Shown in pieces: positions 1 through 64,000 of a stretch of 64,000 nt of DNA. The translations under genes and the position numbers were made by a program. How positions within the stretch are numbered: position 1 is the first letter of the stretch; every line of letters begins with the position of its first letter. This DNA is from Chthoniobacterales bacterium (GTDB lineage: Bacteria > Verrucomicrobiota > Verrucomicrobiia > Chthoniobacterales > UBA10450), in the NCBI GenBank assembly GCA_045809795.1, contig JBJMXD010000005.1, forward strand, positions 225,177-289,176, read 5' to 3'. A model generated the notes under the pieces. That model saw only the letters and a program-made list of their open reading frames with translations. It was not told where the DNA came from and searched no databases.

Positions 1-205
1 GAAACGGCTTTATCCCGCGATCCATTGTTTGCAGACCGCGACCCGGCGGGAGGATTTGCTTTATCACCCGGAGGAATTCGAGCGCGTGCAATTGCTCCGC
101 AAAGCGATGGCCGCGCTGCCACCGATCGAGGCGATGGAAAAGCTGATCGATAATTTAAACGCGACGAAGACGAACGCAGAACTGCTGCTCAGCGGACTCC
201 GCTAA
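1..205 (+). CDS. 3' end of an unidentified CDS entering from the left edge
   Basis: Frame open from nt 2 to TAA at 203-205 (...LRKAMAALPPIEAMEKLIDNLNATKTNAELLLSGLR*). It is absent from the ORF track because no start lies in the window. Family not recognised. Confidence 0.35.
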   Translation, partial: KRLYPAIHCLQTATRREDLLYHPEEFERVQLLRKAMAALPPIEAMEKLIDNLNATKTNAELLLSGLR

Positions 206-222
206 GCAGAAAGTCCAAATTT

Positions 223-341
223 CAAAAACCAAATCCCAAGCAAAGCTGCAAAAATTCCCAAAAGGGGAAATGAAACAAACATCGGCGGCGAATAAGAATT
301 TGAGATTTGGAAATTGGAACTTGGTTGGGATTTGGTTTTTG
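223..341. repeat. 17-bp perfect inverted repeat (CAAAAACCAAATCCCAA / TTGGGATTTGGTTTTTG) separated by 85 nt
   Basis: Arms at 223-239 and 325-341 read directly. GGGATTTGG-like motifs recur in the right arm region. Lies in the intergenic space upstream of rnd. Confidence 0.7.
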
Positions 342-352
342 GGATTTAAGGA

Positions 353-1402
353 ATGATTCAGACCGACGCACAACTGGCCGAGATGCTTCCAAAACTGGAA
401 AGCGTCGACCGCATCGCCGTCGACACGGAAGCGGACAGTTTGCACTGCTATTTCGAAAAGCTTTGCCTGATCCAGATCAGTGTTCCGGGAGAAGACTATC
501 TGGTCGATCCGTTGGCGAACGTCGATCTTGCTCCGCTCTCTCGCGCGCTCACGGGAAAAGAGATCGTGCTCCAAGGCGCGGACTTTGATCTGCGCTTGTT
601 GAGACGGAGTCTCGGGTTCGTGGCTACTCGCGTTTTCGATACGGTGATTGCGGCGCGATTGCTCGGCATTCGGTCATTCAGTCTGGCGGCGTTGGTGGAG
701 AAATTTTTTGGCGTGATCCTGGTCAAAGGATCGCAGAAAGCGAACTGGGCTCGACGCCCGTTGCCACATCACATGGCCGAGTACGCCATGAACGACACGC
801 ATTATCTGTTGCCGTTGGCGGAGAAATTGGAGGCTGGCTTGCGCGAACACGGGCGGCTGGACTGGTTCCGCCAATCATGCGCGCGCGCGCTCGAACAGGC
901 ATCCGTTGAGCGTTCCCGCGATGAGGAGGAAGCGTGGCGAATTTCCGGCTCGGGCAAGCTGGGCGGACGCGCCTGTGCGATTTTGCGCGAGCTTTGGAAT
1001 TGGCGGGACAAGGAAGCGCAGGCCGTCGATCGGCCTTCCTTCCACATTTTGCAAAATCATCTGCTCATCCGAGCGGCGGAAGAATTTGCCGCCGGTGAGC
1101 TGCCCGATTACCGGCACTTTTCGCCGCGGCGCCGCCAAAGTTTTCGCGAAGCGGCGGAGCGCGGATTGCGGTTGCCGGACTCGGAGTTGCCTGTCCGCCC
1201 GAAACGGCGGGGAACCCGGCCCACGCGCGAAATGGAGCGCGCTGCCGAAGAGCTGCGCCGTCGTCGTGACGCCGTGGCCGATCAACACGGCCTCGAACCG
1301 AGTTTGATCGCGCCCCGCGGCGCCCTCGACGCGCTGGCCGCGGATCAGACCCGGCTCGAAACGCTGTTGGTTCCCTGGCAGCGCGATTTGCTGGAGTTAT
1401 AA
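353..1402 (+). CDS. rnd: Ribonuclease D (DEDD 3'-5' exonuclease + HRDC)
   Basis: 349 aa. Has the N-terminal IAVDTEADSL... exonuclease motif and Y-x3-D (MAEYAMNDTHYLL). AAGGA lies upstream of the ATG. Confidence 0.85.
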   Translation: MIQTDAQLAEMLPKLESVDRIAVDTEADSLHCYFEKLCLIQISVPGEDYLVDPLANVDLAPLSRALTGKEIVLQGADFDLRLLRRSLGFVATRVFDTVIAARLLGIRSFSLAALVEKFFGVILVKGSQKANWARRPLPHHMAEYAMNDTHYLLPLAEKLEAGLREHGRLDWFRQSCARALEQASVERSRDEEEAWRISGSGKLGGRACAILRELWNWRDKEAQAVDRPSFHILQNHLLIRAAEEFAAGELPDYRHFSPRRRQSFREAAERGLRLPDSELPVRPKRRGTRPTREMERAAEELRRRRDAVADQHGLEPSLIAPRGALDALAADQTRLETLLVPWQRDLLEL

Positions 1403-1542
1403 GGCGTTTCTGCGAAACGCAGCTTGGCAGCGACCGGGTGGCGTCTGACACAGACGCCCTCCAAGGACGGTAGTTCACTCTTCGCGTTGCGTTTCCTTGC
1501 TTGACGCGTGGAATCTGGAGCGTCACAACTAGACGCTCGATA

Positions 1543-2511
1543 ATGCCCGGCGTTGTTCATCTTATTGCGTTTCGTTTCGCCGCCGGTTTGCTGGCGACGC
1601 TGATCGTGCTCGTCTCCGGTGCTTCCCTGCGCGCGCAACAGGTTAGCGTTCAGGACCGCGCCCAATTGCTTCGCACGCCTGCCACATCGCCCACCGATCC
1701 TTATTCGGAAGAGAACGGGGTCGACAACGGGCGGGCCGCGCAGAGTGAAAACGACGCCGACGTCGGCGAACAGGAAATTCTGAAACGCATCGAGCGTTAC
1801 GAACCGTTCACCGCTTCGGTCGCGGTGCCGTTCTATTATACCTCGAATGTCGGCCTGGTCCGCTCGGGCGAGCAAAGCGACCTGCTGTTTGCGCCGACGG
1901 CCGGGGTGAGTTATGCGCCGCGATTGACGCACACGCTTTATGGCTCGTTGAGCGTGCAGCAGCAGGAATTTTACTACGACAAATACAGCGGTCTGAATTT
2001 CGGCAGTTTCGATTTTCGGGCAGGGCTGTCGTTGATCGTGCCGAAACTGCATAACCTCATCCTCCGGGCCGAGTACGATTACAACCGGCTCACTTTCTCG
2101 AATAGCTTCAACAGTTTCTTCGATAATCACTCGCTCTTCCTCAGCGCCGAGTTGCCGTTTCGAATCGGCCGGGCCCAACAAATCTCGTTAGGCGCGGACA
2201 CGAATGTCAGCCTCAGCGCGAGCGCCTCCGCACCGCAGCGAGATGAATTCGATGTCTATGCCGGCTATGCCGTCAGTCTCACCCGGTCACTTTCCGTCGG
2301 CGCGGTGGGTCGGCTTTTTATTCGCGATTATCGCAGCCTCAACCGAACCGACGTGAGCGAAGTCCTCGCCGTGACGGCAAATTATCGGATCAACAAATAT
2401 TTCTCGGCCGGCGCCGCGACAACCCTCGCGTGGAGTCAATCAAGCAAGAGCGTGTTCGATTACGACGTGGCGAACATCGGCGGAGCGTTGTCGTTGACCT
2501 TTAAGTTCTGA
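1543..2511 (+). CDS. Putative outer-membrane beta-barrel protein
   Basis: ATG at 1543 gives a signal peptide (MPGVVHLIAFRFAAGLLATLIVLVSGASLRAQQ). Alternating amphipathic strands and a C-terminal ...LSLTFKF (terminal Phe). The track start at 1501 is TTG. Confidence 0.6.
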   Translation: MPGVVHLIAFRFAAGLLATLIVLVSGASLRAQQVSVQDRAQLLRTPATSPTDPYSEENGVDNGRAAQSENDADVGEQEILKRIERYEPFTASVAVPFYYTSNVGLVRSGEQSDLLFAPTAGVSYAPRLTHTLYGSLSVQQQEFYYDKYSGLNFGSFDFRAGLSLIVPKLHNLILRAEYDYNRLTFSNSFNSFFDNHSLFLSAELPFRIGRAQQISLGADTNVSLSASASAPQRDEFDVYAGYAVSLTRSLSVGAVGRLFIRDYRSLNRTDVSEVLAVTANYRINKYFSAGAATTLAWSQSSKSVFDYDVANIGGALSLTFKF

Positions 2512-2515
2512 CCCA

Positions 2516-5500
2516 ATGAAAAGGCTTTTGATATTTTCGGGCGCGACGCTGGGTTGCCTGGCCAGCATCGCGTCGCTGAACGGGCAGGGCGGCACCGGCG
2601 CCGTTATGAAGGAGGCGCGAGTCACGCAGATCGTAAAAGACGTGAAGATCCAATCGCCGGAGGCCGCGCCGCGACCGGCTACGACGAGCGACACGGTGCG
2701 CGGGAATACGGCCGTCCGCACCGGCGTTGACTCGCGCGCGGAACTGACTTTTGGCGATCTCACGATCGCGCGATTGGGCGCGAACACGATTTTCAGTTTC
2801 AACGAAGGCTCGCGCACGGTGGATCTCGGCAACGGCGCGATCCTCCTCCGGGTGCCGAAAGGCTCTGGTGGTGCGAAAATCCAAACTGCCGCCGTCACCG
2901 CGGCGATCACCGGCACCACCGTCATCGCGGAATACCATCCGAAATCGTACGCCAAGTATTTGGTGCTCGAAGGCACGATGCGCCTCTACATGAAGGGAAT
3001 TCTCGGTGAATCGACGTTGTTGCATGCAGGCCAGATGATGATCCTCAACCCCAATGCGACCCGGCTCTCCGAACCTGTCGACTTCGATTTGGAGCGACTC
3101 TTGAAAACGTCGCTCTTCATTCAGGGATTTCCGCCGTTGCCGAGCGTGCCGTTGCTGGCCGCGGTGCAGCAAACTCAGTTGGAACAGAAAGCGGCCGGCG
3201 AATTAATCGATACGAACCTCGTGATCTTTGGGCGCGGCACACTGGTTACCATGACCGATCCGCAGTCGTCCGATGTTATCGATCGCAAGACGGCAGCAGT
3301 GACGTTGCCGACGCCGACCGCAACACCGACGGCACCTCCACCCACGCCCACCGCGACTGCTACGGCCACGCCGACAGCAACCCCCACCGCAACTCCGACT
3401 GCTACCCCCACTGCGACGCCCAAACCGAGTAAATTCGGGACTCCGCCACCGATCATAACTTCCGTTCCGTACCCGATCGACAACAGCACCACGATTCAGA
3501 CCGATCCGATGATCACTCGCGCCGGCGTGGACGATTTCGGGAAAATTTATCGCGACTCTGGCCAGGACGGCCCGTTCTCGACATGGGCGTTCACGGCCAC
3601 ATCGCCGTTCGACACGACGGTTGGGATCGACGCGCTCTACGGACCGAACGTGCCAGTGGCCGCTTTCAAATTCGTCGCGCTCCAGCTGGTGGGCGATCCT
3701 ATTATTTCCACCGCTAACGGCGGGGCGACAAATCTGGCGTTGATCTCTGTCGGTCCCATCACCACGGCGACAGCGGGTAATGCCACGTTCACATTTGCCG
3801 GAATGCAAAGCGTGCTCCTGGCCACGCAAAACGGTTCAATCGATATCACCAGCCCCGATATCAGTTTCCAGGGGATTCCGCAGCTCTTTTTCTACGCTCG
3901 CGGGACGGGCTCGAACCTGACGCTTGGCGGCATGGGAATTTTCGGAACGAACGCGCTGCGTCTCATGGCGGAAAACAATATCCAAATTAGTGCGCCAGAA
4001 AGTCTGACGAACGGGGTGAACGGCGGCGTGCTTGTCGGTACGGCAGGCGGAGGGATCACTGTAAATTCTCCGATCGATACTCCGACGGCTTTTGTTGCAT
4101 CCGGGACTTCTGGGAATGGTGGAATGGTGACGCTCTCCGCGTTGGGCGGAACGTTGACGGTGAACTCACGAATCCAGGTTTCATATAACGATCCCGACCC
4201 GAGCGTACCCGGGACGTTGATAAGACGAAGCGCCGAGGGTGGACCGATCGTTCTAAGAAGCGGGCTGACGACAGGAACGGGGATCAGCCTGACCTCCGGG
4301 GCGAGTTTGCTCTCGTTATTGAACCCAGCGGCTCCCGGTCCGCTCCCCGGCAATATCAATCTGTCCACGGCTGGAAGCGACATTGTCATCAACAACGCCA
4401 CCCTCCAAGTCGATCGCGGCGCGATCGGAATTCTGCAAACGGCATCGCCTTCGGCAGGAACGGCGCAGATCACGATCAACGGCGGTACGATCAACAGCGA
4501 AATATTGGGGGTCATTTCCCGTGGCGACCTGACGTTCGGGACCACCTCCCCGGTGAATCTTTCTGCCGTCACGCTGGGTTTGGTCGCGACGAACGACGTA
4601 ACCTGGAATGGAGGGACGCTTAGCGCGGCGGCGGTCAATTCCCAGGGGGATGTCATATTACAGGCCGGGCGTGACCTGCTAATCACCGGGCCGACGACAA
4701 TTGACCGCTCGACCGGCGGTGGCACCATCATCAAGACCCTTAACCTTACTCTCAGCGCCGGCCGGAATTTGCAGACGAACGGAGCGCTCAATCTCCACAC
4801 CGAGGGCAGTGGCCTAACGAACGGTGCGAGCATTAGTTTGAATTCCGGGGGCACGATGACGACGAGCGGCGCGACGAATCTGCAGGCGGAAATATTAAAA
4901 GCCGATGAGGGGGCCGGGAGTGACATCATCATCAGCGCCGGTGGCGCAATCACGATGGCAGACCTTTTCGCCGTTACCTCTCTGGGCGTTAATCGGACAC
5001 TCAACAGCGGCGGAAATGTCAGCCTGACTGGCGCTTCGTACCTTGCGACCGACCCGCAAGGCGGATTGAGACTGGTGGTCATCAACTTCTCCGGCGGAAC
5101 GATAACGTCCGGCGGCAATCTCTCCCTATCGCTGAACGGCGACCTGACGACTGGATCGGCGGGCACCTTCGGACTCGACATCGCCAATTCGACCGGAACG
5201 ATTCAGACCGGAGGAGACATTAATTCCACTGTCGCGGGCAACGTCTCAGCGAACCTGGTCGATATTCGAACCGACAATCGCTTCGGCGCGAGGATCGGGA
5301 CCGGCGGCGTGCTCACGTTCGACGTGAATGGAAGCCTGACTACGACCAGCGACGCCAATCTGGAAATCCTCAACAGCGAGATGGGGACACCGGGCGGCAA
5401 AATCGTGACGCCCGCATTCATACAGTCGACCCTCGGGAATACTAGCATCGGTGGCGATTTCAACGTGTTCGTCGACAACACCGATGGCTCGATCGGCCCC

Positions 5501-6820
5501 TCCGGCAATGATTGGACAGTTACGCTCCAAATAAACGGCACCCTCTCGGTGACGGGTCGCCTCAACGTCTTCGGGGACCTCACCGTTACAGGAGCGGTCA
5601 ATGCCGGGACATTGTCAGCCACGAACATCAATGCGCCGACCATCACGGCCGGCGCCGGCGGCATTACCCGGTTCAGTTTCCCGAACGAGACCACCGTGAA
5701 TCCGCTCCATACCATTACGACCAATTCGCTCACTTCAACTGGCGGCATCAATTTCGACGGTCCGGATTTTGACACGCCTCCAGGTTTCGGGCCTTTCGAT
5801 GGTGGTCAGCTTACGCTCAACGTTCCGTCGCTAACGATCGGACCGAGCGCGGCGGACAACATCCAGGGAACGGTCAGCTTTAATGGCGGCGGCAGCCCGA
5901 ACAACACGACTCCCACCGGCAGTGGTGGCACGTTCATTGTTAATGCGACCGATCTGATCAGCGTGAGCAGTCCCATCACTGCGACCACCGGGTTGCGAAC
6001 CGCGGATCCGCCTCCCAGTGGCACAGGCGGCAACGTCACCCTGAATTCGACCAGCGGGACCGTCGGCATCAGCGCGCCGATTACAGTTTCGTCCAATGAT
6101 ACTCCGGGCGGCGGTGCTCGGATCCGAAAGAGTAATGCCGGTGGAACCATCGGCGTGAAGAGCGACGCTGCGGCAGGTCTCGCCATTAATATCACGAGTA
6201 CCGGGCAGCTTCTCTCGTTGCTCGACGCGGCCGCTGCTGGGCCCGGCGGAAAAATTACGATTCTCGCCACCGGCGCCAACAGCCGCGTCACCGTCAATGG
6301 CGATCCCGGCTCGGCCGGCAAACAGCCGATTGACACGATTCGCGCCGATCGCGGCTCGGTCGACATCCGTCACACGGGAGACAGCGGCACGATCGGAATG
6401 ACAAACGCGCAAATCTCGGCAGACATCGTGAAGGTTGGCGCGCTGGGCAACAATGGCTCGCTCACCATTGGCGGGGGCCGCATCAGTGCGGACACGATCC
6501 TAAAACTTTACGCCGTCGGCACGGGTGGCTCGCTGAATTTCGTCAGCGATGTCACGCTCGCCGGCAGTAGTATGAAAATCCTCGCGGGCAGCACGGTCAC
6601 GGTACAAAACAACGTCATTGTGCAGATCGGCAGCCCCGGCGGGACCCGAGCCGATGTTTACGTGCCCGATGTCAATCATGCCAATTATTCGAACTTCAGC
6701 GGCGGCAATAACTCGACCACCGGGAAGTTCATCATCGAGGGCACGCAGGCGAGCCCGGTGAATGGCGCGAACACGATCTTCGGCGCTCCGCCCGCGTTCG
6801 GGGCGCCCGGCGCACCGTAG
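2516..6820 (+). CDS. Giant secreted protein: N-terminal FecR-like domain, Thr/Pro linker, long Gly/Thr/Asn-rich beta-helix-like repeats
   Basis: 1434 aa. Signal peptide MKRLLIFSGATLGCLASIASL and a FecR-like segment (VRTGVDSRAELTFGDLTIARLGANTIFSF). Degenerate G/T/S/N repeats run through most of the length. Confidence 0.8.
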   Translation: MKRLLIFSGATLGCLASIASLNGQGGTGAVMKEARVTQIVKDVKIQSPEAAPRPATTSDTVRGNTAVRTGVDSRAELTFGDLTIARLGANTIFSFNEGSRTVDLGNGAILLRVPKGSGGAKIQTAAVTAAITGTTVIAEYHPKSYAKYLVLEGTMRLYMKGILGESTLLHAGQMMILNPNATRLSEPVDFDLERLLKTSLFIQGFPPLPSVPLLAAVQQTQLEQKAAGELIDTNLVIFGRGTLVTMTDPQSSDVIDRKTAAVTLPTPTATPTAPPPTPTATATATPTATPTATPTATPTATPKPSKFGTPPPIITSVPYPIDNSTTIQTDPMITRAGVDDFGKIYRDSGQDGPFSTWAFTATSPFDTTVGIDALYGPNVPVAAFKFVALQLVGDPIISTANGGATNLALISVGPITTATAGNATFTFAGMQSVLLATQNGSIDITSPDISFQGIPQLFFYARGTGSNLTLGGMGIFGTNALRLMAENNIQISAPESLTNGVNGGVLVGTAGGGITVNSPIDTPTAFVASGTSGNGGMVTLSALGGTLTVNSRIQVSYNDPDPSVPGTLIRRSAEGGPIVLRSGLTTGTGISLTSGASLLSLLNPAAPGPLPGNINLSTAGSDIVINNATLQVDRGAIGILQTASPSAGTAQITINGGTINSEILGVISRGDLTFGTTSPVNLSAVTLGLVATNDVTWNGGTLSAAAVNSQGDVILQAGRDLLITGPTTIDRSTGGGTIIKTLNLTLSAGRNLQTNGALNLHTEGSGLTNGASISLNSGGTMTTSGATNLQAEILKADEGAGSDIIISAGGAITMADLFAVTSLGVNRTLNSGGNVSLTGASYLATDPQGGLRLVVINFSGGTITSGGNLSLSLNGDLTTGSAGTFGLDIANSTGTIQTGGDINSTVAGNVSANLVDIRTDNRFGARIGTGGVLTFDVNGSLTTTSDANLEILNSEMGTPGGKIVTPAFIQSTLGNTSIGGDFNVFVDNTDGSIGPSGNDWTVTLQINGTLSVTGRLNVFGDLTVTGAVNAGTLSATNINAPTITAGAGGITRFSFPNETTVNPLHTITTNSLTSTGGINFDGPDFDTPPGFGPFDGGQLTLNVPSLTIGPSAADNIQGTVSFNGGGSPNNTTPTGSGGTFIVNATDLISVSSPITATTGLRTADPPPSGTGGNVTLNSTSGTVGISAPITVSSNDTPGGGARIRKSNAGGTIGVKSDAAAGLAINITSTGQLLSLLDAAAAGPGGKITILATGANSRVTVNGDPGSAGKQPIDTIRADRGSVDIRHTGDSGTIGMTNAQISADIVKVGALGNNGSLTIGGGRISADTILKLYAVGTGGSLNFVSDVTLAGSSMKILAGSTVTVQNNVIVQIGSPGGTRADVYVPDVNHANYSNFSGGNNSTTGKFIIEGTQASPVNGANTIFGAPPAFGAPGAP
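3304..3424 (+). repeat. Coding low-complexity (T/P/A)n linker
   Basis: Encodes PTPTATPTAPPPTPTATATATPTATPTATPTATPTATPKP, with ACN-CCN-ACN-GCN periodicity. Confidence 0.8.
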
Positions 6821-6824
6821 AAGA

Positions 6825-7733
6825 TTATTTTCGGCGCAGGTCGTCGAGATACCCCGCGCCCAGTGCAATGCCGGCGAGAATCAATGCTCCTGCCGTCGCG
6901 AACGGCACTGGATCGAATGGCGCCGGTGGCAATGAAATGATTCCGTGTTCGTCCGTTCGTGCCGGCCGCCGAACATAACGGCCGTGGCGCGGCGCGCGAA
7001 ATCTCTCGGCGAAACGTTCCAGCCGTGCGGCGAGCTCGGCATCGCAACGCGGAATCCCGTGGCCGCACCCGACGACATTTGGACGGAGTTTTGCGAGTTC
7101 CTTTACTGACAAGCGGGTTGCGTCCCAATCGGTGTTAAATGGCGCGCCGGCGCGCGCCAGCGTTTTGCGCCCGGTGATGAGTCCGGTCCAGGAATCCATG
7201 TTCATCGTTGCGAAGGCATCGCCGGGAAGCAGAACGCGATCGGATGGCCGAAAAAGGGAAATGTGCCCGGGAGAATGTCCCGGGGTCGCGAGCCATTCCC
7301 AACCGGTCGCTCCGGGAACTTCGTTTGGCTGCAATTCGCGAATCCGCCCCGTTAGATTGCGGGAGCCAGACGGCGTGAAGCGGGAAAGGAAGGCCATGGC
7401 GCCGCCGACGGTCGGATCGGGTGGGGGATAATCGGATTTACCGGTGAGATACGGCATCTCGAGACGGTGGGCGTAAATCGGCACGTTCCAGTAATCGGCC
7501 AACGGCAACGCCGATCCGGCATGATCGAAATGGCCGTGGGTCAGGATGATCGCTTCCGGCGGCGCGCCTGATCCGAACCGCGCTTCCGCTGCTTCGATTA
7601 TCTGATGCGTGCGGCCGGGAAGACCGGCATCGACGAGAACCCAGGCACCGCCGGGCCGTCCGACGAAGTAAACATTAACAAAACTGATCGGCAGCCAGCC
7701 GACGTCGGGTGCTATGCGGGTTATCGTGGTCAC
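6825..7733 (-). CDS. MBL-fold metallo-hydrolase
   Basis: 302 aa with an HxHxDH motif (ILTHGHFDHAGS). GTG start. Confidence 0.8.
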   Translation of the reverse strand: MTTITRIAPDVGWLPISFVNVYFVGRPGGAWVLVDAGLPGRTHQIIEAAEARFGSGAPPEAIILTHGHFDHAGSALPLADYWNVPIYAHRLEMPYLTGKSDYPPPDPTVGGAMAFLSRFTPSGSRNLTGRIRELQPNEVPGATGWEWLATPGHSPGHISLFRPSDRVLLPGDAFATMNMDSWTGLITGRKTLARAGAPFNTDWDATRLSVKELAKLRPNVVGCGHGIPRCDAELAARLERFAERFRAPRHGRYVRRPARTDEHGIISLPPAPFDPVPFATAGALILAGIALGAGYLDDLRRK

Positions 7734-7809
7734 GGGGAAAGGGACAATCTTACGGATACAATTCGTAACCTAACGCAGGAAAAGACGTGGCGCGGCATCA
7801 GTTTTCCGC

Positions 7810-8484
7810 TCACGGAATCGTGAGCGTCATCCCCGGCTTCAACTTCGCCGGGTTTTCGATCGCATTCTGGTTCGCGTCCCGGATTTTTTTCCAGCGGCCC
7901 GACGATTTGTAGAATTTTCGCGAAATCGAGGCCAACGTGTCGCCCTCGCGCACGACGTAGGTGCGCGGCCCGGCTCCCGTTTTTTTGTCGGCTGTTTTCG
8001 GGTCGGTCGCTGGTTTGTCAGGAGAGCGATGGGCGCGCAGGTCTTCCAGTTCCTTGCGCAAAGTGAGATTCTCATTTTTCAAGCGCGCCGCTTCCGCGCG
8101 GCTTACGACCGAGTCGCCGGAGAGGGAAGTCCCGAGTTCCAGCTCCGATTTTTTCATGAAAGTCTTCACTTCGTTTGCGTGAGGGCCGGTTGGCGCGAGC
8201 GTGAGATAGCGTTTGAAGTGATGCAAAGCGTGGAGCGGATCGTGCATTTTTCCGTCATAAAGCAGAGCGAGCCGGTAATGCACCTCCGCGGCCCGCGGCG
8301 AATCGTCGAGCGCGCTTTCGTAAAGCGTGATCGCGCGAAGGTAATTGCCGTCCGCCGCTTTGCTTTCGGCGTCCTTGATGATTTGAGCGCTGCGGGGCGT
8401 TATCATTCGGTCGCAACTTGTTAGGCCGAAGGCAAGACCGAGGAGCGTTGCAGTCGCGAACTTCTTCAGGAAATATTTCAGCAT
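7810..8484 (-). CDS. TPR + C-terminal LysM lipoprotein
   Basis: 224 aa. Lipobox (LAFGLTSC), a TPR-like helix pair, and a C-terminal LysM (YVVREGDTLASISRKFY...KLKPGMTLTIP). Confidence 0.8.
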   Translation of the reverse strand: MLKYFLKKFATATLLGLAFGLTSCDRMITPRSAQIIKDAESKAADGNYLRAITLYESALDDSPRAAEVHYRLALLYDGKMHDPLHALHHFKRYLTLAPTGPHANEVKTFMKKSELELGTSLSGDSVVSRAEAARLKNENLTLRKELEDLRAHRSPDKPATDPKTADKKTGAGPRTYVVREGDTLASISRKFYKSSGRWKKIRDANQNAIENPAKLKPGMTLTIP

Positions 8485-8504
8485 GATCGGCGTCTAACTA
8501 CCGC

Positions 8505-9119
8505 ATGAACATTCACGTTTTCACAGGTCCACGCCGTCTTTCCTTACGCGCGATCTTCGCCGGGCCGCAATGTTTTTTCCTCGTCCTCTGCCTCGCGGCT
8601 GCCACTGCGCACGCCGTCCAGTTGCGGCAGGGAAACACATACCCGCTTACATTTACCGATGTCGATCATCGTCAGCTCTCGACCGCGGATGGCCACGTCA
8701 CCGTTATTTCCGTCGTCACCCGGCGAGACGAAGCGAAAGCAGAGACCGTCGGCGACCGCGTTTCCCAGATTACGTTTGCGGATCCGAAGATCCGATTGAT
8801 TACGCTGGTCAATTTTCAGCAGGGCATTCTTCTGCCTCTGCGCGGGATGGTCTCGGCCGTGATCCGGAGCCGGCTCGATACGGAGGCAAAAGAGATCCAG
8901 AAATCGTATGCCCAGCGCCACATTAACCGGAACGCGAGGGAAGATGTTTTTGTTATCGCGGATTTCGACGGCAAGGCTGTCTCGCAGCTCGGGATCACGC
9001 CGGCCTCATCGGAGTACGTGGTTTTCGTTTTCGATGGAAAGGGCCGGCTTGTGCGCCGATGGAACGATGTGCCGAGCCAGGATCAGCTCGCGCAAGCGAT
9101 CAAAGAAGCGCGTCTGTAG
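8505..9119 (+). CDS. Hypothetical secreted protein
   Basis: 204 aa with a hydrophobic signal-like segment (CFFLVLCLAAATAHA). Its TAG stop lies inside the REP motif TGTAGC. Confidence 0.55.
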   Translation: MNIHVFTGPRRLSLRAIFAGPQCFFLVLCLAAATAHAVQLRQGNTYPLTFTDVDHRQLSTADGHVTVISVVTRRDEAKAETVGDRVSQITFADPKIRLITLVNFQQGILLPLRGMVSAVIRSRLDTEAKEIQKSYAQRHINRNAREDVFVIADFDGKAVSQLGITPASSEYVVFVFDGKGRLVRRWNDVPSQDQLAQAIKEARL

Positions 9120-9183
9120 CGGCGGTCTACGACCGCCGACCGATAACTAACACGCGTTCGGCGGTCATAGACGCCGCTACAGG
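9115..9183. repeat. REPIN-like doublet (family R1: TGTAGCGGCGGTCTAYGACCGCCG ... CGGCGGTCATAGACGCCGCTACA)
   Basis: Two inverted GC hairpins bounded by TGTAGC / GCTACA. Sits between convergent genes. Confidence 0.75.
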
Positions 9184-9187
9184 AGCT

Positions 9188-10372
9188 TCAGTACCTCGGC
9201 ACGGCTGGGTCGACTTCGACGGACCACGCATCGATCCCGCCTTCGAGATTCACGGCATTCTTGAATCCTGCTTCGCGAAGAATGCGCGTGGCGTGTTCGC
9301 TCCGGCCGCCGCTATGGCATTGCAAAACCAATGCGCCGGATTTCGGCAGCTCGCCTATTCGCGTTTCCAATTCTCCGAGCGGAATCAATCGTGACCCTTC
9401 GATCCGCGCGATCTCGTATTCGAAGGTCTCGCGCACGTCGATCAGCGTGATGGTTTCGCCGTTATCCATTTTCGATTTCAATTCGCGAACGGAAATGGCC
9501 GGGACTTCTTCCGGCGCTGCGAACCAGTCCGCTTCGGCGGGGCCGGCGCAAAACTGCTCGTAATCAATCGGCTCAAAAATGGTCGGGCTGTCGCCGCAAA
9601 CCGGGCATTGCGGATCGCGCCGCAGGTTGAACTCGCGGAATTTCATCTTCAGCGCGTCGAAGTGGAGAAGCCGGCCCGCGAGAGTTTCGCCGACGCCGAC
9701 GATAAGCTTGAGCGCTTCGGTCGCTTGAATGAGGCCGATGATTCCCGGCAACACGCCGAGCACGCCGGCTTCCGCGCAACTTGGCGCCGCGCCCGGCGGT
9801 GGCGGTTCGGGAAACAGACAGCGGTAACACGGTCCGCCGAGATGCGGCGCAAAAACACTTGCCTGGCCTTCGAAGCGGAAGACGGAGCCATAGATGTTTG
9901 GTTTGCGCGCGAAAACGCAGACGTCATTCGACAAATAGCGCGTCGGGAAATTATCTGACCCATCAATCACCACATCGTAATCAGCGATGATCTCCGTCGC
10001 GTTCGCGCTTGTGAGGCGCGCTTCGTGAAGCACGATCTCAACGTCCGGATTCAGCTGCTGCAATCGGACCCGGGCTTTTTCCAGTTTCGATTTCCCTACG
10101 TCGTCCGTCGTGTAAAGAATCTGGCGTTGCAGATTGGAAGCATCGACGCAATCCGCATCAACCAATCCCAGCCTGCCGATTCCGGCCGCGGCCAAATAAA
10201 GTGCCGCGGGCGAACCGAGTCCGCCAGCGCCAATGCACAAAACCCGCGCTGCCTTGATCCGGCGCTGGCCGTCGGCGCTCACTTCAGGCAGGAGCAGTTG
10301 GCGCGAGTACCGGGAAAGATCGCCGGCAGTCAGCGCGATCTCAGCAAGGCGTTCGTGATCGACGACGCTCAC
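9188..10372 (-). CDS. moeB: MoeB/ThiF-family adenylyltransferase fused to a C-terminal rhodanese domain (MoeZ-like)
   Basis: 394 aa. Has RYSRQLLLPEV...GAGGLGSP (E1-like nucleotide fold), CxxC pairs, and a C-terminal rhodanese segment (LQCHSGGRS). Confidence 0.8.
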   Translation of the reverse strand: MSVVDHERLAEIALTAGDLSRYSRQLLLPEVSADGQRRIKAARVLCIGAGGLGSPAALYLAAAGIGRLGLVDADCVDASNLQRQILYTTDDVGKSKLEKARVRLQQLNPDVEIVLHEARLTSANATEIIADYDVVIDGSDNFPTRYLSNDVCVFARKPNIYGSVFRFEGQASVFAPHLGGPCYRCLFPEPPPPGAAPSCAEAGVLGVLPGIIGLIQATEALKLIVGVGETLAGRLLHFDALKMKFREFNLRRDPQCPVCGDSPTIFEPIDYEQFCAGPAEADWFAAPEEVPAISVRELKSKMDNGETITLIDVRETFEYEIARIEGSRLIPLGELETRIGELPKSGALVLQCHSGGRSEHATRILREAGFKNAVNLEGGIDAWSVEVDPAVPRY

Positions 10373-10375
10373 GGC

Positions 10376-10663
10376 CTAAGTTTTCACGCGCGACCAATCG
10401 ATTCCGATGATTCGCTTGCCCTCGAAACGCTTCAATGATTTCGGAAACGCCAGGAAACGTGCCCCGGCCTTTTGATTAAACCCGACTTCGCCGAAGTCCG
10501 TCCCGCTCTCTGTCGGTCGCACGGTCATCACACGATTATTTTTCAGGAGCGATTGAAAATGCCGATCCGCTTTCGGCTTTTGCCATAAGGTGTGAACTTC
10601 CGGCTGGCCACATTTGTCCACGATCGCGCTGAAGCGCGCAGTTTTGACTTTGAGGAGCTTCAC
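10376..10663 (-). CDS. Hypothetical protein
   Basis: 95 aa, ending 4 nt upstream of the moeB start. No GG C-terminus, so it is not an obvious ThiS/MoaD. Family not recognised. Confidence 0.45.
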   Translation of the reverse strand: MKLLKVKTARFSAIVDKCGQPEVHTLWQKPKADRHFQSLLKNNRVMTVRPTESGTDFGEVGFNQKAGARFLAFPKSLKRFEGKRIIGIDWSRVKT

Positions 10664-10666
10664 GAG

Positions 10667-10775
10667 AAAAAAAAAGTCCGCCAGAGAACTACGGCAAAGA
10701 GGATCAGACTACCGTTGCTGCATTCCTGCTCTGGCGGGGTTCGTAAGTCCTCAGTCCATAGCCCCTGACGGAAAG
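10667..10775 (-). ncRNA. ffs: Candidate signal-recognition-particle RNA (small bacterial 4.5S type)
   Basis: The minus strand folds into one long hairpin: CCGUCAG/CUGGCGG, CUAUGG/CCGUAG, GAGGA/UCCUC, CCG/CGG, GCA/UGC. It is capped by a GGAA tetraloop flanked by CAGA and AGCA internal-loop strands (compare E. coli CAGG...GGAA...AGCA). A U9 tract follows. Confidence 0.55.
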
Positions 10776-10836
10776 CAACTGTGCGCGCAAGAGCCACGGC
10801 GCGCAATCGGGTTTTCGGGTTCTACCGAGAGAAATC

Positions 10837-11046
10837 CTAACCGAAGGGCAGGTTCGCCTTGATTCGCGCTTCGTCGGTCTTGTGGACCCGGGCTGATTTC
10901 GCCATCAGGCGTTTGCGCTTGGCGCTTTTTGCCGAAAGCAGATGACGCCGCGATGCGTGTTGGCGGAGCACCTTGCCTTTGGCGGTGATCTTGAACCGCT
11001 TCGACACGGCTTTCCGGGTCTTACTGCGCGAAATCGGCTTTGGCAT
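10837..11046 (-). CDS. rpmI: 50S ribosomal protein L35
   Basis: 69 aa, MPKPISRSKTRKAVSKRFKITAKGKVLRQHASRRHLL...; typical L35 sequence. Confidence 0.9.
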   Translation of the reverse strand: MPKPISRSKTRKAVSKRFKITAKGKVLRQHASRRHLLSAKSAKRKRLMAKSARVHKTDEARIKANLPFG

Positions 11047-11111
11047 AAGGCGCGGAAGATAACTCAGTCAGAGCGCGTGACAACCGCTTTTGCTCGGAGG
11101 AAATTGCGGCA

Positions 11112-12392
11112 ATGGAAAACGGGCCCAAACGTAAACCGCAGGTCGTTATCGTCGGTGCCGGTTTCGGTGGATTGGAGGCGGCTAAGGCGCTGATCGACGA
11201 GCCGGTCCGGATGACGGTGATCGACCGGACGAATCATCATCTTTTCCAGCCTCTGCTTTACCAGATCGCGACGGCAGCGCTCTCGCCCGCCGATATTGCT
11301 GCGCCGATTCGCGGCATCCTCGGCCGGTGCAGAAACACAGAAGTGATTTTGGCGGAAGTGAAGTCGGTGAATGTCGAGGCGCGGACGGTGAACACGGGCG
11401 ATCGCGAATTCCCCTATGATTACCTGATTCTCGCGACGGGTGCGCGCCATTCCTACTTCGGACATGACGAATGGGAGAAGCTGGCTCCGGGTTTGAAGAG
11501 CCTCGAAGACGCTATCGAAATTCGGCGGCGCTTGCTTCTGGCCTTCGAATACGCGGAGAAGATCACCGACGAAGCGGCAAAAAAAGCGGCGATGACCTTC
11601 GTGATCATCGGCGGCGGACCGACCGGCGTAGAAATGGCGGGCGCGATCGCGGAGATCGCGCGCTACACTCTGGCGAAAGATTTTCGGCACATCGATCCAT
11701 CGAGCGCGCGAGTAGTTTTAGTCGAGGGCGATAAACGGGTGCTCTCAGCCTTTCCGGAAGACTTGTCGGCGAAAGCGCTGGAGCAATTAAAGGAACTCGG
11801 CGTCGAGGTGCACACTGGAATTCATGCGACGAATCTGACCGAGGCTGGGCTCCAGGTCGGCGACGAATTCATTCCGTGCCGCGTGAAAGTCTGGGCCGCC
11901 GGCAACACCGCCTCCTTCGTGGGCAAAACTACCGGCGCCCAGGTCGACAAGGCTGGCCGCGTGATCGTGAACGACGATCTGACTATTCCTGGGCATCCCG
12001 AAGTTCAGGTCATCGGCGATCTGGCGAATTTCAGCCACGACGGCGGGAAGCCATTGCCTGGTGTCTCTCCGGTGGCGATGCAACAAGGCCGGCACGCCGC
12101 GCGAAACATTCTCGCAATGATGGACGATCGGAAGCCGGAGCGCTTCCATTACTGGGACAAAGGCAGCATGGCCACGATCGGCCGCAACCGAGCCGTGGCC
12201 GAGCTGCACTGGTTCCACTTCAGCGGACTGCTGGCGTGGCTGGCCTGGCTCTTCGTTCACATCATTTTTCTGGTCGGCTTCCGGAATCGCATTGCGGTGC
12301 TGATCCAATGGGCGTGGGCGTATGTCACGTTCAACAAAGGCGCGCGCCTGATCACCCGGAATTTCCAAGCGGAGACCCGACCGCTCACGTGA
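11112..12392 (+). CDS. ndh: Type II NADH dehydrogenase (NDH-2)
   Basis: 426 aa. Has VVIVGAGFGGLEAA and a second GGGPTGVEMAG dinucleotide fold, plus a C-terminal hydrophobic tail. Confidence 0.85.
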   Translation: MENGPKRKPQVVIVGAGFGGLEAAKALIDEPVRMTVIDRTNHHLFQPLLYQIATAALSPADIAAPIRGILGRCRNTEVILAEVKSVNVEARTVNTGDREFPYDYLILATGARHSYFGHDEWEKLAPGLKSLEDAIEIRRRLLLAFEYAEKITDEAAKKAAMTFVIIGGGPTGVEMAGAIAEIARYTLAKDFRHIDPSSARVVLVEGDKRVLSAFPEDLSAKALEQLKELGVEVHTGIHATNLTEAGLQVGDEFIPCRVKVWAAGNTASFVGKTTGAQVDKAGRVIVNDDLTIPGHPEVQVIGDLANFSHDGGKPLPGVSPVAMQQGRHAARNILAMMDDRKPERFHYWDKGSMATIGRNRAVAELHWFHFSGLLAWLAWLFVHIIFLVGFRNRIAVLIQWAWAYVTFNKGARLITRNFQAETRPLT

Positions 12393-12817
12393 CGCCTAGC
12401 ATCAGCGTCTCCAATCGCCAGCGAATGGCTCGCGTCGATGTCGCGACACTCCGTCATTTCGCGAAGCGCGCGTTGGATGCTTGCCTGGAACTGCCGCGAA
12501 GGAAATCGGGCGGGCTCTCGCGTCTCGGACAGGTCGAGGTGGTGTTGGTCTCTGACAAACGGATTGCCGCGATACATCAACAGTTCATGAACGACGCGGC
12601 ACCTACCGACGTCATCACGTTTCAGCACGGAGAGATCGTCATCAGCGTCGAGACCGCGAAAAGACAGGCCCAAGAGTTCGGTACGAGTGTGGACCAGGAA
12701 CTGCGGCTCTATCTTGTCCACGGGCTTCTTCACTTGCTTGGGTTCGACGACAAAACAGCGGCGGCCGCGAAGGAAATGAAACGCGTCCAGGAGAAGCTTG
12801 TCGCCGAGGCGAGCTGA
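12389..12817 (+). CDS. ybeY: rRNA maturation endoribonuclease YbeY
   Basis: GTG at 12389 overlaps the ndh stop (alternative ATG at 12425). Has the metal motif VHGLLHLLGFDD. Confidence 0.85.
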   Translation: MTPSISVSNRQRMARVDVATLRHFAKRALDACLELPRRKSGGLSRLGQVEVVLVSDKRIAAIHQQFMNDAAPTDVITFQHGEIVISVETAKRQAQEFGTSVDQELRLYLVHGLLHLLGFDDKTAAAAKEMKRVQEKLVAEAS

Positions 12818-12942
12818 GGTCGCGCCGCGACGGCGCGTGATCCACCGTTGAACCGCACTTACTCTGTGATAATCTTAATTTCATGAATGGGGCCACGCGA
12901 GCTGGCGAGGGTGGCTGCTGAAATCGTAACCGAACCGCGCCG

Positions 12943-13248
12943 ATGCAGAGTTCCTTCGGATCGACAGTCGACAATCCCGTCATCGAGCAGGAAACAAGCA
13001 CTGCCGAGGAGATCGATCTCCCGTGGCAGGTCATCGTTCATAATGACCCGGTGAATCTGATGAGTTACGTCACCATGGTCTTTCAAAAGGTATTTGGCCT
13101 AACGAAAGAAAAAGCAGAGAAGCACATGCTCGAAGTGCATCAGCTCGGCCGCTCGATCCTGTGGTGCGGAATGCGGGAACGCGCCGAGCTCTACGTTCAA
13201 CAGCTGCACGGTTATCTTCTCCTGGCCACGCTCGAGCGAACGAATTGA
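12943..13248 (+). CDS. clpS: ATP-dependent Clp protease adaptor ClpS
   Basis: 101 aa; WQVIVHNDPVNLMSYVTMVFQKVFGL... Confidence 0.9.
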   Translation: MQSSFGSTVDNPVIEQETSTAEEIDLPWQVIVHNDPVNLMSYVTMVFQKVFGLTKEKAEKHMLEVHQLGRSILWCGMRERAELYVQQLHGYLLLATLERTN

Positions 13249-13251
13249 CCC

Positions 13252-13737
13252 ATGGAGTTTCGCCGTCAGAAGGATTGCCTCGAGATCACCGAGGTGGATC
13301 CTTTTTTGGCGGAACTGCTGCGGCAGATCCCAGAGAGCTGCAACGTCGAGGGAGTCGAGACCGCGCAACAACGGATCTTCAGCACTCCGGCGAAAGAACA
13401 GGAAATCTGCGCCGAGTGGAAGGTGTATGTCGAACCGGAACTGCGCCGGTTATTCCGCTCCGCGACGGAGACCGTCGAAGCTGATCTCCAACAACTGGAC
13501 GGCTGCACGAAGCCCTTCGCGAATTGTACCCTGCGGATCCCGGCGGAGAATGCCCAGGCCTGGTTGAATGCGCTTAATCAAGCGCGGCTCGCCATTGCCG
13601 CGAAATACAACTTCACTGATGGCGAACTGTGCGACCATTACCGGTCACCGATCGGTTCCCGGCGTGACCTCGGCCTGTTCCAAGTAAATTTCTACGGATT
13701 TCTCCAGGAATTCATCCTCCAGGACTTGGAGATTTAA
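13252..13737 (+). CDS. Hypothetical protein tightly linked to clpS (DUF2017-like by position only)
   Basis: 161 aa, starting 4 nt after the clpS stop. Family not verified. Confidence 0.55.
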   Translation: MEFRRQKDCLEITEVDPFLAELLRQIPESCNVEGVETAQQRIFSTPAKEQEICAEWKVYVEPELRRLFRSATETVEADLQQLDGCTKPFANCTLRIPAENAQAWLNALNQARLAIAAKYNFTDGELCDHYRSPIGSRRDLGLFQVNFYGFLQEFILQDLEI

Positions 13738-13750
13738 GCCGCGCCAGCGG

Positions 13751-13850
13751 CTTCATGCTCTTGCTCGTGATCATGATCCTGATCTTCGAGTGAGGTGCTT
13801 CTCCCCACGAAAGATCATGAGCACGATCAGCATCAGGAGCAGGAATGAAG
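13751..13850. repeat. GATC-hexamer palindromic element, copy 1
   Basis: Left arm CTTCATGCTCTTGCTCGTGATCATGATCCTGATCTTCG, 20-nt spacer, and an inverted right arm ending AGGAGCAGGAATGAAG. Contains 5 GATC sites. Confidence 0.8.
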
Positions 13851-13857
13851 ATAGCGC

Positions 13858-14094
13858 TCAGCTCTTCTGACGATTCCGCACCATCGTCATCAAGCGGTCT
13901 TTGAGCGCGTCGGACGATTTGGCCGGTCGCAGGCTCAGGGCGAACGCTTCGTGCATCGAGTAGCACTTGCTGATGAAATCTTCTGCCTTTTGCCCAAAAT
14001 CTTTTCGGGCCTCTTCAAACGCTTCCAGTTCTTCCGGTTCCAAAGCCCCTATCACGTAGAGGCGCGATTGGTTCTGGAATTCGTCAAAGCTCAT
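13858..14094 (-). CDS. Putative short anti-sigma factor
   Basis: 78 aa from ATG at 14094 (MSFDEFQNQSRLYVIGALEPEELEAFEEARKDF...). It overlaps the 3' end of the ECF sigma gene. No TM segment. Confidence 0.5.
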   Translation of the reverse strand: MSFDEFQNQSRLYVIGALEPEELEAFEEARKDFGQKAEDFISKCYSMHEAFALSLRPAKSSDALKDRLMTMVRNRQKS

Positions 14095-14746
14095 CTCGAA
14101 GTTCCTTAAGCCCGTCATAGATTTTTTTCAGGCCCAACTCGAGCCTGGTTTTGACCGTCCCTAACGGTGTATTCGTTTTTGCGGCGATTTCGCGCTGACT
14201 CATCCCCCGAAAAAATGCGAGATTTATCGCCTCCTGTTGAGCCTCCGGCAAAGTGTCGATCACCTGGCGAACCAAGACCCGAGTGTCGCCGAAGCTGATT
14301 TCCTGTTCGGTGGCGTTGTGCACCCAGGCGTCAGGTTGTTGCTCGGTCTCGCTCTGAAGTCGCTCGCCGGCCCGCGCATAAGCCTGTTTCTTCCGCAATC
14401 CATCGATGGCCCGCCGGCGCGCCAGAGTCACCATCCACCCGAGCGGTTTTCCTTTTTGTGGCGAAAAGTTTTTGGCCTGGTTCCAGATCTCCATGAAGAT
14501 TTCCTGGAGCAGATCGTCCGCTTCCGTTTCGTTGTGAATGACGCGGAGAATGAGCGCCTTGATGATGCCGTTGTAGCGGTCATACAATTGCGAGAGCGCT
14601 TCGGGATCTTCCGCCTGGATGCCGTGCATTAATTCCAGATCGGTCGGCGCGCCCGGTTCCAAAGGCGGTGTCGCCGCGGGCAGCCGGACGTTGCGCGCTT
14701 CGGCAGACTCATCCGGTAGTCCGGTGATGGACAAATCTAGCGCCAT
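14084..14746 (-). CDS. ECF-type RNA polymerase sigma-70 family factor
   Basis: 220 aa from ATG at 14746. Region 2 (LLQEIFMEIWNQAKNF...) and a region 4 HTH (MSQREIAAKTNTPLGTVKTRL). Confidence 0.85.
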   Translation of the reverse strand: MALDLSITGLPDESAEARNVRLPAATPPLEPGAPTDLELMHGIQAEDPEALSQLYDRYNGIIKALILRVIHNETEADDLLQEIFMEIWNQAKNFSPQKGKPLGWMVTLARRRAIDGLRKKQAYARAGERLQSETEQQPDAWVHNATEQEISFGDTRVLVRQVIDTLPEAQQEAINLAFFRGMSQREIAAKTNTPLGTVKTRLELGLKKIYDGLKELRDEL

Positions 14747-14949
14747 GGTTAGCTCGGTCCTGTCTCGCTTCTCATGAAGTAGTGGAGATGTAGTGGGAAC
14801 TGCCCGCCGCGTCCAACGATTTGAAACGCCAATCACTCAAAAGACCGGATTGCCGGCTGAATTATCCGCGAAAAAGGTATTGCTCTTGACCCAGCAGACG
14901 CACGCGGGCTAGCGTCGCCCAAAGGAATTTTTTCAGGAGAAACATTCAC

Positions 14950-16074
14950 ATGCGCCCATTTGTTTTCGCTATTGCGCTGCTCGTCACGGCCGCGTTCGTT
15001 CGTGCGCAAGACGCCGCCTCCACTCCTTTCCAGGCCAAGTCCCCGACAACTTCTGAAGAATCGCCCAGCCCTACCGCAAAGCCAAAGCCTACTTCGACCC
15101 CGAAGCCTTCTCCGAAATCCTCGGTCAAGCCGCTTGAAAGCGCGACTCCGGAGCCACTCGAGAGCCCAATGAGTACGCCGGAGCCGATTGAAACCGAGCC
15201 GCTGACTCTGATGCCGTCGCCCAGCCCGATGGTGACGCCGATCACAATCGCTTCACCAATTCCAAGCGTGCGTCCCGCGCTCTCGGCGACGCCGACTGCC
15301 GTACCGAGCCTAACGAAAGCGCCGATGACTTTTCCGACCGTGCGTCCTCTCTCAACTTCGAGTGGACCTCGCCCGAACCCGTCCTCGACGGCGCGGCCGA
15401 ATCCCACATTGACCCCGCGACCGGCGGCGAGCGCGAGTCCGACCGTGAAGCCTTCGCCTACGGCCACGGCAACTGCGAAGCCTTCACCAACTCCCACGCC
15501 GAAACCGACCCCAACGCCAAAACCAACGCCAACGCCGAAACCGACGCCAACGCCGACACCAAAACCGACTCCTTCACCGAAGCCGACGCCGACTCCTACG
15601 CCGAAACCGACTCCGACAGAGAAACCCACGCCGACGCCCAAATCATCTCCCACTCCAGAGTCATCGCCATCTGTCGAAACCTCGCCCGCTACTGGGGACG
15701 TCACGTCGCGTATCAAAGAACTCGAATCCCGCTGGGAAGGCTCGCTCTTGAGTCACGACACCGCGGTCATTGAAAAAATCGTGGCGGACGATTTCATCGG
15801 CACCTCATCAAGCGGCAAGACTGGCGACAAGGCGACGTTGCTCGCGGAAGCGAAACGCGACAACAACACTTATATCTCCGCAGTTTCGAGCGACATGACG
15901 GTGCATATGTTCGGCGAAGGCGTCGCCGTCGTCACCGGTATCGCCAAAGAGACCGGCAAGACGAAGGCCGGCAAGACTTTCACTCACAGCTATCGCTTTA
16001 CCGACACATGGGTGGAACGGAACGGCGAATGGCAGTGCGTCGCCGCCCACGCCATGGCGCTGCCAAAGAAGTAG
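14950..16074 (+). CDS. Secreted protein: long Pro/Thr/Lys-rich linker + C-terminal SnoaL/DUF4440-like domain
   Basis: 374 aa. Signal peptide [19 protein letters not shown] and a C-terminal NTF2-like segment ([17 protein letters not shown]...[18 protein letters not shown]). Confidence 0.75.
15448..15665 (+). repeat. Coding low-complexity (PTPK)n tract
   Basis: Encodes [55 protein letters not shown]. Confidence 0.8.
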
Positions 16075-16107
16075 CTCCTCGGGTTCGGTTAGGCCCTTCG
16101 GCGGCGC

Positions 16108-16200
16108 CTTCATGCTCTTGATCATGATCTTGCTCTTGATCCTGTGAGCCAGCGTCGCTTTCACAAAAGATCATGAGCAGGATCACGATCATGAGCATGA
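16108..16200. repeat. GATC-hexamer palindromic element, copy 2
   Basis: CTTCATGCTCTTGATCATGATCTTGCTCTTGATCCT ... AAGATCATGAGCAGGATCACGATCATGAGCATGA. Contains 6 GATC sites. Arm mismatches fall on every sixth base. Confidence 0.85.
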
Positions 16201-16254
16201 TTTGCTCATCGCCGCATTGCGCCTCCTTGCTTATTGCGCCACCTGTCTAGTCTC

Positions 16255-19200
16255 ATGCCGAACGAGACGCAGGATCAGGCTATCGACGCGCTTTGGTACA
16301 AAGACGCGGTCATCTATGAGCTCCACGTCAAAACGTTTCACGACAGCGACGGCGACGGCATCGGCGATTTTCGCGGGCTGATCGAGAAACTGGATTATCT
16401 CCAGGAACTCGGCGTCACCGCGCTCTGGCTCCTGCCGTTTTATCCGTCGCCGATGCGCGATGACGGCTACGACATCGCCGACTATTACGACGTAAATCCG
16501 AACTTCGGCACGCTGGAAGATTTCCGCGCGTTTCTGGATGCGGCACACAAGCGGGGCTTACGCGTCATCACCGAGCTCGTGATCAATCACACCTCGGACC
16601 AAAATCCGTGGTTCCAAAAATCGCGCCGGGCCGCGCCCGGTTCCCCGGAGCGGGAGATGTACGTCTGGAGCGACACGCCGGAAAAGTACAAGGAAACGCG
16701 GATTATTTTTAAAGACTTCGAGACTTCGAACTGGGCTTGGGATCCCGTTGCGAAAGCATATTACTGGCACCGGTTTTATTCGCACCAACCCGATTTGAAT
16801 TTCGATAACCCGGCGGTGCACGAAGCCGTCGAGAAGGTGCTCGATTTCTGGCTCGCCATGGGGGTCGACGGCCTCCGGCTCGACGCCGTTCCGTACCTTT
16901 ACGAGCGGGAAGGGACGATCTGCGAGAACTTGCGCGAGACGCACGAGTACCTGGTGAAACTGCGCGCTCATGTCGATCGGAAATTCCAAGGGCGAATGTT
17001 GCTCGCGGAAGCGAACCAGTGGCCGGAAGACGCGGTCGCGTATTTCGGAAAAGGCGACGAGTCCCACATGAATTTTCATTTCCCCCTGATGCCGCGAATG
17101 TTCATGGCGCTTCAGATGGAAGATCGTTTTCCGATCATCGACATCCTCGAGCAAACGCCGCCGATCCCTGAGACTTGCCAATGGGCCATGTTCCTGCGCA
17201 ACCACGACGAGCTCACGCTCGAAATGGTGACTGATGAAGAACGCGATTACATGTGGCGCGTTTACGCAAACGATCCGACCGCTCGGATTAATCTCGGCAT
17301 CCGCCGCCGGCTCGCGCCGCTCCTCGCTAACAGTCGACGCAAAATCGAGCTGCTGAACATTCTCCTTTTTTCCATGCCCGGAACGCCGGTTCTCTATTAC
17401 GGCGACGAGATCGGGATGGGCGACAATTTTTACCTCGGCGATCGCAACGGTTGCCGGACCCCGATGCAGTGGAGCCCGGATCGCAACGCCGGTTTTTCGA
17501 AAGCGAATCCGCAGCAGCTCTACCTGCCGATCACGATCGACCCCGAGTATCACTACGAAGCGATCAACGTCGAAAATCAGCAGAAGAACCTGTCGTCGCT
17601 CCTTTGGTGGACACGGCGCGTCATCGCGATGCGGAAAAATTTCCGCGCGTTCTCCCGCGGGTCGCTCGAGTTTTTGCTCCCGGAAAACAACAAGGTCCTC
17701 GCGTTTCTCCGGAGGCACGAAGACGAAACGATTCTCGTCGTCGTAAATCTGTCGCGCTTTGCCCAGGCGGCCGAGCTCGACCTGTCTCGCTTCGCGGGCT
17801 GCGCGCTCATGGAAGTATTCAGCCAGAATTATTTTCCGGCGATCGGCAAGACGCCTTACGTCCTCACGCTCGGACCGCACTCGCATTATTGGTTTGTCCT
17901 GCGTTCCGAACCAGCGGCTTCCGTGGCGTCGAAAGAACGCAAAATTCCGACGATCGATCCGGCACCGAACCCTGGAGCGCTGCTGGATAACGGACAGCGG
18001 GCCCGGATCGAACGGGAAGTTTTGCCTGGTTTCATCCGCAATTGCCGGTGGTTTGGCGCGAAGGCGCGAACGGTGCGGCAAATGCGCGTCATCGAAGAAA
18101 TCCCGGTCTCGGACGGAGCCGATGCTGCCCAAATCTGGTTCGTCGAAGTCAGTTATCTTGACGGGCCGACTGAGACCTACACGCTTCCGGTGCAAATCGC
18201 GCGGGACGATGCAGCGCGCACAATCGAACGGACCGCGCCGCAATCCGTTATCGCCCGGTTACACGGCGACGGAGACGCCATTCTCCACGACGCCATTTAC
18301 GACGAATCCTTCCGCAAAGCGCTCTTCAAACTAATGACTGGGGCGCAATCTTTGCGGGGCAATAACGGAAGTCTGACCGGCCTAACGAGCAGTGCATTCC
18401 CGAACGAAGGGAAGGGGAGGACGCCCGCGTCGCAAGTCTTGAGCGCGGAGCAGAGCAATTCGTCGATGCTCTTCAAAAACAAATTTTTCCTGAAGCTGTA
18501 TCGCAAGCTCGAGGACGGCGTTAATCCCGATGTCGAAGTCACGCGCTTCCTCACCGAGCGCGCCCAGTTCCCGAATGTTCCAGCTTTCCTCGGGGCGATC
18601 GAATACCGGCGACCCAAGGCGGAACCGACGGTGGTGTGTCTGCTCCAGAGCGCGGTCGCAAATGAAGGGGACGCCTGGACGCTTACGCTCGATGCGGTCG
18701 GTCGTTATTACGAACGAGTCCTCACCCGCAAAGCCGATTTGCAAAACCAGAGCAGTCCGGCCGGTCCTCTCCTTGAGGAATTGATACGCGGCGTTTATCG
18801 CGAGAAAGCGAAACTCATCGGACAGCGCACCGGCGAATTGCACCGCGCTTTGGCCCTCAGTGCCGATGAACGCGGATTTGCTCCCGAGCAATTCAACGCC
18901 ATGGCGCAACGCTCGGTTTACCAGAACATGCGCGCCTCGCTCCGGCGCAATTTTGATTTGCTCGAAAAGAAATTGCCAACCTTGCCGGACGCTTTTCGCA
19001 ATGAGGCTGCGCACATCCTCGCTTCCGAAGACCAGATCCTCGCGCACGAACAACGCATCCTGGATCGGCGCGCGAACGCCACCAAAATCCGCATCCACGG
19101 CGACTATCATCTCGGCCAGGTCCTCTACACCGGGAAAGATTTTGTTATTCTCGATTTCGAAGGCGAACCGGCCCGGCCATTGAGCGAACGGAAACTGAAG

Positions 19201-19539
19201 CGATCCGCGTTGCGCGACGTCGCCGGGATGATGCGCTCCTTCCAGTACGCGGCTTACTCGGCGCTCTGGCAGCCGGCGATGCGCGCGGAAGACATGCCGT
19301 TCCTCGAACGCTGGGCCGATCTTTGGTATCGCCAAATGAGCAGCGTCTTTCTCCACAGCTATCTCGCCGCCACCGACGGCGCCGATTTCATTCCACCCGA
19401 TGAAAACGACTTCCAAATTCTGCTCGAGGCCTATCTCCTCGACAAAGCGGTTTACGAAGTTGGCTACGAACTAAACAACCGCCCGGCCTGGGTTGTCATT
19501 CCGATTCGCGGCATCAAACACATTCTCGGCGCGACGTAA
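16255..19539 (+). CDS. treS: Trehalose synthase (maltose alpha-D-glucosyltransferase) fused to maltokinase (TreS-Pep2)
   Basis: N-terminal GH13 motifs ([52 protein letters not shown]). The C-terminal ~500 aa are kinase-like ([11 protein letters not shown]). ATG at 16255 is preferred over the TTG at 16234. Confidence 0.9.
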   Translation: [1094 protein letters not shown]

Positions 19540-19551
19540 TTCAGTTTCTTC

Positions 19552-19578
19552 TGTAGCCGTCGCCCTGTGGGCGACGCC
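19552..19578. repeat. REP-like singlet (family R3: TGTAGCCGTCGCCCTGTGGGCGACG)
   Basis: GTAG motif followed by a CGTCGCCC/GGGCGACG hairpin, downstream of treS. Confidence 0.65.
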
Positions 19579-19652
19579 GGAATACGCGAGATCAAAAAAG
19601 ATTCGCGCTTCCCTGCGCTCACGGTTACAACCAACCCATCCGGAGAACCCAA

Positions 19653-20324
19653 ATGAACCAACATCTCGACACCATCGATCGCCAAATCGCCGCCAAACAT
19701 TTGCTCACGCATCCCTTCTATCTCGCCTGGACCCGCGGCGAATTGAGCCGGGCCGCGCTCGCCGATTACGCGCGCCAATATTATCACCACGTCGCGGCGT
19801 TCCCGACTTATCTCTCGGCCGTGCACGCGAAGTGCGACGATCAACCGACTCGCCGCCAGCTCCTCGCTAATCTTATCGACGAAGAAGCCGGCTCACCGAA
19901 CCATCCAGAGCTCTGGCTCCGGTTCGCCGAATGCCTCGGCGTCTCCAAAGAGGACGCGCAATCGACTGCGAAGTGGAACGAGACAAAGAACCTGATTGAA
20001 ACGTTTCGTTCCGTCTGCGCGAGCGGCAACACGGCCGAAGGCCTGGCCGCGCTTTACGCTTACGAAAGCCAGATTCCTGCTGTCTCCGAATCGAAGATCA
20101 AAGGTCTGATCGAGAACTACGGCGTCTCCGCGCCGCGCGACTACGAATATTTCTCGGTCCACGTCGAGGCCGACCGCGAACATTCCGCCGCCGAACGCCA
20201 GATGCTTTCTGAATATGTGAGGGACGAAAACGCCGTGCCGGTTTCGACTGCCGTCACTCGCATCCTCGACGCGCTTTGGGAAATGCTCTCCGGCGTTTGC
20301 CGCCGCCACGCCATCGCCTGCTGA
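19653..20324 (+). CDS. CADD / PqqC / TenA-like haem-oxygenase-fold di-iron protein
   Basis: 223 aa; HPFYLAWTRGELSRAALADYARQYYHHVAAFPTYL...IDEEAGSPNHPELWLRFAECLG. This resembles Chlamydia CADD-type proteins. Confidence 0.75.
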   Translation: MNQHLDTIDRQIAAKHLLTHPFYLAWTRGELSRAALADYARQYYHHVAAFPTYLSAVHAKCDDQPTRRQLLANLIDEEAGSPNHPELWLRFAECLGVSKEDAQSTAKWNETKNLIETFRSVCASGNTAEGLAALYAYESQIPAVSESKIKGLIENYGVSAPRDYEYFSVHVEADREHSAAERQMLSEYVRDENAVPVSTAVTRILDALWEMLSGVCRRHAIAC

Positions 20325-20342
20325 CCACGTCCTTCCTGACGC

Positions 20343-20368
20343 TGTAGCGACGGCGCTCTGTCGCCGTA
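20343..20368. repeat. REP-like singlet (family R2: TGTAGCGACGGCGCTCTGTCGCCGT)
   Basis: Same unit as both halves of the doublet at 59861-59923. Confidence 0.65.
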
Positions 20369-20397
20369 TGGTCGCCGGGCTCGATTTCGCTTTCTAG

Positions 20398-21909
20398 CTA
20401 CTTCGAGTTCTCGAGGCTGCTGAAAAACGCGGCGAAAACTTCGATGCCGTCCCAGAGATTTTGGAGACGGATGTTTTCGTTCGCGGCGTGTTGATTATCG
20501 TCGTGATTCGCGATCGGGAAGGCGATAACGGGAACATTGTTGCCTTGCTGGAAGAGATCCATCGGCAGACTGCCGCCCGCGGTCGGCAAACGAACTGGCT
20601 CGTGGCCGGCGGCGGTCATGATGGTCGCCAGTTCTCGCGAGACGGGAAGATCGAGTGGGGTCCGCGACGCCGGGTATCCGGCGGACCATTCAACTTTTAT
20701 CAATTTCGCGTTCGCGAGCCGCTGGGCGGAGTCCGGTGTGTCGCGCACGATCGTGTAGCCTTCGGCGGTCAGGTGTTTTTCCACGAGCGGCTTGATGGAC
20801 TCGGGGGTTTCGTCGGGAACGAGGCGGAAATCGATCGAAGCGCGGGCTTCGGTCGGAATTGTATTGGACGCCTGCGCGCCGACGTGGCCGGCTTCGATGC
20901 CCCGCAAATTCAGTCCCGGGAGTAATAGAAGTTCGTTCAGAGGTTTTTTGTTTCCTTCCGTGTCCGCGATTTGGAATTCCCGGCGAAGATCGGCTTCCAC
21001 GTCCGGAATTTTTGCCAGTGCGTCTTTTTCCGCAGCCGTGGGCGGGCGGACGTTGTCGTAAAACCCTTTAATGAGGATGTGGCTGTCCTCGTCGCGCATC
21101 GAATCGATCAGGTGAGTGAGACAGACAATCGGATTGGGCACCCAGTTTCCGTAGTGCCCGTCGTGCAGTCCTTTGATCGGACCGTAAACCGTCAGGTCGA
21201 GACCGATCGTGCCGCGCGCGCCGAAGACGAGCTCCATTCGCCGGCTCTGGTGCACCGGTCCGTCGCAAAAGACCCACGCATCGGGATGGGAAATATTGGA
21301 AAGCTTTTTCAGATACTCGGCGAGATGCGGTGAGCCGGCTTCTTCTTCGCCTTCGAAAAAGAAGCGAAGATTAACCGCGGGCCGGACCGCTTGATCGCGT
21401 AACGCGTCGAGTGCAGCGAGCATCGCGATGATCGGCACTTTGTCGTCGCCGGACGAGCGCGCGAACAAGCGCCACTCCGGATCGATCGATTCCGCATTCT
21501 GCCAATCGACGTCCTGGCCATCGCGATCACGCATGACCGGCTTCCACGGTTCGCTTTTCCATTGACCCGGATCGACCGGTTGCCCGTCGTAGTGCGCGTA
21601 GAATGCGATCGTCCGTTTCGCATTCGGAGTAACGAGATCCGCCACCACGACTGGCGGCGCGCCTTCCACGGTCACGAGATTTGCGGTGAGCCCGCGTTTC
21701 TCACACAGCGCTTTGATGGCTTCGGCGTTGCGCTGAATGTTCGTCTTGTCGCTCGCGAGATTCGGAATCGATAGCAAGTCGGCAAACTCTGCCAGGATCT
21801 GCTTGTCGTGAGCGATTCGCCAGGCGCGCGCTTGATTAGCGACCGCGGCCGGATCGGCGTGCACGGATCCAACAAGCATTGGGAGGATTAGAGCGAGAGC
21901 CGTTTTCAT
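20398..21909 (-). CDS. Secreted M20-family dipeptidase/peptidase
   Basis: ATG at 21909 gives the signal peptide MKTALALILPMLVGSVHA. Has FYAHYDGQPV, SSGDDKVPI and FFFEGEEEAGSP motifs. The upstream 77 codons of the track ORF were rejected. Confidence 0.8.
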   Translation of the reverse strand: MKTALALILPMLVGSVHADPAAVANQARAWRIAHDKQILAEFADLLSIPNLASDKTNIQRNAEAIKALCEKRGLTANLVTVEGAPPVVVADLVTPNAKRTIAFYAHYDGQPVDPGQWKSEPWKPVMRDRDGQDVDWQNAESIDPEWRLFARSSGDDKVPIIAMLAALDALRDQAVRPAVNLRFFFEGEEEAGSPHLAEYLKKLSNISHPDAWVFCDGPVHQSRRMELVFGARGTIGLDLTVYGPIKGLHDGHYGNWVPNPIVCLTHLIDSMRDEDSHILIKGFYDNVRPPTAAEKDALAKIPDVEADLRREFQIADTEGNKKPLNELLLLPGLNLRGIEAGHVGAQASNTIPTEARASIDFRLVPDETPESIKPLVEKHLTAEGYTIVRDTPDSAQRLANAKLIKVEWSAGYPASRTPLDLPVSRELATIMTAAGHEPVRLPTAGGSLPMDLFQQGNNVPVIAFPIANHDDNQHAANENIRLQNLWDGIEVFAAFFSSLENSK

Positions 21910-22003
21910 TTGGAAATTTTCGCCGGGACCAGAATAGCCAGCTTGCGCGGTTGTGTCCCGCTTTTTGACTGGCGCACTACGCGAGGCAGGCACAGGTTTA
22001 GGA

Positions 22004-22558
22004 ATGAAATATTTCAGTCGCAGTTTCCTGGTGCTTTCCCTTTCGGTCTTCGTTGCGGCGGTCGCGTTCGCCCAAGACAAGCCGCGCGTCAGTCCGCACG
22101 AAACCATCACGGCCGATATTGATGGAAGCGCGGTGACCATCGTTTACGGACGTCCCTACACCAAGGATCCGAAAACCGGTGCGCCCCGCAAAATTTGGGG
22201 CGAGCTAGTTCCGTTCGGGAAAGTTTGGCGGACCGGCGCGGACGAAGCCACGCTGCTGACTACCAAAGAGCCGCTCGATATCGGAGGCACGACTGTCCCC
22301 GCGGGAACTTATTCGTTGTTTACGCTTCCGGAACAAAGCGGCGGCGCGAAGCTCATCGTGAACAAGCAGACCGGTCAATGGGGAACGAAGTACGACGAGA
22401 AACAGGACCTGGCCCGGATCGAAATGAAAAAAGAAGCAGCGAGCAAACCCGTCGATCAATTCACGATGGCGCTTGAAAAAAATCCAGCGGGCGGTGGAAC
22501 GTTGAAACTGACCTGGGAAAACACGCAATATTCCGTCGCGCTAAAAGCGAAGAAGTAA
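22004..22558 (+). CDS. DUF2911-like secreted protein
   Basis: ATG at 22004 (MKYFSRSFLVLSLSVFVAAVAFA); IWGELVPFGKVWRTGADEATLLT...VPAGTYSLFTLP. Confidence 0.75.
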   Translation: MKYFSRSFLVLSLSVFVAAVAFAQDKPRVSPHETITADIDGSAVTIVYGRPYTKDPKTGAPRKIWGELVPFGKVWRTGADEATLLTTKEPLDIGGTTVPAGTYSLFTLPEQSGGAKLIVNKQTGQWGTKYDEKQDLARIEMKKEAASKPVDQFTMALEKNPAGGGTLKLTWENTQYSVALKAKK

Positions 22559-23677
22559 TCACGCGACAGAAAAATGGTGCCGCAAAACACCGGCACCGAA
22601 ATCTTCGAACCAGGTGACGTGTTCGGCGACCATGTCGAACTCGATGATGTAGCTGCCGGGATCGTTCGGCGCGCGAAAACCGAAATCAATCTCGGCGGTC
22701 TCTCCCGGTTCGAGATCTCGCGGAAGAATCGCGCGGCCGCCGTCCCACTCGATTTCTTCTTCATCCGCGCCCAGCAGGTGAGCACCGAGGCGGACAATAC
22801 CTTTCGTCTCCGACGCGCCGACTGCGGGCCACCGCGCGACGCCTGAGTTCGTCGTTCGCACCGTGAAGGTGACCTGTTCGCCCGGTTGAAAGACCGCTCG
22901 AGGCGCGGCGACAAAGGCGAGGCTCGCGACGTAATCGTGAACCGTCCGGCGAACGCCGGCTGAGCTCTTGCGACAAACCAGAACAGCGCGATCGCGGACG
23001 ATGCTCGCAACGGTTACGTCTTCGAAGCCCGTGTTCTCCAGGAGCGACCGCAAGGCGTCGGGACTCGGCAGGAACCAATTGTAAACCTGCTCTTTCGCTT
23101 CCGGTGGATTCTCCGCGTAAAAAATTGGGTGAAGCGTCTGGCGAATTTCGCCGAGCGATTGCACAAACGACGACGGCGTTTGTTCGGGTGGAAGAATCGC
23201 GGTCTCGACGATAAGCAGTTCGCGGGTGACGTCGTAAAGGCGTTCCAGCGCCAGGACGAGATGCTTGAGGTGATAAACGAGGCCAAGCGCGAGCGTGATA
23301 TCGAACCGACCAACCGTAGCCGGATCCAGGTCGTAAACGGAAAACCGCCGAAACTCGAGATCGAGTCCCAACACTTTCCGGACGAAGAGCGCCTGGCGAA
23401 CATGCTGCCGCTGGCCGTCGACGCCGAGGACGCGTTGGGCGCCGCGGCGTTTCGCTTCGACGCAATAGAAGCCGCCGTTGCAACCGACATCGAGGAGGCT
23501 CTTGCCGTTCAGGTCGGGCGGTAGACATCGCTGAATTACTTCCCAGCTTTCGCGCGGATGATCGACTGGCTCCCCCATCACGCTTTCGGTCTTGGTGAAG
23601 ATTCCGTCGCCGAGATCGATTCGGTGGAACCAGGGCTCGAGCAGCTTGAGGCCGCTCAAAATTTCAGAGCGCGTCAT
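22559..23677 (-). CDS. Class I SAM-dependent methyltransferase (CmoB/DUF1698-like) with a C-terminal Ig-like domain
   Basis: 372 aa. SAM motif LLDVGCNGGFY. Its start overlaps the stop of the upstream membrane gene by 4 nt (ATGA). Confidence 0.8.
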   Translation of the reverse strand: MTRSEILSGLKLLEPWFHRIDLGDGIFTKTESVMGEPVDHPRESWEVIQRCLPPDLNGKSLLDVGCNGGFYCVEAKRRGAQRVLGVDGQRQHVRQALFVRKVLGLDLEFRRFSVYDLDPATVGRFDITLALGLVYHLKHLVLALERLYDVTRELLIVETAILPPEQTPSSFVQSLGEIRQTLHPIFYAENPPEAKEQVYNWFLPSPDALRSLLENTGFEDVTVASIVRDRAVLVCRKSSAGVRRTVHDYVASLAFVAAPRAVFQPGEQVTFTVRTTNSGVARWPAVGASETKGIVRLGAHLLGADEEEIEWDGGRAILPRDLEPGETAEIDFGFRAPNDPGSYIIEFDMVAEHVTWFEDFGAGVLRHHFSVA

Positions 23678-25482
23678 AAAGTTTTGCGCATGACTGCTGC
23701 GGCCTGTTCTGCGCCGGTCACTTCGATCATGACCAGGTCCAGGCGGTAATCAGGCGAGTAAAACGGAAGATCGATGGGTGTCTGCGCGCCGGCGATGAGA
23801 CCGCGCTTCTGGATCGTGCCCAAAGCGTCGGGAAGATCTTCGGCAAAGCACAGGGTGAACATCCGTTTGCCGGCAGCACGCTCGATCGCCGTAACGAAGC
23901 GGCGGCGCGATTCCGGACTCGCGAAACTTTCGTAACTGCGCAGGCCGATCACCGGCGCCTTTCGGTTGAGCATGATTTCCAAACTCGCTGTCTTGATGCT
24001 GCTCTCGATCCAGACTTCGACTTCGTTGAAGCGGACTCGATTCGCTTTCGAACTGAAGCTCGCAAGGGAGCGACGATCACGGAACAAATATTGCGCTTCC
24101 CGTTTCCAGGCGTCCGGGTATTTAAAAAACGTCGGACGCCCACTCCATTCTGTTTTGGCGGTGTATCGGCAGGCGAGAACCGCTTGCCCACCTAACGAGC
24201 AGAGGACGAGAATCGCAATTACGACAAGCCGGCGATCTTTCATCGTTTGAACCGCCAGCATTATCAGGACTACGCCGGCCAGCAATTCCAGGAAGAGCGC
24301 GTAGCGAATGTAGCCCGTGCCCAGACTCCACAGGAACAATCCGGCCAGCGTCACGAAACTCAGCCGGCGAAGTCGCGCGTCTCGCCACGCCGCAAGCCAT
24401 GCAACCAAAGCGCCAACAAAGCCGAGCGACAACCGGCCCGAATAAACCAGCAGCTCCGACAAGCGGTCGGGGCGAAAAAATATTTTCACCGGCCAAATGA
24501 GGACTTCCCAAAATCCGAATGGACCCCAGCGATTGTCCCAGCCGCTGTTCGGAGGCCAATAGGGCGATTTGAAAACGCCATTTAAAATCGGGAACACCGG
24601 GCTGCCCATTTCCACGTAGAGATAAATTGTGAAAGGGAGGACGGGGAGCAGAAAGGCGCCGAGAGAAAGCAGAATCGTGCGACCCAGTCCTTTTGCCTGA
24701 AACGGCTGGCGAAAAAATCGCCACGCGCAGAGCAGCGCGATCGGCAACGCCATCACCAGGTAAATGAGTTTGAAAGCTACGCTCAGTCCGAGAAGAAACG
24801 CGATCCGCGCCATCCGTCCGCTGCGGTTTTCGGACAGCTCATCGGTTAGGCTGAGCCGTGTTGCTTCCAAGAGCAGCGGCACCGCCAGCAGATCGATCAT
24901 GTAAGTATTGATCTCGAAAAAAATGTGTTCGACCGCGAAGACCAGCAGGACAGAGCCGACGCGCATCCAGTCGTTCGAGAGATGATCCCGGAGTAATCGG
25001 TCGATAATCCGCGCGGCCCACAGAAGGCTGAAAAGGTTGATCAAGGTTCCCAATCGATATCCAAACGCGATGCGGGTGATGCCCATCGCCATGTCTGGCG
25101 CGGTGTTGTAAGGCGCGGGCGTGGGGAAAAAATCTCCCGGCCGGTAGAGGAATCCGCGAAGGCCGCGAATGCCGTGAAAGAGCCGATAATTCAAGACATC
25201 GAACGAGACGTCCGGGAACGTGACGCGCAGCAGAAAACAAAATGTCAGCGGTAGAACAACGACGATCCCGAAGGCGAGTGACATACGGGGCCGCGGTTCA
25301 TTCCTGGTTACGATGTAAAGCCATAAAGCGACCGCCGCGAAAATCGTGGCGAGGACCCATGCGATGACGTTCTGGAACGGGATCCAACACAAATACTGCC
25401 GAAAAATTGTGGCCAGATAGAGAAACAGGAGAGCGTCGCCGGCTTCCAGGCGATCGAGGAGTGCCCGGCGCGAATGCTCCAT
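23674..25482 (-). CDS. Large polytopic membrane protein, GT-C-like glycosyltransferase candidate
   Basis: 602 aa with more than 10 hydrophobic helices followed by a soluble C-terminal domain. The ATG shares one base with the TAA of the upstream GT2 gene (TAATG). The functional call rests on context. Confidence 0.6.
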   Translation of the reverse strand: MEHSRRALLDRLEAGDALLFLYLATIFRQYLCWIPFQNVIAWVLATIFAAVALWLYIVTRNEPRPRMSLAFGIVVVLPLTFCFLLRVTFPDVSFDVLNYRLFHGIRGLRGFLYRPGDFFPTPAPYNTAPDMAMGITRIAFGYRLGTLINLFSLLWAARIIDRLLRDHLSNDWMRVGSVLLVFAVEHIFFEINTYMIDLLAVPLLLEATRLSLTDELSENRSGRMARIAFLLGLSVAFKLIYLVMALPIALLCAWRFFRQPFQAKGLGRTILLSLGAFLLPVLPFTIYLYVEMGSPVFPILNGVFKSPYWPPNSGWDNRWGPFGFWEVLIWPVKIFFRPDRLSELLVYSGRLSLGFVGALVAWLAAWRDARLRRLSFVTLAGLFLWSLGTGYIRYALFLELLAGVVLIMLAVQTMKDRRLVVIAILVLCSLGGQAVLACRYTAKTEWSGRPTFFKYPDAWKREAQYLFRDRRSLASFSSKANRVRFNEVEVWIESSIKTASLEIMLNRKAPVIGLRSYESFASPESRRRFVTAIERAAGKRMFTLCFAEDLPDALGTIQKRGLIAGAQTPIDLPFYSPDYRLDLVMIEVTGAEQAAAVMRKTL

Positions 25483-26468
25483 TAAAGGCTGTCCTCACTC
25501 GTTCGTTCGCGCCGCATTTGATCGCTGAGCATTTGCACCTGGTAGTCGAATTCCTGGGCGCGGCGCGCGATCGAATGGAGCAGGAGACCGATCGCGACCG
25601 ACATCATGCCGCCCAATCCCAGCACAGCGGCGAGGATCGCGGATGGGAACTGGCGGACCGAGCCAATCCCAAATGCCGACACGAGCGCGGCCAGAATCAG
25701 GACCAGGCCTAACGACCCAAAAAAAGTAAGCGGTTTGTAATCGCGGAACAGCGTGAGGATCGTGCTGAGGATCACCATGCCATCGCGAAAGAGGCGAACT
25801 TTCGAATGACTTTGCCCGGGTCTCGCGACCAGATTAACGGGGATCTCCTTGATTCGATAACCTTTCATCACGGCTTTGATGGTGAGCTCAGTTTCAATCT
25901 CGAAGCCGCCGCCGAAAAGCGCGAGGTTCTTGACGAATCGCCGGTTGAAGGCGCGGTAACCGGAGAGGACGTCCGTGAGGCGCACGCCAAAGACGAGCTT
26001 GAGGAGAAGCAAAACAAGGCCGTTCGCCAAGCGGTTCACCTGCTTGAATTCGCTGCGGGATTGCGGATGGAGTCGCGAACCGACCACCATGTCCGCATCT
26101 CCGGCGGCGATCGGCGCGATGAGCGCGTGCACAGCCGGGGCGGGATAAGTCGCATCGCCGTCGACCATCACGTAAACGTCGGCGTCGATATGCCGAAACA
26201 TCGATTGCACGACAAACCCCTTTCCGCGGCGCGCTTCCGCAAGCACACGCGCGCCGGCTGCCTGGGCGCGTCCGACCGTCTGGTCGGTGGAATTGTTGTC
26301 GAACACGCAGATGCGCGCGCCCGGCAGCTCGTTGCGAAATTGGTGGACGACGTCCGCGATGGTGACCTCCTCGTTAAAACACGGAATCACCACGGCGACT
26401 CGTGGAGGGCCGGGTTTACCAGGTTCGTCGGAAATCGGCATACGAGGCGGAATGATAGCCGCCGCCAT
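25482..26468 (-). CDS. Family-2 glycosyltransferase (polyprenyl-phosphate sugar synthase, GtrB/ArnC/DPM1-like) with C-terminal TM helices
   Basis: VAVVIPCFNEE...FDNNSTD...DGD motifs and two C-terminal TM helices. ATG at 26468. Confidence 0.85.
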   Translation of the reverse strand: MAAAIIPPRMPISDEPGKPGPPRVAVVIPCFNEEVTIADVVHQFRNELPGARICVFDNNSTDQTVGRAQAAGARVLAEARRGKGFVVQSMFRHIDADVYVMVDGDATYPAPAVHALIAPIAAGDADMVVGSRLHPQSRSEFKQVNRLANGLVLLLLKLVFGVRLTDVLSGYRAFNRRFVKNLALFGGGFEIETELTIKAVMKGYRIKEIPVNLVARPGQSHSKVRLFRDGMVILSTILTLFRDYKPLTFFGSLGLVLILAALVSAFGIGSVRQFPSAILAAVLGLGGMMSVAIGLLLHSIARRAQEFDYQVQMLSDQMRRERTSEDSL

Positions 26469-26533
26469 CAAAACCGGAAGCGCGCATCGCGGCGGTTTTG
26501 CCGGTGGCGAAAGGCGGGTATGGTGACGCCGTT

Positions 26534-27310
26534 ATGGCAGAGCAAGTTCTGGCAGGAAAAGTTGGCTTGGTGTTTGGCGTAGCGAACAAGCGCAGTATTG
26601 CGTGGGCGATCGCAAAGGCGTGGGCGGCCGCGGGCGCGAAATTAATTTTCAATTACCAGGGAGAACGGCTGAAGGACAACGTCGAGGAACTTGTCGGCGA
26701 GTTCGGGGAGGGGACGCCGCTTTGGCCGTGTGACGTCTCGAAGGACGAAGACATCGCGGAATTTTTCAGCAAAGTCCGCGGCGAAACGGATCGGGTCGAT
26801 CTGGTGCTCCACTCAGTGGCGTTCGCACCGAAAGAAGCGCTCGAAGGCGATTTCGTGAGCACGACGCGGGAAGCGTTTCGGACCGCGCACGATATCAGCG
26901 CGTATTCGCTCGTGGCGCTGGCGCGGGAAGCGGCGCCCCTGATGACCGACGGCGGCAGCATCGTGGCGATGACGTATTACGGAGCGGAGAAAGTAGTGCC
27001 GCACTACAACGTGATGGGCGTCGCGAAAGCGAGCCTCGAAGCGTCGACTCGTTATCTCGCCTACGATCTGGGGCCAAAAAAAATCCGGGTGAATTGCATT
27101 TCGGCTGGGCCGGTGAACACGCTGGCGGCACGCGGGATCAGCGGGTTCAGCGCGATGCTGAAACATTATCAGGAGCACGCGCCCTTGAAACGGAGCTGCG
27201 AACCGGCGGAATTAGGAGCGATGGGCGTTTTTCTGGCGAGCGATGGAGCTGGTTCGATTACGGGGCAGGTGATTTACGTCGATGGTGGGTATCAGGTGAT
27301 GGGAATGTAG
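26534..27310 (+). CDS. fabI: Enoyl-[acyl-carrier-protein] reductase (NADH) FabI
   Basis: ATG at 26534 (MAEQVLAGKVGLVFGVANKRSIAWAIA). Has Y-x6-K (YNVMGVAKASLE). Confidence 0.9.
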   Translation: MAEQVLAGKVGLVFGVANKRSIAWAIAKAWAAAGAKLIFNYQGERLKDNVEELVGEFGEGTPLWPCDVSKDEDIAEFFSKVRGETDRVDLVLHSVAFAPKEALEGDFVSTTREAFRTAHDISAYSLVALAREAAPLMTDGGSIVAMTYYGAEKVVPHYNVMGVAKASLEASTRYLAYDLGPKKIRVNCISAGPVNTLAARGISGFSAMLKHYQEHAPLKRSCEPAELGAMGVFLASDGAGSITGQVIYVDGGYQVMGM

Positions 27311-27311
27311 T

Positions 27312-27414
27312 CCCCATTCCTGCTCTTGATCATGATCATGATCGTGCTCCTGATCTTCCGAGAAAGCGTCGGCCGAGGATTATGATCATGATCAGGATCA
27401 TGAGCATGAAGGGG
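27312..27414. repeat. GATC-hexamer palindromic element, copy 3
   Basis: CCCCATTCCTGCTCTTGATCATGATCATGATCGTGCTCCTGATCTTC ... GAGGATTATGATCATGATCAGGATCATGAGCATGAAGGGG. Contains 7 GATC sites. Confidence 0.85.
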
Positions 27415-27416
27415 TC

Positions 27417-28781
27417 GTGAAAGACGCGCTTGTCGAATTGCTCGGCGCCGATCTGGTGGTCGACGACGAAGAGATTCTCGTGGCCCATGCCGGAGACAAA
27501 TGGTTCGCGAGCCACGCACCGGAAGTTGTCGTTTTCGCGGAATCGACAGAGCAGGTGAGCAAGCTGCTCAAGTTTGCCTCCGCGAATAAGATTCCGGTGA
27601 CGGCGCGCGGGGCGGGATTTGGCTACGTGGGCGGATGCGTGCCGGTCCGCGGCGGGATCGCGTTGTCGCTCGCGCGAATGAACCGGATCAAGGAAATCAA
27701 TTTCGCGGACGCGATCGCGATTGTGGAACCCGGCGTGATCACGGCTGAATTACAGGCGCGGGTTCGGGAGCAGAAACTTTTTTATCCGCCCGATCCGGCG
27801 AGTAAAAAGGATTGCAGCCTCGGCGGAAACGTGGCGACGAATGCAGGCGGCCCGCGCTGTTTGAAGTACGGGGTCACGCGAAATTACGTGGTCGGCCTGG
27901 AAGTCGTTCTCGCCAGCGGTGAAGTCTTGCGAACCGGTGGGCGCGTCCACAAGAACAAGACCGGATTCAACCTGGTCGGACTGTTCGTTGGCTCGGAAGG
28001 AATGCTGGGCGTGGTCACCGAGATCACGCTGAAGCTACTGCCGTTGCCGCCCGCACGCGCCACGCTGTCCGCTTCGTTTTCGAGCATGAGCGAAGCAGCC
28101 GCGACTGTGCAGAAAATTTTCGCCGCAGGATTTTTACCCGCCGGAGTTGAGTTGGCGGACGCTTTCACCCTCGAAGCCGCGCGTCACGATTCCGACGCGG
28201 CCGATGTGCCGGAGGGAAATGCCCATCTCCTCGTCGAGCTCGATGGACAACCGGAAACTGTTCTCGTCGAAATGGAAAAATTGTGCGCGCTGGTGAGCCA
28301 GGGCCCGACGGTGTCGTTGCGCGTCGCGACGACCGAAGAAGATTGTGAGCGTTTCTGGGCCCTGCGAAGAGCGTTCAGCAATTCATTGCGCGCGACTGGC
28401 CTGACAAAACTGAATCAAGATATCGTCGTGCCGCGCAGCAAGCTGGTCGAGTTGGTGGAATTCGCCGAAAGCCTTTCGACGCGCTCCGGATTTCCGATCG
28501 CCTGTTTCGGTCACGCGGGAGACGGCAACATACATGTCAACATCATGGCGGACCGGTACAACCGCGACGCAGAAGTGCGGGAGCGAGCCGAACGGGCGCT
28601 CGATGAATTGTTCGCGCAGGTCCTGGCGTTCGGCGGCGTGATCACCGGCGAGCATGGGATCGGGCTCGCCAAAAAACGGTGGTGGCCGGAAGCAACGAGC
28701 GATGTCTCGCGAGAAATTCACCACGCGATCAAGGATGCGCTCGATCCGGAAGGAATACTCAATCCGGGGAAGTTCTTGTAG
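27417..28781 (+). CDS. FAD-linked oxidase (GlcD / D-lactate dehydrogenase-like)
   Basis: 454 aa. Has the PCMH FAD-binding region (PVTARGAGFGYVGG) and a C-terminal GEHGIGLAKK. The TAG stop lies inside the REP motif. Confidence 0.85.
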   Translation: MKDALVELLGADLVVDDEEILVAHAGDKWFASHAPEVVVFAESTEQVSKLLKFASANKIPVTARGAGFGYVGGCVPVRGGIALSLARMNRIKEINFADAIAIVEPGVITAELQARVREQKLFYPPDPASKKDCSLGGNVATNAGGPRCLKYGVTRNYVVGLEVVLASGEVLRTGGRVHKNKTGFNLVGLFVGSEGMLGVVTEITLKLLPLPPARATLSASFSSMSEAAATVQKIFAAGFLPAGVELADAFTLEAARHDSDAADVPEGNAHLLVELDGQPETVLVEMEKLCALVSQGPTVSLRVATTEEDCERFWALRRAFSNSLRATGLTKLNQDIVVPRSKLVELVEFAESLSTRSGFPIACFGHAGDGNIHVNIMADRYNRDAEVRERAERALDELFAQVLAFGGVITGEHGIGLAKKRWWPEATSDVSREIHHAIKDALDPEGILNPGKFL

Positions 28782-28840
28782 CGGCGGTCTATGACCGCCG
28801 ACCTAATTAATATTCGGCGGTCATAGACCGCCGCTACAGG
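28777..28840. repeat. REPIN-like doublet (family R1)
   Basis: TGTAGCGGCGGTCTATGACCGCCG-ACCTAATTAATATT-CGGCGGTCATAGACCGCCGCTACAGG. Both convergent flanking genes stop in its TAG/CTA. Confidence 0.8.
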
Positions 28841-29706
28841 TTCAGAACCGCGGTCACGGCGCGATGATCGCTGGATTGCGGCGAAGTGTCTGCGACCCAA
28901 ACCTTCATCAACGTCGCGCCCCGATAGAAAATGTGATCGAAGCAGGCGGCGGGATATCGAAGATCGGCGGGCAGAGTAATTCGGGAGTTGAATGGAATTC
29001 CCTGCCAGCACCAGCGAAAACCGGCGGCCCGGAGATTTGGAATTGTTTTTTCGCTGGCGAAACGCAGCTCGTCGGGCGCGGTGTTGAAGTCGCCGCCAAC
29101 GATCCAGCTGAGCTCGCCGAGTTTACCGTAAGCGTCGTTCATTGCTTTCATGTGGGTGAGAAGTTGTTTCATGGACTCTTCGCGAATCCGGATGTTCTCG
29201 TGGATTTCGCCCCGGTTACTCTTCAAATGGAGCGCGTAAACGAGCACAAGTTTTCGCGGAGCGAGTTGATAGGCCGCGAAGGCAAACCCGCGGGGCGGGA
29301 CGAGCGCGCCCGAAGACTTCCACAATTCCGACCACGCGCTCAACGGCTGTAGCCGGCTGGTAATCGCGACCTGCTGCGCTTCATTCTGGCCTTCGCGCGG
29401 TGGGAAGGCGGAACAAACGTCGACCTTGAATCCGGCCAGCGGCTTTACTGCGAGCGACGCATGCTCGTAATCGCGCACTTCTTCAAGCGCGACGATATCG
29501 GAATTCAATCGCGCGAGATCGGCGTGGACCGCGTGAGTCTGCCGGTTTTCTTCGGTGCGCGAAGCGCTCGGCCGCCGGCCCGGGAACCATTGCACGTTCC
29601 AGAAGGTGACGGTGATTTGGGATGAAGGCGGGTGGTCTTCAGCGGGAACGGGGACGGGGAGGAGAAATATCGCGGCGAATAATGCGAAGAGGGCTCTGGG
29701 GAGCAT
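28834..29706 (-). CDS. Secreted endonuclease/exonuclease/phosphatase (EEP) family protein
   Basis: 290 aa with a signal peptide. Has TFWNVQWF, VALEEV, GDFN and SDHRAV motifs. Confidence 0.8.
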   Translation of the reverse strand: MLPRALFALFAAIFLLPVPVPAEDHPPSSQITVTFWNVQWFPGRRPSASRTEENRQTHAVHADLARLNSDIVALEEVRDYEHASLAVKPLAGFKVDVCSAFPPREGQNEAQQVAITSRLQPLSAWSELWKSSGALVPPRGFAFAAYQLAPRKLVLVYALHLKSNRGEIHENIRIREESMKQLLTHMKAMNDAYGKLGELSWIVGGDFNTAPDELRFASEKTIPNLRAAGFRWCWQGIPFNSRITLPADLRYPAACFDHIFYRGATLMKVWVADTSPQSSDHRAVTAVLNL

Positions 29707-29717
29707 GGCGGCAGAAG

Positions 29718-29799
29718 TGTAGCCATCGCCCTGCGGGCGACGCGAGAGGGAACTTGGAAAGCAATCTTTCTCAGAGGTCGCCGCGGCGACCTGCTACAG
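29718..29799. repeat. REP-like pair (TGTAGCCATCGCCCTGCGGGCGACG ... GGTCGCCGCGGCGACCTGCTACA)
   Basis: Two different GC hairpins bounded by TGTAGC and GCTACA. Confidence 0.6.
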
Positions 29800-29805
29800 A
29801 AGACG

Positions 29806-31359
29806 CTAACCCCGCTTGATGATTTGCCGCAGTTGCTCCAGCGCGGCGGCCTCGGCCTTTTCGGGGTCGTCGTAGCCCCAGGCCACGAGCTCCAGCATTT
29901 GGGTGCCAACGTCGCGCTTGCCGCGCTTTACCGCGTCGAGCCGGCCAGCCGGCGTCCAGTTTTCCTTGTCGACCATTCCCGGTGTGGGTGGTGTGCCGTC
30001 CCAATAGCAGTAGAAGACGTGGAGTGGGCGGCCGGCATTTTCGAAAACGTAGGCGCGAATCGGCAAAGGCACGCCGTTCACGTTGAGCAATTTATTTTGG
30101 ACTCCGCCGCGCTGCGTCATGCCACTGGCGGGCAGGCAGATGTCCGGTCGGTGATTTTTGATGAAAAGCCCAGCAGTGCGGCCGGGGAGCCACTTAAAAA
30201 AATACATGCTCCAGTTGTGACCGTCCGCGGACCAGTCGCCGCCGCCGCCTTCGTTGTAACGAAGCAAGGACTGCGCGGCCTCGTCGACCGGCACTTCTTT
30301 CCAATTACCGGCCTGGGTGGGCCAGGCGATGCTCCACGGGGCCAGCTTGGCGGAGCGCGCTTCGTGGACGCCATACCAAATCTGGGTACCGGCCTCCGCG
30401 AACACAGTAAGCGCAAGCAACAAAATCAGAACGAACCGCGGAATTCGAAAACCGGTGCGCGTATGGGATGTGACTGGAACGTTTTGATCTTTGCGGCCGA
30501 GAATGACACTCAAGCCCCACAGGCCCAACATGCAGATCGTCAAAATCGTGTAGCCCGCTGGATCGTGCCAACTCTTGATGGCCTGGAACCCGTGCTCCGC
30601 TCCAAGATAAACGAGGAGAAATGTCCGGACGAGATTGCACAAGAACGCGAGGAGCGCACCCGACAAGATCAGGATTATGCGACGGCGGACGGAAAAACCG
30701 TAGAATTCGCCGAGAAAAAGCGAGACCATGAAGGTGGCCTGCAACGAGCGGATACCCGTGCAGGCTTCGTCAATGCCGACGTACCCGGAACCGACTTCAA
30801 TAACGTTTCCGAGTTGCACAGCCGGAATCCCGATTGCCGTCAGGAACTCGACGTTGATGAGCGCGTCGATCCGCATCAATCCCTGGATCACGATTTGTTC
30901 GAGACCGGTCGGCCACGGAACGGCGACGAGAAAGAACAGGATGGGAAACGCGAAATGACGGAGCCACTTTGCGCCGCCCGCGAGATAAATGCCCGAGACA
31001 GAAATAAGCACCGCGCACAAGGCCATCGCCCAACTGAGTAAACGCCAATCGGGATTCGCTTCTTGAATCATGCGCACCGGCAAAAGGAAGAGCGCCGGCA
31101 GAACGATGAGCGCCATCCAAAAGAAGCTCGCGCGTGGAGCGGCAGGTGCGGGCGCGGTTTGCCACCGCCGCCAGAAAATGTAGGCCACCAGGACCGGCAC
31201 CGCCCAACCGTAACCGTATTGTGGATTGATCGACCATTCGAACCGCAGCCGCGAAACAACTTCGAGCCAGACTAGCGCGAACACCGTGATGGGAAACCAG
31301 GCGACGGCCGTTGAAGCGCTCTCGATTTTTGGCGGAGCCGCAGTGGCGACGGCATTCAT
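29806..31359 (-). CDS. Exosortase (EpsH/Xrt family) fused to a C-terminal EpsI-family domain
   Basis: ATG at 31359 (MNAVATAAPPKIES...). Exosortase core (GIDEACTGIRSL, FLCNLVRTF, HDPAGY), then an EpsI-like periplasmic domain (HRPDICLPASG). The 256 upstream codons of the track ORF were rejected. Confidence 0.85.
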   Translation of the reverse strand: MNAVATAAPPKIESASTAVAWFPITVFALVWLEVVSRLRFEWSINPQYGYGWAVPVLVAYIFWRRWQTAPAPAAPRASFFWMALIVLPALFLLPVRMIQEANPDWRLLSWAMALCAVLISVSGIYLAGGAKWLRHFAFPILFFLVAVPWPTGLEQIVIQGLMRIDALINVEFLTAIGIPAVQLGNVIEVGSGYVGIDEACTGIRSLQATFMVSLFLGEFYGFSVRRRIILILSGALLAFLCNLVRTFLLVYLGAEHGFQAIKSWHDPAGYTILTICMLGLWGLSVILGRKDQNVPVTSHTRTGFRIPRFVLILLLALTVFAEAGTQIWYGVHEARSAKLAPWSIAWPTQAGNWKEVPVDEAAQSLLRYNEGGGGDWSADGHNWSMYFFKWLPGRTAGLFIKNHRPDICLPASGMTQRGGVQNKLLNVNGVPLPIRAYVFENAGRPLHVFYCYWDGTPPTPGMVDKENWTPAGRLDAVKRGKRDVGTQMLELVAWGYDDPEKAEAAALEQLRQIIKRG

Positions 31360-31371
31360 GACGGGCGGGAC

Positions 31372-33213
31372 TTGAGCAGGATACAAGCCGACAAGCCCTG
31401 CCGTCGCGCCGTGGCTCGCGGGTTGCTCCCCTGCACATTTGTCCCTGTCCTGACCGGGCGCTTCGATAAATTGACTTTGGAGCGGGGCATAGAAAGCTTC
31501 ATCAACTTGGAACATCCTCACAATAAAATCGAGCGTTCGATCCTGAAGATCATTCTTTGGACAGTCGGGCTGATTCTGCTCGTCGCCATCGGCGGAGTGG
31601 TTGGCTTTCGCCAGTTTAGAGCATGGCAACAACGGCGACTGGTCGCGGAGGCCTACGGGTTGGTCGCGCAAGGTGATTATCATCGCGCCAGTCTCGATGC
31701 CCGGCGCATCCTCCAGATTAATCCCGATAGCGCGGAGGGTTGCCGAATCATGGCCCGGCTTTCCGAGATCGCTGGCACGCGCGGGGCGTTGGACTGGCGA
31801 CGGCGTGTGATGGAGCTCGGTAACGCTACGCCTGACGATTTGATTCTTTTGGCCCGCGCTGCTGTGAAGTTCGACGATCGCCAGACGGCGGACGTCGCGA
31901 TCGGGAAGCTGCCGGCGAGTGCGAAAGAGACGGCGGATTACCACGCTTTGCTCGCGGACATTGCCTTTGCCCGGCGCGATGGCGTTGAAATGGAACGCCA
32001 GCTCAGCGAAGCGGCGCGCCTCGCCCCGACAAATAAGGATTATGCGATGCGGCTGGCCTCGTTGCGGTTGGGGGCGAACGATCCAAGCATTCGCGCCGAG
32101 GGAAAACAGGCGCTCCTGGAAATGCAAAAGGATCCGGCCTTACGCCGTGACGCGACCCGTTACCTCGTGGAGGATGCGTTGCGGCAAAAGCTGACTCTTA
32201 CCGCGCTCGAACTGGCGCGTCAGCTCGACAGTTTCCCGGACAAGTCCTTTTCCGACCGGCTCCTTCTTCTCACCGCGCTCGATGCCGCGAAAGACAACGG
32301 ATTCGCCGCGTTTTTGGAGGAGATGAAAACGGCCTCAGCTGACGATCCGGAACGCGCGGCGGCGTTACTGACCTGGTTTAACATGCACAGGCGTGAGGCA
32401 GACGCGATCGCGTGGAGCGCGAACCTGCCACCTGGAGTGCTCGGACAAAAAATGGTGCAAATAGCACTGTCCGATTCGTACGTCGCGGCAAAAGACTGGA
32501 CGGGCTTGCAGCGGCTCGTGAACTCGGGCAACTGGGGGACGGTCGATTTTCTCCGGAACGCGCTTGATGCCCGCGCCCTGCGTGAACTTGGGAACCAGCC
32601 GGAATCCGAGGTGCAGTGGAATGAAGCGATCAAAAAAGTGGCCGGCGATTCGCGGCAGGCGCTGACCCTGGCGGAAACGGTTGAGAAATGGGGCTGGCGC
32701 CCGGAAGCGATCGATCTGCTCTGGTTGCTCGCGAAAGATCCGGTGAGAGCGGACGACGCGCTTCGCACTTTATACGGCTACTTCGCCAGGAACGATGACA
32801 CGGAAAACATGTATCGCGTTTTGCTCCACCAGGTGGAATTGCATCCCGACGATTTGAACACGCAGAATAATTTCGCGCAGCTTTCGCTCCTCCTGAACCT
32901 GAATACCGCTCGCGGACAAAAGGCCGCCCGTGACGTTTACGAGAAAAGTCCAAAGAATCCCGCTTACGTTTCGACCTACGCCTTCGCGCTTCACACAGCC
33001 GGCGATTCGAAGAAAGCACTGAAAATTCTGGAGACTTTAACGCCGGAACAACTGCACAAGCCCGAGATCGCGGCCTACTACGGCGTGATTCTGGCCGCGG
33101 GCGGCGATCAGACCCGCGCTGCTGAATTTCTCGATATCGGCGAGAAAGCGACCCTCTTGCCGCAGGAAAAAGACCTCATCGAAAAAGCGCGCCGTTCCCT
33201 GGCGCAACGCTGA
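31372..33213 (+). CDS. TPR-repeat protein with an N-terminal membrane anchor, divergent from the exosortase
   Basis: ~570-613 aa. TM segment ILKIILWTVGLILLVAIGGVV followed by many TPR-like helices. The start is uncertain: no ATG precedes the TM, and TTG candidates lie at 31372 and 31507. Confidence 0.7.
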   Translation: MSRIQADKPCRRAVARGLLPCTFVPVLTGRFDKLTLERGIESFINLEHPHNKIERSILKIILWTVGLILLVAIGGVVGFRQFRAWQQRRLVAEAYGLVAQGDYHRASLDARRILQINPDSAEGCRIMARLSEIAGTRGALDWRRRVMELGNATPDDLILLARAAVKFDDRQTADVAIGKLPASAKETADYHALLADIAFARRDGVEMERQLSEAARLAPTNKDYAMRLASLRLGANDPSIRAEGKQALLEMQKDPALRRDATRYLVEDALRQKLTLTALELARQLDSFPDKSFSDRLLLLTALDAAKDNGFAAFLEEMKTASADDPERAAALLTWFNMHRREADAIAWSANLPPGVLGQKMVQIALSDSYVAAKDWTGLQRLVNSGNWGTVDFLRNALDARALRELGNQPESEVQWNEAIKKVAGDSRQALTLAETVEKWGWRPEAIDLLWLLAKDPVRADDALRTLYGYFARNDDTENMYRVLLHQVELHPDDLNTQNNFAQLSLLLNLNTARGQKAARDVYEKSPKNPAYVSTYAFALHTAGDSKKALKILETLTPEQLHKPEIAAYYGVILAAGGDQTRAAEFLDIGEKATLLPQEKDLIEKARRSLAQR

Positions 33214-33238
33214 ATTCTGGGCCAGATTACGCCCGAAC

Positions 33239-33260
33239 CGGTCCCTCGGACCGATTCTTA
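33239..33260 (+). terminator. Possible intrinsic terminator after the TPR gene
   Basis: CGGTCC-CTC-GGACCG hairpin followed by ATTCTTAATT. Confidence 0.35.
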
Positions 33261-33298
33261 ATTAGACAAGTTTCAACCCGGCTGCGGTCCGGCATGCT

Positions 33299-34168
33299 AT
33301 GAAACCAGGAAAATTCACCCACACCATCGCCGTCCTGCTTTCTTCGATTACGGCGTTCTTTACCCACTCCGCGCCGGCCGCGGTCCCGGCGTCGAAGATC
33401 AAGCTCAGCAAGAAATCGAATTCGTCGAAGAAAGAAGGCCTCCTCAAGGTCGATCCTATTTCTTACACGCCCATGGCGAGCAACGATCCCCCATTGAACA
33501 ACCCCGGCGAAAAGTTTCCGTGGCGAAAAGAAATCGTCACCACCGTTTTTTGGATCGGCGAGAAACCGACCGCGAATAATCCCGTACCGAATCGCTCCAG
33601 TTCATGGGACGCAAACTGGACGAAGAACTACGGCGGGTTCGACGATCCGGAGAAATCGCATCGGCACGATTTCATTCCGGCGAAGTTCACCCCGCGACAA
33701 AATCCGTTCTACTGCGCGCTGCCTTACAACGACAAAGCGCGCGACGGCCACCGGCCCGAAGCGCCGCGCGTCGTGCCGTGGTTCAACGAAGCGTATCAAG
33801 GCCCCGGCGTTTCCACCTGCAAAGGCCGCTGGATCGCGATCCGCAAAGGAAACAAGGTCGCCTACGCGCAATGGGAAGATGCCGGTCCATTTCGGACCGA
33901 TCACTGGCAATACGTTTTCGGCAACGAACGTCCGAAACCGAACCTGAACAAAGGCGCCGGGCTCGACGTTTCACCAGCCGTCCGCGATTACCTGGGCATT
34001 GACGAGACCGACGTAACCGATTGGAAATTCGTCGACTTCAGCGAAGTACCTCACGGCCCCTGGTCCAAGCTCGGTGATAACAACACGTTTGTGATCAACG
34101 CCCGTAAAGGCATCGCGACGGTGGCCTCCGCGAATCCTACCCCCGGCGGCGTGACGGTTCGGCCCTAG
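33299..34168 (+). CDS. Hypothetical secreted protein (possibly the first, degenerate cassette)
   Basis: 289 aa. Signal peptide (IAVLLSSITAFFTHSAPA), then a conserved-looking Trp/Pro-rich core. The TAG stop lies in a degenerate R''-like CCCTAGC. Confidence 0.65.
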   Translation: MKPGKFTHTIAVLLSSITAFFTHSAPAAVPASKIKLSKKSNSSKKEGLLKVDPISYTPMASNDPPLNNPGEKFPWRKEIVTTVFWIGEKPTANNPVPNRSSSWDANWTKNYGGFDDPEKSHRHDFIPAKFTPRQNPFYCALPYNDKARDGHRPEAPRVVPWFNEAYQGPGVSTCKGRWIAIRKGNKVAYAQWEDAGPFRTDHWQYVFGNERPKPNLNKGAGLDVSPAVRDYLGIDETDVTDWKFVDFSEVPHGPWSKLGDNNTFVINARKGIATVASANPTPGGVTVRP

Positions 34169-34263
34169 CAACGACATGACGCCCCGTTCCCTCCCGACTT
34201 CGCCGTGATAGGCGAAAAAATGTTCGCCTTTAAATACGAACCTTCGTCTAATTCTCGTTAGAC
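34163..34263 (+). repeat. attC0, a decayed attC-like site (R''-like CCCTAGC ... R' GTTAGAC)
   Basis: The 3' end CGTCTAATTCTCGTTAGAC matches the attC7 3' end. The 5' half is only loosely similar, and the L-box pairing is lost. Confidence 0.5.
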
Positions 34264-34264
34264 G

Positions 34265-34561
34265 TTGAGAGCCGTGCACTATCACGATGGAACACCAGTG
34301 AAGCTCGGCGATCGGGTGCGTGCGGCCATTCCGGGCGGCACAGCCCCGGCACGCATCGTCATGCTCGGAGACACCTATGAGCATCTGGAGATCGATCCAC
34401 AGTTCCTGAGCTGGGTGAAGCGTGACAGAGTGCTGGAGCCAGCGCATGTTGTGCTCGAGTGGATCGAGGAAAACCCCTTTGCACATGACGATCCGAAATA
34501 TGCTCCAGTCGGAAACTTCATGTTTTCACCGCTCGATTCTGCAGTCACGCGTGACGTCTAA
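34265..34561 (+). CDS. Cassette 1 ORF, hypothetical
   Basis: 98 aa. TTG at 34265 (alternative GTG at 34274) lies 2 nt after the R' core. The stop TAA is the TAA of the attC1 R'' box. No family recognised. Confidence 0.5.
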   Translation: MRAVHYHDGTPVKLGDRVRAAIPGGTAPARIVMLGDTYEHLEIDPQFLSWVKRDRVLEPAHVVLEWIEENPFAHDDPKYAPVGNFMFSPLDSAVTRDV

Positions 34562-34678
34562 CCATGCGATGGAGCGAACGCCGGACCGCTTCGCGTCCAC
34601 ATTTGAGATGACTTCGACACTTCCACTCCGAGCGATGCGCGGTCTCGCCAGCCGTCGCTCATCTTGTTCTCGTTAGAT
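34556..34678 (+). repeat. attC1 (123 bp, loop class I)
   Basis: GTCTAAC...GGAGCGAACG...TTTGAGATGACTTCGACACTTCCACTCCGAGCGA...CGTCGCTCATCTTGTTCTCGTTAGAT. Confidence 0.85.
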
Positions 34679-34725
34679 GACGCGACGTGCCTTCTGGAAT
34701 CACCAAGAAATAGCTCGCGACCCAC

Positions 34726-35124
34726 ATGAGCTCCGATTTTGACCCGCGCCCGGACGAGCCTGCCGGCCACGTCGCGGACTCCTTTGTTCGGATGTTCTTC
34801 GGTGACGACGAGACTCGAGCGGAAGCCCTATCCTGGCTCAAAGCGGGTGGTGACAAGCACACTTTGGGAGAGCTAGCCTCCACTTCCGTATCAGTTCGCT
34901 TAGTCAACGCCGTTTATCGCGCCGGTGCGACGAAGGTTTGGGCCGTCGAGATCGACAGGTATCCCGATGGCAGGGAAAATACTGGCAAGATTGTTATCGA
35001 GTTGCCGGACGAGCCCCGGCTACGCAGTCAAGTCTTGGCGTGGGCGAGTCGGAAATCTAGAGCCAAAGGTTTTGGTGAAATCTACGACGAAAAGCAACAT
35101 TATGTTTTCCTCATGCTGGACTGA
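34726..35124 (+). CDS. Cassette 2 ORF, hypothetical cytoplasmic
   Basis: 132 aa with an ATG start. Stops 3 nt before attC2. Confidence 0.6.
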   Translation: MSSDFDPRPDEPAGHVADSFVRMFFGDDETRAEALSWLKAGGDKHTLGELASTSVSVRLVNAVYRAGATKVWAVEIDRYPDGRENTGKIVIELPDEPRLRSQVLAWASRKSRAKGFGEIYDEKQHYVFLMLD

Positions 35125-35127
35125 GTC

Positions 35128-35250
35128 ATCTAACCAAGCGATGGAGCGAACGGCGACCCGCTTTCGGTCCGCGCGCTCGCCAGCTAGAGTGTCTTTCGTG
35201 AAGGCACAGCGCGCTCTCGGTCGCCGTCGCTCATCTTGTTCTCGTTAGAT
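35128..35250 (+). repeat. attC2 (123 bp, unique loop)
   Basis: ATCTAAC ... GAGCGAACGGCGACC / GGTCGCCGTCGCTC ... GTTAGAT. Confidence 0.85.
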
Positions 35251-35521
35251 GGTGAATGCCGTTCCCAAAGCAGCGAACAAAAGACCAGCGTGGCAGCGCC
35301 GCGCTGTGAGTCAGCTTCAGTGGCGGCATCTTTATGCATGGCTTTTGAGTCTTGGTGTGGCACTTGTCATCGGATACGCCCTTCAGCAATGTGGATTGGC
35401 TTCGGTTCCTTGGGCGCTTTTATTCGTTCTTCCTTTTGTCCTTGCCTCCAGTTTCATGATCCCGCTCGCATATCGTCGCGGCTTGGAGGACGGGAGAGCG
35501 CACCCGTCTGACTCGGAGTGA
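35249..35521 (+). CDS. Cassette 3 ORF, small membrane protein (2 TM)
   Basis: 90 aa. The ATG overlaps the R' core (GTTAGATG). Hydrophobic helices LYAWLLSLGVALVIGYAL and WALLFVLPFVLASSFMI. Confidence 0.55.
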   Translation: MVNAVPKAANKRPAWQRRAVSQLQWRHLYAWLLSLGVALVIGYALQQCGLASVPWALLFVLPFVLASSFMIPLAYRRGLEDGRAHPSDSE

Positions 35522-35542
35522 GCTGATGCAGCAGCGCCGACC

Positions 35543-35665
35543 ATCTAACCATGCGATGGAGCGAACGGCGGACCGCCGCATGACAAGTATGAAGGAAAAA
35601 TTAAGAATTAAGAAGTATCCGGAGCGCGCTCCCGTCCGCCGTCGCTCATCTTGTTCTCGTTAGAT
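35543..35665 (+). repeat. attC3 (123 bp, loop class III)
   Basis: ATCTAAC ... GAGCGAACGGCGGAC ... ATGACAAGTATGAAGGAAAAATTAAGAATTAAGAAGTAT ... GTCCGCCGTCGCTC ... GTTAGAT. Confidence 0.85.
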
Positions 35666-36206
35666 GTTTCGACTGCACGTAACACGAACGATTTGGTTCG
35701 CAGCACTCGCGTGTGGGCTTGCCGCGATGGGTGAGGACACGCCAGTAACCAGCGCTCAGCAGCCCGCGCTCGAGAAGCTCGCAGGATCGGTCGGGGTTTG
35801 GGAGAGCACCACGCGGTATCGATTCGCGCCGGATATGCCTGTCTTTGAGAGCCACAGTGTCGAGACGACGCAGTGGTCCCCGAACCACAAGTTTCTGATT
35901 TCGGACCAGCGAGGAACAATGCCTGACGGGACGATAAACCGGGTCGTTGTCATTACTTGGGATCCGAAGGAGAAGTTGTACAAGCTGGTGGCGATCTATG
36001 CCGGAGGAGAAACCGAGCAACTGGCAATGACTGTCGAGGGCAGCGTGCGAACCATCGTCTCCTATCGTCACATCGGTGAGCGCATGATTCGCTGTGAGAA
36101 TAAGATGGAAGACACATCACCTACGGAATTTAAGGCCCGCTGCGAATGCACGGATCGGGAAACGAATTGGACCTTCTCGGAGGCAAGCTCAAAGAAAGTG
36201 CAGTGA
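35664..36206 (+). CDS. Cassette 4 ORF, secreted protein (DUF1579-like, tentative)
   Basis: 180 aa. The ATG overlaps the R' core. Signal peptide TIWFAALACGLAAMG. Confidence 0.65.
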   Translation: MFRLHVTRTIWFAALACGLAAMGEDTPVTSAQQPALEKLAGSVGVWESTTRYRFAPDMPVFESHSVETTQWSPNHKFLISDQRGTMPDGTINRVVVITWDPKEKLYKLVAIYAGGETEQLAMTVEGSVRTIVSYRHIGERMIRCENKMEDTSPTEFKARCECTDRETNWTFSEASSKKVQ

Positions 36207-36212
36207 GCCAAC

Positions 36213-36335
36213 ATCTAACCAAACGATGGAGCGAACGGCTGGCAGCCATGGAAAGTAAGATTTAAGAATTATGAAGCATGAAACCGCAGCGACGCGCCGT
36301 CCCGCCAGCCGTCGCTCATGTTGTTCTCGTTAGGC
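36213..36335 (+). repeat. attC4 (123 bp, loop class II)
   Basis: ATCTAAC ... GAGCGAACGGCTGGC ... GGAAAGTAAGATTTAAGAATTATGAAG ... GCCAGCCGTCGCTC ... GTTAGGC. Confidence 0.85.
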
Positions 36336-36353
36336 GACTAGCACGCGTCACCC

Positions 36354-36704
36354 ATGGATCCATTTCCAGAACCGCATGAACTGCTCTCATTCTTCTCGCA
36401 GGAGCCGGAGCTCGCGCACGCCGACACGCCGCCCTTTTACAATACCCTCAGATTCAGCGGGCGCGTCGGTGAGATCGCTTACGTCGTCAGGATTTCTCCG
36501 TCAGATCGCGAGCTACGGCTGCAGACGCAGTCCGACCAGATGAATGTCGATCTTGCCGTCACAGATGTCGCTGGCCTTACGGTTCACGAGGGGCCGACGG
36601 AGTCCCTTATGATGGCGACGTTTTCGCCTGACAGTCGACGCGGGCTTCTTAAGTTTCGTCTGCATCCACGCCTTGAGGTCGAATGGCCGTTCGAGAAGCA
36701 TTGA
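36354..36704 (+). CDS. Cassette 5 ORF, hypothetical
   Basis: 116 aa with an ATG start. No signal peptide. Confidence 0.55.
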   Translation: MDPFPEPHELLSFFSQEPELAHADTPPFYNTLRFSGRVGEIAYVVRISPSDRELRLQTQSDQMNVDLAVTDVAGLTVHEGPTESLMMATFSPDSRRGLLKFRLHPRLEVEWPFEKH

Positions 36705-36714
36705 CGACCGGTCG

Positions 36715-36837
36715 CCTAACCATGCGATGGAGCGAACGGCGGACCGCTGTGCGCTCCACTTTTGAGATGACTTCCACACTTCCACTCCGAGCGACGCGCG
36801 CTCTGGTCCGCCGTCGCTCATCTTGTTCTCGTTAGGC
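36715..36837 (+). repeat. attC5 (123 bp, loop class I)
   Basis: GCCTAAC ... GAGCGAACGGCGGACC ... TTTGAGATGACTTCCACACTTCCACTCCGAGCGA ... GGTCCGCCGTCGCTC ... GTTAGGC. Confidence 0.85.
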
Positions 36838-36839
36838 GT

Positions 36840-38072
36840 ATGAAACCACGCCCTCGATATTATTATGCCGCACTGCTCGGTGTCTTGTGTGCCGCTGGTT
36901 CGGGCCCCCTTCGGGCCGATCACGTGGATGACGTCGTAGCGGCGCAGATAAGACAACACCACATTCCGGGACTCGCGCTGGCAATCATCGAAGGAGGTGC
37001 GGTCGCCAGAGAACAAGGTTATGGATACGCGGACACAAGCCAGAGGACGGCAGTGACGCCTTCAACGCTTTTTCAGGCCGGCTCCGTCAGCAAAGCCGTC
37101 TCCGCATTGGGCGCGCTGCATCTCGTTGATCAGGGCAAAGCGTCACTAGACGAGGATATCAACTCGAAGCTGCGGACATGGCAAATACCGCAGAACGGGT
37201 TCACAAAAGAACATGCCGTGACGCTGCGGCTGATTCTCAGCCATAGTGCGGGTCTGACAGTGCATGGGTTTTCAGGCTATCCGGTGGACGCACCGCTCCC
37301 GTCCCTCGTGCAGATTCTCAACGGGCAAAGGCCGGCTAATTCAGCCGCGGTTCGCGTTGAAGAAGTTCCGGGGAGCCATTGGAATTACTCGGGAGGAGGC
37401 TATCTCGTCATTCAGCAAATGATAATGGATCTTACAGGAAAGCCGTTTGGGCAGTATATGCATGAGACGGTTCTGCAGCCTCTCGGGATGGTTTCCAGCT
37501 CGTATGCACAGCCGTTGCCAGCCGCAATGGCCGACCACGCGGCGACGGGTTACGCCGGTCTGTTTCGCCGTGCCATCAAAGGCCGCTGGCGTGTTCATCC
37601 GGAGTTGGCGGCCGCGGGTCTGTGGACGACGCCTGGCGATCTGGCTCGCTTCTTGATAGGTATCCAGCGCTCACGCGCTGGCACCTCCAATCCGATCATC
37701 TCGCGGTCCACCACGCGTCAAATGCTGACGAACCAAAAAAATGATGATGGTCTCGGCGTATTTATCGGAGGCGAGCCGCTCAAGTTCGGCCACGACGGAA
37801 GCAACGTGGGGTTCGATACCATGACCATCGCTTTTGCCGATAGAGGGCAAGGCGCAGTTATCATGATGAACACCAATGTGGACATCAAAGCTCTGAAAGA
37901 GATTCTGTTGGATGCTATCGGCGAGCAGTATCGCTGGCCGGGTTATCCAGTTGGATCGCGCCGAACGCCTAACCATGCGATGCAGCCAACCCCTGGCCGG
38001 CGTACGACCCAGTTTTCCATGACTTTAACCTCTCATCCCGCAGCCACGCGCGCCCACGCCAGCGGTGGCTGA
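36840..38072 (+). CDS. Cassette 6 ORF, secreted beta-lactamase-fold serine hydrolase (class C / family VIII esterase / PBP-like)
   Basis: 410 aa. Signal peptide YYYAALLGVLCAAGSGPLRA. Has SxxK (FQAGSVSKAV), YSGGGY and HDGSNVGF motifs. The last ~35 codons run through attC6. Confidence 0.85.
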   Translation: MKPRPRYYYAALLGVLCAAGSGPLRADHVDDVVAAQIRQHHIPGLALAIIEGGAVAREQGYGYADTSQRTAVTPSTLFQAGSVSKAVSALGALHLVDQGKASLDEDINSKLRTWQIPQNGFTKEHAVTLRLILSHSAGLTVHGFSGYPVDAPLPSLVQILNGQRPANSAAVRVEEVPGSHWNYSGGGYLVIQQMIMDLTGKPFGQYMHETVLQPLGMVSSSYAQPLPAAMADHAATGYAGLFRRAIKGRWRVHPELAAAGLWTTPGDLARFLIGIQRSRAGTSNPIISRSTTRQMLTNQKNDDGLGVFIGGEPLKFGHDGSNVGFDTMTIAFADRGQGAVIMMNTNVDIKALKEILLDAIGEQYRWPGYPVGSRRTPNHAMQPTPGRRTTQFSMTLTSHPAATRAHASGG

Positions 38073-38089
38073 TCTTGTTCTCGTTAGGT
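37967..38089 (+). repeat. attC6 (123 bp, divergent, class IV-related loop)
   Basis: GCCTAAC ... CAGCCAACCCCTGGC / GCCAGCGGTGGCTG ... GTTAGGT. Fully contained in the 3' end of the preceding ORF. Confidence 0.8.
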
Positions 38090-38107
38090 GACTAGAACGT
38101 CCTCCCT

Positions 38108-38461
38108 GTGGCCAATCCCGACAAACGCACTTCGTATCTCAAAAAGCTCGTCAGTGCCGCGCGCGCCGTCATCACCTATCAGGTCGGTTTGCCATTCGGC
38201 TGCGCGCGCATTGGCGGGCTCCTCTCTGCGCTGCGCCCGTTCGAGCCGCTCGATTATCCTGTATTCGACGAGTACCGTAATGCCATCGTCAATCTGCCGG
38301 TGGGGACGGAGCGGCTTCATTGGGCCCGTGAGAGTCTCCGCGAGAAGGACATTCGGCTCGAAGCCATCACTGGTGAGTTTCGCGATCGCATTTTCGAGGC
38401 CTGTTATGACATCATTGATCGCCATGCCGAGCCTGTTGACAAGCAACGCGACGTCACCTAA
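38108..38461 (+). CDS. Cassette 7 ORF, hypothetical
   Basis: 117 aa with a GTG start. The stop TAA is the TAA of the attC7 R'' box. Confidence 0.5.
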   Translation: MANPDKRTSYLKKLVSAARAVITYQVGLPFGCARIGGLLSALRPFEPLDYPVFDEYRNAIVNLPVGTERLHWARESLREKDIRLEAITGEFRDRIFEACYDIIDRHAEPVDKQRDVT

Positions 38462-38578
38462 CCAAGCGATGGAGCGAACGGCCGGCAGTCCTGGAAAGTA
38501 AGATTTAAGAATTATGAAGGATGAAACCAAAGCCACGCGCTCTCCGGCCAGCCGTCGCTCATCTAATTCTCGTTAGAT
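38456..38578 (+). repeat. attC7 (123 bp, loop class II)
   Basis: ACCTAAC ... GGAAAGTAAGATTTAAGAATTATGAAGG ... CCAGCCGTCGCTCATCTAATTCTCGTTAGAT. Confidence 0.85.
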
Positions 38579-38972
38579 GGCTCCGCGCTCCTTTTGGCGG
38601 TCTCGCTTGATCCTCCTTTGCGCATTTCTGCTGGTTGCCGGATGCGTATCACTGACAAGTGTCGTTCTCGCACCCAATCCCCACCCGCGTGAGGCATTAA
38701 CCCTCGATTTGCGCCTGGCGTACGTGCACATTCACCGTCAAACCATAATGGACACGCTTCTCGCGATCGACAGCGCCATCAAACGACAGTCCGGCCGGAG
38801 GCATGGCCTCGCCTTCTCCGTGGAATACGGAGGGGGCAAAAATGTTTCCATTGATGCTCACGACATGACTGTGAGGAGCTTGCTCCTCCAGATCTGTCGC
38901 CAGTCTGACCTCATTTGCGAGATGGACGATCCGAATTCGCCTTACGACGTTTCCATCACCTCCCGAAACTAG
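38577..38972 (+). CDS. Cassette 8 ORF, lipoprotein
   Basis: 131 aa. The ATG overlaps the R' core. Lipobox LLVAGC. Confidence 0.65.
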   Translation: MAPRSFWRSRLILLCAFLLVAGCVSLTSVVLAPNPHPREALTLDLRLAYVHIHRQTIMDTLLAIDSAIKRQSGRRHGLAFSVEYGGGKNVSIDAHDMTVRSLLLQICRQSDLICEMDDPNSPYDVSITSRN

Positions 38973-38981
38973 AGTGAAAAC

Positions 38982-39104
38982 ATCTAACCATGCGATGGAG
39001 CGAACGGCGGACCGTCCGTATGCAAGGCGGAATTAAAAATTAAGAATTATGAAACAAGCAACGCGCGCTCTCGTCCGCCGTTGCTCATCTTGTTCTCGTT
39101 AGGC
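38982..39104 (+). repeat. attC8 (123 bp, class III variant)
   Basis: ATCTAAC ... GAGCGAACGGCGGAC ... AATTAAAAATTAAGAATTATGAAAC ... GTCCGCCGTTGCTC ... GTTAGGC. Confidence 0.85.
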
Positions 39105-39112
39105 CTCTCCAA

Positions 39113-39802
39113 ATGCGCTGGTTACAAATCTTCGCCATTCCAGCTGTTGTGGTAACCGCTTTTGCGGCAGACCAAGCTATCACAGTCGGCGGCGACCGAG
39201 CGAAGGAACTGTCCCGGGAAGACATCAGCAATATCGTATTGCTTTGCAAACAGACGCGACCTTCGGAACGTCTGTGGGCGGTTGTTACCGATAAGAGCCC
39301 TGCCGCACCAAACCAGATGTTACGCGCCACAGTCTATTTCTATCCGACTTTGATTCAGTCTCGGCTCAGGACGGGTTCGGCAGCTTCGGTGACCGCGGGA
39401 GTATCTGCCGACAAATTCGTCAGCATACAATCTCGGCAAGGACGCTGGATTAGCAGCGGAGCGCAATTAGCCAAGTATGCACAAGTTGCCATCGATGATA
39501 GCCAGTTCCTGAATGCACCTGGAGACATTCGCGACCCCCAAGAAGGCCCATTTTTTGTCGCCAACGAGATTTTAGACGCGGACATTGTTTCGATCGTCGA
39601 TTCCTTGCGCGCTTTCTTACGGGCCGATCCCAGTTCCGCCGGACCGGCGCGCAGGACTCATCCAATCACCATCATGATGGGTTCCAAGAGTCATGCTGAG
39701 GTCTGGTCGAGTGGGGGCGATAAGCATTTTGACACCTACGTGCTCGACAAGCACGGCGAGAAGTGGAGCATTTCTAAGACTGGACAGTTCGACGCACAAT
39801 GA
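39113..39802 (+). CDS. Cassette 9 ORF, secreted protein
   Basis: 229 aa. Signal peptide MRWLQIFAIPAVVVTAFAA. Confidence 0.65.
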   Translation: MRWLQIFAIPAVVVTAFAADQAITVGGDRAKELSREDISNIVLLCKQTRPSERLWAVVTDKSPAAPNQMLRATVYFYPTLIQSRLRTGSAASVTAGVSADKFVSIQSRQGRWISSGAQLAKYAQVAIDDSQFLNAPGDIRDPQEGPFFVANEILDADIVSIVDSLRAFLRADPSSAGPARRTHPITIMMGSKSHAEVWSSGGDKHFDTYVLDKHGEKWSISKTGQFDAQ

Positions 39803-39818
39803 CAAGTCGCCCCACGAC

Positions 39819-39941
39819 GCCTAACCAAGCGATGGAGCGAACGGCGGACCGCCGGATGACAAGTATGAAGGAAGAATTAAGAATTAAGAAGTATTCGGAG
39901 CGCGCTCTCGTCCGCCGTCGCTCATCTTGTTCTCGTTAGGC
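39819..39941 (+). repeat. attC9 (123 bp, loop class III)
   Basis: GCCTAAC ... ATGACAAGTATGAAGGAAGAATTAAGAATTAAGAAGTAT ... GTTAGGC. Nearly identical to attC3. Confidence 0.85.
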
Positions 39942-39943
39942 CC

Positions 39944-40318
39944 ATGCAGCGCGTCTTGATGCCATTGGTCACCTTCATCGGTGCGATTATCGCATCTACG
40001 GTGATGGCGGCGTCGGATATCCCATTAATCTGCGAGGAGAACCTTGCCACCGAACACAAGCGGTGCGGCATCTCTGACGCGCAGGCTCGTGAGGCCATGC
40101 GCTTCGTCAGGAGGATTCCCGGTGTGAGTCATCAGATCATCACGATCGATGCGCTCGATCTACCGCAGGTTGTCGTCACCACAGGCGAGCCATTCGAGCG
40201 GGGCCACACCGTCTTTTTGCGACGGATGGGTCGGCGTTGGACAGTGGAGAAGACGGTCCCGTGGACCAAGAAAGATTGGATCATCTTAGGCGCGAACAGG
40301 CCTAACCAAACGCTGTAG
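39944..40318 (+). CDS. Cassette 10 ORF, secreted protein
   Basis: 124 aa. Signal peptide LMPLVTFIGAIIASTVMAA. The reading frame passes through the attC10 R'' box. Confidence 0.6.
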   Translation: MQRVLMPLVTFIGAIIASTVMAASDIPLICEENLATEHKRCGISDAQAREAMRFVRRIPGVSHQIITIDALDLPQVVVTTGEPFERGHTVFLRRMGRRWTVEKTVPWTKKDWIILGANRPNQTL

Positions 40319-40423
40319 CGAACGCCTACCCGTCGTTCGCCCAACATTTCCTATGACTAAACCATTTCACCTCCGATCGACGCTCGCCTCTGGTAGGCGT
40401 CACTGATCTCTTTCTGGTTAGAC
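40300..40423 (+). repeat. attC10 (124 bp, loop class IV)
   Basis: GCCTAAC ... GTAGCGAACGCCTACC ... CATGACTAAACCATTTCAC ... GGTAGGCGTCACTG ... GTTAGAC. Confidence 0.8.
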
Positions 40424-40425
40424 CT

Positions 40426-41028
40426 ATGAGCACGCCATTCCAAGTCGTCGCGCTGGTCGGACTAGCGGCCTGGCTGTGCCCGAAGGCCTACGCGCCGATC
40501 TACGGTGGCTATCCAGGTTTGCATTCGCTCATCAAACAGTCAGAAATTGTCGCCGCCGTCACGATACTCGAGCGGTTGTCGGACGACGATTTCGGTGATT
40601 CCGCGCGATACAAGATACAGTTCGACAAGCTGCTGAAGGGATCCGCGTCAGAGAAGCAAGTCGTCGCTTACCTCCGCTACCTCGAAATCATTCCAGAGGA
40701 GGAGATGCGACGCACCCCTCGGCCGGGGCCGCAGCCATCAACCCATTACTTTGCTCTAACGGACCGGCTTGAGCCGTTCCGTAGGCAAGCGCGGTTCGTT
40801 GTCTTCTTAACGAAAGCGAGGAAAGAGGTCGAGACGGCATACGAAAACGTTAACTGCATGGGATCGACATTTCCTTTGTCCCCGCTAAGAGATCTTGACG
40901 CGCTCAAGATGGATTCATTGCCGGATACCCTGATTCTCCTTTTCCGAGAGTATGTTGACTTCAGGCGCACAGAGCTGAAGGAAGTTGAGGCGCAGCTAAG
41001 TGAATTTGTTCATCATCGCGACGAATAG
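40426..41028 (+). CDS. Cassette 11 ORF, secreted protein
   Basis: 200 aa. Signal-like N-terminus FQVVALVGLAAWLCPKAYA. The TAG stop abuts attC11. Confidence 0.65.
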   Translation: MSTPFQVVALVGLAAWLCPKAYAPIYGGYPGLHSLIKQSEIVAAVTILERLSDDDFGDSARYKIQFDKLLKGSASEKQVVAYLRYLEIIPEEEMRRTPRPGPQPSTHYFALTDRLEPFRRQARFVVFLTKARKEVETAYENVNCMGSTFPLSPLRDLDALKMDSLPDTLILLFREYVDFRRTELKEVEAQLSEFVHHRDE

Positions 41029-41151
41029 GTCTAACCAAGCGATGGAGCGAACGGCTGGCAGCAGTGGAAAGTAAGATTTAAGAAGTATGAAGGAAAAAAC
41101 CGCAGCCACGCGCTGTTCCCCCAGCCGTCGCTCATCTTGTTCTCGTTAGAC
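41029..41151 (+). repeat. attC11 (123 bp, loop class II)
   Basis: GTCTAAC ... GAGCGAACGGCTGG ... GGAAAGTAAGATTTAAGAAGTATGAAGG ... CCAGCCGTCGCTC ... GTTAGAC. Confidence 0.85.
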
Positions 41152-41154
41152 CCA

Positions 41155-41682
41155 GTGAAAACGTTCGCCCTCTTGCTCTGCGTTGTTGGAATCGCGGCTG
41201 GCGAAACCCGGTCGATTAGCGATCTGACCCCGAGCGGCATAGTGGGTAATTGGGAGTCCCTGGCAGCGCGGGCGGACGGGGTACCGGTCCCCATCGTGCT
41301 CCAAATGTCTTTTACCGCTCCGGACGCCGCACACCTCGTGGTCAGTAACTCCACGGATCCGGAGTCTACTCCTCGGTTTCTTGGGAAGCTGACGAGTTCC
41401 AGCCTAATCAAAGGGAAGATCCATCTTAGATTTTCTGCAGTGCCTCCATATCCGATTCCTGCCGAGGGAGTGGATTATGGATATGATCGAGTAGAGATCG
41501 ACGGGCGCGCGACCGATGCCGGTGAGCTCTCCTCGGTGGAAGGAACGCTTGTGATGCACGGTACAAAGGAGAAGGAAGTGACGTATCGCGTTTTTTTCCT
41601 TAAGTCGCTTTGGGTGCATGAGCTTGCTCAATATTCGAGAGCCGCTCAGGAAATCATAAAGAATGTGCAAGCTCACCATTAG
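41155..41682 (+). CDS. Cassette 12 ORF, secreted protein
   Basis: GTG at 41155 gives (M)KTFALLLCVVGIAAG. The track start at 41137 is a TTG inside attC11 and was rejected. Confidence 0.6.
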   Translation: MKTFALLLCVVGIAAGETRSISDLTPSGIVGNWESLAARADGVPVPIVLQMSFTAPDAAHLVVSNSTDPESTPRFLGKLTSSSLIKGKIHLRFSAVPPYPIPAEGVDYGYDRVEIDGRATDAGELSSVEGTLVMHGTKEKEVTYRVFFLKSLWVHELAQYSRAAQEIIKNVQAHH

Positions 41683-41804
41683 TCTAACCACGCGATGCAG
41701 CGAACGCCTACCCGTCGTTCGCCTGACATTTCCCATGACTAAATCATTCCACTTCCGACCAACGCTCGCCTCGGTAGGCGTCGCTGATCTCTTTCTCGTT
41801 AGAT
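41682..41804 (+). repeat. attC12 (123 bp, loop class IV)
   Basis: GTCTAAC ... CAGCGAACGCCTACC ... CATGACTAAATCATTCCAC ... GGTAGGCGTCGCTG ... GTTAGAT. Confidence 0.85.
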
Positions 41805-42312
41805 GGTAACCGCCAAGACTATTACCACGCTGCTCGCCATAGCACCGATCGTCGTCCTCGTGGTGGCTTGGGCACGGCGCTTCATATCCAACACCGATGG
41901 TGGGCTCGTTTCGGTCGATGACGTTCCGCAGCTGCTATCGGCGCTTACTGGCACCGGCAAGGATGGCTCGTTTTGGGTCGTGCTTGTCCCGAACACGGCG
42001 CGAGAGGATGGCAATTTCGCGAATCTACAATTCTCGATCGAAGGTGACCGCGTCGGGATGGATTGGGTGTTGCTCGCCAAGCGCAATATTGAAGACCAAG
42101 GCGCTTTTACCCAGTTTGTCGCTGCCGCTGGGGCGACTGTGCAAGACATAACGATGAATGGCGTCCGGTATCTCCGAGTAAGTGACGGTCCCGATCTGGC
42201 AAAGCTCGGTCAGGACTTTCTTCAGCAGGTTTATCACGTGGCGCCAGAAGACAAGCTACAGCTGATCATCACGGATTTCGCATGGACACCGAAGACGGCT
42301 GCGAAAAATTAA
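41803..42312 (+). CDS. Cassette 13 ORF, N-terminally anchored protein
   Basis: 169 aa. The ATG overlaps the R' core. TM segment TTLLAIAPIVVLVVAWA. The 3' end runs into the truncated attC13. Confidence 0.6.
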   Translation: MVTAKTITTLLAIAPIVVLVVAWARRFISNTDGGLVSVDDVPQLLSALTGTGKDGSFWVVLVPNTAREDGNFANLQFSIEGDRVGMDWVLLAKRNIEDQGAFTQFVAAAGATVQDITMNGVRYLRVSDGPDLAKLGQDFLQQVYHVAPEDKLQLIITDFAWTPKTAAKN

Positions 42313-42366
42313 GAAGTGCTCAACGTCCGCTCAGGCCAGCCGTTGCTCGCCCTGTTCTCATTAGAC
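42306..42366 (+). repeat. attC13, a 5'-truncated attC remnant (class III-like 3' half, R' degenerated to ATTAGAC)
   Basis: AAATTAAGAAGTGCT...CCAGCCGTTGCTCGCCCTGTTCTCATTAGAC. No R''/L'' half is present. Confidence 0.6.
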
Positions 42367-42379
42367 CAACGCAGGCGAA

Positions 42380-42697
42380 ATGAATGGATTATTGCTCGTC
42401 GTTACTTCTATTTCGGGCATGTTGGCATTCGCGTTTTTCCTTCTCGCGTTCATGTCGCTCACGGCGATCGACGCAGCAGAGAGGGCCGAGATAAATGAGG
42501 CCGCGCGACGGTTCTTTCCAGGAGACGGCTTCTTTGCGCAGTTAAATCGGCGTGGGTACATCCAAAGCGAAGCAGGGTCGGCGTCCCGGATGGGCGATCA
42601 TTGGCGGGCACGCCCACAAATTCGCACGTTCCTTTCACTGGGCGCCGGCTTTCTCCTTATCGCTGTGATTTGCGGGCATTTCGCCACGCTGCCATAA
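42380..42697 (+). CDS. Cassette 14 ORF, small membrane protein (2 TM)
   Basis: 105 aa; LLLVVTSISGMLAFAFFLLAFM and FLSLGAGFLLIAVICG. Confidence 0.55.
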   Translation: MNGLLLVVTSISGMLAFAFFLLAFMSLTAIDAAERAEINEAARRFFPGDGFFAQLNRRGYIQSEAGSASRMGDHWRARPQIRTFLSLGAGFLLIAVICGHFATLP

Positions 42698-42710
42698 AGT
42701 CGTATTAAAG

Positions 42711-42831
42711 GTCTAACCAGGTGATGCAGCGAACCGTGCTTGATTTTGGTTCACGTTTCAGAGCAGCAAAAGCTTTAGCTCGCCGCCAACACGCTCTCGC
42801 GGACGGAAGTTGGTCTTGTGTCTCATGAGGA
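42711..42831 (+). repeat. attC14, an attC with intact R'' (GTCTAAC) but a degenerate 3' end (…GTCTTGTGTCTCATGAGGA)
   Basis: The 5' GTCTAACCAGGTGATGCAGCGAAC matches the family. The 3' end resembles ATCTTGTTCTCGTTAG with substitutions. Confidence 0.55.
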
Positions 42832-43085
42832 GCCGACGTGTCGTGAAAACTCTCAGCGTGATTGTCGGGGGAATTCTTGTCGCGGTCGGTGTTGTCGGCA
42901 GCGCAGCGGGCGTCTTCGCGTTAATTGATCCAAAAGGTTCAAAGGCGGCAGATGATGGAGATCCATTCGGCCCGCCGTCGGGCGTTCTGGAGTCTTCGGT
43001 CATGCTGGGTGTCTACGTCGCAATTACCGCGGTTGGGGTTTACCTGTTGTGGAGGTCACGCCGGAGGCAGCGCATATCCACCTAA
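42825..43085 (+). CDS. Cassette 15 ORF, small membrane protein (2 TM)
   Basis: 86 aa from ATG at 42825, which occupies the position of the degenerate R'. The stop TAA is the TAA of the terminal R'' stub. Confidence 0.5.
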   Translation: MRSRRVVKTLSVIVGGILVAVGVVGSAAGVFALIDPKGSKAADDGDPFGPPSGVLESSVMLGVYVAITAVGVYLLWRSRRRQRIST

Positions 43086-43100
43086 CGAGGCGATCAGAAG
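43080..43100 (+). repeat. attC15, a terminal attC stub (ACCTAACGAGGCGAT...)
   Basis: Only R'' plus ~8 nt are retained. Similarity ends where the convergent kinase stop codon (43094-43096) begins. Confidence 0.5.
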
Positions 43101-44656
43101 AGTTCCGGATGATCGTCGGCGACGGGTTCGGGGGTGATGATGGAGCGGATTTTGGCGAGGAGATCGTTGAAGTCGTAGGGCTTTTGGATCGTGTCGATGA
43201 CCCCGGCTTTCAACATTTCGGAACGAATCGCGGGTTCTAGATACCCGCTAGCGACGATGGCGCGGACGCCGGGGCGGCTCTCTTTCATTTTCAGAAAGGC
43301 TTCGCGGCCACCGAGGCGGGGCAGACCGAGATCGCAAACGACGAGGCCAATCTCGGCACTATGGGTTTCGAAAAGAGAGACGGCTTCGATGCCGTCCTTC
43401 GCGGGAAGAACGCGGAAGCCTTCGCTCTCCAGGATGGAAACGCCGAGTTCGCGGAGCATGTCTTCGTCTTCCACCAGCAGGATGGTTTGCGGAATGTCCT
43501 GGCGCGGCGCGCCGGTCCGATCGGGGCCCAGTTGCTCGGCGGCGACGTGTTTGACCGGTAAATAAATGATGAAGCTGGTGCCGGTGCCGGGCTCGCTCTC
43601 GACCTGGACGAAACCGCGGTGGTTGTTGACCACGCCGTAAACGACGGAGAGCCCGAGGCCGGTGCCTTTGCCGCGCTCTTTCGTGCTGAAGAACGGCTCG
43701 AAAATGTGCGACTTTACCTCACGCGTCATGCCGATGCCGGAGTCGCGCACCCGAATGCAGGCGTAATTGTCCGCGGTCACGCCGGAAAAAATTTCCATGA
43801 GATCGGAGCCGGGAGTGATGCCGGTGCTGAGAGTCAGCGTGCCGCCCTCGGGCATCGCGTCCCGGGCGTTCACGCAAAGATTCAGCAGGACTTGGTGAAG
43901 CTGGCTCTTATCGGCGGTGACGAGCGAAAGTTCGGAGGCGAGGTCGAGATTGAAGCTGATCGTCTTCGGAAATGTTGCCTGGAGCATCGGTTCGAGATCG
44001 CGCACCAGCGCGTTCAGATCGACCGACGAAAAACGCGCTTCAGTCTGGCGCGCTGAGGTCAGCAATTGCTGAACGAGGGCCGCGCCGCGATCGACGGCTT
44101 CCTTGATGACTTTGATCGCGCCGGGAAATTCGTTTGGCTTCGCGTGCGAGCTTTCGAGTTTGTTGGTGTACCCGAGAATGATCGCAAGGATGTTGTTGAA
44201 ATCGTGCGCGATGCCGGCGGCCAGCGTGCCCAGGCCTTCCATCTTCTGCGCCTGGACGAGTTGCTCCTCGAGCCTCTTCCGTTTTGTATCGTTGAAGAGG
44301 TAAACGTGGAGATCGACCAATTCGCCGGCCGTGAAATTTCCAACCAACCGGCCGACGACATACACGGGGTTGCCGTTGCGCTGCGTCATTTCCAATTCGT
44401 GGCGGTCGACGATTCCGTGCTGCCGCACCATCTCCAGCAATTCGACTCCGTCCTGCCGGCTCCGAAGCAACGAAAGAACGTTCGCGGACCGCGCTTCTTC
44501 CGCCGATTCAAATCCAAACATGGTTAAGGCGGCCGGATTGCACCCGATAATCTGGCCATCCGTCCGCATCACGAGGATGCCGGTGAAGTTGTCAGCGACG
44601 AAACGCAGGGCGCGTTTCTCCATTTCGTCTGGTGCGTCGGAAGAATGGTTCGTCAC
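43094..44656 (-). CDS. Hybrid sensor histidine kinase/response regulator (PAS - HisKA - HATPase - REC)
   Basis: 520 aa. H-box GIAHDFNNILAIILGY, G-boxes DSGIGM and GTGLGLS, and a C-terminal receiver (ILLVEDEDMLRE...VVCDLGLP). The GTG start overlaps the upstream stop (GTGA). Confidence 0.85.
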   Translation of the reverse strand: MTNHSSDAPDEMEKRALRFVADNFTGILVMRTDGQIIGCNPAALTMFGFESAEEARSANVLSLLRSRQDGVELLEMVRQHGIVDRHELEMTQRNGNPVYVVGRLVGNFTAGELVDLHVYLFNDTKRKRLEEQLVQAQKMEGLGTLAAGIAHDFNNILAIILGYTNKLESSHAKPNEFPGAIKVIKEAVDRGAALVQQLLTSARQTEARFSSVDLNALVRDLEPMLQATFPKTISFNLDLASELSLVTADKSQLHQVLLNLCVNARDAMPEGGTLTLSTGITPGSDLMEIFSGVTADNYACIRVRDSGIGMTREVKSHIFEPFFSTKERGKGTGLGLSVVYGVVNNHRGFVQVESEPGTGTSFIIYLPVKHVAAEQLGPDRTGAPRQDIPQTILLVEDEDMLRELGVSILESEGFRVLPAKDGIEAVSLFETHSAEIGLVVCDLGLPRLGGREAFLKMKESRPGVRAIVASGYLEPAIRSEMLKAGVIDTIQKPYDFNDLLAKIRSIITPEPVADDHPELF

Positions 44657-44925
44657 GGTGCGTGGGCGGAAGGCGTAGCGGTAGAGGTCGCGCTGTTATG
44701 GTTGCGTAAATCGTCGAGACCGCCAGCAACGAAGACGTAATAAAAGGCCACAACCGCCCCGATGATCACCGCGAAAAGAAAAACGAAACTGGCGAGGCGG
44801 AAACCGCGGAAAGGCGTTCCCGCCCGCTGGCGTGCAGCCCGACTTTGCGCCAACTCGATTTCGAGAAGGCGCAAGACCTGGTCAGGGTCGTTCGGTTCGG
44901 GCTTGCCGTCGCTGTGGGGATTCAT
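44653..44925 (-). CDS. Small single-pass membrane protein translationally coupled to the hybrid kinase
   Basis: 90 aa. TM segment LASFVFLFAVIIGAVVAFYYVFVAG. Confidence 0.55.
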   Translation of the reverse strand: MNPHSDGKPEPNDPDQVLRLLEIELAQSRAARQRAGTPFRGFRLASFVFLFAVIIGAVVAFYYVFVAGGLDDLRNHNSATSTATPSAHAP

Positions 44926-44948
44926 CGAGAAAGAATCTTAACCATTCT

Positions 44949-45653
44949 ATGGAAAGACAAATGGATTCTGAGCAACCGAGGTCAGACACGCGAAAACTCG
45001 TCGCGTTCACTTTGCCAATGGCGGTGTTCGTCACCCTGCTTGGAATGACCAGCGCAGGCAATCGGCCCGAGACGGTTTCCTGGTTCGCTTATCCGGCGCA
45101 CTGGACATATCCGGCGCAGACGGCGATTTGCGGCGCACTCATTCTTTTTTTCTGGCGCGACTACGAACTTAGAGTGCCGCGGAAGCTTTGGTTCGCGATC
45201 GTGATCGGATTAGTTGTGTTCGCGGTCTGGATCGCGCCGCAGCAATTTTTAGGGTTCGCTCCGCGCACAGCGGGTTTCGATCCGGAGCTCTTTGGCAAGG
45301 GGATGCCGATGTATTGGGCGACCGTCTTTATGCGCTTTCTCCGGCTGGTGGTGGTCGTGCCCCTGGTCGAGGAGATTTTTTGGCGCGGATTTCTTCTCCG
45401 CTACCTCATCGACCAAAAATTCACGGCGATTGCTGTCGGAACATTCTCCTGGCTCTCGTTTGTCGTCGTCATGGGCCTTTTCGGTTTCGCCCATTCCCGG
45501 GCCGATTGGGTCGCGGCCCTGATCTGCGGCGCGCTCTATAATCTCGTGGCTTACCGAACAAGGAGCCTGAGTTCCTGCGTAGTTGCCCACGGCCTGACGA
45601 ATCTGCTCCTGGGTCTCTGGATCATGCAGACGCGGCAATGGGGATTTTGGTAG
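44949..45653 (+). CDS. CPBP-family intramembrane glutamic endopeptidase (CAAX protease-like)
   Basis: ATG at 44949 (alternative 44961). Has EEIFWRGFL and FGFAHS...VAHGLTN motifs and multiple TM segments. Confidence 0.8.
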   Translation: MERQMDSEQPRSDTRKLVAFTLPMAVFVTLLGMTSAGNRPETVSWFAYPAHWTYPAQTAICGALILFFWRDYELRVPRKLWFAIVIGLVVFAVWIAPQQFLGFAPRTAGFDPELFGKGMPMYWATVFMRFLRLVVVVPLVEEIFWRGFLLRYLIDQKFTAIAVGTFSWLSFVVVMGLFGFAHSRADWVAALICGALYNLVAYRTRSLSSCVVAHGLTNLLLGLWIMQTRQWGFW

Positions 45654-45689
45654 GCCAAGGCACCGCTCCTGCTTCCCAGGAGAGGCTCC

Positions 45690-45854
45690 ATGCACGCCAC
45701 CTTTTTCCAAAAAGTCATCATTTGCGCGATCGCCGGTTTCCTGGCAGCGGCGCTTTTGGAGTGGGGAAAAATGTTCGTAACGGGCGCCGACGATGCCTTG
45801 AACAAGGGTTATCACCACACGGCGCCGGGCGTGAGTCTCAAGTCCAAGCCGTAG
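45690..45854 (+). CDS. Possible small membrane protein (54 aa), not in the ORF track
   Basis: ATG preceded by AGGAGAGG; MHATFFQKVIICAIAGFLAAALLEWGKMF.... The TAG stop lies inside a REP GTAG motif. Confidence 0.35.
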   Translation: MHATFFQKVIICAIAGFLAAALLEWGKMFVTGADDALNKGYHHTAPGVSLKSKP

Positions 45855-45890
45855 TCGCGGCTTCGGCGGTCATAGACCGCCGCTACAGGA
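45851..45890. repeat. REP-like unit (family R1, right half intact, left half degenerate)
   Basis: CGTAGTCGCGGCTT-CGGCGGTCATAGACCGCCGCTACAGG. Confidence 0.65.
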
Positions 45891-45895
45891 AAGGC

Positions 45896-45993
45896 CTTCC
45901 TGCTCCTGATCTTGATCTTGCTCATGATCTCGTGAGCGGGCATGGCCGTTTCCATGGATCAGGATCATGATCAAGAGCATGAGCACGAAGAAG
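45896..45993. repeat. GATC-hexamer palindromic element, copy 4
   Basis: CTTCCTGCTCCTGATCTTGATCTTGCTCATGATCT ... GGATCAGGATCATGATCAAGAGCATGAGCACGAAGAAG. Contains 6 GATC sites. Confidence 0.85.
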
Positions 45994-46042
45994 AAATGCG
46001 CGCGCCTTGCTGCATTCCGCCGTAGCACATAGCTTGCGGCGC

Positions 46043-47671
46043 ATGAAAATCGGGTTCGCGCAGATCAATCCAACCGTTGGTGACCTGAACGGGAACTTCG
46101 AGAAAATCGTCGCGGCTTACGAGCGGCTGGCGAATGACGGAGCGGAATTGATTTTAACGCCCGAACTGGCGATCACCGGTTATCCGCCGCAGGACCTCGT
46201 CTTCAAGTCGCGCTTCGTTCCCCAAAACCTCGAAATCCTCGATAAGCTCCAGACGCGGCTTGGGAAAGCAGCGTTGCTGGTTGGTTACGTCGAACGGAAC
46301 CAGGACAAGGGAAAGCCGTTTCACAATGCGGCCGCTCTCCTTCAGCCCGGCCAGCCGATCCAGAAAACCTTCAAGTCGCTCCTGCCGACCTACGACGTTT
46401 TCGACGAAGACCGTTACTTCGAGCCAGGATGCAATTCCGCGCCGCTGATGTTAGGCGCGAAAAAAATTGGCGTAACGATCTGCGAAGATATCTGGACTGA
46501 ACATTATTTGCCGCGGCCGTTCTACGACGTCGAACCGGTCCGCGCGCTGGTGGAACAGGGGGCGGAAATCATTCTGAACCTGAGCGCGTCGCCGTTCAGC
46601 CTCAACAAAACGGCGGTGCGCCATGAGATGGTGTCGGCGCTCGCGCAGGCCCATCAGCGTCCGATCTTTTATTGCAACGCGGTCGGCGGAAACGACCAGC
46701 TGATCTTCGACGGGCACTCGATTGCGGTCGACGCAGCGGGCGAATTGATCGCGCAGTTGCCCGGATTTCAAACCGCGGAGCAGGTGATCGACACGGACGT
46801 GGTGAAGCCCATCGAATTCAAGGAGCCGGAGCGAAGCGCCAATCTTTACGCGGCGGTGTCGTTAGGCGTGCGCGATTACCTGGCGAAATGCGGATTCAGA
46901 TCGGCCGTGCTCGGGTTAAGCGGTGGGATCGACTCGGCGGTCGTCGCTGCGATCGCGGTGGAGGCGCTCGGCGCTGAGAACGTCTTCGGCGTATCGATGC
47001 CGAGCCCGTACTCTTCCCGCGGCAGCATCGACGACGCGCTCGCCCTCGCGAAAAATCTCGGGATCAAATGCTTCGAGGTCCCGATCGGAAATGCCTTTAC
47101 CGCGTTCAAAGCACAATTCACGGAAATCTTCGCCGGCCTGAAGGAAGACACGACAGAAGAGAACATGCAGGCGCGTTTGCGGGGAATGATCCTGATGTCG
47201 CTCTCGAATAAGTTCGGGCACATCGTGCTCAGCACGGGAAACAAGAGCGAACTCGCAGTCGGTTACTGCACGATCTACGGCGACATGGCCGGCGGGCTCG
47301 CCGTGATCAGCGACGTGCCCAAGACAATGGTCTACGAGCTAGCGCGCTGGATGAATCGCGATCGTGAGATCGTTCCGCGATCCACGATCGAGAAACCGCC
47401 GAGCGCCGAATTGAAACCTGGCCAAAAAGACCAGGACACCCTGCCGCCCTACGACGTGCTCGACGAAATTTTGCGACTCTACGTTGAAGAAAATCTCAGC
47501 GCGCGCGACATCATCGCGCATGGGTTCGACGAAAAAACGGTGCGCTGGGTGCAGCGTCGCGTCGATATCAACGAATATAAACGCGAACAGGCGGCGCCCG
47601 GTCTCAAAGTAACGAGCCGCGCCTTCGGGGTCGGTCGGCGGATGCCGATCGCGCAGCGTTACATTGACTGA
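46043..47671 (+). CDS. nadE: Glutamine-dependent NAD+ synthetase (CN-hydrolase + NAD synthase domains)
   Basis: ATG at 46043 (MKIGFAQINPTVGDL). Has the P-loop-like SGGIDS (LGLSGGIDSAVVAAIA). Confidence 0.9.
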   Translation: MKIGFAQINPTVGDLNGNFEKIVAAYERLANDGAELILTPELAITGYPPQDLVFKSRFVPQNLEILDKLQTRLGKAALLVGYVERNQDKGKPFHNAAALLQPGQPIQKTFKSLLPTYDVFDEDRYFEPGCNSAPLMLGAKKIGVTICEDIWTEHYLPRPFYDVEPVRALVEQGAEIILNLSASPFSLNKTAVRHEMVSALAQAHQRPIFYCNAVGGNDQLIFDGHSIAVDAAGELIAQLPGFQTAEQVIDTDVVKPIEFKEPERSANLYAAVSLGVRDYLAKCGFRSAVLGLSGGIDSAVVAAIAVEALGAENVFGVSMPSPYSSRGSIDDALALAKNLGIKCFEVPIGNAFTAFKAQFTEIFAGLKEDTTEENMQARLRGMILMSLSNKFGHIVLSTGNKSELAVGYCTIYGDMAGGLAVISDVPKTMVYELARWMNRDREIVPRSTIEKPPSAELKPGQKDQDTLPPYDVLDEILRLYVEENLSARDIIAHGFDEKTVRWVQRRVDINEYKREQAAPGLKVTSRAFGVGRRMPIAQRYID

Positions 47672-47684
47672 CGCGAAGGAAAAA

Positions 47685-47757
47685 TGCACCGCGTTGGAAT
47701 CGAACCAACAACCCAGTGATTAAGAGTCACTTGCTCTGCCAATTGAGCTAGCGGTGC
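47685..47757 (-). tRNA. tRNA-Lys (anticodon CUU)
   Basis: 73-nt cloverleaf read by hand. Acceptor GCACCGC/GCGGTGC, D stem GCTC/GAGC, anticodon stem AGTGA/TCACT with loop CTCTTAA, and T arm GTTGG-TTCGATT-CCAAC. No encoded CCA. Confidence 0.9.
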
Positions 47758-47821
47758 GTTTTAGCGCCGGGAAGAGCGCTAGTTTGCCGCAGATTTTTCT
47801 GGAATCAACCGCCGCGTTTTT

Positions 47822-48109
47822 TCACTTCTCCGCCGCGCGGCGTGCATCAGGGAGCCATCCAACGTCGATCGGAGTTGCGTCGCTCGCCAGGGTAGAAAAG
47901 CGAATCATCCCGTCATTCCGGAATTCGACACTCCAATGTTCGCGCTCGGCCATCGCGAAAATGTGGCCAAACTGGATCCCAATCGGATCGCTCTTAGAAA
48001 CAAAGACGAGTAACTTTTCGCAGTCGACAATACTTTGGCCGTACCGCCGAATGTCGTGGCGCATCACCGTTAATAACGCGCGCGCCTGAGGCGAAAACAT
48101 GTCTATCAT
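47822..48109 (-). CDS. Possible small hypothetical protein (95 aa)
   Basis: This is the 3' part of the 412-aa track ORF that does not overlap the kinase gene. ATG at 48109 (MIDMFSPQARALL...). No family recognised. Confidence 0.3.
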   Translation of the reverse strand: MIDMFSPQARALLTVMRHDIRRYGQSIVDCEKLLVFVSKSDPIGIQFGHIFAMAEREHWSVEFRNDGMIRFSTLASDATPIDVGWLPDARRAAEK

Positions 48110-48250
48110 AGGGCAGGCCACATGCCACAGCGGCGGGGTTGCGGTTAGTACGGACTTTGCGCCAACATCGGCGCGGTTTTCGAGCCGCTCATCGCCGGTT
48201 GCGCCGAAGTCGCCGGCAATGACGCAAATGCTTTGCGCGAGCCCGTAAAG

Positions 48251-49744
48251 ATGCCTTCTTTTCAGGGGATGAAGCCGCAGCAGGAAGAGGATTACCGACG
48301 GTTGATCGCGATCAGCGAGGAGCGGTATCGCGCGTTGCTCGAAAATTTCCCGGGCGGCAACGTGGCTCTGTTCGATCGAGATATGCGGATTCTTTTTGTC
48401 GGCGGTGAAGACACCAAGCGTTACGGCTCGCCGGAAGCGGCCGTGGGCAAGCTGCTCACTGAAGTAGCGCCTGCCGAAACGTGCGCCATCGTGCTGCCAA
48501 ATCTGCGGCTCGCTTTCGAAGGAAAAAAAGTCACGTACGAAACGCCTTACAAATGGGGCACGAAATATCGCGCCACCGCTACGCCGCTTTTGTCGATGGA
48601 CGGTACTGTCGCGGAAGTGTTGGTCGTGGCCGCCAACATCACAGAGCAGGAACGAGCGCGCGAAGCGCTCCAGGAGAGCGAACAGCGTTTTCGTTTGCTG
48701 GCGGAAGTAACTAATGACGCGATCTGGGACTGGGACCTCGTCACTGATGAGCTCTGGTGGAATGAAGGTTTTGAAACGCTCTTTGGATATCGCCGGGCAG
48801 AGGTCGAGAAAACAATCGATAGTTGGTATAACCGCGTCCACCCCGACGAGCGCGCGCGCGTCATCTCCGGCATTCACCGCGTGATTGACGAGGGTGGAAG
48901 GACTTGGTCGGACGAATACCGGTTTCTGTGCAAGAACGGGAATTACGCGTATGTCCTGGACCGCGGTCAGGTGATCCGCAACAACGCGGGCGAACCGGTG
49001 CGGATGGTGGGCGGCATGCGGGATCTGACGGAGCGGAAGCGAGCCGAGGAGGCGGCTCATGCCCTGCCGGCGGAATTATTAAAGGCACAGGATGAGGAGC
49101 GAAGGCGCATCGCCCGCGAATTGCATGATTCGACCGCGCAGGAGTTAGCGGTGGTGTCGATGAATCTTGGCCGACTCGAAGATTGGATCGAAGGCCGCGA
49201 TGCCTGGGCGGAGAACCTTTTGGCGGACAGCCTCGCCGTCCTGGCCCAGGGCAATCGTGACCTGCGCACGCTCGCTCATCTCCTTCATCCACCAATGCTC
49301 GAGGAGCTCGGCCTGATCGGCGCGCTGCGAGATTACGTGGAAGGCTTTTCAGCGCGCAGCGGAATCGAGGTGGCGCTGGAATTCACGGAAAATTTTGAGC
49401 GATGCTCGGAGGAGATTGAAACCGCCCTCTTTCGTGTCGTCCAGGAAAGCCTTGCCAACGTCCATCGACATTCCGGCAGCAAATCGGCTCTCGTGAAACT
49501 CGCGCGGACTGACAACCTCATCGAGCTTACGATTGCCGACGCTGGCAAGGGTTTGCCGACCGGCCTTCTCACCGGCACGGCAGATAGAGTCCGTGTCGGC
49601 GTTGGTATTTCCGGAATGCGGCAGCGAATTCTTCAATTGCAGGGCCGGCTCGAAATAACCTCGGACGAAACGGGCACTACGATGTTTGCCGTTCTTCCAT
49701 TTCGGGCGGAACGCCCTCCGGGTGAAGTTCTATCGCCGCAATGA
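48251..49744 (+). CDS. PAS/PAS sensor histidine kinase, NarX/LiaS-type (HisKA_3)
   Basis: Two PAS-like segments, H-box IARELHDSTAQELAVV, and a C-terminal HATPase. Start is ATG 48251 or 48269; the track start is TTG 48233. Confidence 0.85.
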   Translation: MPSFQGMKPQQEEDYRRLIAISEERYRALLENFPGGNVALFDRDMRILFVGGEDTKRYGSPEAAVGKLLTEVAPAETCAIVLPNLRLAFEGKKVTYETPYKWGTKYRATATPLLSMDGTVAEVLVVAANITEQERAREALQESEQRFRLLAEVTNDAIWDWDLVTDELWWNEGFETLFGYRRAEVEKTIDSWYNRVHPDERARVISGIHRVIDEGGRTWSDEYRFLCKNGNYAYVLDRGQVIRNNAGEPVRMVGGMRDLTERKRAEEAAHALPAELLKAQDEERRRIARELHDSTAQELAVVSMNLGRLEDWIEGRDAWAENLLADSLAVLAQGNRDLRTLAHLLHPPMLEELGLIGALRDYVEGFSARSGIEVALEFTENFERCSEEIETALFRVVQESLANVHRHSGSKSALVKLARTDNLIELTIADAGKGLPTGLLTGTADRVRVGVGISGMRQRILQLQGRLEITSDETGTTMFAVLPFRAERPPGEVLSPQ

Positions 49745-50376
49745 AAAAGCTTCGCATCCTGATTGCCGACGATCACCCGCTGGTCAGGCAGGGGCTGCGT
49801 TCCGTGCTCGAAGCGCAGGAAGGATGGACGGTTTGCGCGGAAGCGGAAAACGGCCGGACCGCCGTGAAGCTCGGCTTGGAATTGAAGCCCGATGTTTTTC
49901 TGATCGACGTGACAATGCCGGAATTGAATGGCCTCGATGCGACGCGACAACTTTGCCGGGAACGTCCCAACGCCGCCGTCTTAATCCTGACCATGCATGA
50001 GTCCGACCAGCTGTGCGCGGACTTGATGCGAGCTGGCGCGCGCGGTTGCCTGCTAAAAAGTGACAGCCCGCGCCAGTTGCTAGCCGCCGTTGAAGCGGTC
50101 GCCAGCGGCAAGCAATATTTCACCTCTTTTGTTGCGGCCAGCGACAAATCTTCTTCCGAAACTCCCGTGCGGTCTCCGCCGCGATTGAGCGCGCGAGAGA
50201 GAGAAATCGTCCAACTTCTGGCGGAGGGTCGAAGCAACAAAGAAATCGCCACATTTCTCGGCATCGCGTTCAAGACGGTCGACGCTCATCGCACAAACAT
50301 CATGAAGCGTCTCAACATGCATTCCGTGGCGGAACTGGTCCGTTACGCCATTCGCGAGCGCATTATCGAAGCCTGA
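49741..50376 (+). CDS. NarL/FixJ-family response regulator (REC + LuxR HTH)
   Basis: 211 aa. ATGA overlap with the kinase stop. ILIADDHPLVRQG...DVTMPELNG...SNKEIATFLGIAFKTVDAHR. Confidence 0.9.
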   Translation: MKKLRILIADDHPLVRQGLRSVLEAQEGWTVCAEAENGRTAVKLGLELKPDVFLIDVTMPELNGLDATRQLCRERPNAAVLILTMHESDQLCADLMRAGARGCLLKSDSPRQLLAAVEAVASGKQYFTSFVAASDKSSSETPVRSPPRLSAREREIVQLLAEGRSNKEIATFLGIAFKTVDAHRTNIMKRLNMHSVAELVRYAIRERIIEA

Positions 50377-50528
50377 CCGCAGCGTCTAAGGTTTCTGCCC
50401 TAGGGTAAATCAGTCTTCGAAATAGGGAGGACTGCGTCCGTTTTGGTCGGATATTTAATGGCCCTGGAAAGGCAAACAACGGCCCGACTGAGAGTTAGCG
50501 GTCGCAACGAACCCTGGAAAACCATTCG

Positions 50529-51194
50529 ATGGCTGAGAAGCAACTACGCATTCTTATTGCCGATGATCACGATATCGTGCGGCAAGGGACGCGTGCTGTG
50601 CTCGAAGCCCAGCCCGGCTGGCAGGTTTGCGGTTTCGCCGAGAATGGGCGCGAAGCCGTGGCGCGGGCGATTGAGCTCAAGCCCGACATCGTTATCCTCG
50701 ACATGACGATGCCGGATCTCAACGGCCTCGACGCCGCGATCCAGATTAAGGAACAACTTCCGGAAACCGAAATCCTCATATTCAGCGGGCACGAAAGTGA
50801 AGAGTTGATTCGTCGCGCGTTCGAAGCTGGAGTGAAAAGCTTCATTTTTAAGAGTAAGGCGCACGAGTCTCTCGTCCACGCCGTCACCGCGCTTAGCCTG
50901 CATAAGCCATTTTTCACGGCGAAAGTTTCGGAAATTCTTTTCTCGAACATGGTCAATCGAGCCGATGGGAGTGGTCACCACGATACCGCCCCCGGCCAGA
51001 GTTTGAGCGCGCGCGAGCGCGAAATTGTGCAGCTCCTTTCTGCTGGAAAAAGTAATAAGGAGGTCGCGGACGCCCTCGCGATCAGTGTTCGCACCGCCGA
51101 AAGCCACCGCGCCAATATTTTGCGCAAACTGAATATCGACTCAATCGCGGGCCTTGTGCGCTACGCGATTCGCAACCACCTGATCGAGCCGTAG
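50529..51194 (+). CDS. NarL/FixJ-family response regulator (second copy)
   Basis: 221 aa; ILIADDHDIVRQG...DMTMPDLNG...SNKEVADALAISVRTAESHR. Confidence 0.9.
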   Translation: MAEKQLRILIADDHDIVRQGTRAVLEAQPGWQVCGFAENGREAVARAIELKPDIVILDMTMPDLNGLDAAIQIKEQLPETEILIFSGHESEELIRRAFEAGVKSFIFKSKAHESLVHAVTALSLHKPFFTAKVSEILFSNMVNRADGSGHHDTAPGQSLSAREREIVQLLSAGKSNKEVADALAISVRTAESHRANILRKLNIDSIAGLVRYAIRNHLIEP

Positions 51195-51202
51195 GCGCAA
51201 CC

Positions 51203-52828
51203 TCAGAGCGTCTTCAGATACTCCATCAACTCGTGCTTCTGTTCGGCGGTCAGCTTCGTGCCGTAATCGTGGCCGGAGTTCGAGTTTCCCTCGGTCGTTG
51301 TGTCGAAAACGTAAACCCCGGCATCGGCGTAGCCCATTTGGCTCGGATCGAATTCCTGGGAGCCGCGATGGAAATTCTTCGCTCGTTGCGCAGGCGGAGT
51401 CAGCAATTCATGCATCGTGCGCACCGAACCGTTGTGCAAATAAGGCGAGCGCGCCCAAACGCCATTCAAGGTCGCGGCCCAATATTTTCCAGTGCTCCGG
51501 ACACCGAATTCTTTCGGGGGCTCGTAGCCAACCGCTTCCAGCTCAGCCAGAAACTTATTGAACCCTTCCGCCTGTTTCTCGGTGAACAATTCCGCGCGAT
51601 GCGGGTCGGTCCCGACTTCTGCGATCGAATAAAGGCGCTTGTCGCTCTCGGCCCCGCCATGACACGACGCGCAGTTCGACTGAAAATGGGCCTCGCCCCG
51701 TTTCGCGGCCGTCTTGTCTATCGCAAACGGATATTTCGGTGGCCGGATACTCTCCGAAAGATCGGTCTGGCGTTTCACCATCGCGAAATCCAGATCACCG
51801 CGTTTCCCGTGCAACGGCGCGCCGAGCCCGAGCGACGCCAGCAGATTTCTCGAAATCGGAGATTTGGTGTTGCCGTCCCAATGCACCCACGTTCGCTTGT
51901 CCACGTCCCACACGAGCCCGAATTTCGTCGGCGCATAAGGCTGAGGTTTGTTCAAGAGACTCGCCGCTAAAATTCCAAACGCATCGTTTCGTCCCGGCCC
52001 GGAAGCCGGCGGAACTTTTTCCGGCGGTTGATCCGGGACATGAAGGGCCGCGCGGATGTTGTGGAAGAGCTTCAGCATCGAATGCGAGAGCTTCGCGTAA
52101 TCGACTCCACTGGCGGCAAGCTCTCCGTCGAGAACCAACTCTCCCGGTGCGATATCGTGCAGTTCTCCAGGTTGAAGTCCATTCGAACCGAATGGGTCTG
52201 CAGCCATCGCTTCTGTAATGTGAGCTTCCTGTTGCTGCCATGCGGTCTCGAACAACTCGACCGCCTTAGCCTCAGGCTTGCCCAACAACTGTTGCGCGGC
52301 CTGGTTGGATTTCGGATCCGGTAGCGATCCGTAGACGCTCAAGAACAGCTTCATGTTTCCCGGCTCGGATGTTTTGAAAGTCGCGATCAGAACGGAGCCG
52401 AAATAGGCCTCCACATTGAAATGGCTCGTCGCTCCGAGGATTCGAATCGGTTCTTTTGTTGTGCTCGAATGGATTTGGGCGACGTGACATGACGCGCAGT
52501 TGATGCCGATCGCCGATAATCCGCCGAGATGTTTGACCTCAGCTTTTCGGCTGAAACCGATTGGCCAACCGAACGCCGAGTCGGGAATTAAACCGAGATA
52601 AGCGAGGTCCGACGCCGGAAACAGATCGGGATAAATTTTGATAAACGCGCGCAGGACGCGTTCCGGAACCACTTCGGTGCTCATCGATCCGTGCAGGAAA
52701 AATTCGAGATCGTCGGCCGACCATTTAGGAACTTGAGCCGGATCGATTTTCGGTTTCACCGGTTGATCGGCGGCCGTGGCGACGAAGGTCGCAACTGCGA
52801 TGGCGAACGCTGAGAGGATCGTCTTCAT
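51203..52828 (-). CDS. Secreted di-haem c-type cytochrome family protein
   Basis: ATG at 52828 (MKTILSAFAIAVATFVATA). Two CxxCH motifs (CASCHV and CASCHG). Confidence 0.75.
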   Translation of the reverse strand: MKTILSAFAIAVATFVATAADQPVKPKIDPAQVPKWSADDLEFFLHGSMSTEVVPERVLRAFIKIYPDLFPASDLAYLGLIPDSAFGWPIGFSRKAEVKHLGGLSAIGINCASCHVAQIHSSTTKEPIRILGATSHFNVEAYFGSVLIATFKTSEPGNMKLFLSVYGSLPDPKSNQAAQQLLGKPEAKAVELFETAWQQQEAHITEAMAADPFGSNGLQPGELHDIAPGELVLDGELAASGVDYAKLSHSMLKLFHNIRAALHVPDQPPEKVPPASGPGRNDAFGILAASLLNKPQPYAPTKFGLVWDVDKRTWVHWDGNTKSPISRNLLASLGLGAPLHGKRGDLDFAMVKRQTDLSESIRPPKYPFAIDKTAAKRGEAHFQSNCASCHGGAESDKRLYSIAEVGTDPHRAELFTEKQAEGFNKFLAELEAVGYEPPKEFGVRSTGKYWAATLNGVWARSPYLHNGSVRTMHELLTPPAQRAKNFHRGSQEFDPSQMGYADAGVYVFDTTTEGNSNSGHDYGTKLTAEQKHELMEYLKTL

Positions 52829-52889
52829 CGCGGGGCATCGTAGAAAATTGCGTTCGCCGATGTAAAGCAGTACAACCGCAGTCACGTCG

Positions 52890-53555
52890 ATGGCCCAATA
52901 CGAACCAACTTCGCGGCGGCCAATCGGCGAAGGCTTTCGGTCCACTGCACGCTTCGCGACCGCGCTCTGCGTCCGACTCGACATTCATCCGGATACGATC
53001 TCCTATGCTTCCGTCGTCGCGGCGGCCATCGGCGCGCTTTGTTTTTGGAAATCAGGTTTTCAGCCGTGGCTGCTCTTTCTCGCGCCGCTTTTCTGCTATC
53101 TGCGCCTCTGGTTCAACATGCTCGACGGCATGGTCGCGCTCGCTTCCGGGAAAGCGAGCTGGCGCGGTGAGATCCTGAACGATCTGCCTGATCGCGTTTC
53201 CGACGTGCTGATTTTTGCGGGCGTCGCTCACAGCGGCTGGCTGAACCCGTTTCTCGGATATTGGGCTGCCATCTTCGCGCTGCTGACAGCTTATGTCGGA
53301 ATGTTTGGACAGGCGGTTGGCGTTCAGCGCGAATTCAGCGGCGTCATGTCGAAGCCGTGGCGCATGGTCGTGCTTCACCTCGGCACGTGGGTTACGCTCG
53401 CCTGTTTCTGGTGGAACGATGGCATCGTGTTTCTCGGCGGTCTGATGATTCTCGATTGGGTTTGTCTCGTCATTATCGTCGGCTGCGTGCAAACAATCGC
53501 CGTTCGGCTGAAGCGGATCATGGCGGCGTTGCGTTCTAAGTCGGCTGTCCAATAG
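52890..53555 (+). CDS. CDP-alcohol phosphatidyltransferase family protein
   Basis: 221 aa with the motif DG-x2-A-x8-G-x3-D-x3-D (NMLDGMVALASGKASWRGEILNDLPDRVSD). Confidence 0.8.
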   Translation: MAQYEPTSRRPIGEGFRSTARFATALCVRLDIHPDTISYASVVAAAIGALCFWKSGFQPWLLFLAPLFCYLRLWFNMLDGMVALASGKASWRGEILNDLPDRVSDVLIFAGVAHSGWLNPFLGYWAAIFALLTAYVGMFGQAVGVQREFSGVMSKPWRMVVLHLGTWVTLACFWWNDGIVFLGGLMILDWVCLVIIVGCVQTIAVRLKRIMAALRSKSAVQ

Positions 53556-54509
53556 ATGTCACCCCAGCACGCGCTTCATGACCCGATTTTTCTCGCCTAT
53601 CTGCGAATCATCTTCGTCTCCCTTGTCGTGGGAGGAATCGCGCTCAGCTTTTTGCATTGGGGTTTCAAGAAAGATCTCGGCTCGATCTGGAGCACTTATC
53701 GCTCGTGGCTCATCATGGCGCCGGTCGGAATGATCGCGGTTTTCCTCGGGCGCGTTCCAACGATCGTCGGAGCGACGCTGCTGGCCGTTTTCGGTTTCAA
53801 GGAATTTGCCCGCGCTTCCGGTTTGTATCGGGACTGGTGGATGACCGGCGCGGTCTATGCCGGAATCGTGACCGTTGGGGCCGCTTCGTTGATGTCGCAG
53901 CCGCAAGGATTGGAACCCGGTCCGGGATGGTACGGCTTGTTTGTCGCGGTCCCGGTCTTCGCCATCGCCTTGATTTTGCTCGTGCCTATCCTGCGGAACC
54001 GCGCCCGCGGGGAATTACAACGGATGTCGTTAGGCATCGTCGGTTTCGTTTACATCGGTTGGATGTTTGGTCATCTCGGATTCCTGGCGAACGCCGCGAA
54101 CGCCTACGGCTATGTTATCTACGTCGTGTTCGCGACGGAGTTGAACGACATTGCCGCGTTCACTTTCGGTCGACTCTTGGGCCGTCATCCGGTGCGCAGC
54201 GAAATCAGTCCGAAGAAAACCTGGGAAGGTTCCGCCGGCGCTTTAACCGTCTCGATGATTCTGCCGTGGCTCCTGCGTTTTTCGTTTCCGGACTTCGGGC
54301 CGTGGCAATTGATTCTCACCGGCCTCATCGTTGGCATCGGCGGTCAGCTCGGCGATCTTTCGATCAGCGTGATCAAGCGTGACATCGGAACGAAAGATAT
54401 GGGCGCCCTCATTCCCGGCCACGGCGGCATCCTTGATCGGATCGACAGTTTGATTTACGTCGCGCCGCTCTTTCTTCACATGGCGAATTATTATTCCAAG
54501 CTGAGATGA
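53556..54509 (+). CDS. cdsA: Phosphatidate cytidylyltransferase (CDP-diglyceride synthase)
   Basis: 317 aa; SPKKTWEGSAGAL...GDLSISVIKRDIGTKDMG..IPGHGGILDRIDS. Confidence 0.85.
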   Translation: MSPQHALHDPIFLAYLRIIFVSLVVGGIALSFLHWGFKKDLGSIWSTYRSWLIMAPVGMIAVFLGRVPTIVGATLLAVFGFKEFARASGLYRDWWMTGAVYAGIVTVGAASLMSQPQGLEPGPGWYGLFVAVPVFAIALILLVPILRNRARGELQRMSLGIVGFVYIGWMFGHLGFLANAANAYGYVIYVVFATELNDIAAFTFGRLLGRHPVRSEISPKKTWEGSAGALTVSMILPWLLRFSFPDFGPWQLILTGLIVGIGGQLGDLSISVIKRDIGTKDMGALIPGHGGILDRIDSLIYVAPLFLHMANYYSKLR

Positions 54510-55234
54510 AACGATGGCAATACGAGCCTGCCGCCGATCTCGATCAGTCTTTGACCGAGCGTCTTCGGAATTTTCCCCGTCAACCGGATATCCTCGTGTA
54601 TGGCCTGCGTTCGCTTGTCGCCCTCGTCATTCGCGGATTGCTCCGCACCTGGTGCCGCTTCGAAATCGTGGGGGAAGAGCATCTCCGCAATAATCGCTCG
54701 TTCGTTCTCGTCGCGAATCATTCGAGCCATCTCGATACGGTTTGTCTTCTCGCCGGTTTGCCGCTGCGCCGATTGCATCGCGCTTTTCCGGCTGCGGCTG
54801 CCGATTATTTTTTCAAGAGCGTGCCGAGAACGTGGATCGCGACCGTCATCGTGAACGCGCTCCCGTTCGCGCGCCAAACCCAAGTCCGTCATAGCCTGGC
54901 GATCTGTCGCGAGCTCCTCGCGAATGCCGGCAACGTTCTCATCATTTTCCCCGAAGGCACCCGGTCCAAGACGGGCGACATTCAGGATTTTAAAGCCGGG
55001 ATCGGTGCGCTTGTCGCCGGGCGCGACGTCCCGGTTCTGCCTTGTTATCTCGATGGAGCCTTCCGCGCCTGGCCGAAGGGGAAAAGAATTCCGCGCCCGC
55101 GCAAGGTCCGGTTGATCATCGGCGCGCCGCGCAACTATGCGTCTGTGCCCTCCGACAAAACTGGAGGCGCGATCGTCGCGAGCGAATTGCGCGCGGCGGT
55201 CCAGCAGCTGGCGCAACAACATGCAAGCCGCTGA
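54506..55234 (+). CDS. plsC: 1-acyl-sn-glycerol-3-phosphate / lysophospholipid acyltransferase
   Basis: 242 aa with HxxxxD (NHSSHLD) and FPEGTRS. ATGA overlap with cdsA. Confidence 0.85.
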   Translation: MKRWQYEPAADLDQSLTERLRNFPRQPDILVYGLRSLVALVIRGLLRTWCRFEIVGEEHLRNNRSFVLVANHSSHLDTVCLLAGLPLRRLHRAFPAAAADYFFKSVPRTWIATVIVNALPFARQTQVRHSLAICRELLANAGNVLIIFPEGTRSKTGDIQDFKAGIGALVAGRDVPVLPCYLDGAFRAWPKGKRIPRPRKVRLIIGAPRNYASVPSDKTGGAIVASELRAAVQQLAQQHASR

Positions 55235-56963
55235 GTACACGATGTCGAGCTGGGACGGCGCCCAGCTCTTTTACCGCGCCTCGATTCCGGAATCACCGAC
55301 GCAAAAAGCGCTGCTGCTTTTTCATCGCGGGCACGAACACTCAGGCCGCTGGGCCGAGTTTGTGGAAATGCTGGCGCTCAGCGACGTCGCCATTTTTGCC
55401 TGGGACGCGCGCGGGCACGGACGCTCGGCGGGTGAGCGCGGCGCCGCGCCGAATTTCGGCACGCTGGTAAAAGACGTTGATGCGTTCGTCCGGCGCCTTC
55501 GCGATCACCACGGTTTCGCACTCGAAAACATGATCGTTCTCGCGCATAGCGTCGGCGCTCTCGTGGTTTCGGCCTGGGTTCACGATTACGCACCGCCGAT
55601 TCGCGCGATGATCCTGGCGACGCCGGCTTTTCGTGTTCGCCTGTATGTTCCCTTCGCGATTCCCTCACTCCGCCTGAAACAGAAATTCATCGGGCCTGGT
55701 CACGTGAAAAGTTACGTGAAAGCGAAAATGCTCACTCACGACCCGGAGCAGTCTGCGCAGTACGACGCGGATCCGCTCATTTTCCGCCAGATCGCGGTCA
55801 ACGTTTTGATTGCATTGCACGATGCCGGGACGCGTTTGCTCGCGGACGCCGGCGCGATTCAGGTCCCGACCCTGATGCTTACGGCTGGCCGCGATTGGGT
55901 GGTCAGCGTCAAGGCGCAGCGCGATTTCTTCAACGGCCTTTCGTCACCCATAAAACGGATGCACATTTTTCCGGCCGCGTATCACGCGCTTTTCCATGAG
56001 TGCGAGCGGGCCCAGGTTGCGGATCGGGTGCGCGATTTTGTTCGTGAACGATTTGCGGCGCCTCCGCTCAAGCCTTCGGTTCTGCAGGCGGACAAATACG
56101 GCCACACCTGGGAGGAATTCGAGCGCCTGAAATTGCGGGGCAGTCCGCACTTCGCGGTTGTTCGCGGCGGAATGAAAACCGGCGGTCGTTTAAGCAGGGG
56201 GATCGATCTCGGCTGGCGGACTGGTTTCGATTCGGGTCTCACTCTTGATTACGTTTACGAAAATAACGCGCGCGGCCTCACGCCGCTCGGCCGACTGATC
56301 GATCGCAATTATCTGAACAGTCCCGGCTGGCGCGGCATCCGGCAGCGGAAGGAAAATCTCGTCACGCTGCTGCGTCGCGTAATCGAACGCGCTTACGCTG
56401 ACGGCCTCCCAGTGCGCATCCTCGACGTTGCAGCCGGCGGTGGTCGTTATCTTTTGGAAACAATGCGCAGCCTTCCGACAATTCCGATGACCGCGACGCT
56501 GCGCGATTACAAGCAGGAGAACGTCGACGCAGCGACGCGGCTCGCCGCGGAGTTTGGCCTAACGAATGTGGCTGTCGGACTGGGCAACGCCTTCGACCGC
56601 TCTTCAATCGCCGCGCTCAATCCGCGGCCGACCATAGCGATCGTCTCCGGCCTCTTCGAATTGTTCCCGGAAAATGCGGGCGTCCTCGAGTCGTTGCACG
56701 GGTTGGCGGAAGCGATTGAGCCCGGTGGTTATCTCATTTACACGAACCAACCGTGGCATCCACAGGTGGAATTCATCGCGCGGGTGCTGCAGAACCGGGA
56801 AGGCAAGCCGTGGATCATGCGCCGGCGCACAACCGCGGAAATGGACGAGCTCGTGAGCGCCGCCGGATTCGAGAAAAAGGAAATGGAAGTGGACGAGTGG
56901 GGAATGTTCACGGTTTCGCTCGCGCGGCGTGGCAGTCGGAATGGCGCCAATGGAGCAAGTTGA
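55221..56963 (+). CDS. Fusion: alpha/beta hydrolase (lysophospholipase-like) + class I SAM-dependent methyltransferase
   Basis: ATG at 55221. Nucleophile elbow AHSVGA and SAM motif ILDVAAGGGRY in the C-terminal half. Overlaps the plsC end by 14 nt. Confidence 0.8.
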   Translation: MQAAEYTMSSWDGAQLFYRASIPESPTQKALLLFHRGHEHSGRWAEFVEMLALSDVAIFAWDARGHGRSAGERGAAPNFGTLVKDVDAFVRRLRDHHGFALENMIVLAHSVGALVVSAWVHDYAPPIRAMILATPAFRVRLYVPFAIPSLRLKQKFIGPGHVKSYVKAKMLTHDPEQSAQYDADPLIFRQIAVNVLIALHDAGTRLLADAGAIQVPTLMLTAGRDWVVSVKAQRDFFNGLSSPIKRMHIFPAAYHALFHECERAQVADRVRDFVRERFAAPPLKPSVLQADKYGHTWEEFERLKLRGSPHFAVVRGGMKTGGRLSRGIDLGWRTGFDSGLTLDYVYENNARGLTPLGRLIDRNYLNSPGWRGIRQRKENLVTLLRRVIERAYADGLPVRILDVAAGGGRYLLETMRSLPTIPMTATLRDYKQENVDAATRLAAEFGLTNVAVGLGNAFDRSSIAALNPRPTIAIVSGLFELFPENAGVLESLHGLAEAIEPGGYLIYTNQPWHPQVEFIARVLQNREGKPWIMRRRTTAEMDELVSAAGFEKKEMEVDEWGMFTVSLARRGSRNGANGAS

Positions 56964-58326
56964 AAATATCGAGCGCTCCCGCGAACGTGGGATTCGGTCC
57001 ACCCAACTCGCGGCGTCGATCGGACTCTCGCTGCTCTTTCTAATTCTTTATCCGCTGTGCAACTGGCTGGCGGCGCAACGCGCTTACGTCCCAAGCCTGT
57101 TCTTCGGATGGGAACGCGCGATTCCATTCGTGCCCTTGATGATCGCGCCCTACATGTCGCTCGATCTCTTGTTCGTTGCGGCTCCCTTTCTTTGTCGCAA
57201 CAATCGAGAGCTTGCCACGTTGTCGAAACGGATCGTGGCGGCGTTGCTCGTCGCCGGAGTTTGCTTCCTTTTGTTTCCGCTCCGTTTCGCCTTCGAGCGC
57301 CCGCCGTTGTCGGGCTGGCTCGGTGATTTTTTCGCCTGGTTTGGCGGATTGGATCGGCCCTTCAATTTGCTTCCCTCGCTGCACATCGCGTTCTGCACGA
57401 TCCTCGGTGAATTCTATGCGCGGCAAACCCGGCGGGCTTTACGGCACGCGTTCGTCGTTTGGTTTGTCCTGATCGCCTTTTCTGCCGTCCTCACTTTTCA
57501 GCATCACACCATGGACGTCGTGGGCGGATTCGCGCTCGGCGCTTATTGTCTTTATTTCTTTCCCGAATCGAACGCGCGTGTTCCGTTCGTCGCCAACCGC
57601 CGCGTTGGATTTTATTATTCGATCGGCGCGGTCGCCGCTGGCTCGCTCGTAATTCTTTTTTGGCCTTGGGGCGCCTTCCTGCTCTGGCCGTTCATCGCGT
57701 TTAGCATCATGACGGGCGCGTACTTCTGGCTGGGCCCGTCAGTTTTCCGGAAGCGCGATGGTCGCCTGCCGTGGACAACGTGGTGGGCGCTCGGGCCCAT
57801 TTTGTTTGGCCATAAAGTTTCGCGCCTCTATTACCGCCGGCGAGCCCGGCCCTGGGATCGATTGACTTCATCGGTCTGGATTGGTGGAGTGCTTACCCGC
57901 CGCGAAGCGATTTCGTGTGTGCGCGAAGGAGTAACAGCTGTGCTGGACCTAACCGCCGAATTTTCAGAGCCGTCGCCCTTTCGCGCTCTCGCCTACAAAA
58001 ACATTCCGATTCTTGATCTGACCTCGCCCATCACCACCCAACTGCGGGAAATGGTGTCCTTCATCGAACGCGAGTCCGCCATTGGGATCGTCTATGTTCA
58101 CTGCAAGATCGGCTACTCTCGGACGGCAGCGGTAGCCGCCGCGTATTTGCTTGGTAGTGGTGCCGCCGCTTCCGTCTCGGAAGCGATCGATCATGTCCGG
58201 CGCCTTCGCCCGTGCGTCGTTATCCGGCCGGAAGTGCTTACAGCGTTGCGGGAATACGCGACGGACGGTTTCTCCTCGCGTCTCGTCACGCGCTCCTTCA
58301 ATAATGACGCTGCCTATGAAATATAA
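56941..58326 (+). CDS. Fusion: PAP2_C-like polytopic membrane domain + dual-specificity phosphatase domain
   Basis: N-terminal TM domain with SLHIAF...FQHHTMDVVGG (PAP2 / sphingomyelin-synthase-like). C-terminal CX5R P-loop VHCKIGYSRT. Start is ATG 56941 or GTG 56929. Confidence 0.75.
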   Translation: MAPMEQVENIERSRERGIRSTQLAASIGLSLLFLILYPLCNWLAAQRAYVPSLFFGWERAIPFVPLMIAPYMSLDLLFVAAPFLCRNNRELATLSKRIVAALLVAGVCFLLFPLRFAFERPPLSGWLGDFFAWFGGLDRPFNLLPSLHIAFCTILGEFYARQTRRALRHAFVVWFVLIAFSAVLTFQHHTMDVVGGFALGAYCLYFFPESNARVPFVANRRVGFYYSIGAVAAGSLVILFWPWGAFLLWPFIAFSIMTGAYFWLGPSVFRKRDGRLPWTTWWALGPILFGHKVSRLYYRRRARPWDRLTSSVWIGGVLTRREAISCVREGVTAVLDLTAEFSEPSPFRALAYKNIPILDLTSPITTQLREMVSFIERESAIGIVYVHCKIGYSRTAAVAAAYLLGSGAAASVSEAIDHVRRLRPCVVIRPEVLTALREYATDGFSSRLVTRSFNNDAAYEI

Positions 58327-58756
58327 CGATTTGATCCAGCTCTACTTCGAGCGCACGATAGCGTTGCAAAATTATTGGACGCTTTACGTCGTGATCGTCG
58401 GGGGTCTGCTCGCCTTCTCGTCTCTGCGCAAGCAACCGGCGGCTCTCACGACGCTTATCGTTTCAATCCTGTTTGGTTTGTTCGCTTACGAAAATCTGGA
58501 CGCGATTAAAGCGACCGCCACGCAGCGCCACGCCACGCTTGCCGCGATCAAACAATCCGACCCGGGCTCGACCGCGCCGGAAATCAAACCGGTGCGCGAT
58601 CTTCTCGAGCCCACCCTGAATCCGGCCAGCGTCAGCTCCACCCAGATGACCCACTTGATCAGTGACGTCCTTACCATCATCGGTCTTTGGGCGATGGAAT
58701 TGCGCCGGCGAAAAAATCTCGCGGTCAACACGATCGCGGCCCAGCCGTTTCCCTGA
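58316..58756 (+). CDS. Small membrane protein, last gene of the lipid operon
   Basis: 146 aa from ATG at 58316, overlapping the previous gene by 11 nt. Has 3-4 hydrophobic helices. Confidence 0.5.
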   Translation: MKYNDLIQLYFERTIALQNYWTLYVVIVGGLLAFSSLRKQPAALTTLIVSILFGLFAYENLDAIKATATQRHATLAAIKQSDPGSTAPEIKPVRDLLEPTLNPASVSSTQMTHLISDVLTIIGLWAMELRRRKNLAVNTIAAQPFP

Positions 58757-58759
58757 TTC

Positions 58760-59848
58760 ATGTTCAGATGGCGTAACCCGATCCCGGGCGAGCCGCCCGG
58801 GACACTCCGGGCGCGGGATGAGCCCGTTCGGCGAAAGCCGGTCATCAAGCTGATCGAATACGACCGCACGCACCTCGAAGAGACGGTGATCGAGGACCGC
58901 GAAGAGTTGGTGTCGCATCTCGATAATCAACGCGTCACCTGGATCAACATCGATGGGCTGGGGGACATCGAAGTTCTCCGCACTCTCGGTTCGAAATTTA
59001 ATCTCCACCCGCTCGCGCTCGAAGACGTTCTCGATACCGCTCAACGCCCGAAGGTCGAGCTCTACGACAACTATCTCTTCATCGTCGCGCACATGCTTTA
59101 CCTCGATCGCGGCAAGGTCATGTGCGGCGAACAGGTCAGCATGTTTCTCGGCAAACATTTTCTGATCACGTTGCAGGAGGAAGCCGACTTCGATGTTTTC
59201 GAGCCGGTCCGAGCGCGGATCCGGAACGCCAACGGCACGATTCGCAAGATGGGCCCCGATTATCTCGCCTACGCGCTGCTCGATTCGATCATCGATCATT
59301 ATTATCCCGTGCTCGAGGACGTCGGGGCGAAGATCGATTTGATCGAGGAAAGCCTGGTGGACTTGCAACCGGGCCGCAGCCCAGTCGGGGAGTTGCACGG
59401 ACATAAACGCGCGCTCACTCAAATCCGCCGTTTCATCTGGCCCGTGCGCGATCTCGTCAATTTCATGCTCCACGAGGAGAGCGGGATCATCACAAAACCG
59501 GCGAAAGTTTATCTGCGCGATTGCTACGATCACACGGTGCAGCTGATGGATCTGGTCGAAAGCTATCGCGACGTGCTCTCGGGCTTGATGGAACTTTACC
59601 TGTCCGCTGTCGGGATTCGGACGAACGAAATCATGCGGGTGCTCACCGTTATTTCGTCGGTCTTTATTCCGCTCACATTCATTGCCGGCGTTTACGGAAT
59701 GAATTTCGCGCACGAAGTCGACGGCAAGAAACTGCCGTGGAACATGCCGGAGCTTTTCAGTCCTTACGGTTACATCGCGTGCCTGCTCTTCATGCTGGCG
59801 GTGGCGATTTTCCAAATCGTCTATTTTAAAAAGAAGCGCTGGCTGTAG
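58760..59848 (+). CDS. corA: Magnesium/cobalt transporter CorA
   Basis: 362 aa with the YGMNF signature followed by a final TM segment. The TAG stop lies in a GTAG motif. Confidence 0.9.
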   Translation: MFRWRNPIPGEPPGTLRARDEPVRRKPVIKLIEYDRTHLEETVIEDREELVSHLDNQRVTWINIDGLGDIEVLRTLGSKFNLHPLALEDVLDTAQRPKVELYDNYLFIVAHMLYLDRGKVMCGEQVSMFLGKHFLITLQEEADFDVFEPVRARIRNANGTIRKMGPDYLAYALLDSIIDHYYPVLEDVGAKIDLIEESLVDLQPGRSPVGELHGHKRALTQIRRFIWPVRDLVNFMLHEESGIITKPAKVYLRDCYDHTVQLMDLVESYRDVLSGLMELYLSAVGIRTNEIMRVLTVISSVFIPLTFIAGVYGMNFAHEVDGKKLPWNMPELFSPYGYIACLLFMLAVAIFQIVYFKKKRWL

Positions 59849-59860
59849 CGATTCCTGTCT

Positions 59861-59923
59861 TGTAGCGACGGCGCTCAGTCGCCGTATTCACGCGTGTCAC
59901 GGCGACAGAGCGCCGTCGCTACA
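59861..59923. repeat. REPIN-like doublet (family R2)
   Basis: TGTAGCGACGGCGCTCAGTCGCCGT-ATTCACGCGTGTC-ACGGCGACAGAGCGCCGTCGCTACA. Confidence 0.8.
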
Positions 59924-59964
59924 ACAAGAATTGCAGGCGTAAGTCCTGCTGCCTTTTGTGCGTC

Positions 59965-62064
59965 ATGCGACGTGTTCTGTTGTTCCTCTTGTCTTTGAGC
60001 TGCGTCGCCCACGCCGAACGCATCAATCACGAAGGGCGCATCCTCGGGTCGGCGCCGATTGTAACTGCGCCGATCTTGTTCAATACGCCAGCAGCGGACG
60101 CGATCGTTTCCGCGATGCAGATCATGCCGCGCGATAATCCCTGGAACGAAGACATTTCTCGCCGGCCGATATTGGCAAACTCCGACGCCATGATCGCGCA
60201 GATCAAGGCCGACCTGGGTACTCGCCAAACGTTACAGCCGTTCTACGAGATGAATTACGTGCTCGTTCCGGATAATCAGCCGCGGGTTCAGATTCCGTTT
60301 CTGGATTATCCGGATGAATCCGATCTGGACGGCGGAACTTACCCGAACGGGCTGTATCCGGTTCCCGCAAATCAGCCGATCGAGAGTTGGCCGAAAGACA
60401 CCGGGAGCCTGACCTTGCAGCAATGGCAGCAGGACGTGAACAACAACGGTGGCGATCGCCACGGAATCATGGTCACGCCAGGCGTCGGTTCGGTTTGGGA
60501 GACGTGGCAGATGAAATTGACACCGAGCGGCTGGCAGGCGTCGAACGGCGCGAAGTTTAATCTCAACTCGAATGCCCTGCGCCCGGCCGGCTGGACCTCG
60601 GGGGACGCCGCGGGGCTATCGATGTTCGCCGCGACCGTGCGTTACGATGAATGCGAACGCGGCATGGTCGAGCACGCCTTGCGTCTCGTCGTGAAAAGAT
60701 CGCGCAAAGAATACCTCTATCCCGCGACTCACTTTGCGTCCTCCATTCCCGCGAGCTCGACAAATTATCCCGCGATGGGGCAACGGCTGCGTTTGAAAGC
60801 GAATTTCGCGATCCCCGCGAACTGGACAATCGAAGAGAAAGCGGTGCTCCTCGCGCTCAAGAAGTACGGCGCGATCGTCGCTGACAACGGTAATTTCTTT
60901 TCGGTCTCCGTCTGCCCCGACGATCGGTTCAGTTCGAATTCGTTCAGTCACCTTACGACCATCGACATAAACAATTTCGAAGTCGTCCAAACGACCGGTC
61001 CCAACGAAGGTCCGCGTTCGGCCGGCGCTCCAACGGTCGACGCCGGTCCGGACCAATTCCTGGAGTTCCCGACGAGCATTTCACTGAACGGTTCAGTAAA
61101 CGATCCATCGGGGCGTGCGAACGTCGTCTGGAAGCTTTATTCGGGACCGAGCGGTGCATCCTTCGCTAACACCAATCAGGCGGCCACGACGGTCACGATC
61201 AACGCGCCCGGAACCTACACTTTCATGCTCAGCGCGGATGACAGCGTCCACACTGTCGCGTACGACGCCGTCGTGGTCCGCGTCACGGGCCGCGACGCAT
61301 TGGCGAATCTTGCGACGCGAGTCCAGGTGGGCGCGGCGAATAACGTTGCGATCGCCGGTTTCATCGTGACGGGAAACTCTGCAAAACAAATCGTGATCCG
61401 CGGTTTGGGTCCGTCGCTCGCGGGCGCCGGCGTGCAAGGCGCGTTGAACGATCCGCTGCTGGAGCTCTACGATGCGAGCGGCAATTTCTTATCGAGCAAC
61501 AATGATTGGCAGGACACCCACGCTCAAGCGTTGCGCGACGCAAACCTTGCCCCCACGAATGATCTCGAATCCGCGATCCTGACTACGCTCGCGCCCGGCG
61601 CCTACACGGTCATCCTGCGCGGGAACGCCGGCGCGACTGGGATTGGCCTCGTGGAACTTTACGATTTGCAGATCAGCGCTTCGTCGAAGCTTGGTAATCT
61701 TAGCACGCGCGGGCTCGTCGGCGCGGACCAGAGTGTGATGATTGGCGGGACTATCGTGACCGGCCAGGACAATGCGCGAGTCGCGTTCCGCGCGCTTGGT
61801 CCATCCCTGTCCGCGGCGGGAATTGCGAATGCGCTGGCCGATCCCGAACTTAATCTGTTTGACGTCAACGGGACCCGACTCGCGTCGAACAACAACTGGA
61901 AGGACTCGCAGCAATCCGCTATCGCAAGCGTTGGCCTCGCGCCCGCCAACGATTTGGAATCCGCAATCGTCATCGATCTCGCGCCCGGAAATTATACCGC
62001 CGTTGTCAGTGGCGTGAACGGCACGAACGGCGTCGCGTTGGTGGAAGCCTACCATTTGCAATAG
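59965..62064 (+). CDS. Secreted multidomain protein (unknown N-terminal domain, PKD/Ig-like domain, two tandem ~125-aa C-terminal repeats)
   Basis: ATG at 59965 (MRRVLLFLLSLSCVAHA). The repeat units begin LANLATRVQVG... and LGNLSTRGLVG..., and both end ...LVE[LA]Y[DH]LQ. Confidence 0.75.
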   Translation: MRRVLLFLLSLSCVAHAERINHEGRILGSAPIVTAPILFNTPAADAIVSAMQIMPRDNPWNEDISRRPILANSDAMIAQIKADLGTRQTLQPFYEMNYVLVPDNQPRVQIPFLDYPDESDLDGGTYPNGLYPVPANQPIESWPKDTGSLTLQQWQQDVNNNGGDRHGIMVTPGVGSVWETWQMKLTPSGWQASNGAKFNLNSNALRPAGWTSGDAAGLSMFAATVRYDECERGMVEHALRLVVKRSRKEYLYPATHFASSIPASSTNYPAMGQRLRLKANFAIPANWTIEEKAVLLALKKYGAIVADNGNFFSVSVCPDDRFSSNSFSHLTTIDINNFEVVQTTGPNEGPRSAGAPTVDAGPDQFLEFPTSISLNGSVNDPSGRANVVWKLYSGPSGASFANTNQAATTVTINAPGTYTFMLSADDSVHTVAYDAVVVRVTGRDALANLATRVQVGAANNVAIAGFIVTGNSAKQIVIRGLGPSLAGAGVQGALNDPLLELYDASGNFLSSNNDWQDTHAQALRDANLAPTNDLESAILTTLAPGAYTVILRGNAGATGIGLVELYDLQISASSKLGNLSTRGLVGADQSVMIGGTIVTGQDNARVAFRALGPSLSAAGIANALADPELNLFDVNGTRLASNNNWKDSQQSAIASVGLAPANDLESAIVIDLAPGNYTAVVSGVNGTNGVALVEAYHLQ

Positions 62065-62096
62065 CGCACGCCCCGCGGACGCGCGAAGTTAGCGCG

Positions 62097-63044
62097 ATGC
62101 ACACCGTCCACGGACTTCATCACGTCACTGCCATCGCCGGTCCGGCTCAGGAAAATCTCGATTTTTACGCTGGCGTGCTCGGCATGCGGCTGGTGAAGCG
62201 CAGCGTGAACCAGGACGATCCCGGGACCTATCATTTGTTTTACGCGGACGCCGAAGGTCATCCTGGAACCGACCTCACGTTTTTCCCTTGGGCGCAAATG
62301 GCGCCGAGCCGCGAAGGTTACGGCTTGAGCAGCGAAGTCGCGCTCGCCGTGCCGCCGGACAGTCTCGATTTCTGGGGCGATCGCCTGCGAAAACATCGCG
62401 CCGCGGTCGGTGAAGTGGAGTCGCGGTTTGGCAGAACGGTTTTGCCCTTGCGCGATCCCCACGGGTTGCGCGTCGCGCTCGTTGAAAACGAGGAGTCGTT
62501 AGGCCGTCCTTTCACCGCGTGGAAGGGCAGTCCGATTCCCGAGCAATATCAAATCCGCGGACTCGAAAGTGCGCGGATGGTTGAGCGCGATCTGATTCGG
62601 ACAACGTCATTCCTGACCAACGCGATGGGTTTCACGCATCTCGGCACCGAGAACGGCTGGCACCGTTACGGTGTCGCTGGCGGAAAGTCGGGCGCGTACG
62701 TCGACCTTTACGAAAGTCCTACGTCCGGACGGGGCGCGTGGGGGACAGGAAGCATCCACCATCTCGCCTGGCGCGTAGACGATGAGAAACATCAGGACGA
62801 AGTCCGGACCCGGGTGCGCGAAGGTGGTTCGCGGCCGACGCCGGTGATCGATCGGTTTTGGTTTAAGTCAGTTTATTTCCCGGAACCCGGCGGAGTGTTG
62901 TTCGAGCTCGCGACAGAAGGCCCGGGTTTCGCGGTCGATGAAGATCCCGCGCATCTTGGCGAATCGCTGGTCTTGCCTCCATGGCTCGAGCCGGAACGAG
63001 CTAGCATCGAGGCCGTGCTTCCGCGGCTCGCTATGAACAAATGA
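62097..63044 (+). CDS. Ring-cleaving dioxygenase / VOC (glyoxalase-fold) family protein
   Basis: 315 aa; GLHHVTAIAGPAQENLDFYAGVLGMRLVKRSVNQDDPGTYHLFYAD, and a second VOC module with IHHLAWRV. Confidence 0.85.
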   Translation: MHTVHGLHHVTAIAGPAQENLDFYAGVLGMRLVKRSVNQDDPGTYHLFYADAEGHPGTDLTFFPWAQMAPSREGYGLSSEVALAVPPDSLDFWGDRLRKHRAAVGEVESRFGRTVLPLRDPHGLRVALVENEESLGRPFTAWKGSPIPEQYQIRGLESARMVERDLIRTTSFLTNAMGFTHLGTENGWHRYGVAGGKSGAYVDLYESPTSGRGAWGTGSIHHLAWRVDDEKHQDEVRTRVREGGSRPTPVIDRFWFKSVYFPEPGGVLFELATEGPGFAVDEDPAHLGESLVLPPWLEPERASIEAVLPRLAMNK

Positions 63045-63110
63045 TTTGGAGGGACGGGCGCCGTCCCGTCCTGCTTGTTTCCCGGACGACACCGCGGTCG
63101 TCCCTCCAAA
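63045..63110. repeat. Compound inverted repeat (TTTGGAGGGACGGGCGCCGTCCC ... GGACGACACCGCGGTCGTCCCTCCAAA)
   Basis: Outer arms TTTGGAGGGA/TCCCTCCAAA enclose two GC hairpins. Lies downstream of the dioxygenase gene. Confidence 0.65.
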
Positions 63111-63191
63111 ATTCACGCAAGATCGTTAGGTCAGCCGCGTCAGGTAGTTGCGTGCTTGTCACGCGACAACCGCTTCGTTAAAAACTTCGCC

Positions 63192-64000
63192 ATGTCGCCG
63201 CGCCCTACGATCTTTATCTCCGCTGTTAGCAAGGAATTGCGCAGTGCTCGCCAGCTCGTTTCCAACACCCTGACCTTCCTCGGGTACGAACCGATCTGGC
63301 AGGACATTTTCGGGACGGAGACCGGCGATCTCCGCCAGATGTTGCGGGACAAAATCGACCAGAGCAAAGGCGTGGTGCAGCTCGTGGGTCAGTGTTATGG
63401 CGCCGAACCATCCTCGCCGGATCCCGATTTCGGCCGAGTCAGCTACACCCAATATGAAGCGCTCTACGCCCGGAAAAAGGGAACCAAGGTCTGGTACCTT
63501 TTCATGGACGAAGATTTTCCGATCGATCCGCACGAACCGGAGCCGGAAGAGTTGCGTCAGCTCCAGGCGGCGTATCGAGGTGTGCTCAAGGCGGACTCGC
63601 ATCTTTTCCATCCGCTCAAAACCCGCGAAGCGCTGGAGGCAGGCGTGCTCAAACTCCGCGACGATCTCACTCAATTGCGGAAAGGCGCTCGCCGCTGGGC
63701 TTGGGGAATCGCGGCTCTCCTGGCGTTTGTCGCCGTGCTCGTGATCTGGCTCGTGTTTGGCCAGAGCAAAGTATCCACGAAGCTCGACAAGAGCCAGGCG
63801 ACGCTGGACAAAATCGCGGACCGCTTTGAAGCGCTCGCTTCGAACGGTGGCGTCATTCAAAATCCCAAGACGCCAGAAGAGCATTATCACAACGCGAGAA
63901 TCCAGGAGCTCGGCGGAAACTTTACCGCCGCTCGCAAGGAATACTCCGAATACCTGGTCTCTAACCTGGAAGCGATCGATCCGTGGATGAGTTACGAGAC
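63192..64000 (+). CDS. DUF4062-like (TIR-like fold) N-terminal domain protein with a TM segment; 5' partial, continues beyond the window
   Basis: ATG at 63192, with the frame open to the window end. MSPRPTIFISAVSKELRSARQLVSNTLTFLGYEPIWQDIF...VVQLVGQCYGAEP, then TM segment WAWGIAALLAFVAVLVIWLVF. Missing from the ORF track because no stop lies in the window. Confidence 0.7.
   Translation, partial: MSPRPTIFISAVSKELRSARQLVSNTLTFLGYEPIWQDIFGTETGDLRQMLRDKIDQSKGVVQLVGQCYGAEPSSPDPDFGRVSYTQYEALYARKKGTKVWYLFMDEDFPIDPHEPEPEELRQLQAAYRGVLKADSHLFHPLKTREALEAGVLKLRDDLTQLRKGARRWAWGIAALLAFVAVLVIWLVFGQSKVSTKLDKSQATLDKIADRFEALASNGGVIQNPKTPEEHYHNARIQELGGNFTAARKEYSEYLVSNLEAIDPWMSYE

Follow-up and report, generated by a model that had tools for sequence, protein, structure and literature searches.

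Hexamer-array palindromes between the genes of a soil Verrucomicrobia genome are probable gene-less copies of the stem of a four-helix-bundle cassette

Four hexamer-array palindromes and their families in the source genome

The 64-kb stretch of DNA analyzed here (the window; positions 225177-289176 of contig C5 in the source genome, G000) belongs to a 3.7-Mb, 95% complete assembly of a soil member of the Verrucomicrobia with 58% G+C. It contains four GATC-rich palindromes, denoted c1 to c4, which are built of TGMTCN hexamers as inverted arrays and were confirmed at the sites given in the original prediction (Table 1). A search for four consecutive units (TGMTCNx4, with at most one mismatch) returned 17 matches in the window, all 17 within the four elements, and none in 100 dinucleotide-preserving shuffles of the window that served as the chance control for hexamer arrays. 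The inverted arms are 34-45 nt long, 77-82% complementary and 1-27 nt apart, with several possible pairing registers shifted by 6 nt. The GATC sites number 5, 6, 7 and 6 per element, that is, 24 in about 400 bp, the same counts as before, and the hairpins, as anticipated, are predicted on either strand to consist of 5-bp helices with single mismatches between them (-40 to -56 kcal/mol, z-scores of -2.5 to -7.5). Each of the four copies closely follows a stop codon, again as described. The inverted-array design thus stands, with three details revised. The conserved ends are TTCM...KGAA, not CTTC[AC]...GAGCA[TC]GAAG; the places of the elements hold, with the best-defined boundaries being those of Table 1; and the spacer, once taken to be unrelated to the arms, continues the palindrome as YTKKGAG...CTCAMAR, with a weakly conserved GCGWCG at its center.

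The element c1 occupies a convergent gap, folds at -42 kcal/mol on both strands and has one decayed unit (gcatca) in its right arm. In c2, all five A/C positions are complementary between the arms, four of the five sixth bases are mismatched and the remaining one forms a T-G wobble; the predicted fold has -55 kcal/mol and a z-score of -7.3. The element c3 (-56 kcal/mol, predicted) is squeezed between two co-oriented genes, with the upstream stop codon and the next predicted start each 7 nt off. The element c4 (-45 kcal/mol, predicted) separates a small membrane-protein ORF from a co-oriented gene of 554 aa, and a GTAG-type REP-like palindrome (cggcttcggcggtcatagaccgccgctacagg) that lies outside family A, defined below, abuts the element, which shows that palindromes stack in one gap. 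An Rfam scan of the elements gave nothing at the gathering threshold and two meaningless sub-threshold microRNA matches (E 0.1-0.5). The sole gathering-threshold Rfam matches in the window were an SRP RNA and a tRNA.

Table 1. Positions of the palindromes, cassettes and RNA genes discussed in the text. Positions without a contig prefix refer to the window.
Feature	Position	Strand	Details
c1, family A gene-less hairpin	13753..13844	none	left arm 13756-13785, right arm 13812-13841
c2, family A, best-preserved copy	16110..16200	none	left arm 16113-16142, right arm 16168-16197
c3, family A	27318..27409	none	left arm 27321-27356 (six units), right arm 27377-27406
c4, family A	45898..45988	none	left arm 45901-45930, right arm 45956-45985
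GTAG-type REP-like palindrome abutting c4	45856..45886	none	outside family A
SRP RNA	10676-10770	-	49.6 bits
tRNA	47685-47757	-	68.6 bits
Family A cassette between gap and pgk	G000:C6:1636653-1637136		arms at C6:1636658 and C6:1637101
GTGACN cassette	G000:C6:1363939-1364396		PF05635 gene
GTGACN solos	G000:C5:37971, C5:141494, C6:194885, C6:1359339, C8:135776		five gene-less inverted arrays
Family B hairpin with nested palindrome	G000:C8:207446-207587		

A census of such arrays in the whole genome, conducted with regular-expression and nhmmer searches, assigned the window elements to a family (family A; modal length, 91-92 nt) that numbers 52 full copies. A sister family (family B) has 19, along with partial copies and single arms. 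The consensus of family A is TTCM (TGCTCN TGATCN TGATCN TGCTCN TGATCN) YTKKGAG..GCGWCG in the left half and ..CTCAMAR (NGATCA NGAGCA NGATCA NGATCA NGAGCA) KGAA in the right half; family B has the form ttcgTAATCG TGCTCG TGCTCC TGCTCG TGATCG ... plus its inverse, and the modal arm comprises five units in both. Within the family A unit, the T, G, T and C are near-invariant, the third base is restricted to A or C and the sixth is almost information-free, an invariance that is partly built in because the copies were picked by similarity.

All 52 copies of family A and all 19 of family B are located between protein-coding genes, with marginal overlap with predicted genes. Classified with the calls of a simple ORF and codon-score caller, the family A gaps include 21 tandem, 16 convergent and 15 divergent ones, compared to 65, 18 and 18%, respectively, of all gaps in the genome. 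The facing stop codons have a median distance of 13 nt, with 31 of 52 distances at most 15 nt, and the facing start codons one of 39.5 nt. Target-site duplications were not seen by eye, nor were flanking direct repeats, at the 52 family A boundary pairs, and neither the elements nor their immediate neighborhood contained a recombinase; by these two marks, no transposition mechanism was identified for the gene-less copies. The earlier suggestion of a repeated, REP/MITE-like family of intergenic palindromes is supported, with 52 full copies in this genome and representatives in most genomes of the genus. Literature searches retrieved papers on intervening sequences (IVSs) and REPs and no description of these elements or of the cassettes considered below, in agreement with the first impression that the family had not been described.

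The arm pattern is present in 17 of the 18 sampled genomes of the genus and in none of the 12 from other families of the order, so that, among those sampled, the family is confined to one genus. The named public matches are metagenome-assembled genomes (MAGs) of Chthoniobacterales, 'Spartobacteria' or Verrucomicrobiota from soil and peat. Arm-pattern matches in other phyla were rejected as elements, being one-armed, coding-like His/Asp arrays. The exception is a typical family A palindrome in contig JAVHWA010000080.1 (locus L073), assigned to Acidobacteriota BP_23; the sample series that yielded this contig also gave several Verrucomicrobiota MAGs, and the element may reflect mis-binning or transfer.

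A four-helix-bundle cassette with the same arms

One family A copy, located outside the window between gap and pgk, encloses an ORF of 147 codons' worth of protein (147 aa). Its 30-nt arms, with 413 nt between them, have the family A five-unit order TGCTCN TGATCN TGATCN TGCTCN TGATCN, and the stop codon of gap lies 7 nt ahead of the left boundary. The encoded protein matches PF05635, the family of the 23S rRNA intervening-sequence protein S23p (E 2.5e-22), and the TIGR02436 four helix bundle protein family (E 5e-21), as well as PDB 2gsc, the S23p protein of Xanthomonas. The right arm is translated in frame as the C-terminal tail DQEHDQDHEHD (...YGYDRDQEHDQDHEHD), and hence each hexamer represents two codons, GAK-CAN, encoding (D/E)(H/Q). 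GATC in the arms is an Asp codon followed by a His or Gln codon (GAT-CAN), and GAGC is a Glu codon followed by His or Gln. The proviso in the original prediction that the copies could turn out to be parts of His/Asp-rich coding genes therefore applies in part: the gene-less copies are non-coding, but their arm is the homolog of a translated stretch, the C-terminal (D/E)(H/Q) tail of the four-helix-bundle gene enclosed by one copy.

In G000, the ATG of pgk is formed by the final bases of the right arm (C6:1637125-1637140; GAGCATGAC). In most of the orthologous cassettes at this site (loci L036-L054), the stop codon of the four-helix-bundle gene overlaps the ATG of pgk (ATGA), an arrangement that suggests translational coupling inside gap-4HB-pgk.

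Ten genes in G000 match PF05635 above the family cut-off, and nine of these, for which both flanks are readable, are each flanked by inverted arrays of a 6-8-nt unit particular to them (GTGACN, TTGAGAG, TCGAAAA, GGGATTT, TGCTCT and others). The same duality of gene-bearing and gene-less forms was found for the GTGACN hexamer, with one PF05635 cassette and five gene-less inverted arrays (Table 1). The four-helix-bundle gene is the only cargo found inside A, B or TGCTCT arms, save for one family B hairpin. The loop of that exceptional hairpin holds a GTAG-type palindrome (ttgtagagcgtttgtgtcagacgc...gcgtttcacagaaacgccctacaa), a nested insertion. Taken together, the elements are probably the hairpin stem of a PF05635/TIGR02436 four-helix-bundle cassette in gene-less ('solo') form, and comparison of the arms shows the solo stem, at the level of sequence, to be that of a cassette of the IVS kind.

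The gap-pgk cassette occupies the same site in about 20 genomes, with 68-90% protein identity to that of G000. Eleven genomes combine A-type arms with a DQEHDQ-type tail and eight combine B-type arms with an EHEQEHEHDY-type tail; one of these eight (G010) retains an A remnant beside the B left arm, and the cassette of G005 is mixed, with an A-type left arm and a B-like right arm. The flanks of the cassette in G012 are the closest to those of G000 (91% and 87% identical), yet this cassette is B-type whereas more distant genomes carry A, so that the ORF and its arms switch as one unit at a fixed site. Judged by their arms, both solo families of G000 match the arm types of this one cassette. In all 11 genomes with an A-type cassette, A arms outnumber B arms, and genomes with a B-type cassette are mixed, a comparison in which the relatives are not independent and which is confounded by phylogeny. 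One 96% complete genome (G049) contains many solos without a close ortholog of the cassette. The link between the solos and the cassette protein is correlative only. The residues that separate the A-clade from the B-clade proteins were listed; interpreting them would take the structure of a complex.

Turnover, constraint and competing explanations

The sites of c1 to c4 differ in content among the genomes of the genus. Six genomes (G000, G012, G035, G011, G002 and G004) carry family A at the c1 site, and G018 has a decayed copy there; three (G001, G032 and G005) have a gap of 24-49 nt without an element, and six others contain different hairpins or periodic palindromes. Family A was found at the c2 site in G000 and G008 only; a GTAG-type palindrome takes its place in the closest relative, G012, and the gap in G013 and G017 is 17-20 nt. 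Five genomes (G000, G012, G035, G014 and G018) carry family A at the c3 site, where G011 carries family B. The c4 element recurs in G012 and G011, is decayed in G018 and is lacking from G035, where the gap measures 41 nt. These differences in presence and absence indicate that the elements are gained, lost and replaced, and that the same gaps are reused, with flanks too diverged between genomes for exact insertion ends to be read.

Other repeats are common in these gaps. The gap orthologous to that of c1 (window positions 13726-13869) is occupied by palindromes of 7-8-nt units (CGTTGAAG/CAACCCTT) in G003 (L018), G013 (L029), G017 (L026) and G014 (L013), with 14 tandem CAACCCTT units in G003, and in G035 remnants (gttgaagcgtt) adjoin the family A copy. 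The site orthologous to that of c2 in G018 (L015, G018:C20:2300-5200) is a 503-nt intergenic stretch made of two copies of a composite of about 240 nt, in which several different palindromes are combined. A second family, of GTAG-type REP-like palindromes (ctgtagcggcggtctatgaccgccg..., ctgtagccgcttcgctgtgcgaagcg...cgacggctacag) unrelated to the hexamer arrays, fills many of the same gaps (L024, L025, L002, L014 and L021).

Within the arms, the sixth bases of the two sides are independent of each other: among the 26 canonical copies, Watson-Crick pairs account for 27 of 130 combinations, where base frequencies would give 36. At the A/C positions of the same copies, the arms match in 92 of 130 cases, largely because both arms share the order CAACA. 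There are 34 pairs that are one transition away from Watson-Crick (C-A and T-G combined), where about 22 would be expected. The bases most frequent at the sixth position of partner columns are complementary, and at most positions the consensus sixth base of the solos is that of the cassette arms. From these patterns, we infer an ancestor that was a near-perfect foldback, in which the sixth bases decayed later.

Orthologous solos, identified by synteny at the c1, c3 and c4 sites, differ pairwise at 8.1% of pentamer positions, 54.8% of sixth bases and 39.2% of loop positions, and their flanking genes differ by 13-26%. The contrast between pentamers and sixth bases is inflated, given that repeated units align in any register, but the units are visibly intact in most orthologous solos despite this inflation. 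The constraint, as far as these alignments indicate, is on the repeated pentamer sequence and not on pairing. If selection acted just on the stem, one pentamer would not be fixed with every sixth base left free. Under gene conversion, the sixth bases would move together with the pentamers, and coding does not account for the pattern, as only GAT and GAG are used in the arms, although GAC and GAA are equally common in genes (52% of Asp codons and 56% of Glu codons, respectively, in this genome). A test for strand bias of G-U pairs detected none (family A, 10 vs 11 copies, p 0.69; family B, 8 vs 2, p 0.13), and in tandem contexts the sense and antisense strands fold equally well, so that nothing marks RNA over DNA as the active form.

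Host-serving explanations were weighed against this background. The hairpins might be chiefly 3'-end structures, either bidirectional terminators or mRNA-stabilising stem-loops, a role that has been proposed for REP/BIME sequences, with only a historical link to the cassette. Their very stable predicted folds, their position a median of 13 nt past stop codons and their enrichment in convergent gaps (16 of 52 elements vs 18% of all gaps) all fit such a role, as does the convergent c1 gap, which in other species is filled by hairpins of quite another kind, as though one were required at that place. Nevertheless, direct reading of the bases that follow the four stems (ggaatgaaga, tgatttgctc, tgaaggggtc and cgaagaagaa) reveals no U-tract, and 21 of the 52 copies reside in tandem, operon-like gaps, several of them less than 15 nt from the next start (c3 and the gap-pgk cassette), a setting in which efficient termination would shut off the gene that follows. 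The 15 copies in divergent gaps, the empty gaps of 17-49 nt at these sites in some relatives and the freedom of the sixth bases beside a fixed pentamer also speak against it. We consider this explanation unlikely overall, and the terminator role raised in the original prediction is, in its classical form, likewise unlikely. A small coding function fares much worse. Both arm frames are open by construction, the inward frame, with (M/L/V)(I/L) repeats, stops at a loop TGA in c1, c2 and c4, and the outward frame, with (D/E)(H/Q) repeats, is the translated tail in the cassette; however, the solos have no consistent start codon (any of the four bases can precede TG), the choice between His and Gln or between Met and Leu/Val falls to a sixth base that drifts at a neutral rate, overlap with predicted genes is marginal and the arms keep to GAT and GAG against the codon usage of the genome. 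That the arms encode peptides is thus extremely improbable.

Mobilization by the RAYT-like Y1 transposases of the genome, which would make the elements REP/REPIN-type repeats, draws on 10 Y1_Tnp matches in the genome and on the abundance of GTAG-type REP-like palindromes in the same gaps. The association was rejected on distance, as the nearest hexamer element to any Y1_Tnp gene is at least 1.5 kb away and mostly more than 20 kb; furthermore, the elements are about 91 nt long with a period of 6 and lack the GTAG/CGTC tag of REPs (PMC3733652), and the sole gene found between arms is the four-helix-bundle gene. We regard this origin as very unlikely. As for the arms serving as arrays on which a GATC-reading system (Dam, a SeqA-like protein or MboI/DpnII-type restriction-modification) docks, an idea put forward with the original prediction, the 24 sites in about 400 bp of the four elements are indeed dense, and GATC is 2.2 times commoner in the genome than base composition predicts. 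That over-representation was dropped because it disappears under a trinucleotide Markov model (30554 sites vs 30222 expected). Moreover, a search of the 95% complete genome for PF02086 (Dam) and PF04556 (DpnII), the two families covered, gave no match, although control genomes did; the conserved unit is GAKCA, in which GATCA and GAGCA are freely interchangeable and of which family B mostly has GAGCA; and the GATC itself comes from the GAT-CAN codon pairs of the cassette tail. Docking of a GATC reader is, on this evidence, scarcely credible.

Proposed mode of action and comparison with known systems

If the elements are solo copies of the cassette stem, they would have arisen from cassette arms as near-perfect foldbacks and then spread as selfish DNA, with a preference for sites just after stop codons and for gaps already holding hairpins. 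When transcribed, solos would fold into long imperfect hairpins that may act like ORF-less IVSs or REPs, as processing or stabilising sites and probably as substrates of RNase III, rather than as GATC signals. The sequence-specific constraint with a period of 6 suggests that a protein recognises the repeated pentamer, a role for which the resident four-helix-bundle protein is the obvious candidate. The Xanthomonas S23p homolog is a pentameric toroid (PMC4990558), and one could imagine, by analogy, that each subunit of such a homopentamer reads one GAKCA/TGMTC pentamer of a five-unit single-stranded arm, leaving the sixth base unread. This proposal draws on the period-6 constraint, the modal number of five units and the arm type and protein clade traveling together; we offer it tentatively and consider it quite unlikely. 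The likeness is to TRAP, which reads spaced triplets. If true, such a reading would give the large PF05635 family of unknown function its first ligand, and would explain why each cassette has tandem-repeat arms of its own and why the solos have kept their pentamers.

Four-helix-bundle genes of the PF05635/TIGR02436 type are very common in bacterial genomes and have, to our knowledge, come to notice in two guises only, as the puzzling ORF of rRNA IVSs and as relatives of Avd, a component of diversity-generating retroelements. The genus studied here is a compact natural system, with one conserved cassette in the glycolytic gap-pgk operon, two arm types with matching tails and dozens of solos under a clear period-6 constraint, in which it becomes testable whether the protein binds its own arms, whether the hairpins serve as RNase III sites and so shape operon mRNAs and how an rRNA-IVS-like element spreads between genes. 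There are also two lessons for annotation: dense GATC clusters need not mean Dam biology, and His/Asp-rich tails on these proteins are translated stem sequence.

Like MITEs, the solos are short, non-autonomous-looking inverted-repeat elements akin to a longer, gene-bearing form. Unlike MITEs, they show no target-site duplication (52 copies), their longer form contains no transposase, and they are mostly stem instead of terminal inverted repeats around unrelated DNA. The REP/BIME/REPIN palindromes are 20-40 bp long and GTAG- or CGTC-tagged (Di Nocera et al. 2013, PMC3733652). In common with these, the elements described here are high-copy extragenic palindromes located past stop codons, variable between relatives and stacked in gaps. 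They differ in being three times longer (91-92 nt), with the ends TTCM/KGAA and no GTAG/CGTC tag, in having tandem-hexamer arms and no flanking RAYT, and in that the partner gene encodes a four-helix bundle, not a Y1 transposase.

ORF-less IVSs of about 100 nt occur in the 23S rRNA genes of Salmonella, Yersinia and Campylobacter. The solos resemble them in size (about 90-110 nt), in being plain extended hairpins without a gene and in having the same relation to an ORF-bearing form, and are unlike them in being intergenic and multi-copy, with period-6 arms, and in lying in neither helix 25 nor helix 45. For the ORF-less 23S rRNA IVSs, the study of Warrier et al. (PMC4990558) cites Burgin et al. 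1990. The ORF-bearing 23S rRNA IVSs, which carry the S23p ORF, are found in Coxiella burnetii, Leptospira and Xanthomonas (Warrier et al. 2016, PMC4990558). RNase III excision has been shown for these, and the stems described here are predicted folds. Further differences are that neither the 52 family A and 19 family B copies nor the cassette sit in the 23S rRNA gene, where an IVS occupies helix 25 or helix 45, that the cassette between gap and pgk overlaps the pgk start and has its right arm translated as a tail, and that dozens of gene-less copies lie between ordinary genes. In both systems, however, terminal inverted repeats form a long stem around a PF05635 ORF, a likeness that concerns the full cassette, the window copies being ORF-less, and in both the stem region contains short tandem repeats, heptamers (GACAGAT) in Coxiella and hexamers here.

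Follow-up and report, generated by a model that had tools for sequence, protein, structure and literature searches.

A predicted attI site heads an integrase-less gene cassette array in a Chthoniobacterales bacterium

Introduction

The locus examined in the present study raises the question of what marks the insertion end of a gene cassette array that has no integrase gene beside it. Clusters of attC sites without an integron integrase are known as CALINs (Cury et al. 2016, PMC4889954; IntegronFinder 2.0, PMC9024848). Their definition ignores attI, which is searched for only in integrons of classes 1-3, and outside class 1 attI sites have been called 'poorly described'. The origin of CALINs is debated, with integrase loss, rearrangement and attG insertion all under discussion; intI pseudogenes lie near only 5% of them, and the two surveys left the matter open (PMC4889954; PMC9024848). 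The window analysed here, a stretch of 64,000 nucleotides (C5:225177-289176), holds such a cluster. An earlier note, made from the letters of this DNA, had deduced from cassette orientation that the insertion site lies at the left end of the array, which holds. It had read the boundary there as a decayed attC, with neither intI nor attI where they would be expected, and had taken the array to be either a CALIN or one separated from its integrase by rearrangement.

The cassette array and its flanks

The array occupies positions 34264-43100 of the window and comprises about 15 cassettes, lying between the convergent genes for a secreted-looking 289-aa protein (p289; 33299-34168, + strand) and for a hybrid histidine kinase/response regulator with PAS, HisKA, HATPase_c and Response_reg domains (43094-44656, - strand), the left and right core flanks, respectively. 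The first cassette (34264-34678, +) carries an ORF at 34265-34561, encoding 98 aa with no Pfam family, and an attC at 34556-34678 that scores 116 bits. Together with the intervening cassettes, 12 intact attCs of 123-124 nt extend over 34556-41804 (+) and score 101-126 bits each with a covariance model built from these same 12 sites. They start with RYCTAAC and end with GTTAGRY, and fold into a 7-bp R''/R' stem, an unpaired spacer of 5 against 8 nt and an L''/L' stem with bulged bases, with compensatory changes at 10 of the 27 pairs. Only two of the cassette proteins have a Pfam match, to DUF1579 and to PF00144 (beta-lactamase-fold).

The right part of the array is less well preserved. It includes the 3' half of a thirteenth attC, its core mutated to ATTAGAC (42304-42366, +; nhmmer model positions 61-122, C5:267480-267541), and a decayed distal attC (42711-42831, +; 19.8 bits, E 3e-4) with an intact R''/L'' and a degenerate 3' core. 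An attC-like stub, ACCTAACGAGGCGAT, at 43080-43094 (+) abuts the kinase stop codon and forms the right end of the variable region. The decay of these distal sites speaks against present activity of the window array. The right boundaries of arrays vary among relatives and, not being conserved, tell us nothing of the original insertion.

The gene at 33299-34168, with an exosortase/TPR locus to its left, was found as previously described, but the suggestion that it may itself be an old cassette did not survive comparison with other genomes. No Pfam family was found for the 289-aa protein. Orthologues 76-96% identical are present in 17 of the 18 genus genomes searched, 11 of 12 genomes taken from the order's other families have relatives 52-70% identical, and a paralogue lies on contig C2. 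The backbone order, exosortase-(TPR)-p289 followed by the convergent histidine kinase-CAAX protease-NadE genes, is conserved across genus and order, including at loci free of any array, and the covariance model detects no attC on either side of the gene. Because presence and neighbours are conserved even at empty sites, p289 is the core left flank and not a cassette. The weakly R'-like ATTCTTAATTAGAC at 33254-33267 has the sequence and position attributed to it, but it is not a cassette remnant: it is the T-rich tail (ATTCTTAATT) of a terminator-like element at 33239-33267 (+), whose hairpin CGGTCCCTCGGACCG occupies 33239-33253. The attC covariance model has no match at 33254, and each of the 11 relatives aligned, empty-site genomes included, has the motif CCGATTCYTAAnTAGAc conserved ahead of its copy of the gene.

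Identity of the left boundary

Between the p289 stop codon and the first cassette lie a spacer of 34 nt (34169-34202, +) and a site at 34203-34263 (+) that we assign to attI of type A. The assignment draws on similarity to C5:73675-73736, the segment that separates the intI stop codon from the first cassette in the genome's main integron, and on the same architecture being found 3' of 13 type-A intI genes. The two segments are 92-96% identical. A blastn search of the whole genome with the main intI-to-cassette spacer had the window site as almost its only match (47 nt at 95.7%, E 2e-15), while the reverse search from the window site recovered the main attI over 63 nt at 92% (E 1e-16). The claim that no attI stands where one is expected is thus contradicted by matches of 47-63 nt that run up to GTTAG. 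The main-integron spacer ends in ...GAAATAGGCGAAAAATGTTCGCCTTTAATTACGAACATTCGTCTAATTCTCGTTAGAT and the window boundary in ...CGTGATAGGCGAAAAAATGTTCGCCTTTAAATACGAACCTTCGTCTAATTCTCGTTAGAC. A third, weaker and more diverged copy lies at C6:786906-786942, at the head of a small intI-less array. With at most one mismatch, the 19-nt type-A core is confined in this genome to two places, the head of the main array and that of the window array, and is never seen within an array; the C6:786906 copy is a two-mismatch core variant, likewise heading an array.

From left to right, the window site contains the extension CCGTG, the DR-like box ATAGGCGAA at 34208-34216, an inner inverted pair TTCGCC/ACGAAC, the L box TTCGTCTAA at 34243-34251 and, separated from it by TTCTC, the R box GTTAGAC at 34257-34263, for which the coordinates given earlier were correct. 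These elements follow the layout seen family-wide, in which a DR-like (A/T)TAGRCGAA is combined with the inner inverted pair, the L box TTCGTCTAA, the TTCTC spacer and an R box GTTAGRY. The 13 co-oriented type-A intI genes of the genus, some intact and some broken, share this architecture of about 60 nt at their 3' side. The box pairs covary with integrase type in the genus, occurring as TAGACGAA/TTCGTCTA, as TAGGCCGAA/TTCGGCCTA in classically oriented type-B integrons, and as TAGATGTAA/TTACATCTA in G004. Crossover in the window site would fall between G34257 and T34258. The junction TTAGAC is the complement of the R'' box GTCTAAC (34556) of the first cassette, and a parallel relation is seen in the main integron, where the junction is TTAGAT and the R'' box of the first cassette ATCTAAC. 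The window junction behaves as an attI x attC product.

Several features by which an attI is recognised are present. Sites of the window family lie between intI and the first cassette and are conserved with their cognate intI. The GTTRRRY core takes its TTRRRY from the first cassette, homology with the sister genome G012 stopping at 34261. Inverted L and R boxes (TTCGTCTAA-TTCTC-GTTAGAC) are accompanied by an upstream accessory box (ATAGGCGAA). Judged by position and conservation, the left edge of the array is an intact attI.

The site does not have the properties of an attC, as which the segment 34163-34263 had been read. Its final 20 nt do resemble attC 3' ends, as had been observed, but the covariance model gives 8.2 bits (E 0.71), against 101-126 bits for real attCs, and its sole match at the boundary is an 18-nt mini-palindrome at 34246-34263. 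An nhmmer attC search of the whole genome yielded no match at the boundary site at E<=10. Folding of the 101-nt segment produced local hairpins and no end-to-end attC-type fold, and the imperfect R''/R', L''/L' palindrome with spacer and extrahelical bases is absent from the site. The supposed 5' half (CCCTAGCAACGACATGACG) is the end of the 289-aa reading frame, stop codon included, and is conserved as coding sequence in relatives with or without an array.

The integrase of the genome

A profile search of the whole assembly (3.7 Mb, eight contigs) returned a single TIGR02249 match above the cut-off, an intI at C5:72689-73627 (+) that scores 458 bits against a cut-off of 265, covers positions 1-313 of 315 and contains no stop codons. 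The encoded IntI carries PF00589 and PF13495, and its closest counterparts in named records come from Chthoniobacterales, Candidatus Udaeobacter and Verrucomicrobiae MAGs. The window array lies 186 kb downstream of this gene, on the same contig and strand, which bears out the observation that no IntI-type gene adjoins it. No significant IntI fragment was detected in 33000-35000, and the 34169-34202 spacer is too short for any intI remnant.

On the same strand, 32 attC matches follow the integrase gene at C5:74113-89504, so that the cassettes lie in the direction of intI transcription, with the insertion site immediately 3' of the gene. This is the arrangement of integrase type A in the genus, with attI just 3' of intI and transcription toward the cassettes. 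The genus also has classically oriented type-B integrons with the same attC family, and its integrons occupy a dozen or more loci in two intI orientations. The 12 proximal attCs of the window match those of the main array in score. No cassette is common to the window array and the other arrays of the genome, which show attC-to-attC similarity only, and a direct trace of recent exchange among them is therefore missing.

Further attC clusters without intI were located on contigs C6, C8 and C3, and attI-like sites head those at C6:786942, C6:189653 and C8:19834. Two attC clusters of this genome stand at positions where relatives have intI. At the CALIN at C6:1432-1433 kb, a locus where relatives have intI, there was no convincing match to a type-B attI.

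With 12 intact and two partial attCs and the nearest intI 186 kb away, the window array has at least two attCs and no integrase gene nearby. It is thus a CALIN in the sense of IntegronFinder, as the earlier note proposed. It is not a complete integron: the 289-aa gene ends 34 nt before the attI, and the array is bounded on the right by the kinase gene.

The same locus in related genomes

Three arrangements were found at this locus. An empty p289/kinase site is present in G014, G009, G013, G007, G017 and G008, where 25-160 bp separate the 289-aa gene from the kinase gene with no attC between. The order p289-intI-attI-array is found in G018 (C24) and G044 (C166). An attI with an array and no intI occurs in the window's own genome (G000) and in G012, G002, G003, G011 and G034.

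Alignment of the present genome with its sister G012 by blastn is unbroken over 31178-34261 at 86.9% identity, running through the 34-nt spacer, which is homologous in the two genomes, and through attI, and it resumes at 43103. All cassettes, the first included, differ between the two, and the attI core of G012 is mutated to GCTAG. Since both genomes have the junction, the intI-less arrangement is older than their split, and its recurrence in an independent assembly shows that it is not an assembly artefact. Of the earlier readings, the absence of an adjacent integrase gene and the CALIN stand; the missing attI, the decayed attC and the extra cassette do not, the boundary being an attI and the 289-aa gene belonging to the core.

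Other relatives bear on how the integrase gene came to be absent. What G011 keeps is a 47-codon stub for residues 1-47 of a type-B IntI (78.7% identity, E 3.5e-17), which lies divergently to a type-B attI and is a deletion scar at this very locus. Between G044, which has intI, and its sister G003, which lacks it, the 289-aa gene is 88% identical, the 62-nt attI 92% and a downstream attC match 94%; beyond these three nothing further aligns. As intI is present at the locus in G018 and G044 and truncated in G011, local loss is indicated, and we infer from these relatives that intI was probably lost locally in the lineage of the window as well. In a tree of the 289-aa protein, 10 of the 17 inner branches are open and the only supported pairs are G000 with G012 and G003 with G044, so that independent losses at the locus are not countable. 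The attI variants found here differ among species, which allows independent insertions or allelic replacement in place of a single ancestral integron.

Orphan attI sites in the genus and in metagenomes

The arrangement is widespread. With at most one mismatch, the 19-nt type-A core TTCGTCTAATTCTCGTTAG gave 151 matches, spread over 37 of 40 genus genomes, compared with 0 for the reversed control. By contig coordinates, only 14 of the 151 matches lie beside an intI match, leaving about 90% of the attI cores in the genus without an adjacent integrase gene. Flanks were inspected for 40 sites sampled from eight genomes. Upstream of these there was a frameshifted intI in one case, short C-terminal intI remnants in two and unrelated genes in 37, whereas attCs followed downstream in matching orientation at 29 sites. 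A full attC upstream was seen at none of the 40. Neither upstream of type-A intI nor at the left edge of attI was a recombination site found, the only elements there being REP-like palindromes.

A metagenome scan with a 42-nt attI pattern identified 38 soil contigs, only two of which have intI upstream; several carry 2-5.7 kb of housekeeping genes upstream of attI and no intI. In three metagenome contigs (L139, L162 and L154), the flanks upstream of an intI-less attI are 98-100% identical and the first cassettes unrelated. Near-identical flanks followed by differing first cassettes make service of such sites in trans likely.

Several relatives with multiple orphan sites (G031, G032 and G034) have no detectable cognate type-A intI. 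Together with the GCTAG core of G012, these cases indicate that sites can persist as relics.

Origin and status of the window site

The best explanation of the locus, to which we assign a probability of roughly 85%, is that an intact attI heads an array set between two convergent core genes and lacking an intI of its own. This intI was probably lost, and the distant IntI probably serves the attI in trans. The locus would once have been a complete integron that lost intI and retained attI. The distant IntI would bind the DR, L and R boxes of the double-stranded window attI and recombine it at G|TT with the folded attC bottom strand of circular cassettes, so that cassettes could be inserted and removed in trans. 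One strand would be exchanged at G|TT, with replication then resolving the product. It is established integron biology that IntI acts on double-stranded attI, so that IntI, being diffusible, would be expected to act wherever a cell has a cognate attI; on this basis the window attI is plausibly still in use. Transcription of the cassettes may come by read-through from the co-oriented 289-aa gene; a sigma-70 consensus scan of 33100-34700 found no promoter, the consensus being uninformative for this phylum. An array separated from its integrase by rearrangement, as had been proposed, is not the best reading, because the array has an attI of its own and so constitutes a separate platform.

The most serious alternative accepts the attI as genuine and regards it as an unused leftover of intI loss, with the array a frozen, decaying fossil. 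We consider this unlikely, though it accounts for a number of observations: the decayed distal attCs (19.8 bits at 42711-42831; the stub at 43080), the lack of cassettes in common with other arrays, the abundance in relatives of orphan sites with no detectable type-A intI, and the GCTAG core of G012. Against it, the R box GTTAGAC and all other boxes of the window site are intact, the 12 proximal attCs score like those of the main array, and an intact cognate IntI is encoded in the same genome. The cassettes of G000 and G012 all differ despite their common intI-less junction, and the metagenome contigs likewise have differing first cassettes behind almost identical flanks. The site is also better conserved than its surroundings. 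It is 92.6% identical to that of G018, compared with 82.1% for the adjoining coding DNA, and the corresponding values between G044 and G003 are 91.9 and 88.1%; in the same comparisons no alignment could be obtained for the neighbouring non-coding DNA. A higher conservation of attI than of neighbouring coding DNA is consistent with selection on the site.

It is improbable, by a clear step further, that attI-headed arrays spread without intI, an attI and cassettes being excised as a circle and reinserted, so that the window locus never held an integrase gene. The scarcity of integrase genes is what this would predict, 37 of the 40 sampled orphan sites having no intI remnant and 36 of the 38 metagenome contigs no intI; moreover, the copies always become homologous at, or only a few nt from, a common left edge, and the spacers from p289 to attI show no homology between the sisters G003 and G044. 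However, the search upstream of intI and at the left edge of attI yielded no recombination site for such a circle, conserved bases reach left of the GTT of the DR box, intI remnants adjoin some orphan sites (G011; L198 and L213), and G018 and G044 have an intI at precisely this locus.

That the cassettes entered at a chance intergenic GTT, as in attG-type insertion, where no attI had ever been, is highly improbable. Experiments have shown that cassettes can insert away from att sites, and small CALINs have been proposed to arise in this way (bioRxiv 10.1101/2022.09.11.507474), but the DNA left of the crossover would then contain nothing derived from an integron, whereas 55-60 nt there match the attI family (E 1e-16), and relatives have intI at this locus. 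Least credible of all is an old attC with an eroded 5' half and the 289-aa gene as its cassette, for although the p289 stop codon lies within a weakly R''-like CCCTAGCAAC, the L box TTCGTCTAA is of the attI type found beside intI, the attC type being CTCATCTTG, and the reading was rejected on the coding conservation of its 5' half (seen in empty-site relatives too), the core status of the 289-aa gene in conserved synteny, and the covariance score.

Relation to known systems and significance

Set beside other CALINs, the window array is typical: it has at least two attCs, intI is missing for several kb around, and the genome contains a complete integron and several such clusters besides. It is unlike them in keeping a full attI cognate to the resident IntI, at a locus where relatives show an intact or truncated intI. 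The orientation of the type-A integrons has a precedent in the 'inverted' integrons that Coleman and co-workers (2004) and Boucher and co-workers (2007) are said to have described, in which intI is transcribed toward the cassettes, reportedly for example in Treponema denticola. Both have intI, attI and the cassettes on a single strand, attI following the 3' end of intI and preceding the first cassette; the present examples differ in belonging to the Verrucomicrobiota and in coming from a genus that also has type-B integrons of classical orientation with the same attC family.

The attI1 site of class 1 integrons comprises DR1, DR2, L and R boxes (PMC9892861). The window site resembles it in its R box GTTRRRY, in the G|TT crossover, in having an L box inverted and placed a few nt to the 5' side, and in additional R-oriented boxes beyond that. 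There is no sequence similarity past the core, however, and the boxes described here, which are predicted IntI boxes, covary with integrase type. Secondary-site insertion at attG gives rise to SALINs (Loot et al., bioRxiv 10.1101/2022.09.11.507474), which have in common with the present case that cassettes and small arrays stand distant from any integrase. The attG route needs and leaves no attI, whereas the window array is headed by one of 60 nt.

As portrayed in a recent preprint, the integrons at the ilvD locus of Xanthomonas, with their frequent intI inactivation (Gillings et al. 2005, as cited in bioRxiv 10.1101/2025.06.18.660453), are the closest natural analogue. On that account they too are sedentary, occupy a chromosomal locus conserved throughout a genus, have lost or inactivated intI in many lineages and include CALINs at conserved positions. 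The loss of intI is read there as freezing the array, whereas here arrays differ completely between close relatives; the genus studied here also differs from Xanthomonas, so described, in having a dozen or more integron loci and two intI orientations.

A limited literature search found no account of orphan, secondary or multiple attI sites, or of attI-headed intI-less arrays as a class, and beyond a few clinical integron classes attI is essentially undescribed. By comparison among relatives, the present locus supplies three states: empty, complete integron, and attI with an array and no intI. That the window retains an attI whose cognate IntI is encoded intact at another place in the genome bears on the open origin and status of CALINs. 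Tentatively, and with rather less assurance than for the window itself, the integron of this genus may be a distributed system, in which one IntI, or a transient supply of it, serves scattered attI sites in trans and most CALINs, including that of the window, are working satellites. Were the sites to be used in trans, copies of attI and not of intI would determine how many capture platforms are active in a genome, cassettes at several loci would be near an expression signal simultaneously, and censuses of integrons keyed to intI would undercount the active platforms.

Integron-integrase types within the genus

Two types of integron integrase, A and B, occur within the genus and have a common attC family, as seen at the intI loci of relatives (L030-L058) and in the array of the only intI of the genome under study, G000 (contig C5, 72689-89504). 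Type A integrases share 72-77% identity with the G000 IntI and their genes are transcribed toward the cassettes, with attI lying 3' of intI. Type B integrases are about 60% identical to the G000 IntI, and their genes show the classically divergent orientation and have their own attI variants.

Recurrent sequence elements

Several intI genes of relatives (L044, L046, L056, and L057) have two recurrent elements in their upstream non-coding DNA, the REP-like palindrome CCTCGTTCCCAAGTTGCACTTGGGAACG and the element GGCACGCCGTAGCC...GGCGG; both are also present in the G011 locus of the 289-aa protein gene from which intI has been deleted (L024). Across the whole G000 genome, the 9-mer TCTCGTTAG was observed about 75 times outside attC sites versus roughly 21-28 expected; these copies usually have GC next and most are distant from any attC. 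Possible reasons for the excess are a bias at the codon or peptide level and traces left by secondary insertion sites.

Proteins encoded in the window

The largest cassette (36840-38072, forward strand) encodes a 410-aa serine hydrolase of the beta-lactamase fold (PF00144, E 1.4e-53). The 289-aa protein (33299-34168), whose gene adjoins the exosortase locus, is widespread and secreted-looking, belongs to no Pfam family, is conserved order-wide, and has a paralogue with 63% identity in G000 (C2:76545-77246).

Other integrase-less sites in the genome

Small G000 arrays are also headed by attI-like sites without intI, comprising a type A copy almost identical to the attI of G044 (C6:786906-786942), a short type B-like form (C6:189653, reverse strand), and a site with a run of CACGTG-like repeats as its upstream part (C8:19834, reverse strand), a form present in G034 and G016 too. 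In relatives, intI genes occupy positions that correspond to 12 or more different loci of G000. Outside the window, attC clusters without an integrase were found at C6:1432355-1433304 and C8:278570-278684, and the flanks adjoining them border an intI gene in relatives (G014, G031, and G041; G002). These two clusters look like further platforms that have lost intI.

Follow-up and report, generated by a model that had tools for sequence, protein, structure and literature searches.

Organization of the locus

The window analysed here (the whole 64,000-nucleotide stretch of a Chthoniobacterales contig) was scanned by regular expression for RYYYAAC-N-GTTRRRY units. Twelve such units were found on the + strand, all within 34556-41804, as a first-pass annotation of this DNA had reported, and a repeat search of the window placed them in a single family. 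The lone further match in the 64 kb, at 14132, was unrelated to the array repeats. Ten units measured 123 nt and two 124 nt (36714-36837 and 40300-40423), rather than the eleven and one annotated before. A single + strand ORF was present in each of the 15 intervals, in agreement with that annotation, and 9 of the 12 ORFs downstream of an intact repeat had their starts at -2 to +8 nt relative to the repeat end. The features are listed below, with the repeats numbered as putative attC sites.

33299..34168, +: left chromosomal flank; conserved 289-aa secreted-type protein, no Pfam family, co-oriented with the cassettes
34169..34206, no strand: spacer from the upstream gene stop to attI; expected place of intI, few codons left at most; no IntI similarity
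34207..34263, +: putative attI-type site; the module heads arrays in 18 loci
34207-34213: attI upstream box GATAGGC
34246-34251: attI L-like box GTCTAA; attI also contains nested inverted repeats
34257-34263: attI R' box GTTAGAC; first cassette begins after G34257
34265..34561, +: cassette 1 ORF, 98 aa; stop codon lies in the R'' box (its TAA); no Pfam match above cut-off
34556..34678, +: attC 1, 123 nt; 116 bits, class 1 model E 1.2e-6
34726..35124, +: cassette 2 ORF, 132 aa
35128..35250, +: attC 2, 123 nt
35249..35521, +: cassette 3 ORF, 90 aa, membrane-like; ATG overlaps the R' box (GTTAGATG)
35543..35665, +: attC 3, 123 nt
35664..36206, +: cassette 4 ORF, 180 aa, DUF1579 (PF07617, E 1e-7), signal-peptide-like N-terminus; ATG overlaps the R' box
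36213..36335, +: attC 4, 123 nt; class 1 model weak
36354..36704, +: cassette 5 ORF, 116 aa; 87%-identical cassette between two attC in L070
36714..36837, +: attC 5, 124 nt
36840..38072, +: cassette 6 ORF, 410 aa as read, serine hydrolase with beta-lactamase/transpeptidase fold (PF00144, E 1e-53)
37967..38089, +: attC 6, 123 nt; several compensatory changes in the L stem
38108..38461, +: cassette 7 ORF, 117 aa, DUF2489 (PF10675, E 2e-6)
38456..38578, +: attC 7, 123 nt
38577..38972, +: cassette 8 ORF, 131 aa, lipoprotein-like N-terminus; ATG overlaps the R' box
38982..39104, +: attC 8, 123 nt
39113..39802, +: cassette 9 ORF, 229 aa, signal-peptide-like N-terminus
39819..39941, +: attC 9, 123 nt
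39944..40318, +: cassette 10 ORF, 124 aa; end falls inside attC 10
40300..40423, +: attC 10, 124 nt; weakest intact copy (101 bits), two L-stem mismatches, GG before the R' box
40426..41028, +: cassette 11 ORF, 200 aa; 53%-identical cassette in the L072 array
41029..41151, +: attC 11, 123 nt
41155..41682, +: cassette 12 ORF, 175 aa from the GTG at 41155
41682..41804, +: attC 12, 123 nt; compensatory changes in the L stem
41803..42312, +: cassette 13 ORF, 169 aa; 79%-identical cassette in L110
42304..42366, +: attC 13, 5'-truncated with the 3' half left (nhmmer model positions 61-122); R' decayed to ATTAGAC
42380..42697, +: cassette 14 ORF, 105 aa, membrane-like
42711..42831, +: attC 14, decayed (CM R1 22.8 bits); R'' GTCTAAC still matches the preceding R' ...TTAGAC
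42810..43085, +: cassette 15 ORF, 91 aa, membrane-like; stop coincides with the TAA in the final R'' stump
43080..43086, +: last R''-like box ACCTAAC; array end; the convergent histidine-kinase gene has its stop 8 nt further on
43094..44656, -: right chromosomal flank; hybrid histidine kinase/response regulator

Identity of the repeats

The bottom (-) strand of the repeats was predicted to fold into a 7-bp R stem, an unpaired bubble and a bulged L stem that is broken by two extrahelical bases on the '' arm. The bubble has unpaired spacers of 5 nt (R'' side) and 8 nt (R' side), not the 9 and 11 nt given earlier, and the resulting 7-5-3-bulge-6-bulge geometry is that of class 1 attC sites. Over 23 proposed stem pairs in 12 repeats, 95.7% of cells were paired; this level was reached by none of 500 shuffles and fell to 18-45% when the partner was slid by 1-3 columns. 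Compensatory changes were seen in 9 of the 23 pairs. We also built a covariance model, R2, a small surrogate trained only on 15 class 1 attC sites from proteobacterial plasmids. Its top ten matches in the window were 10 of the 12 repeats, each on the correct strand and with exact boundaries (E 1e-6 to 0.04), while attC 10 was missed and attC 4 nearly so (E 1.7).

Two features count against attC identity. In 94% of the family the bottom strand has a C as the extrahelical base closest to the R box, and in many copies the centre is an AT-rich, largely unpaired loop of ~60 nt, unlike the long Vibrio VCR stem. Studied attC sites carry a G at the extrahelical position nearest the R box.

Cassette boundaries were examined through the pairing of their end boxes. 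The R'' box of each repeat was perfectly complementary to the R' box of the preceding repeat in 12 of 12 cassettes, versus 5 of 12 for the R' box of the same attC (p=2e-5), and the rule held also from attI to cassette 1 and from cassette 13 to cassette 14. By established integron biology, the bottom-strand attC hairpin would be recognized by an integron integrase and cut between A and C of R' (G|TT on the top strand), and this cut would excise cassettes as circles and insert them at attI. The cassette ends match across exactly this site, and therefore indicate that the cassettes were formed and mobilized individually.

The same repeat family was present in at least 119 tiles of Chthoniobacterales/Udaeobacter MAGs, and its 554 copies in 120 sources formed co-oriented arrays in which the copies were spaced by a median of 540 nt. 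Among tiles with the family, six carried a full-length IntI (445-493 bits on TIGR02249, the NCBIfam integron-integrase model; cut-off 265) and six carried IntI fragments. The arrays lay co-oriented next to the full-length integrases, and the genomes with integrase-linked repeats were Chthoniobacterales (Verrucomicrobiota) soil genomes. A dispersed non-integron element amid short genes, whether REP/BIME-like extragenic palindromes or a MITE, would also present units that are palindromic, intergenic and uniform in length. We rejected this reading, which is hardly credible given that the window held no single copy elsewhere, that orientation never varied within a locus, that end matching ran across cassettes and not inside a unit, and that the repeats were both recognized by a class 1 model and physically linked to integron integrases in relatives. 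From sequence, predicted fold and integrase linkage in relatives, the repeats are assigned as genuine integron attC sites.

The attI site and the missing integrase

No tyrosine recombinase was detected in the 64-kb window, consistent with the earlier annotation: tblastn with IntI1 and six Chthoniobacterales IntI gave a best E of 0.17, and an IntI profile HMM had no matches to the six-frame translation at E<=10. Decayed repeat copies had been annotated at both ends of the array. This held for the distal end, with its 5'-truncated attC 13, decayed attC 14 and R'' stump, whereas the left-end copy at 34207-34263 is assigned, on its sequence and context, as a conserved attI site and not an attC remnant. 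The dyad of this site is 90% paired. Modules of this type, ~60 nt long, stood at the head of arrays in 18 loci, 17 of which had no attC upstream of the module. They adjoined intI remnants in L052, L096 and L187, and in L009, L013 and L063 a similar architecture separates an intact intI from the first cassette. Array decay grows with distance from attI; a role of attI as the entry point for new cassettes would account for the gradient. As a separate observation, attI-headed arrays without an integrase were common in the Chthoniobacterales clade.

The surrounding chromosome was compared with that of relatives. Flanks were ~80% identical up to 34262, where homology with L091 stops, and from 43096, where homology with L116 restarts, with no shared cassettes between. 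The two flanking genes were adjacent and the array absent in L121, whose upstream protein is 96% identical, and in seven more distant relatives. Thus relatives bear entirely different cassettes at the locus, or no array, which favours an integron over an invariant locus. An independent Logan contig (L120) confirmed the left junction, and the genome AV80 (L091) carries an attI lacking intI at the same position as in the window.

Cassette content and expression

The cassette ORFs had been described as nearly all orphans. Most indeed lack an annotated function, but Pfam domains were found in 3 of the 15 and homologues in other arrays for 4 of the 15, so that 'no annotated function' is the better term. 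The homologues of cassettes 5, 11 and 13 lie among different neighbours. Cassette 6 scored 66 bits on the class C beta-lactamase model (cut-off 415); its frame continues into attC 6, and the 38 aa at its C-terminus have matches only in other attC sites. A search for promoter-like sites gave nothing above chance. Because no cassette promoter is recognizable, expression would most likely occur by read-through from the co-oriented upstream gene. We also observed that 75% of the attC sites of the family contain a short ORF stopping at the TAG of the R' box; this TAG of GTTRRRY sits just before the cassette start codon. An ORF within attI was seen in the window only.

Origin of the integrase-less state

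The attC identity of the repeats, an intI stump at the locus in one relative and the existence of array-free relatives together lead us to conclude that the locus is very probably a degenerate chromosomal integron of soil Chthoniobacterales, comprising attI and 15 cassettes (12 with intact attC), from which the adjacent integrase gene was deleted. The initial proposal of an integrase-less integron cassette array is therefore borne out by attC geometry, the class 1 model, cassette-end matching and integrase linkage in relatives. Without its own intI, the array would change only if attC repeats underwent homologous exchange or if an integrase encoded elsewhere in the genome acted on it in trans.

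It is also conceivable, if unlikely, that the site never had an integrase, and that an integrase-less satellite platform of attI plus array arrived or was seeded there and was filled in trans by an integrase from another locus. Consistent with such a platform, many loci have the attI module directly against unrelated genes, with a sharply defined border (in L196 it begins 14 nt after NAD synthase), and at least nine tiles with enough upstream DNA have no IntI within 2.5 kb. Moreover, AV80 (L086, L091) and SMAG_U13789 (L090, L106) each contain two orphan arrays, and four genomes have a second array locus besides the one with an intact intI. However, in L187 the 5' end of intI survives as a stump of ~58 codons, flanked by the same upstream gene and by an attI of the same subtype, showing that an integrase was once at the locus, and in L096 and L052 an internally deleted or fragmented intI lies beside the module. 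L122 and L124 have other deletion end-points at the window's locus, and therefore fit repeated decay rather than a designed satellite. The in situ truncation in L187 also argues against a complete integron split by rearrangement, with its own intI and attI now outside the 64-kb window. Such splits are a recognized source of CALIN (PMC4889954), and the window has no integrase; nevertheless, the array starts with an attI module, which would stay with intI in a split, and both borders are conserved in relatives beside the same chromosomal genes. We consider a split quite improbable, and deletion of intI from a resident integron remains the preferred reading.

Comparison with known systems

The Vibrio cholerae superintegron is a sedentary chromosomal array of >100 cassettes with long, near-uniform VCR attC sites. 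The window's attC sites are likewise long (~120-130 nt), near-uniform and chromosomal, and its cassettes short, tightly packed and mostly uncharacterized. Unlike the superintegron, the array has 15 cassettes and no integrase, and is not fixed in its lineage; unlike VCRs, its attC sites are uniform only at their ~30-nt ends, the ~60-nt centre being of several unrelated, largely unpaired types.

With class 1 integrons the element shares an identical attC geometry. Its attI is arranged like attI1, which has a simple site and direct repeats: L and R form an inverted pair, and the core box recurs upstream in direct orientation (PMC8876359). Short ORFs stopping at the GTTRRRY TAG just ahead of a cassette start codon recall the translational coupling of class 1 ORF-11 (PMC8876359), although the clade's short ORF lies in attC sites and not in attI, where only the window has one. 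In contrast to class 1 integrons, the element is chromosomal, has no resistance cassettes and no intI, and shows no sequence similarity to attI1.

Xanthomonas integrons downstream of ilvD similarly occupy a fixed chromosomal site, and separate lineages have repeatedly had their intI inactivated (Colombi et al. 2025, doi 10.1101/2025.06.18.660453). Repeated intI inactivation, lineage-variable arrays and a majority of cassettes without known function are common to both systems. The present element differs in belonging to Verrucomicrobiota, in having its intI fully removed and not merely inactivated, and in having close relatives that lack the whole array.

In IntegronFinder terms the element is a CALIN, here with attI kept. 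CALIN are a described, common class of integrase-less attC clusters, for which intI loss is one proposed origin; the 2016 survey found a recognizable intI pseudogene nearby in only 15 of 279, and attI was not searchable there (PMC4889954). As in that class, the array in the window has at least two attC on the same strand, lacks a nearby intI and carries cassettes whose function is mostly unknown. Unlike the surveyed CALIN, its attI is identifiable and kept, and the deletion of intI is traceable through homologous loci in relatives. The element thus belongs to a real but already well-described kind.

Repeats with the boxes and fold of attC sites

A pattern scan for RYYYAAC-N(95–125)-GTTRRRY over the whole 64-kb window returned 13 matches, 12 of which were clustered on the + strand, and a repeat search placed all 12 units in one family. 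The principal features of the region are:

33299–34168 (+), gene for a 289-aa protein, left chromosomal flank
34207–34263 (+), attI-type site, with its R' box at 34257–34263
34556–41804 (+), the 12 clustered intact repeats
43094–44656 (−), histidine-kinase gene, right chromosomal flank

Ten of the intact copies measure 123 nt and the other two (36714–36837 and 40300–40423) 124 nt; the first-pass annotation had the total of 12 right, while its split into eleven of 123 bp and one of 124 bp is revised here. All 12 copies carry the R'' (RYYYAAC) and R' (GTTRRRY) core boxes at their ends, with CTAAC and GTTAG invariant. Alignment showed that CTAAC with the next ~25 nt, and the final ~30 nt with GTTAG, are near-invariant, and that the central ~60 nt fall into several mutually unrelated types.

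Folding of the bottom strands as single-stranded DNA, which the first-pass annotation had proposed as a check, gave an attC-type structure in which an asymmetric bubble separates a 7-bp R stem from an L stem with bulges. Pairing was measured with a hand-written 23-pair structure over the window repeats. In total 95.7% of cells were paired, compared with 18–45% when the partner was slid by 1–3 columns; compensatory (two-sided) changes occurred at 9 of the pairs, and the observed covariation was reached by none of 500 shuffles. The register, R''(7), 5 nt, 3 bp, a bulged base, 6 bp, a second bulged base and a further stem, is that of class 1 attC sites (7-5-3-bulge-6-bulge), whereas the R' arm has 8 unpaired nt before R' in the window repeats and 6 in class 1 sites. 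These data show that the repeats have the fold and boxes of attC.

Two extrahelical bases lie on the '' arm, at top-strand positions 16 and 23; among 392 family members, 268 support the bulged register and 2 a register without bulges. At position 16 (e.g. 34571), the extrahelical position closest to the R box, 94% of the 392 members have a top-strand G and therefore a C on the recombinogenic bottom strand, where the bulged bases of this family are C and T. Extrahelical G and T are usual on the bottom strand of attC sites studied so far; class 1 sites used for the covariance model described next have C on the top strand at the first bulge, and so G on the bottom strand.

In place of IntegronFinder's attC model we used a surrogate covariance model, R2, built from 15 class 1 attC sites on 10 plasmid records (aadA1, aadA2, aadA5, aadA16, aadB, psp, a DUF1010 ORF, aac(6')-Ib, aac(6')-29a, blaVIM-2, cmlA1, estX, dfrA5, dfrA27 and arr-3). 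Only the R and proximal L pairs were modelled, and the window was searched unfiltered. The ten best matches on both strands of the 64 kb were ten of the 12 repeats (E 1e-6 to 0.04), all on the + strand and with boundaries exactly as in the pattern scan. An eleventh repeat scored E 1.7 and attC 10 was missed; nothing besides the ten repeats fell below E 0.1 in the window. The covariance-model check that the first-pass annotation had called for was thus passed by 10 of 12 repeats under this surrogate model. At gathering threshold, Rfam returned no family matching the repeats in the whole window, its sole matches being a small SRP RNA (10676–10770, −; 49.6 bits) and a tRNA (47685–47757, −; 68.6 bits).

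Insertion of a group II intron into an attC is a known association, and one such case was seen in Raoultella plasmid pWLK-NDM (L209:2629-4800), where an intron (ltrA) lies inside the attC of a yjjG-like cassette.

Cassette boundaries record one-at-a-time insertion

Because the cut that frees an integron cassette falls within R' (G|TT), the TTRRRY found behind an attC is part of the following cassette and at one time adjoined the R'' of that same cassette. The R'' box of each site was perfectly complementary to the R' box of the preceding site in 12 of 12 intact sites, and to its own R' in 5 of 12 (permutation p=2e-5). The same rule joins the attI-type site to cassette 1, and decayed site 13 to site 14. 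End matching of this kind marks cassettes that had been circularised and entered the array singly, at G|TT. A dispersed palindromic repeat of the MITE or REP type would not give matching across a cassette. Nor does the unit behave as one: the single scattered copies by which the first-pass annotation would have recognized a MITE do not occur in the window, where no copy lies outside the array, and among 554 copies in 120 sources (median spacing 540 nt) the unit was never found on both strands within a locus.

Decay of the sites grows with distance from attI, the 12 intact sites being followed by one reduced to half, one decayed and finally a stump. By established integron biology, cassettes would be inserted at attI, with the newest adjoining it and the bottom strand acting as the recombination substrate.

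A single + strand ORF occupies each of the 15 intervals; several of these ORFs terminate at the TAA of the R'' box, and four cassette start codons are the ATG of GTTAGATG. Pfam identified DUF1579 in cassette 4, DUF2489 in cassette 7 and PF00144, a beta-lactamase/transpeptidase-fold serine hydrolase family, in cassette 6 (E 1e-53); no family was above cut-off for the remaining 12 cassettes. Assignment of cassette 6 to the class C beta-lactamases was rejected, its 66 bits comparing with an NCBIfam bla_class_C cut-off of 415, so that only the general PF00144 fold applies. Nine further cassette proteins searched against NCBIfam gave no match. The cassette 6 frame (36840–38072) has no stop before its attC and runs 35 codons into the repeat, ending at a TGA in the L' arm. 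Inspection of translations revealed a signal-peptide-like or membrane-like hydrophobic N-terminal segment in at least 10 cassette proteins. Other genomes carry homologues of cassettes 5, 11, 13 and 15 (40–87% identity) in arrays where the neighbours differ. G+C content is 56.1% in the array versus 58.5% in the flanks.

The array lacks an integrase and is classified as a CALIN

Searches of the window for an integrase were negative, in agreement with the first-pass statement that the 64 kb hold no tyrosine recombinase. With IntI1 as tblastn query (100% identical to annotated IntI1) there was no credible match; with six Chthoniobacterales IntI proteins the best E was 0.17; and an IntI profile HMM run against the six-frame translation gave none at E<=10. 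No integrase was found within 34 kb upstream or 21 kb downstream of the array, the nearest genes encoding an exosortase, a TPR protein, a secreted protein and the histidine kinase.

A CALIN is a group of two or more attC sites lying together on the same strand, without an intI in the vicinity (Cury et al. 2016, PMC4889954). The present locus has 12 intact and three decayed sites on the + strand, spaced 415–1252 nt apart, and no intI. An attI stands at the head of the array, as in a complete integron, and no intI adjoins it. Sedentary chromosomal integrons have >19 attC sites or occur in all genomes of a species (Cury et al. 2016, PMC4889954); here there are at most 15 sites, and L121, the nearest relative identified (96% identity in the flank protein), is without an array. 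The locus is a CALIN that falls short of a complete integron only by its missing intI, and the original description of it as an integrase-less cassette array was right.

For a Pc promoter directed into the cassettes, a sigma-70 consensus scan found 4 sites versus 3.9 expected, none at attI, promoter rules for this phylum lying outside its scope; promoter and terminator scanning gave nothing above shuffled expectation, and promoter-like matches inside attC 3 and attC 9 were weak (9/12). The terminator scan placed no + strand terminator-like site between the upstream gene and cassette 1. It is conceivable, speculatively, that transcription enters from the co-oriented upstream gene.

Relatives carry the same attC family beside integrase genes

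An exact-pattern scan of one genome per species found the attC family in at least 119 tiles, nearly all labelled as Chthoniobacterales, Candidatus Udaeobacter, 'Spartobacteria' or Verrucomicrobiota soil MAGs. Among the tiles listed, six carry a full-length IntI (51–55% identical to IntI1) and six more carry fragments. Three of the IntI proteins were tested against NCBIfam TIGR02249 'integron integrase' and scored 445–493 bits, above the cut-off of 265. Searching with R1, a covariance model built from the window's repeats, revealed co-oriented arrays beside these intI genes. Based on this association, the repeats may be recombined by an integron integrase. The intI gene is divergent from the array in L063, L013, L009, L051 and L081, and co-oriented in L104. 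Four relatives have a second array locus in addition to the intact intI locus (L063+L102, L051+L071, L081+L062 and L104+L019).

Both intI orientations thus occur with one attC/attI family, L187 being a further divergent case. An intI gene or its remains, on the cassette strand and with the 3' end beside attI, was seen at L104:2174-3115 (attC at 116-1759), L052:12-978 and L096:2753-2932; in L096 an internal deletion fuses the N-terminal region to the last ~12 codons. A few exact matches to the attC 5' pattern were also present on short contigs binned as Acidobacteria, Pyrinomonadaceae or Terriglobales (L003, L018, L021, L037 and L074). These represent either mis-binned, repeat-rich contigs or cassette exchange across phyla.

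The left border is an attI-type module

The first-pass annotation placed a decayed repeat copy at the left end of the array. Homology with the corresponding locus of MAG AV80 (L091), which is syntenic for the exosortase, the TPR protein and the 289-aa protein (71–83% identical), runs to 34262, within the R' box, and then stops. The homologous segment is a conserved module of ~60 nt, [G(A/T)TAGRC]GAAAAAATGTTCG-CCTTTAAAGA-CGAACATTC[GTCTAAT]TCTC[GTTAGRY], with an L-like box inverted relative to R' and an upstream direct copy of the core box. Its nested inverted repeats are 90% paired, with some compensatory changes. The module was found in 18 loci (the window and 17 others), always with attC downstream on the same strand and, except for one tandem case (L051), with none upstream; where intI or pieces of it remain, the module lies between intI and the first cassette. 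On homology to array-heading sites, including sites beside intI, the decayed-attC reading is rejected and the left border is identified as an attI. The layout of attI1, the class 1 site, is a simple site plus direct repeats, an arrangement that the module parallels (review, PMC8876359).

An inner inverted repeat, GTTCG-N10-CGAAC (34222–34241, and at the same position in the 17 other modules), flanks a conserved CTTTAAA(G/T)A, and its half-sites resemble TGTTC/GAACA. Either the integrase or a regulator could bind here. On the − strand a T-run comes after the repeat, which is why the terminator scan calls a − strand terminator at this point. A 13-codon, ORF-11-like reading frame ending at the R' TAG of the window's attI is absent from the attI of AV80, L187, L063, L013, L009 and L081, and was set aside as chance.

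The module heads arrays at many chromosomal sites (L017, L025, L040, L078, L086, L090, L103, L106, L108, L119, L125 and L196), most of them with no integrase within 2.5 kb. Two MAGs have two orphan attI arrays each, AV80 (L086 and L091) and SMAG_U13789 (L090 and L106). L196 has its module starting 14 nt beyond an NAD synthase gene, a position that in the window, just after the NAD synthase gene, is occupied by the tRNA at 47685–47757 (−). In L051, a second attI-like module (1728–1796) lies within the array, flanked on the same strand by three upstream attC and a single downstream one, as if two arrays stood in tandem downstream of one intact intI.

Loss of intI at one chromosomal site

A metagenome scan with the 289-aa protein yielded 80 loci, in which the downstream site occurs in several states.

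Table. Arrangement downstream of the 289-aa gene
L187: ~58-codon 5' intI stump on the opposite strand, then attI, cassette and attC
Window and AV80 (L091): attI directly, 38 nt past the stop codon
L124: simple site only
L122: attC 3' half
L125: attI and two cassettes, beyond 3.5 kb of other genes
L121 (protein 96% identical), L127–L132 and L136: directly the convergent histidine-kinase gene; no array

At the right border, the alignment to BP_768 (L116) picks up again at 43096, where the kinase gene has its stop codon; in L116, attC sites extend up to this border and the cassettes differ from those of the window. Comparison with relatives, as the first-pass annotation had recommended, thus revealed a variable locus (empty, stump with attI, attI alone) with differing cassettes. 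We conclude from these comparisons that an integron formerly occupied the site between the 289-aa and histidine-kinase genes and that its intI was deleted to varying extents in separate lineages; cassette content is lineage-specific. As to the original orientation of the lost intI, L187 is divergent versus the co-oriented L052, L096 and L104. Further movement of cassettes at the locus would need an integrase acting in trans. The segment GGCGATCAG after the last R'' box was considered as an attC L'' remnant and rejected, comparison with the empty site of L121 suggesting ancestral intergenic region instead.

Short ORFs ending at the R' box

The variable centre of the attC contains an ATG in frame with the TAG of R' in 297 of 397 family members (75%), compared with 11–14% of members for each of the other two frames. 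This bias persisted when the centres were clustered (95, 22 and 26 of 150 clusters), among singletons (75, 18 and 22 of 127) and with the dominant ATG position removed (143 versus 55 and 67). A typical attC ORF has 22 codons (MTSTLPLRATRALVRRRSSCSR*); window examples lie at 35579–35662, 36765–36833 and 39855–39938. Conservation of the encoded peptide was rejected, as there was no codon-position periodicity (1.11/1.17/1.20 bits) and the ratio of synonymous to nonsynonymous changes was 142:248, versus 28:53 possible. What is kept is start, frame and stop only.

Most downstream ORFs start within 10 nt of the R' TAG, too close for a ribosome-binding site of their own to fit. Spacing of this kind suggests coupling by termination and re-initiation, like that of ORF-11, as a lead rather than a result. 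ORF-11 in class 1 attI1, the logic of which the attC short ORFs here match, stops at the TAG of GTTRRRY, and short ORFs have been reported in some attC sites (PMC8876359).

Significance and comparison with known systems

The locus offers a clearly resolved case of the origin of integrase-less cassette clusters, since relatives show a single chromosomal site as empty, as an intI stump with attI, as attI alone and as an attC-truncated border. It thereby documents the 'loss of intI' route, which is mostly inferred in the CALIN literature. Chthoniobacterales and Udaeobacter are among the most abundant soil bacterial groups, and definition of their attC and attI families would allow soil cassette metagenomes to be assigned to this host. 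Our literature search found no paper linking Udaeobacter or Chthoniobacterales to integrons; integrons in Verrucomicrobia were noted already in 2016 (PMC4889954). The cassettes encode mainly small exported or membrane proteins without known function, and the beta-lactamase-fold protein is not a known resistance enzyme and so has no direct clinical implication.

A wider reading, which we rate as rather unlikely, is that this platform is modular in two unreported ways. Arrays with one attI module and without their own integrase would occupy several sites per genome, turning over by one integrase in trans; and most attC would carry a translated short ORF, running from the variable centre to the R' TAG, that hands terminating ribosomes to the next cassette, whose start is 0–10 nt away and lacks its own ribosome-binding site. 

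The history of the locus resembles that of the Xanthomonas ilvD integrons, in which an ancestral site has undergone repeated intI inactivation and carries lineage-specific arrays (doi 10.1101/2025.06.18.660453).
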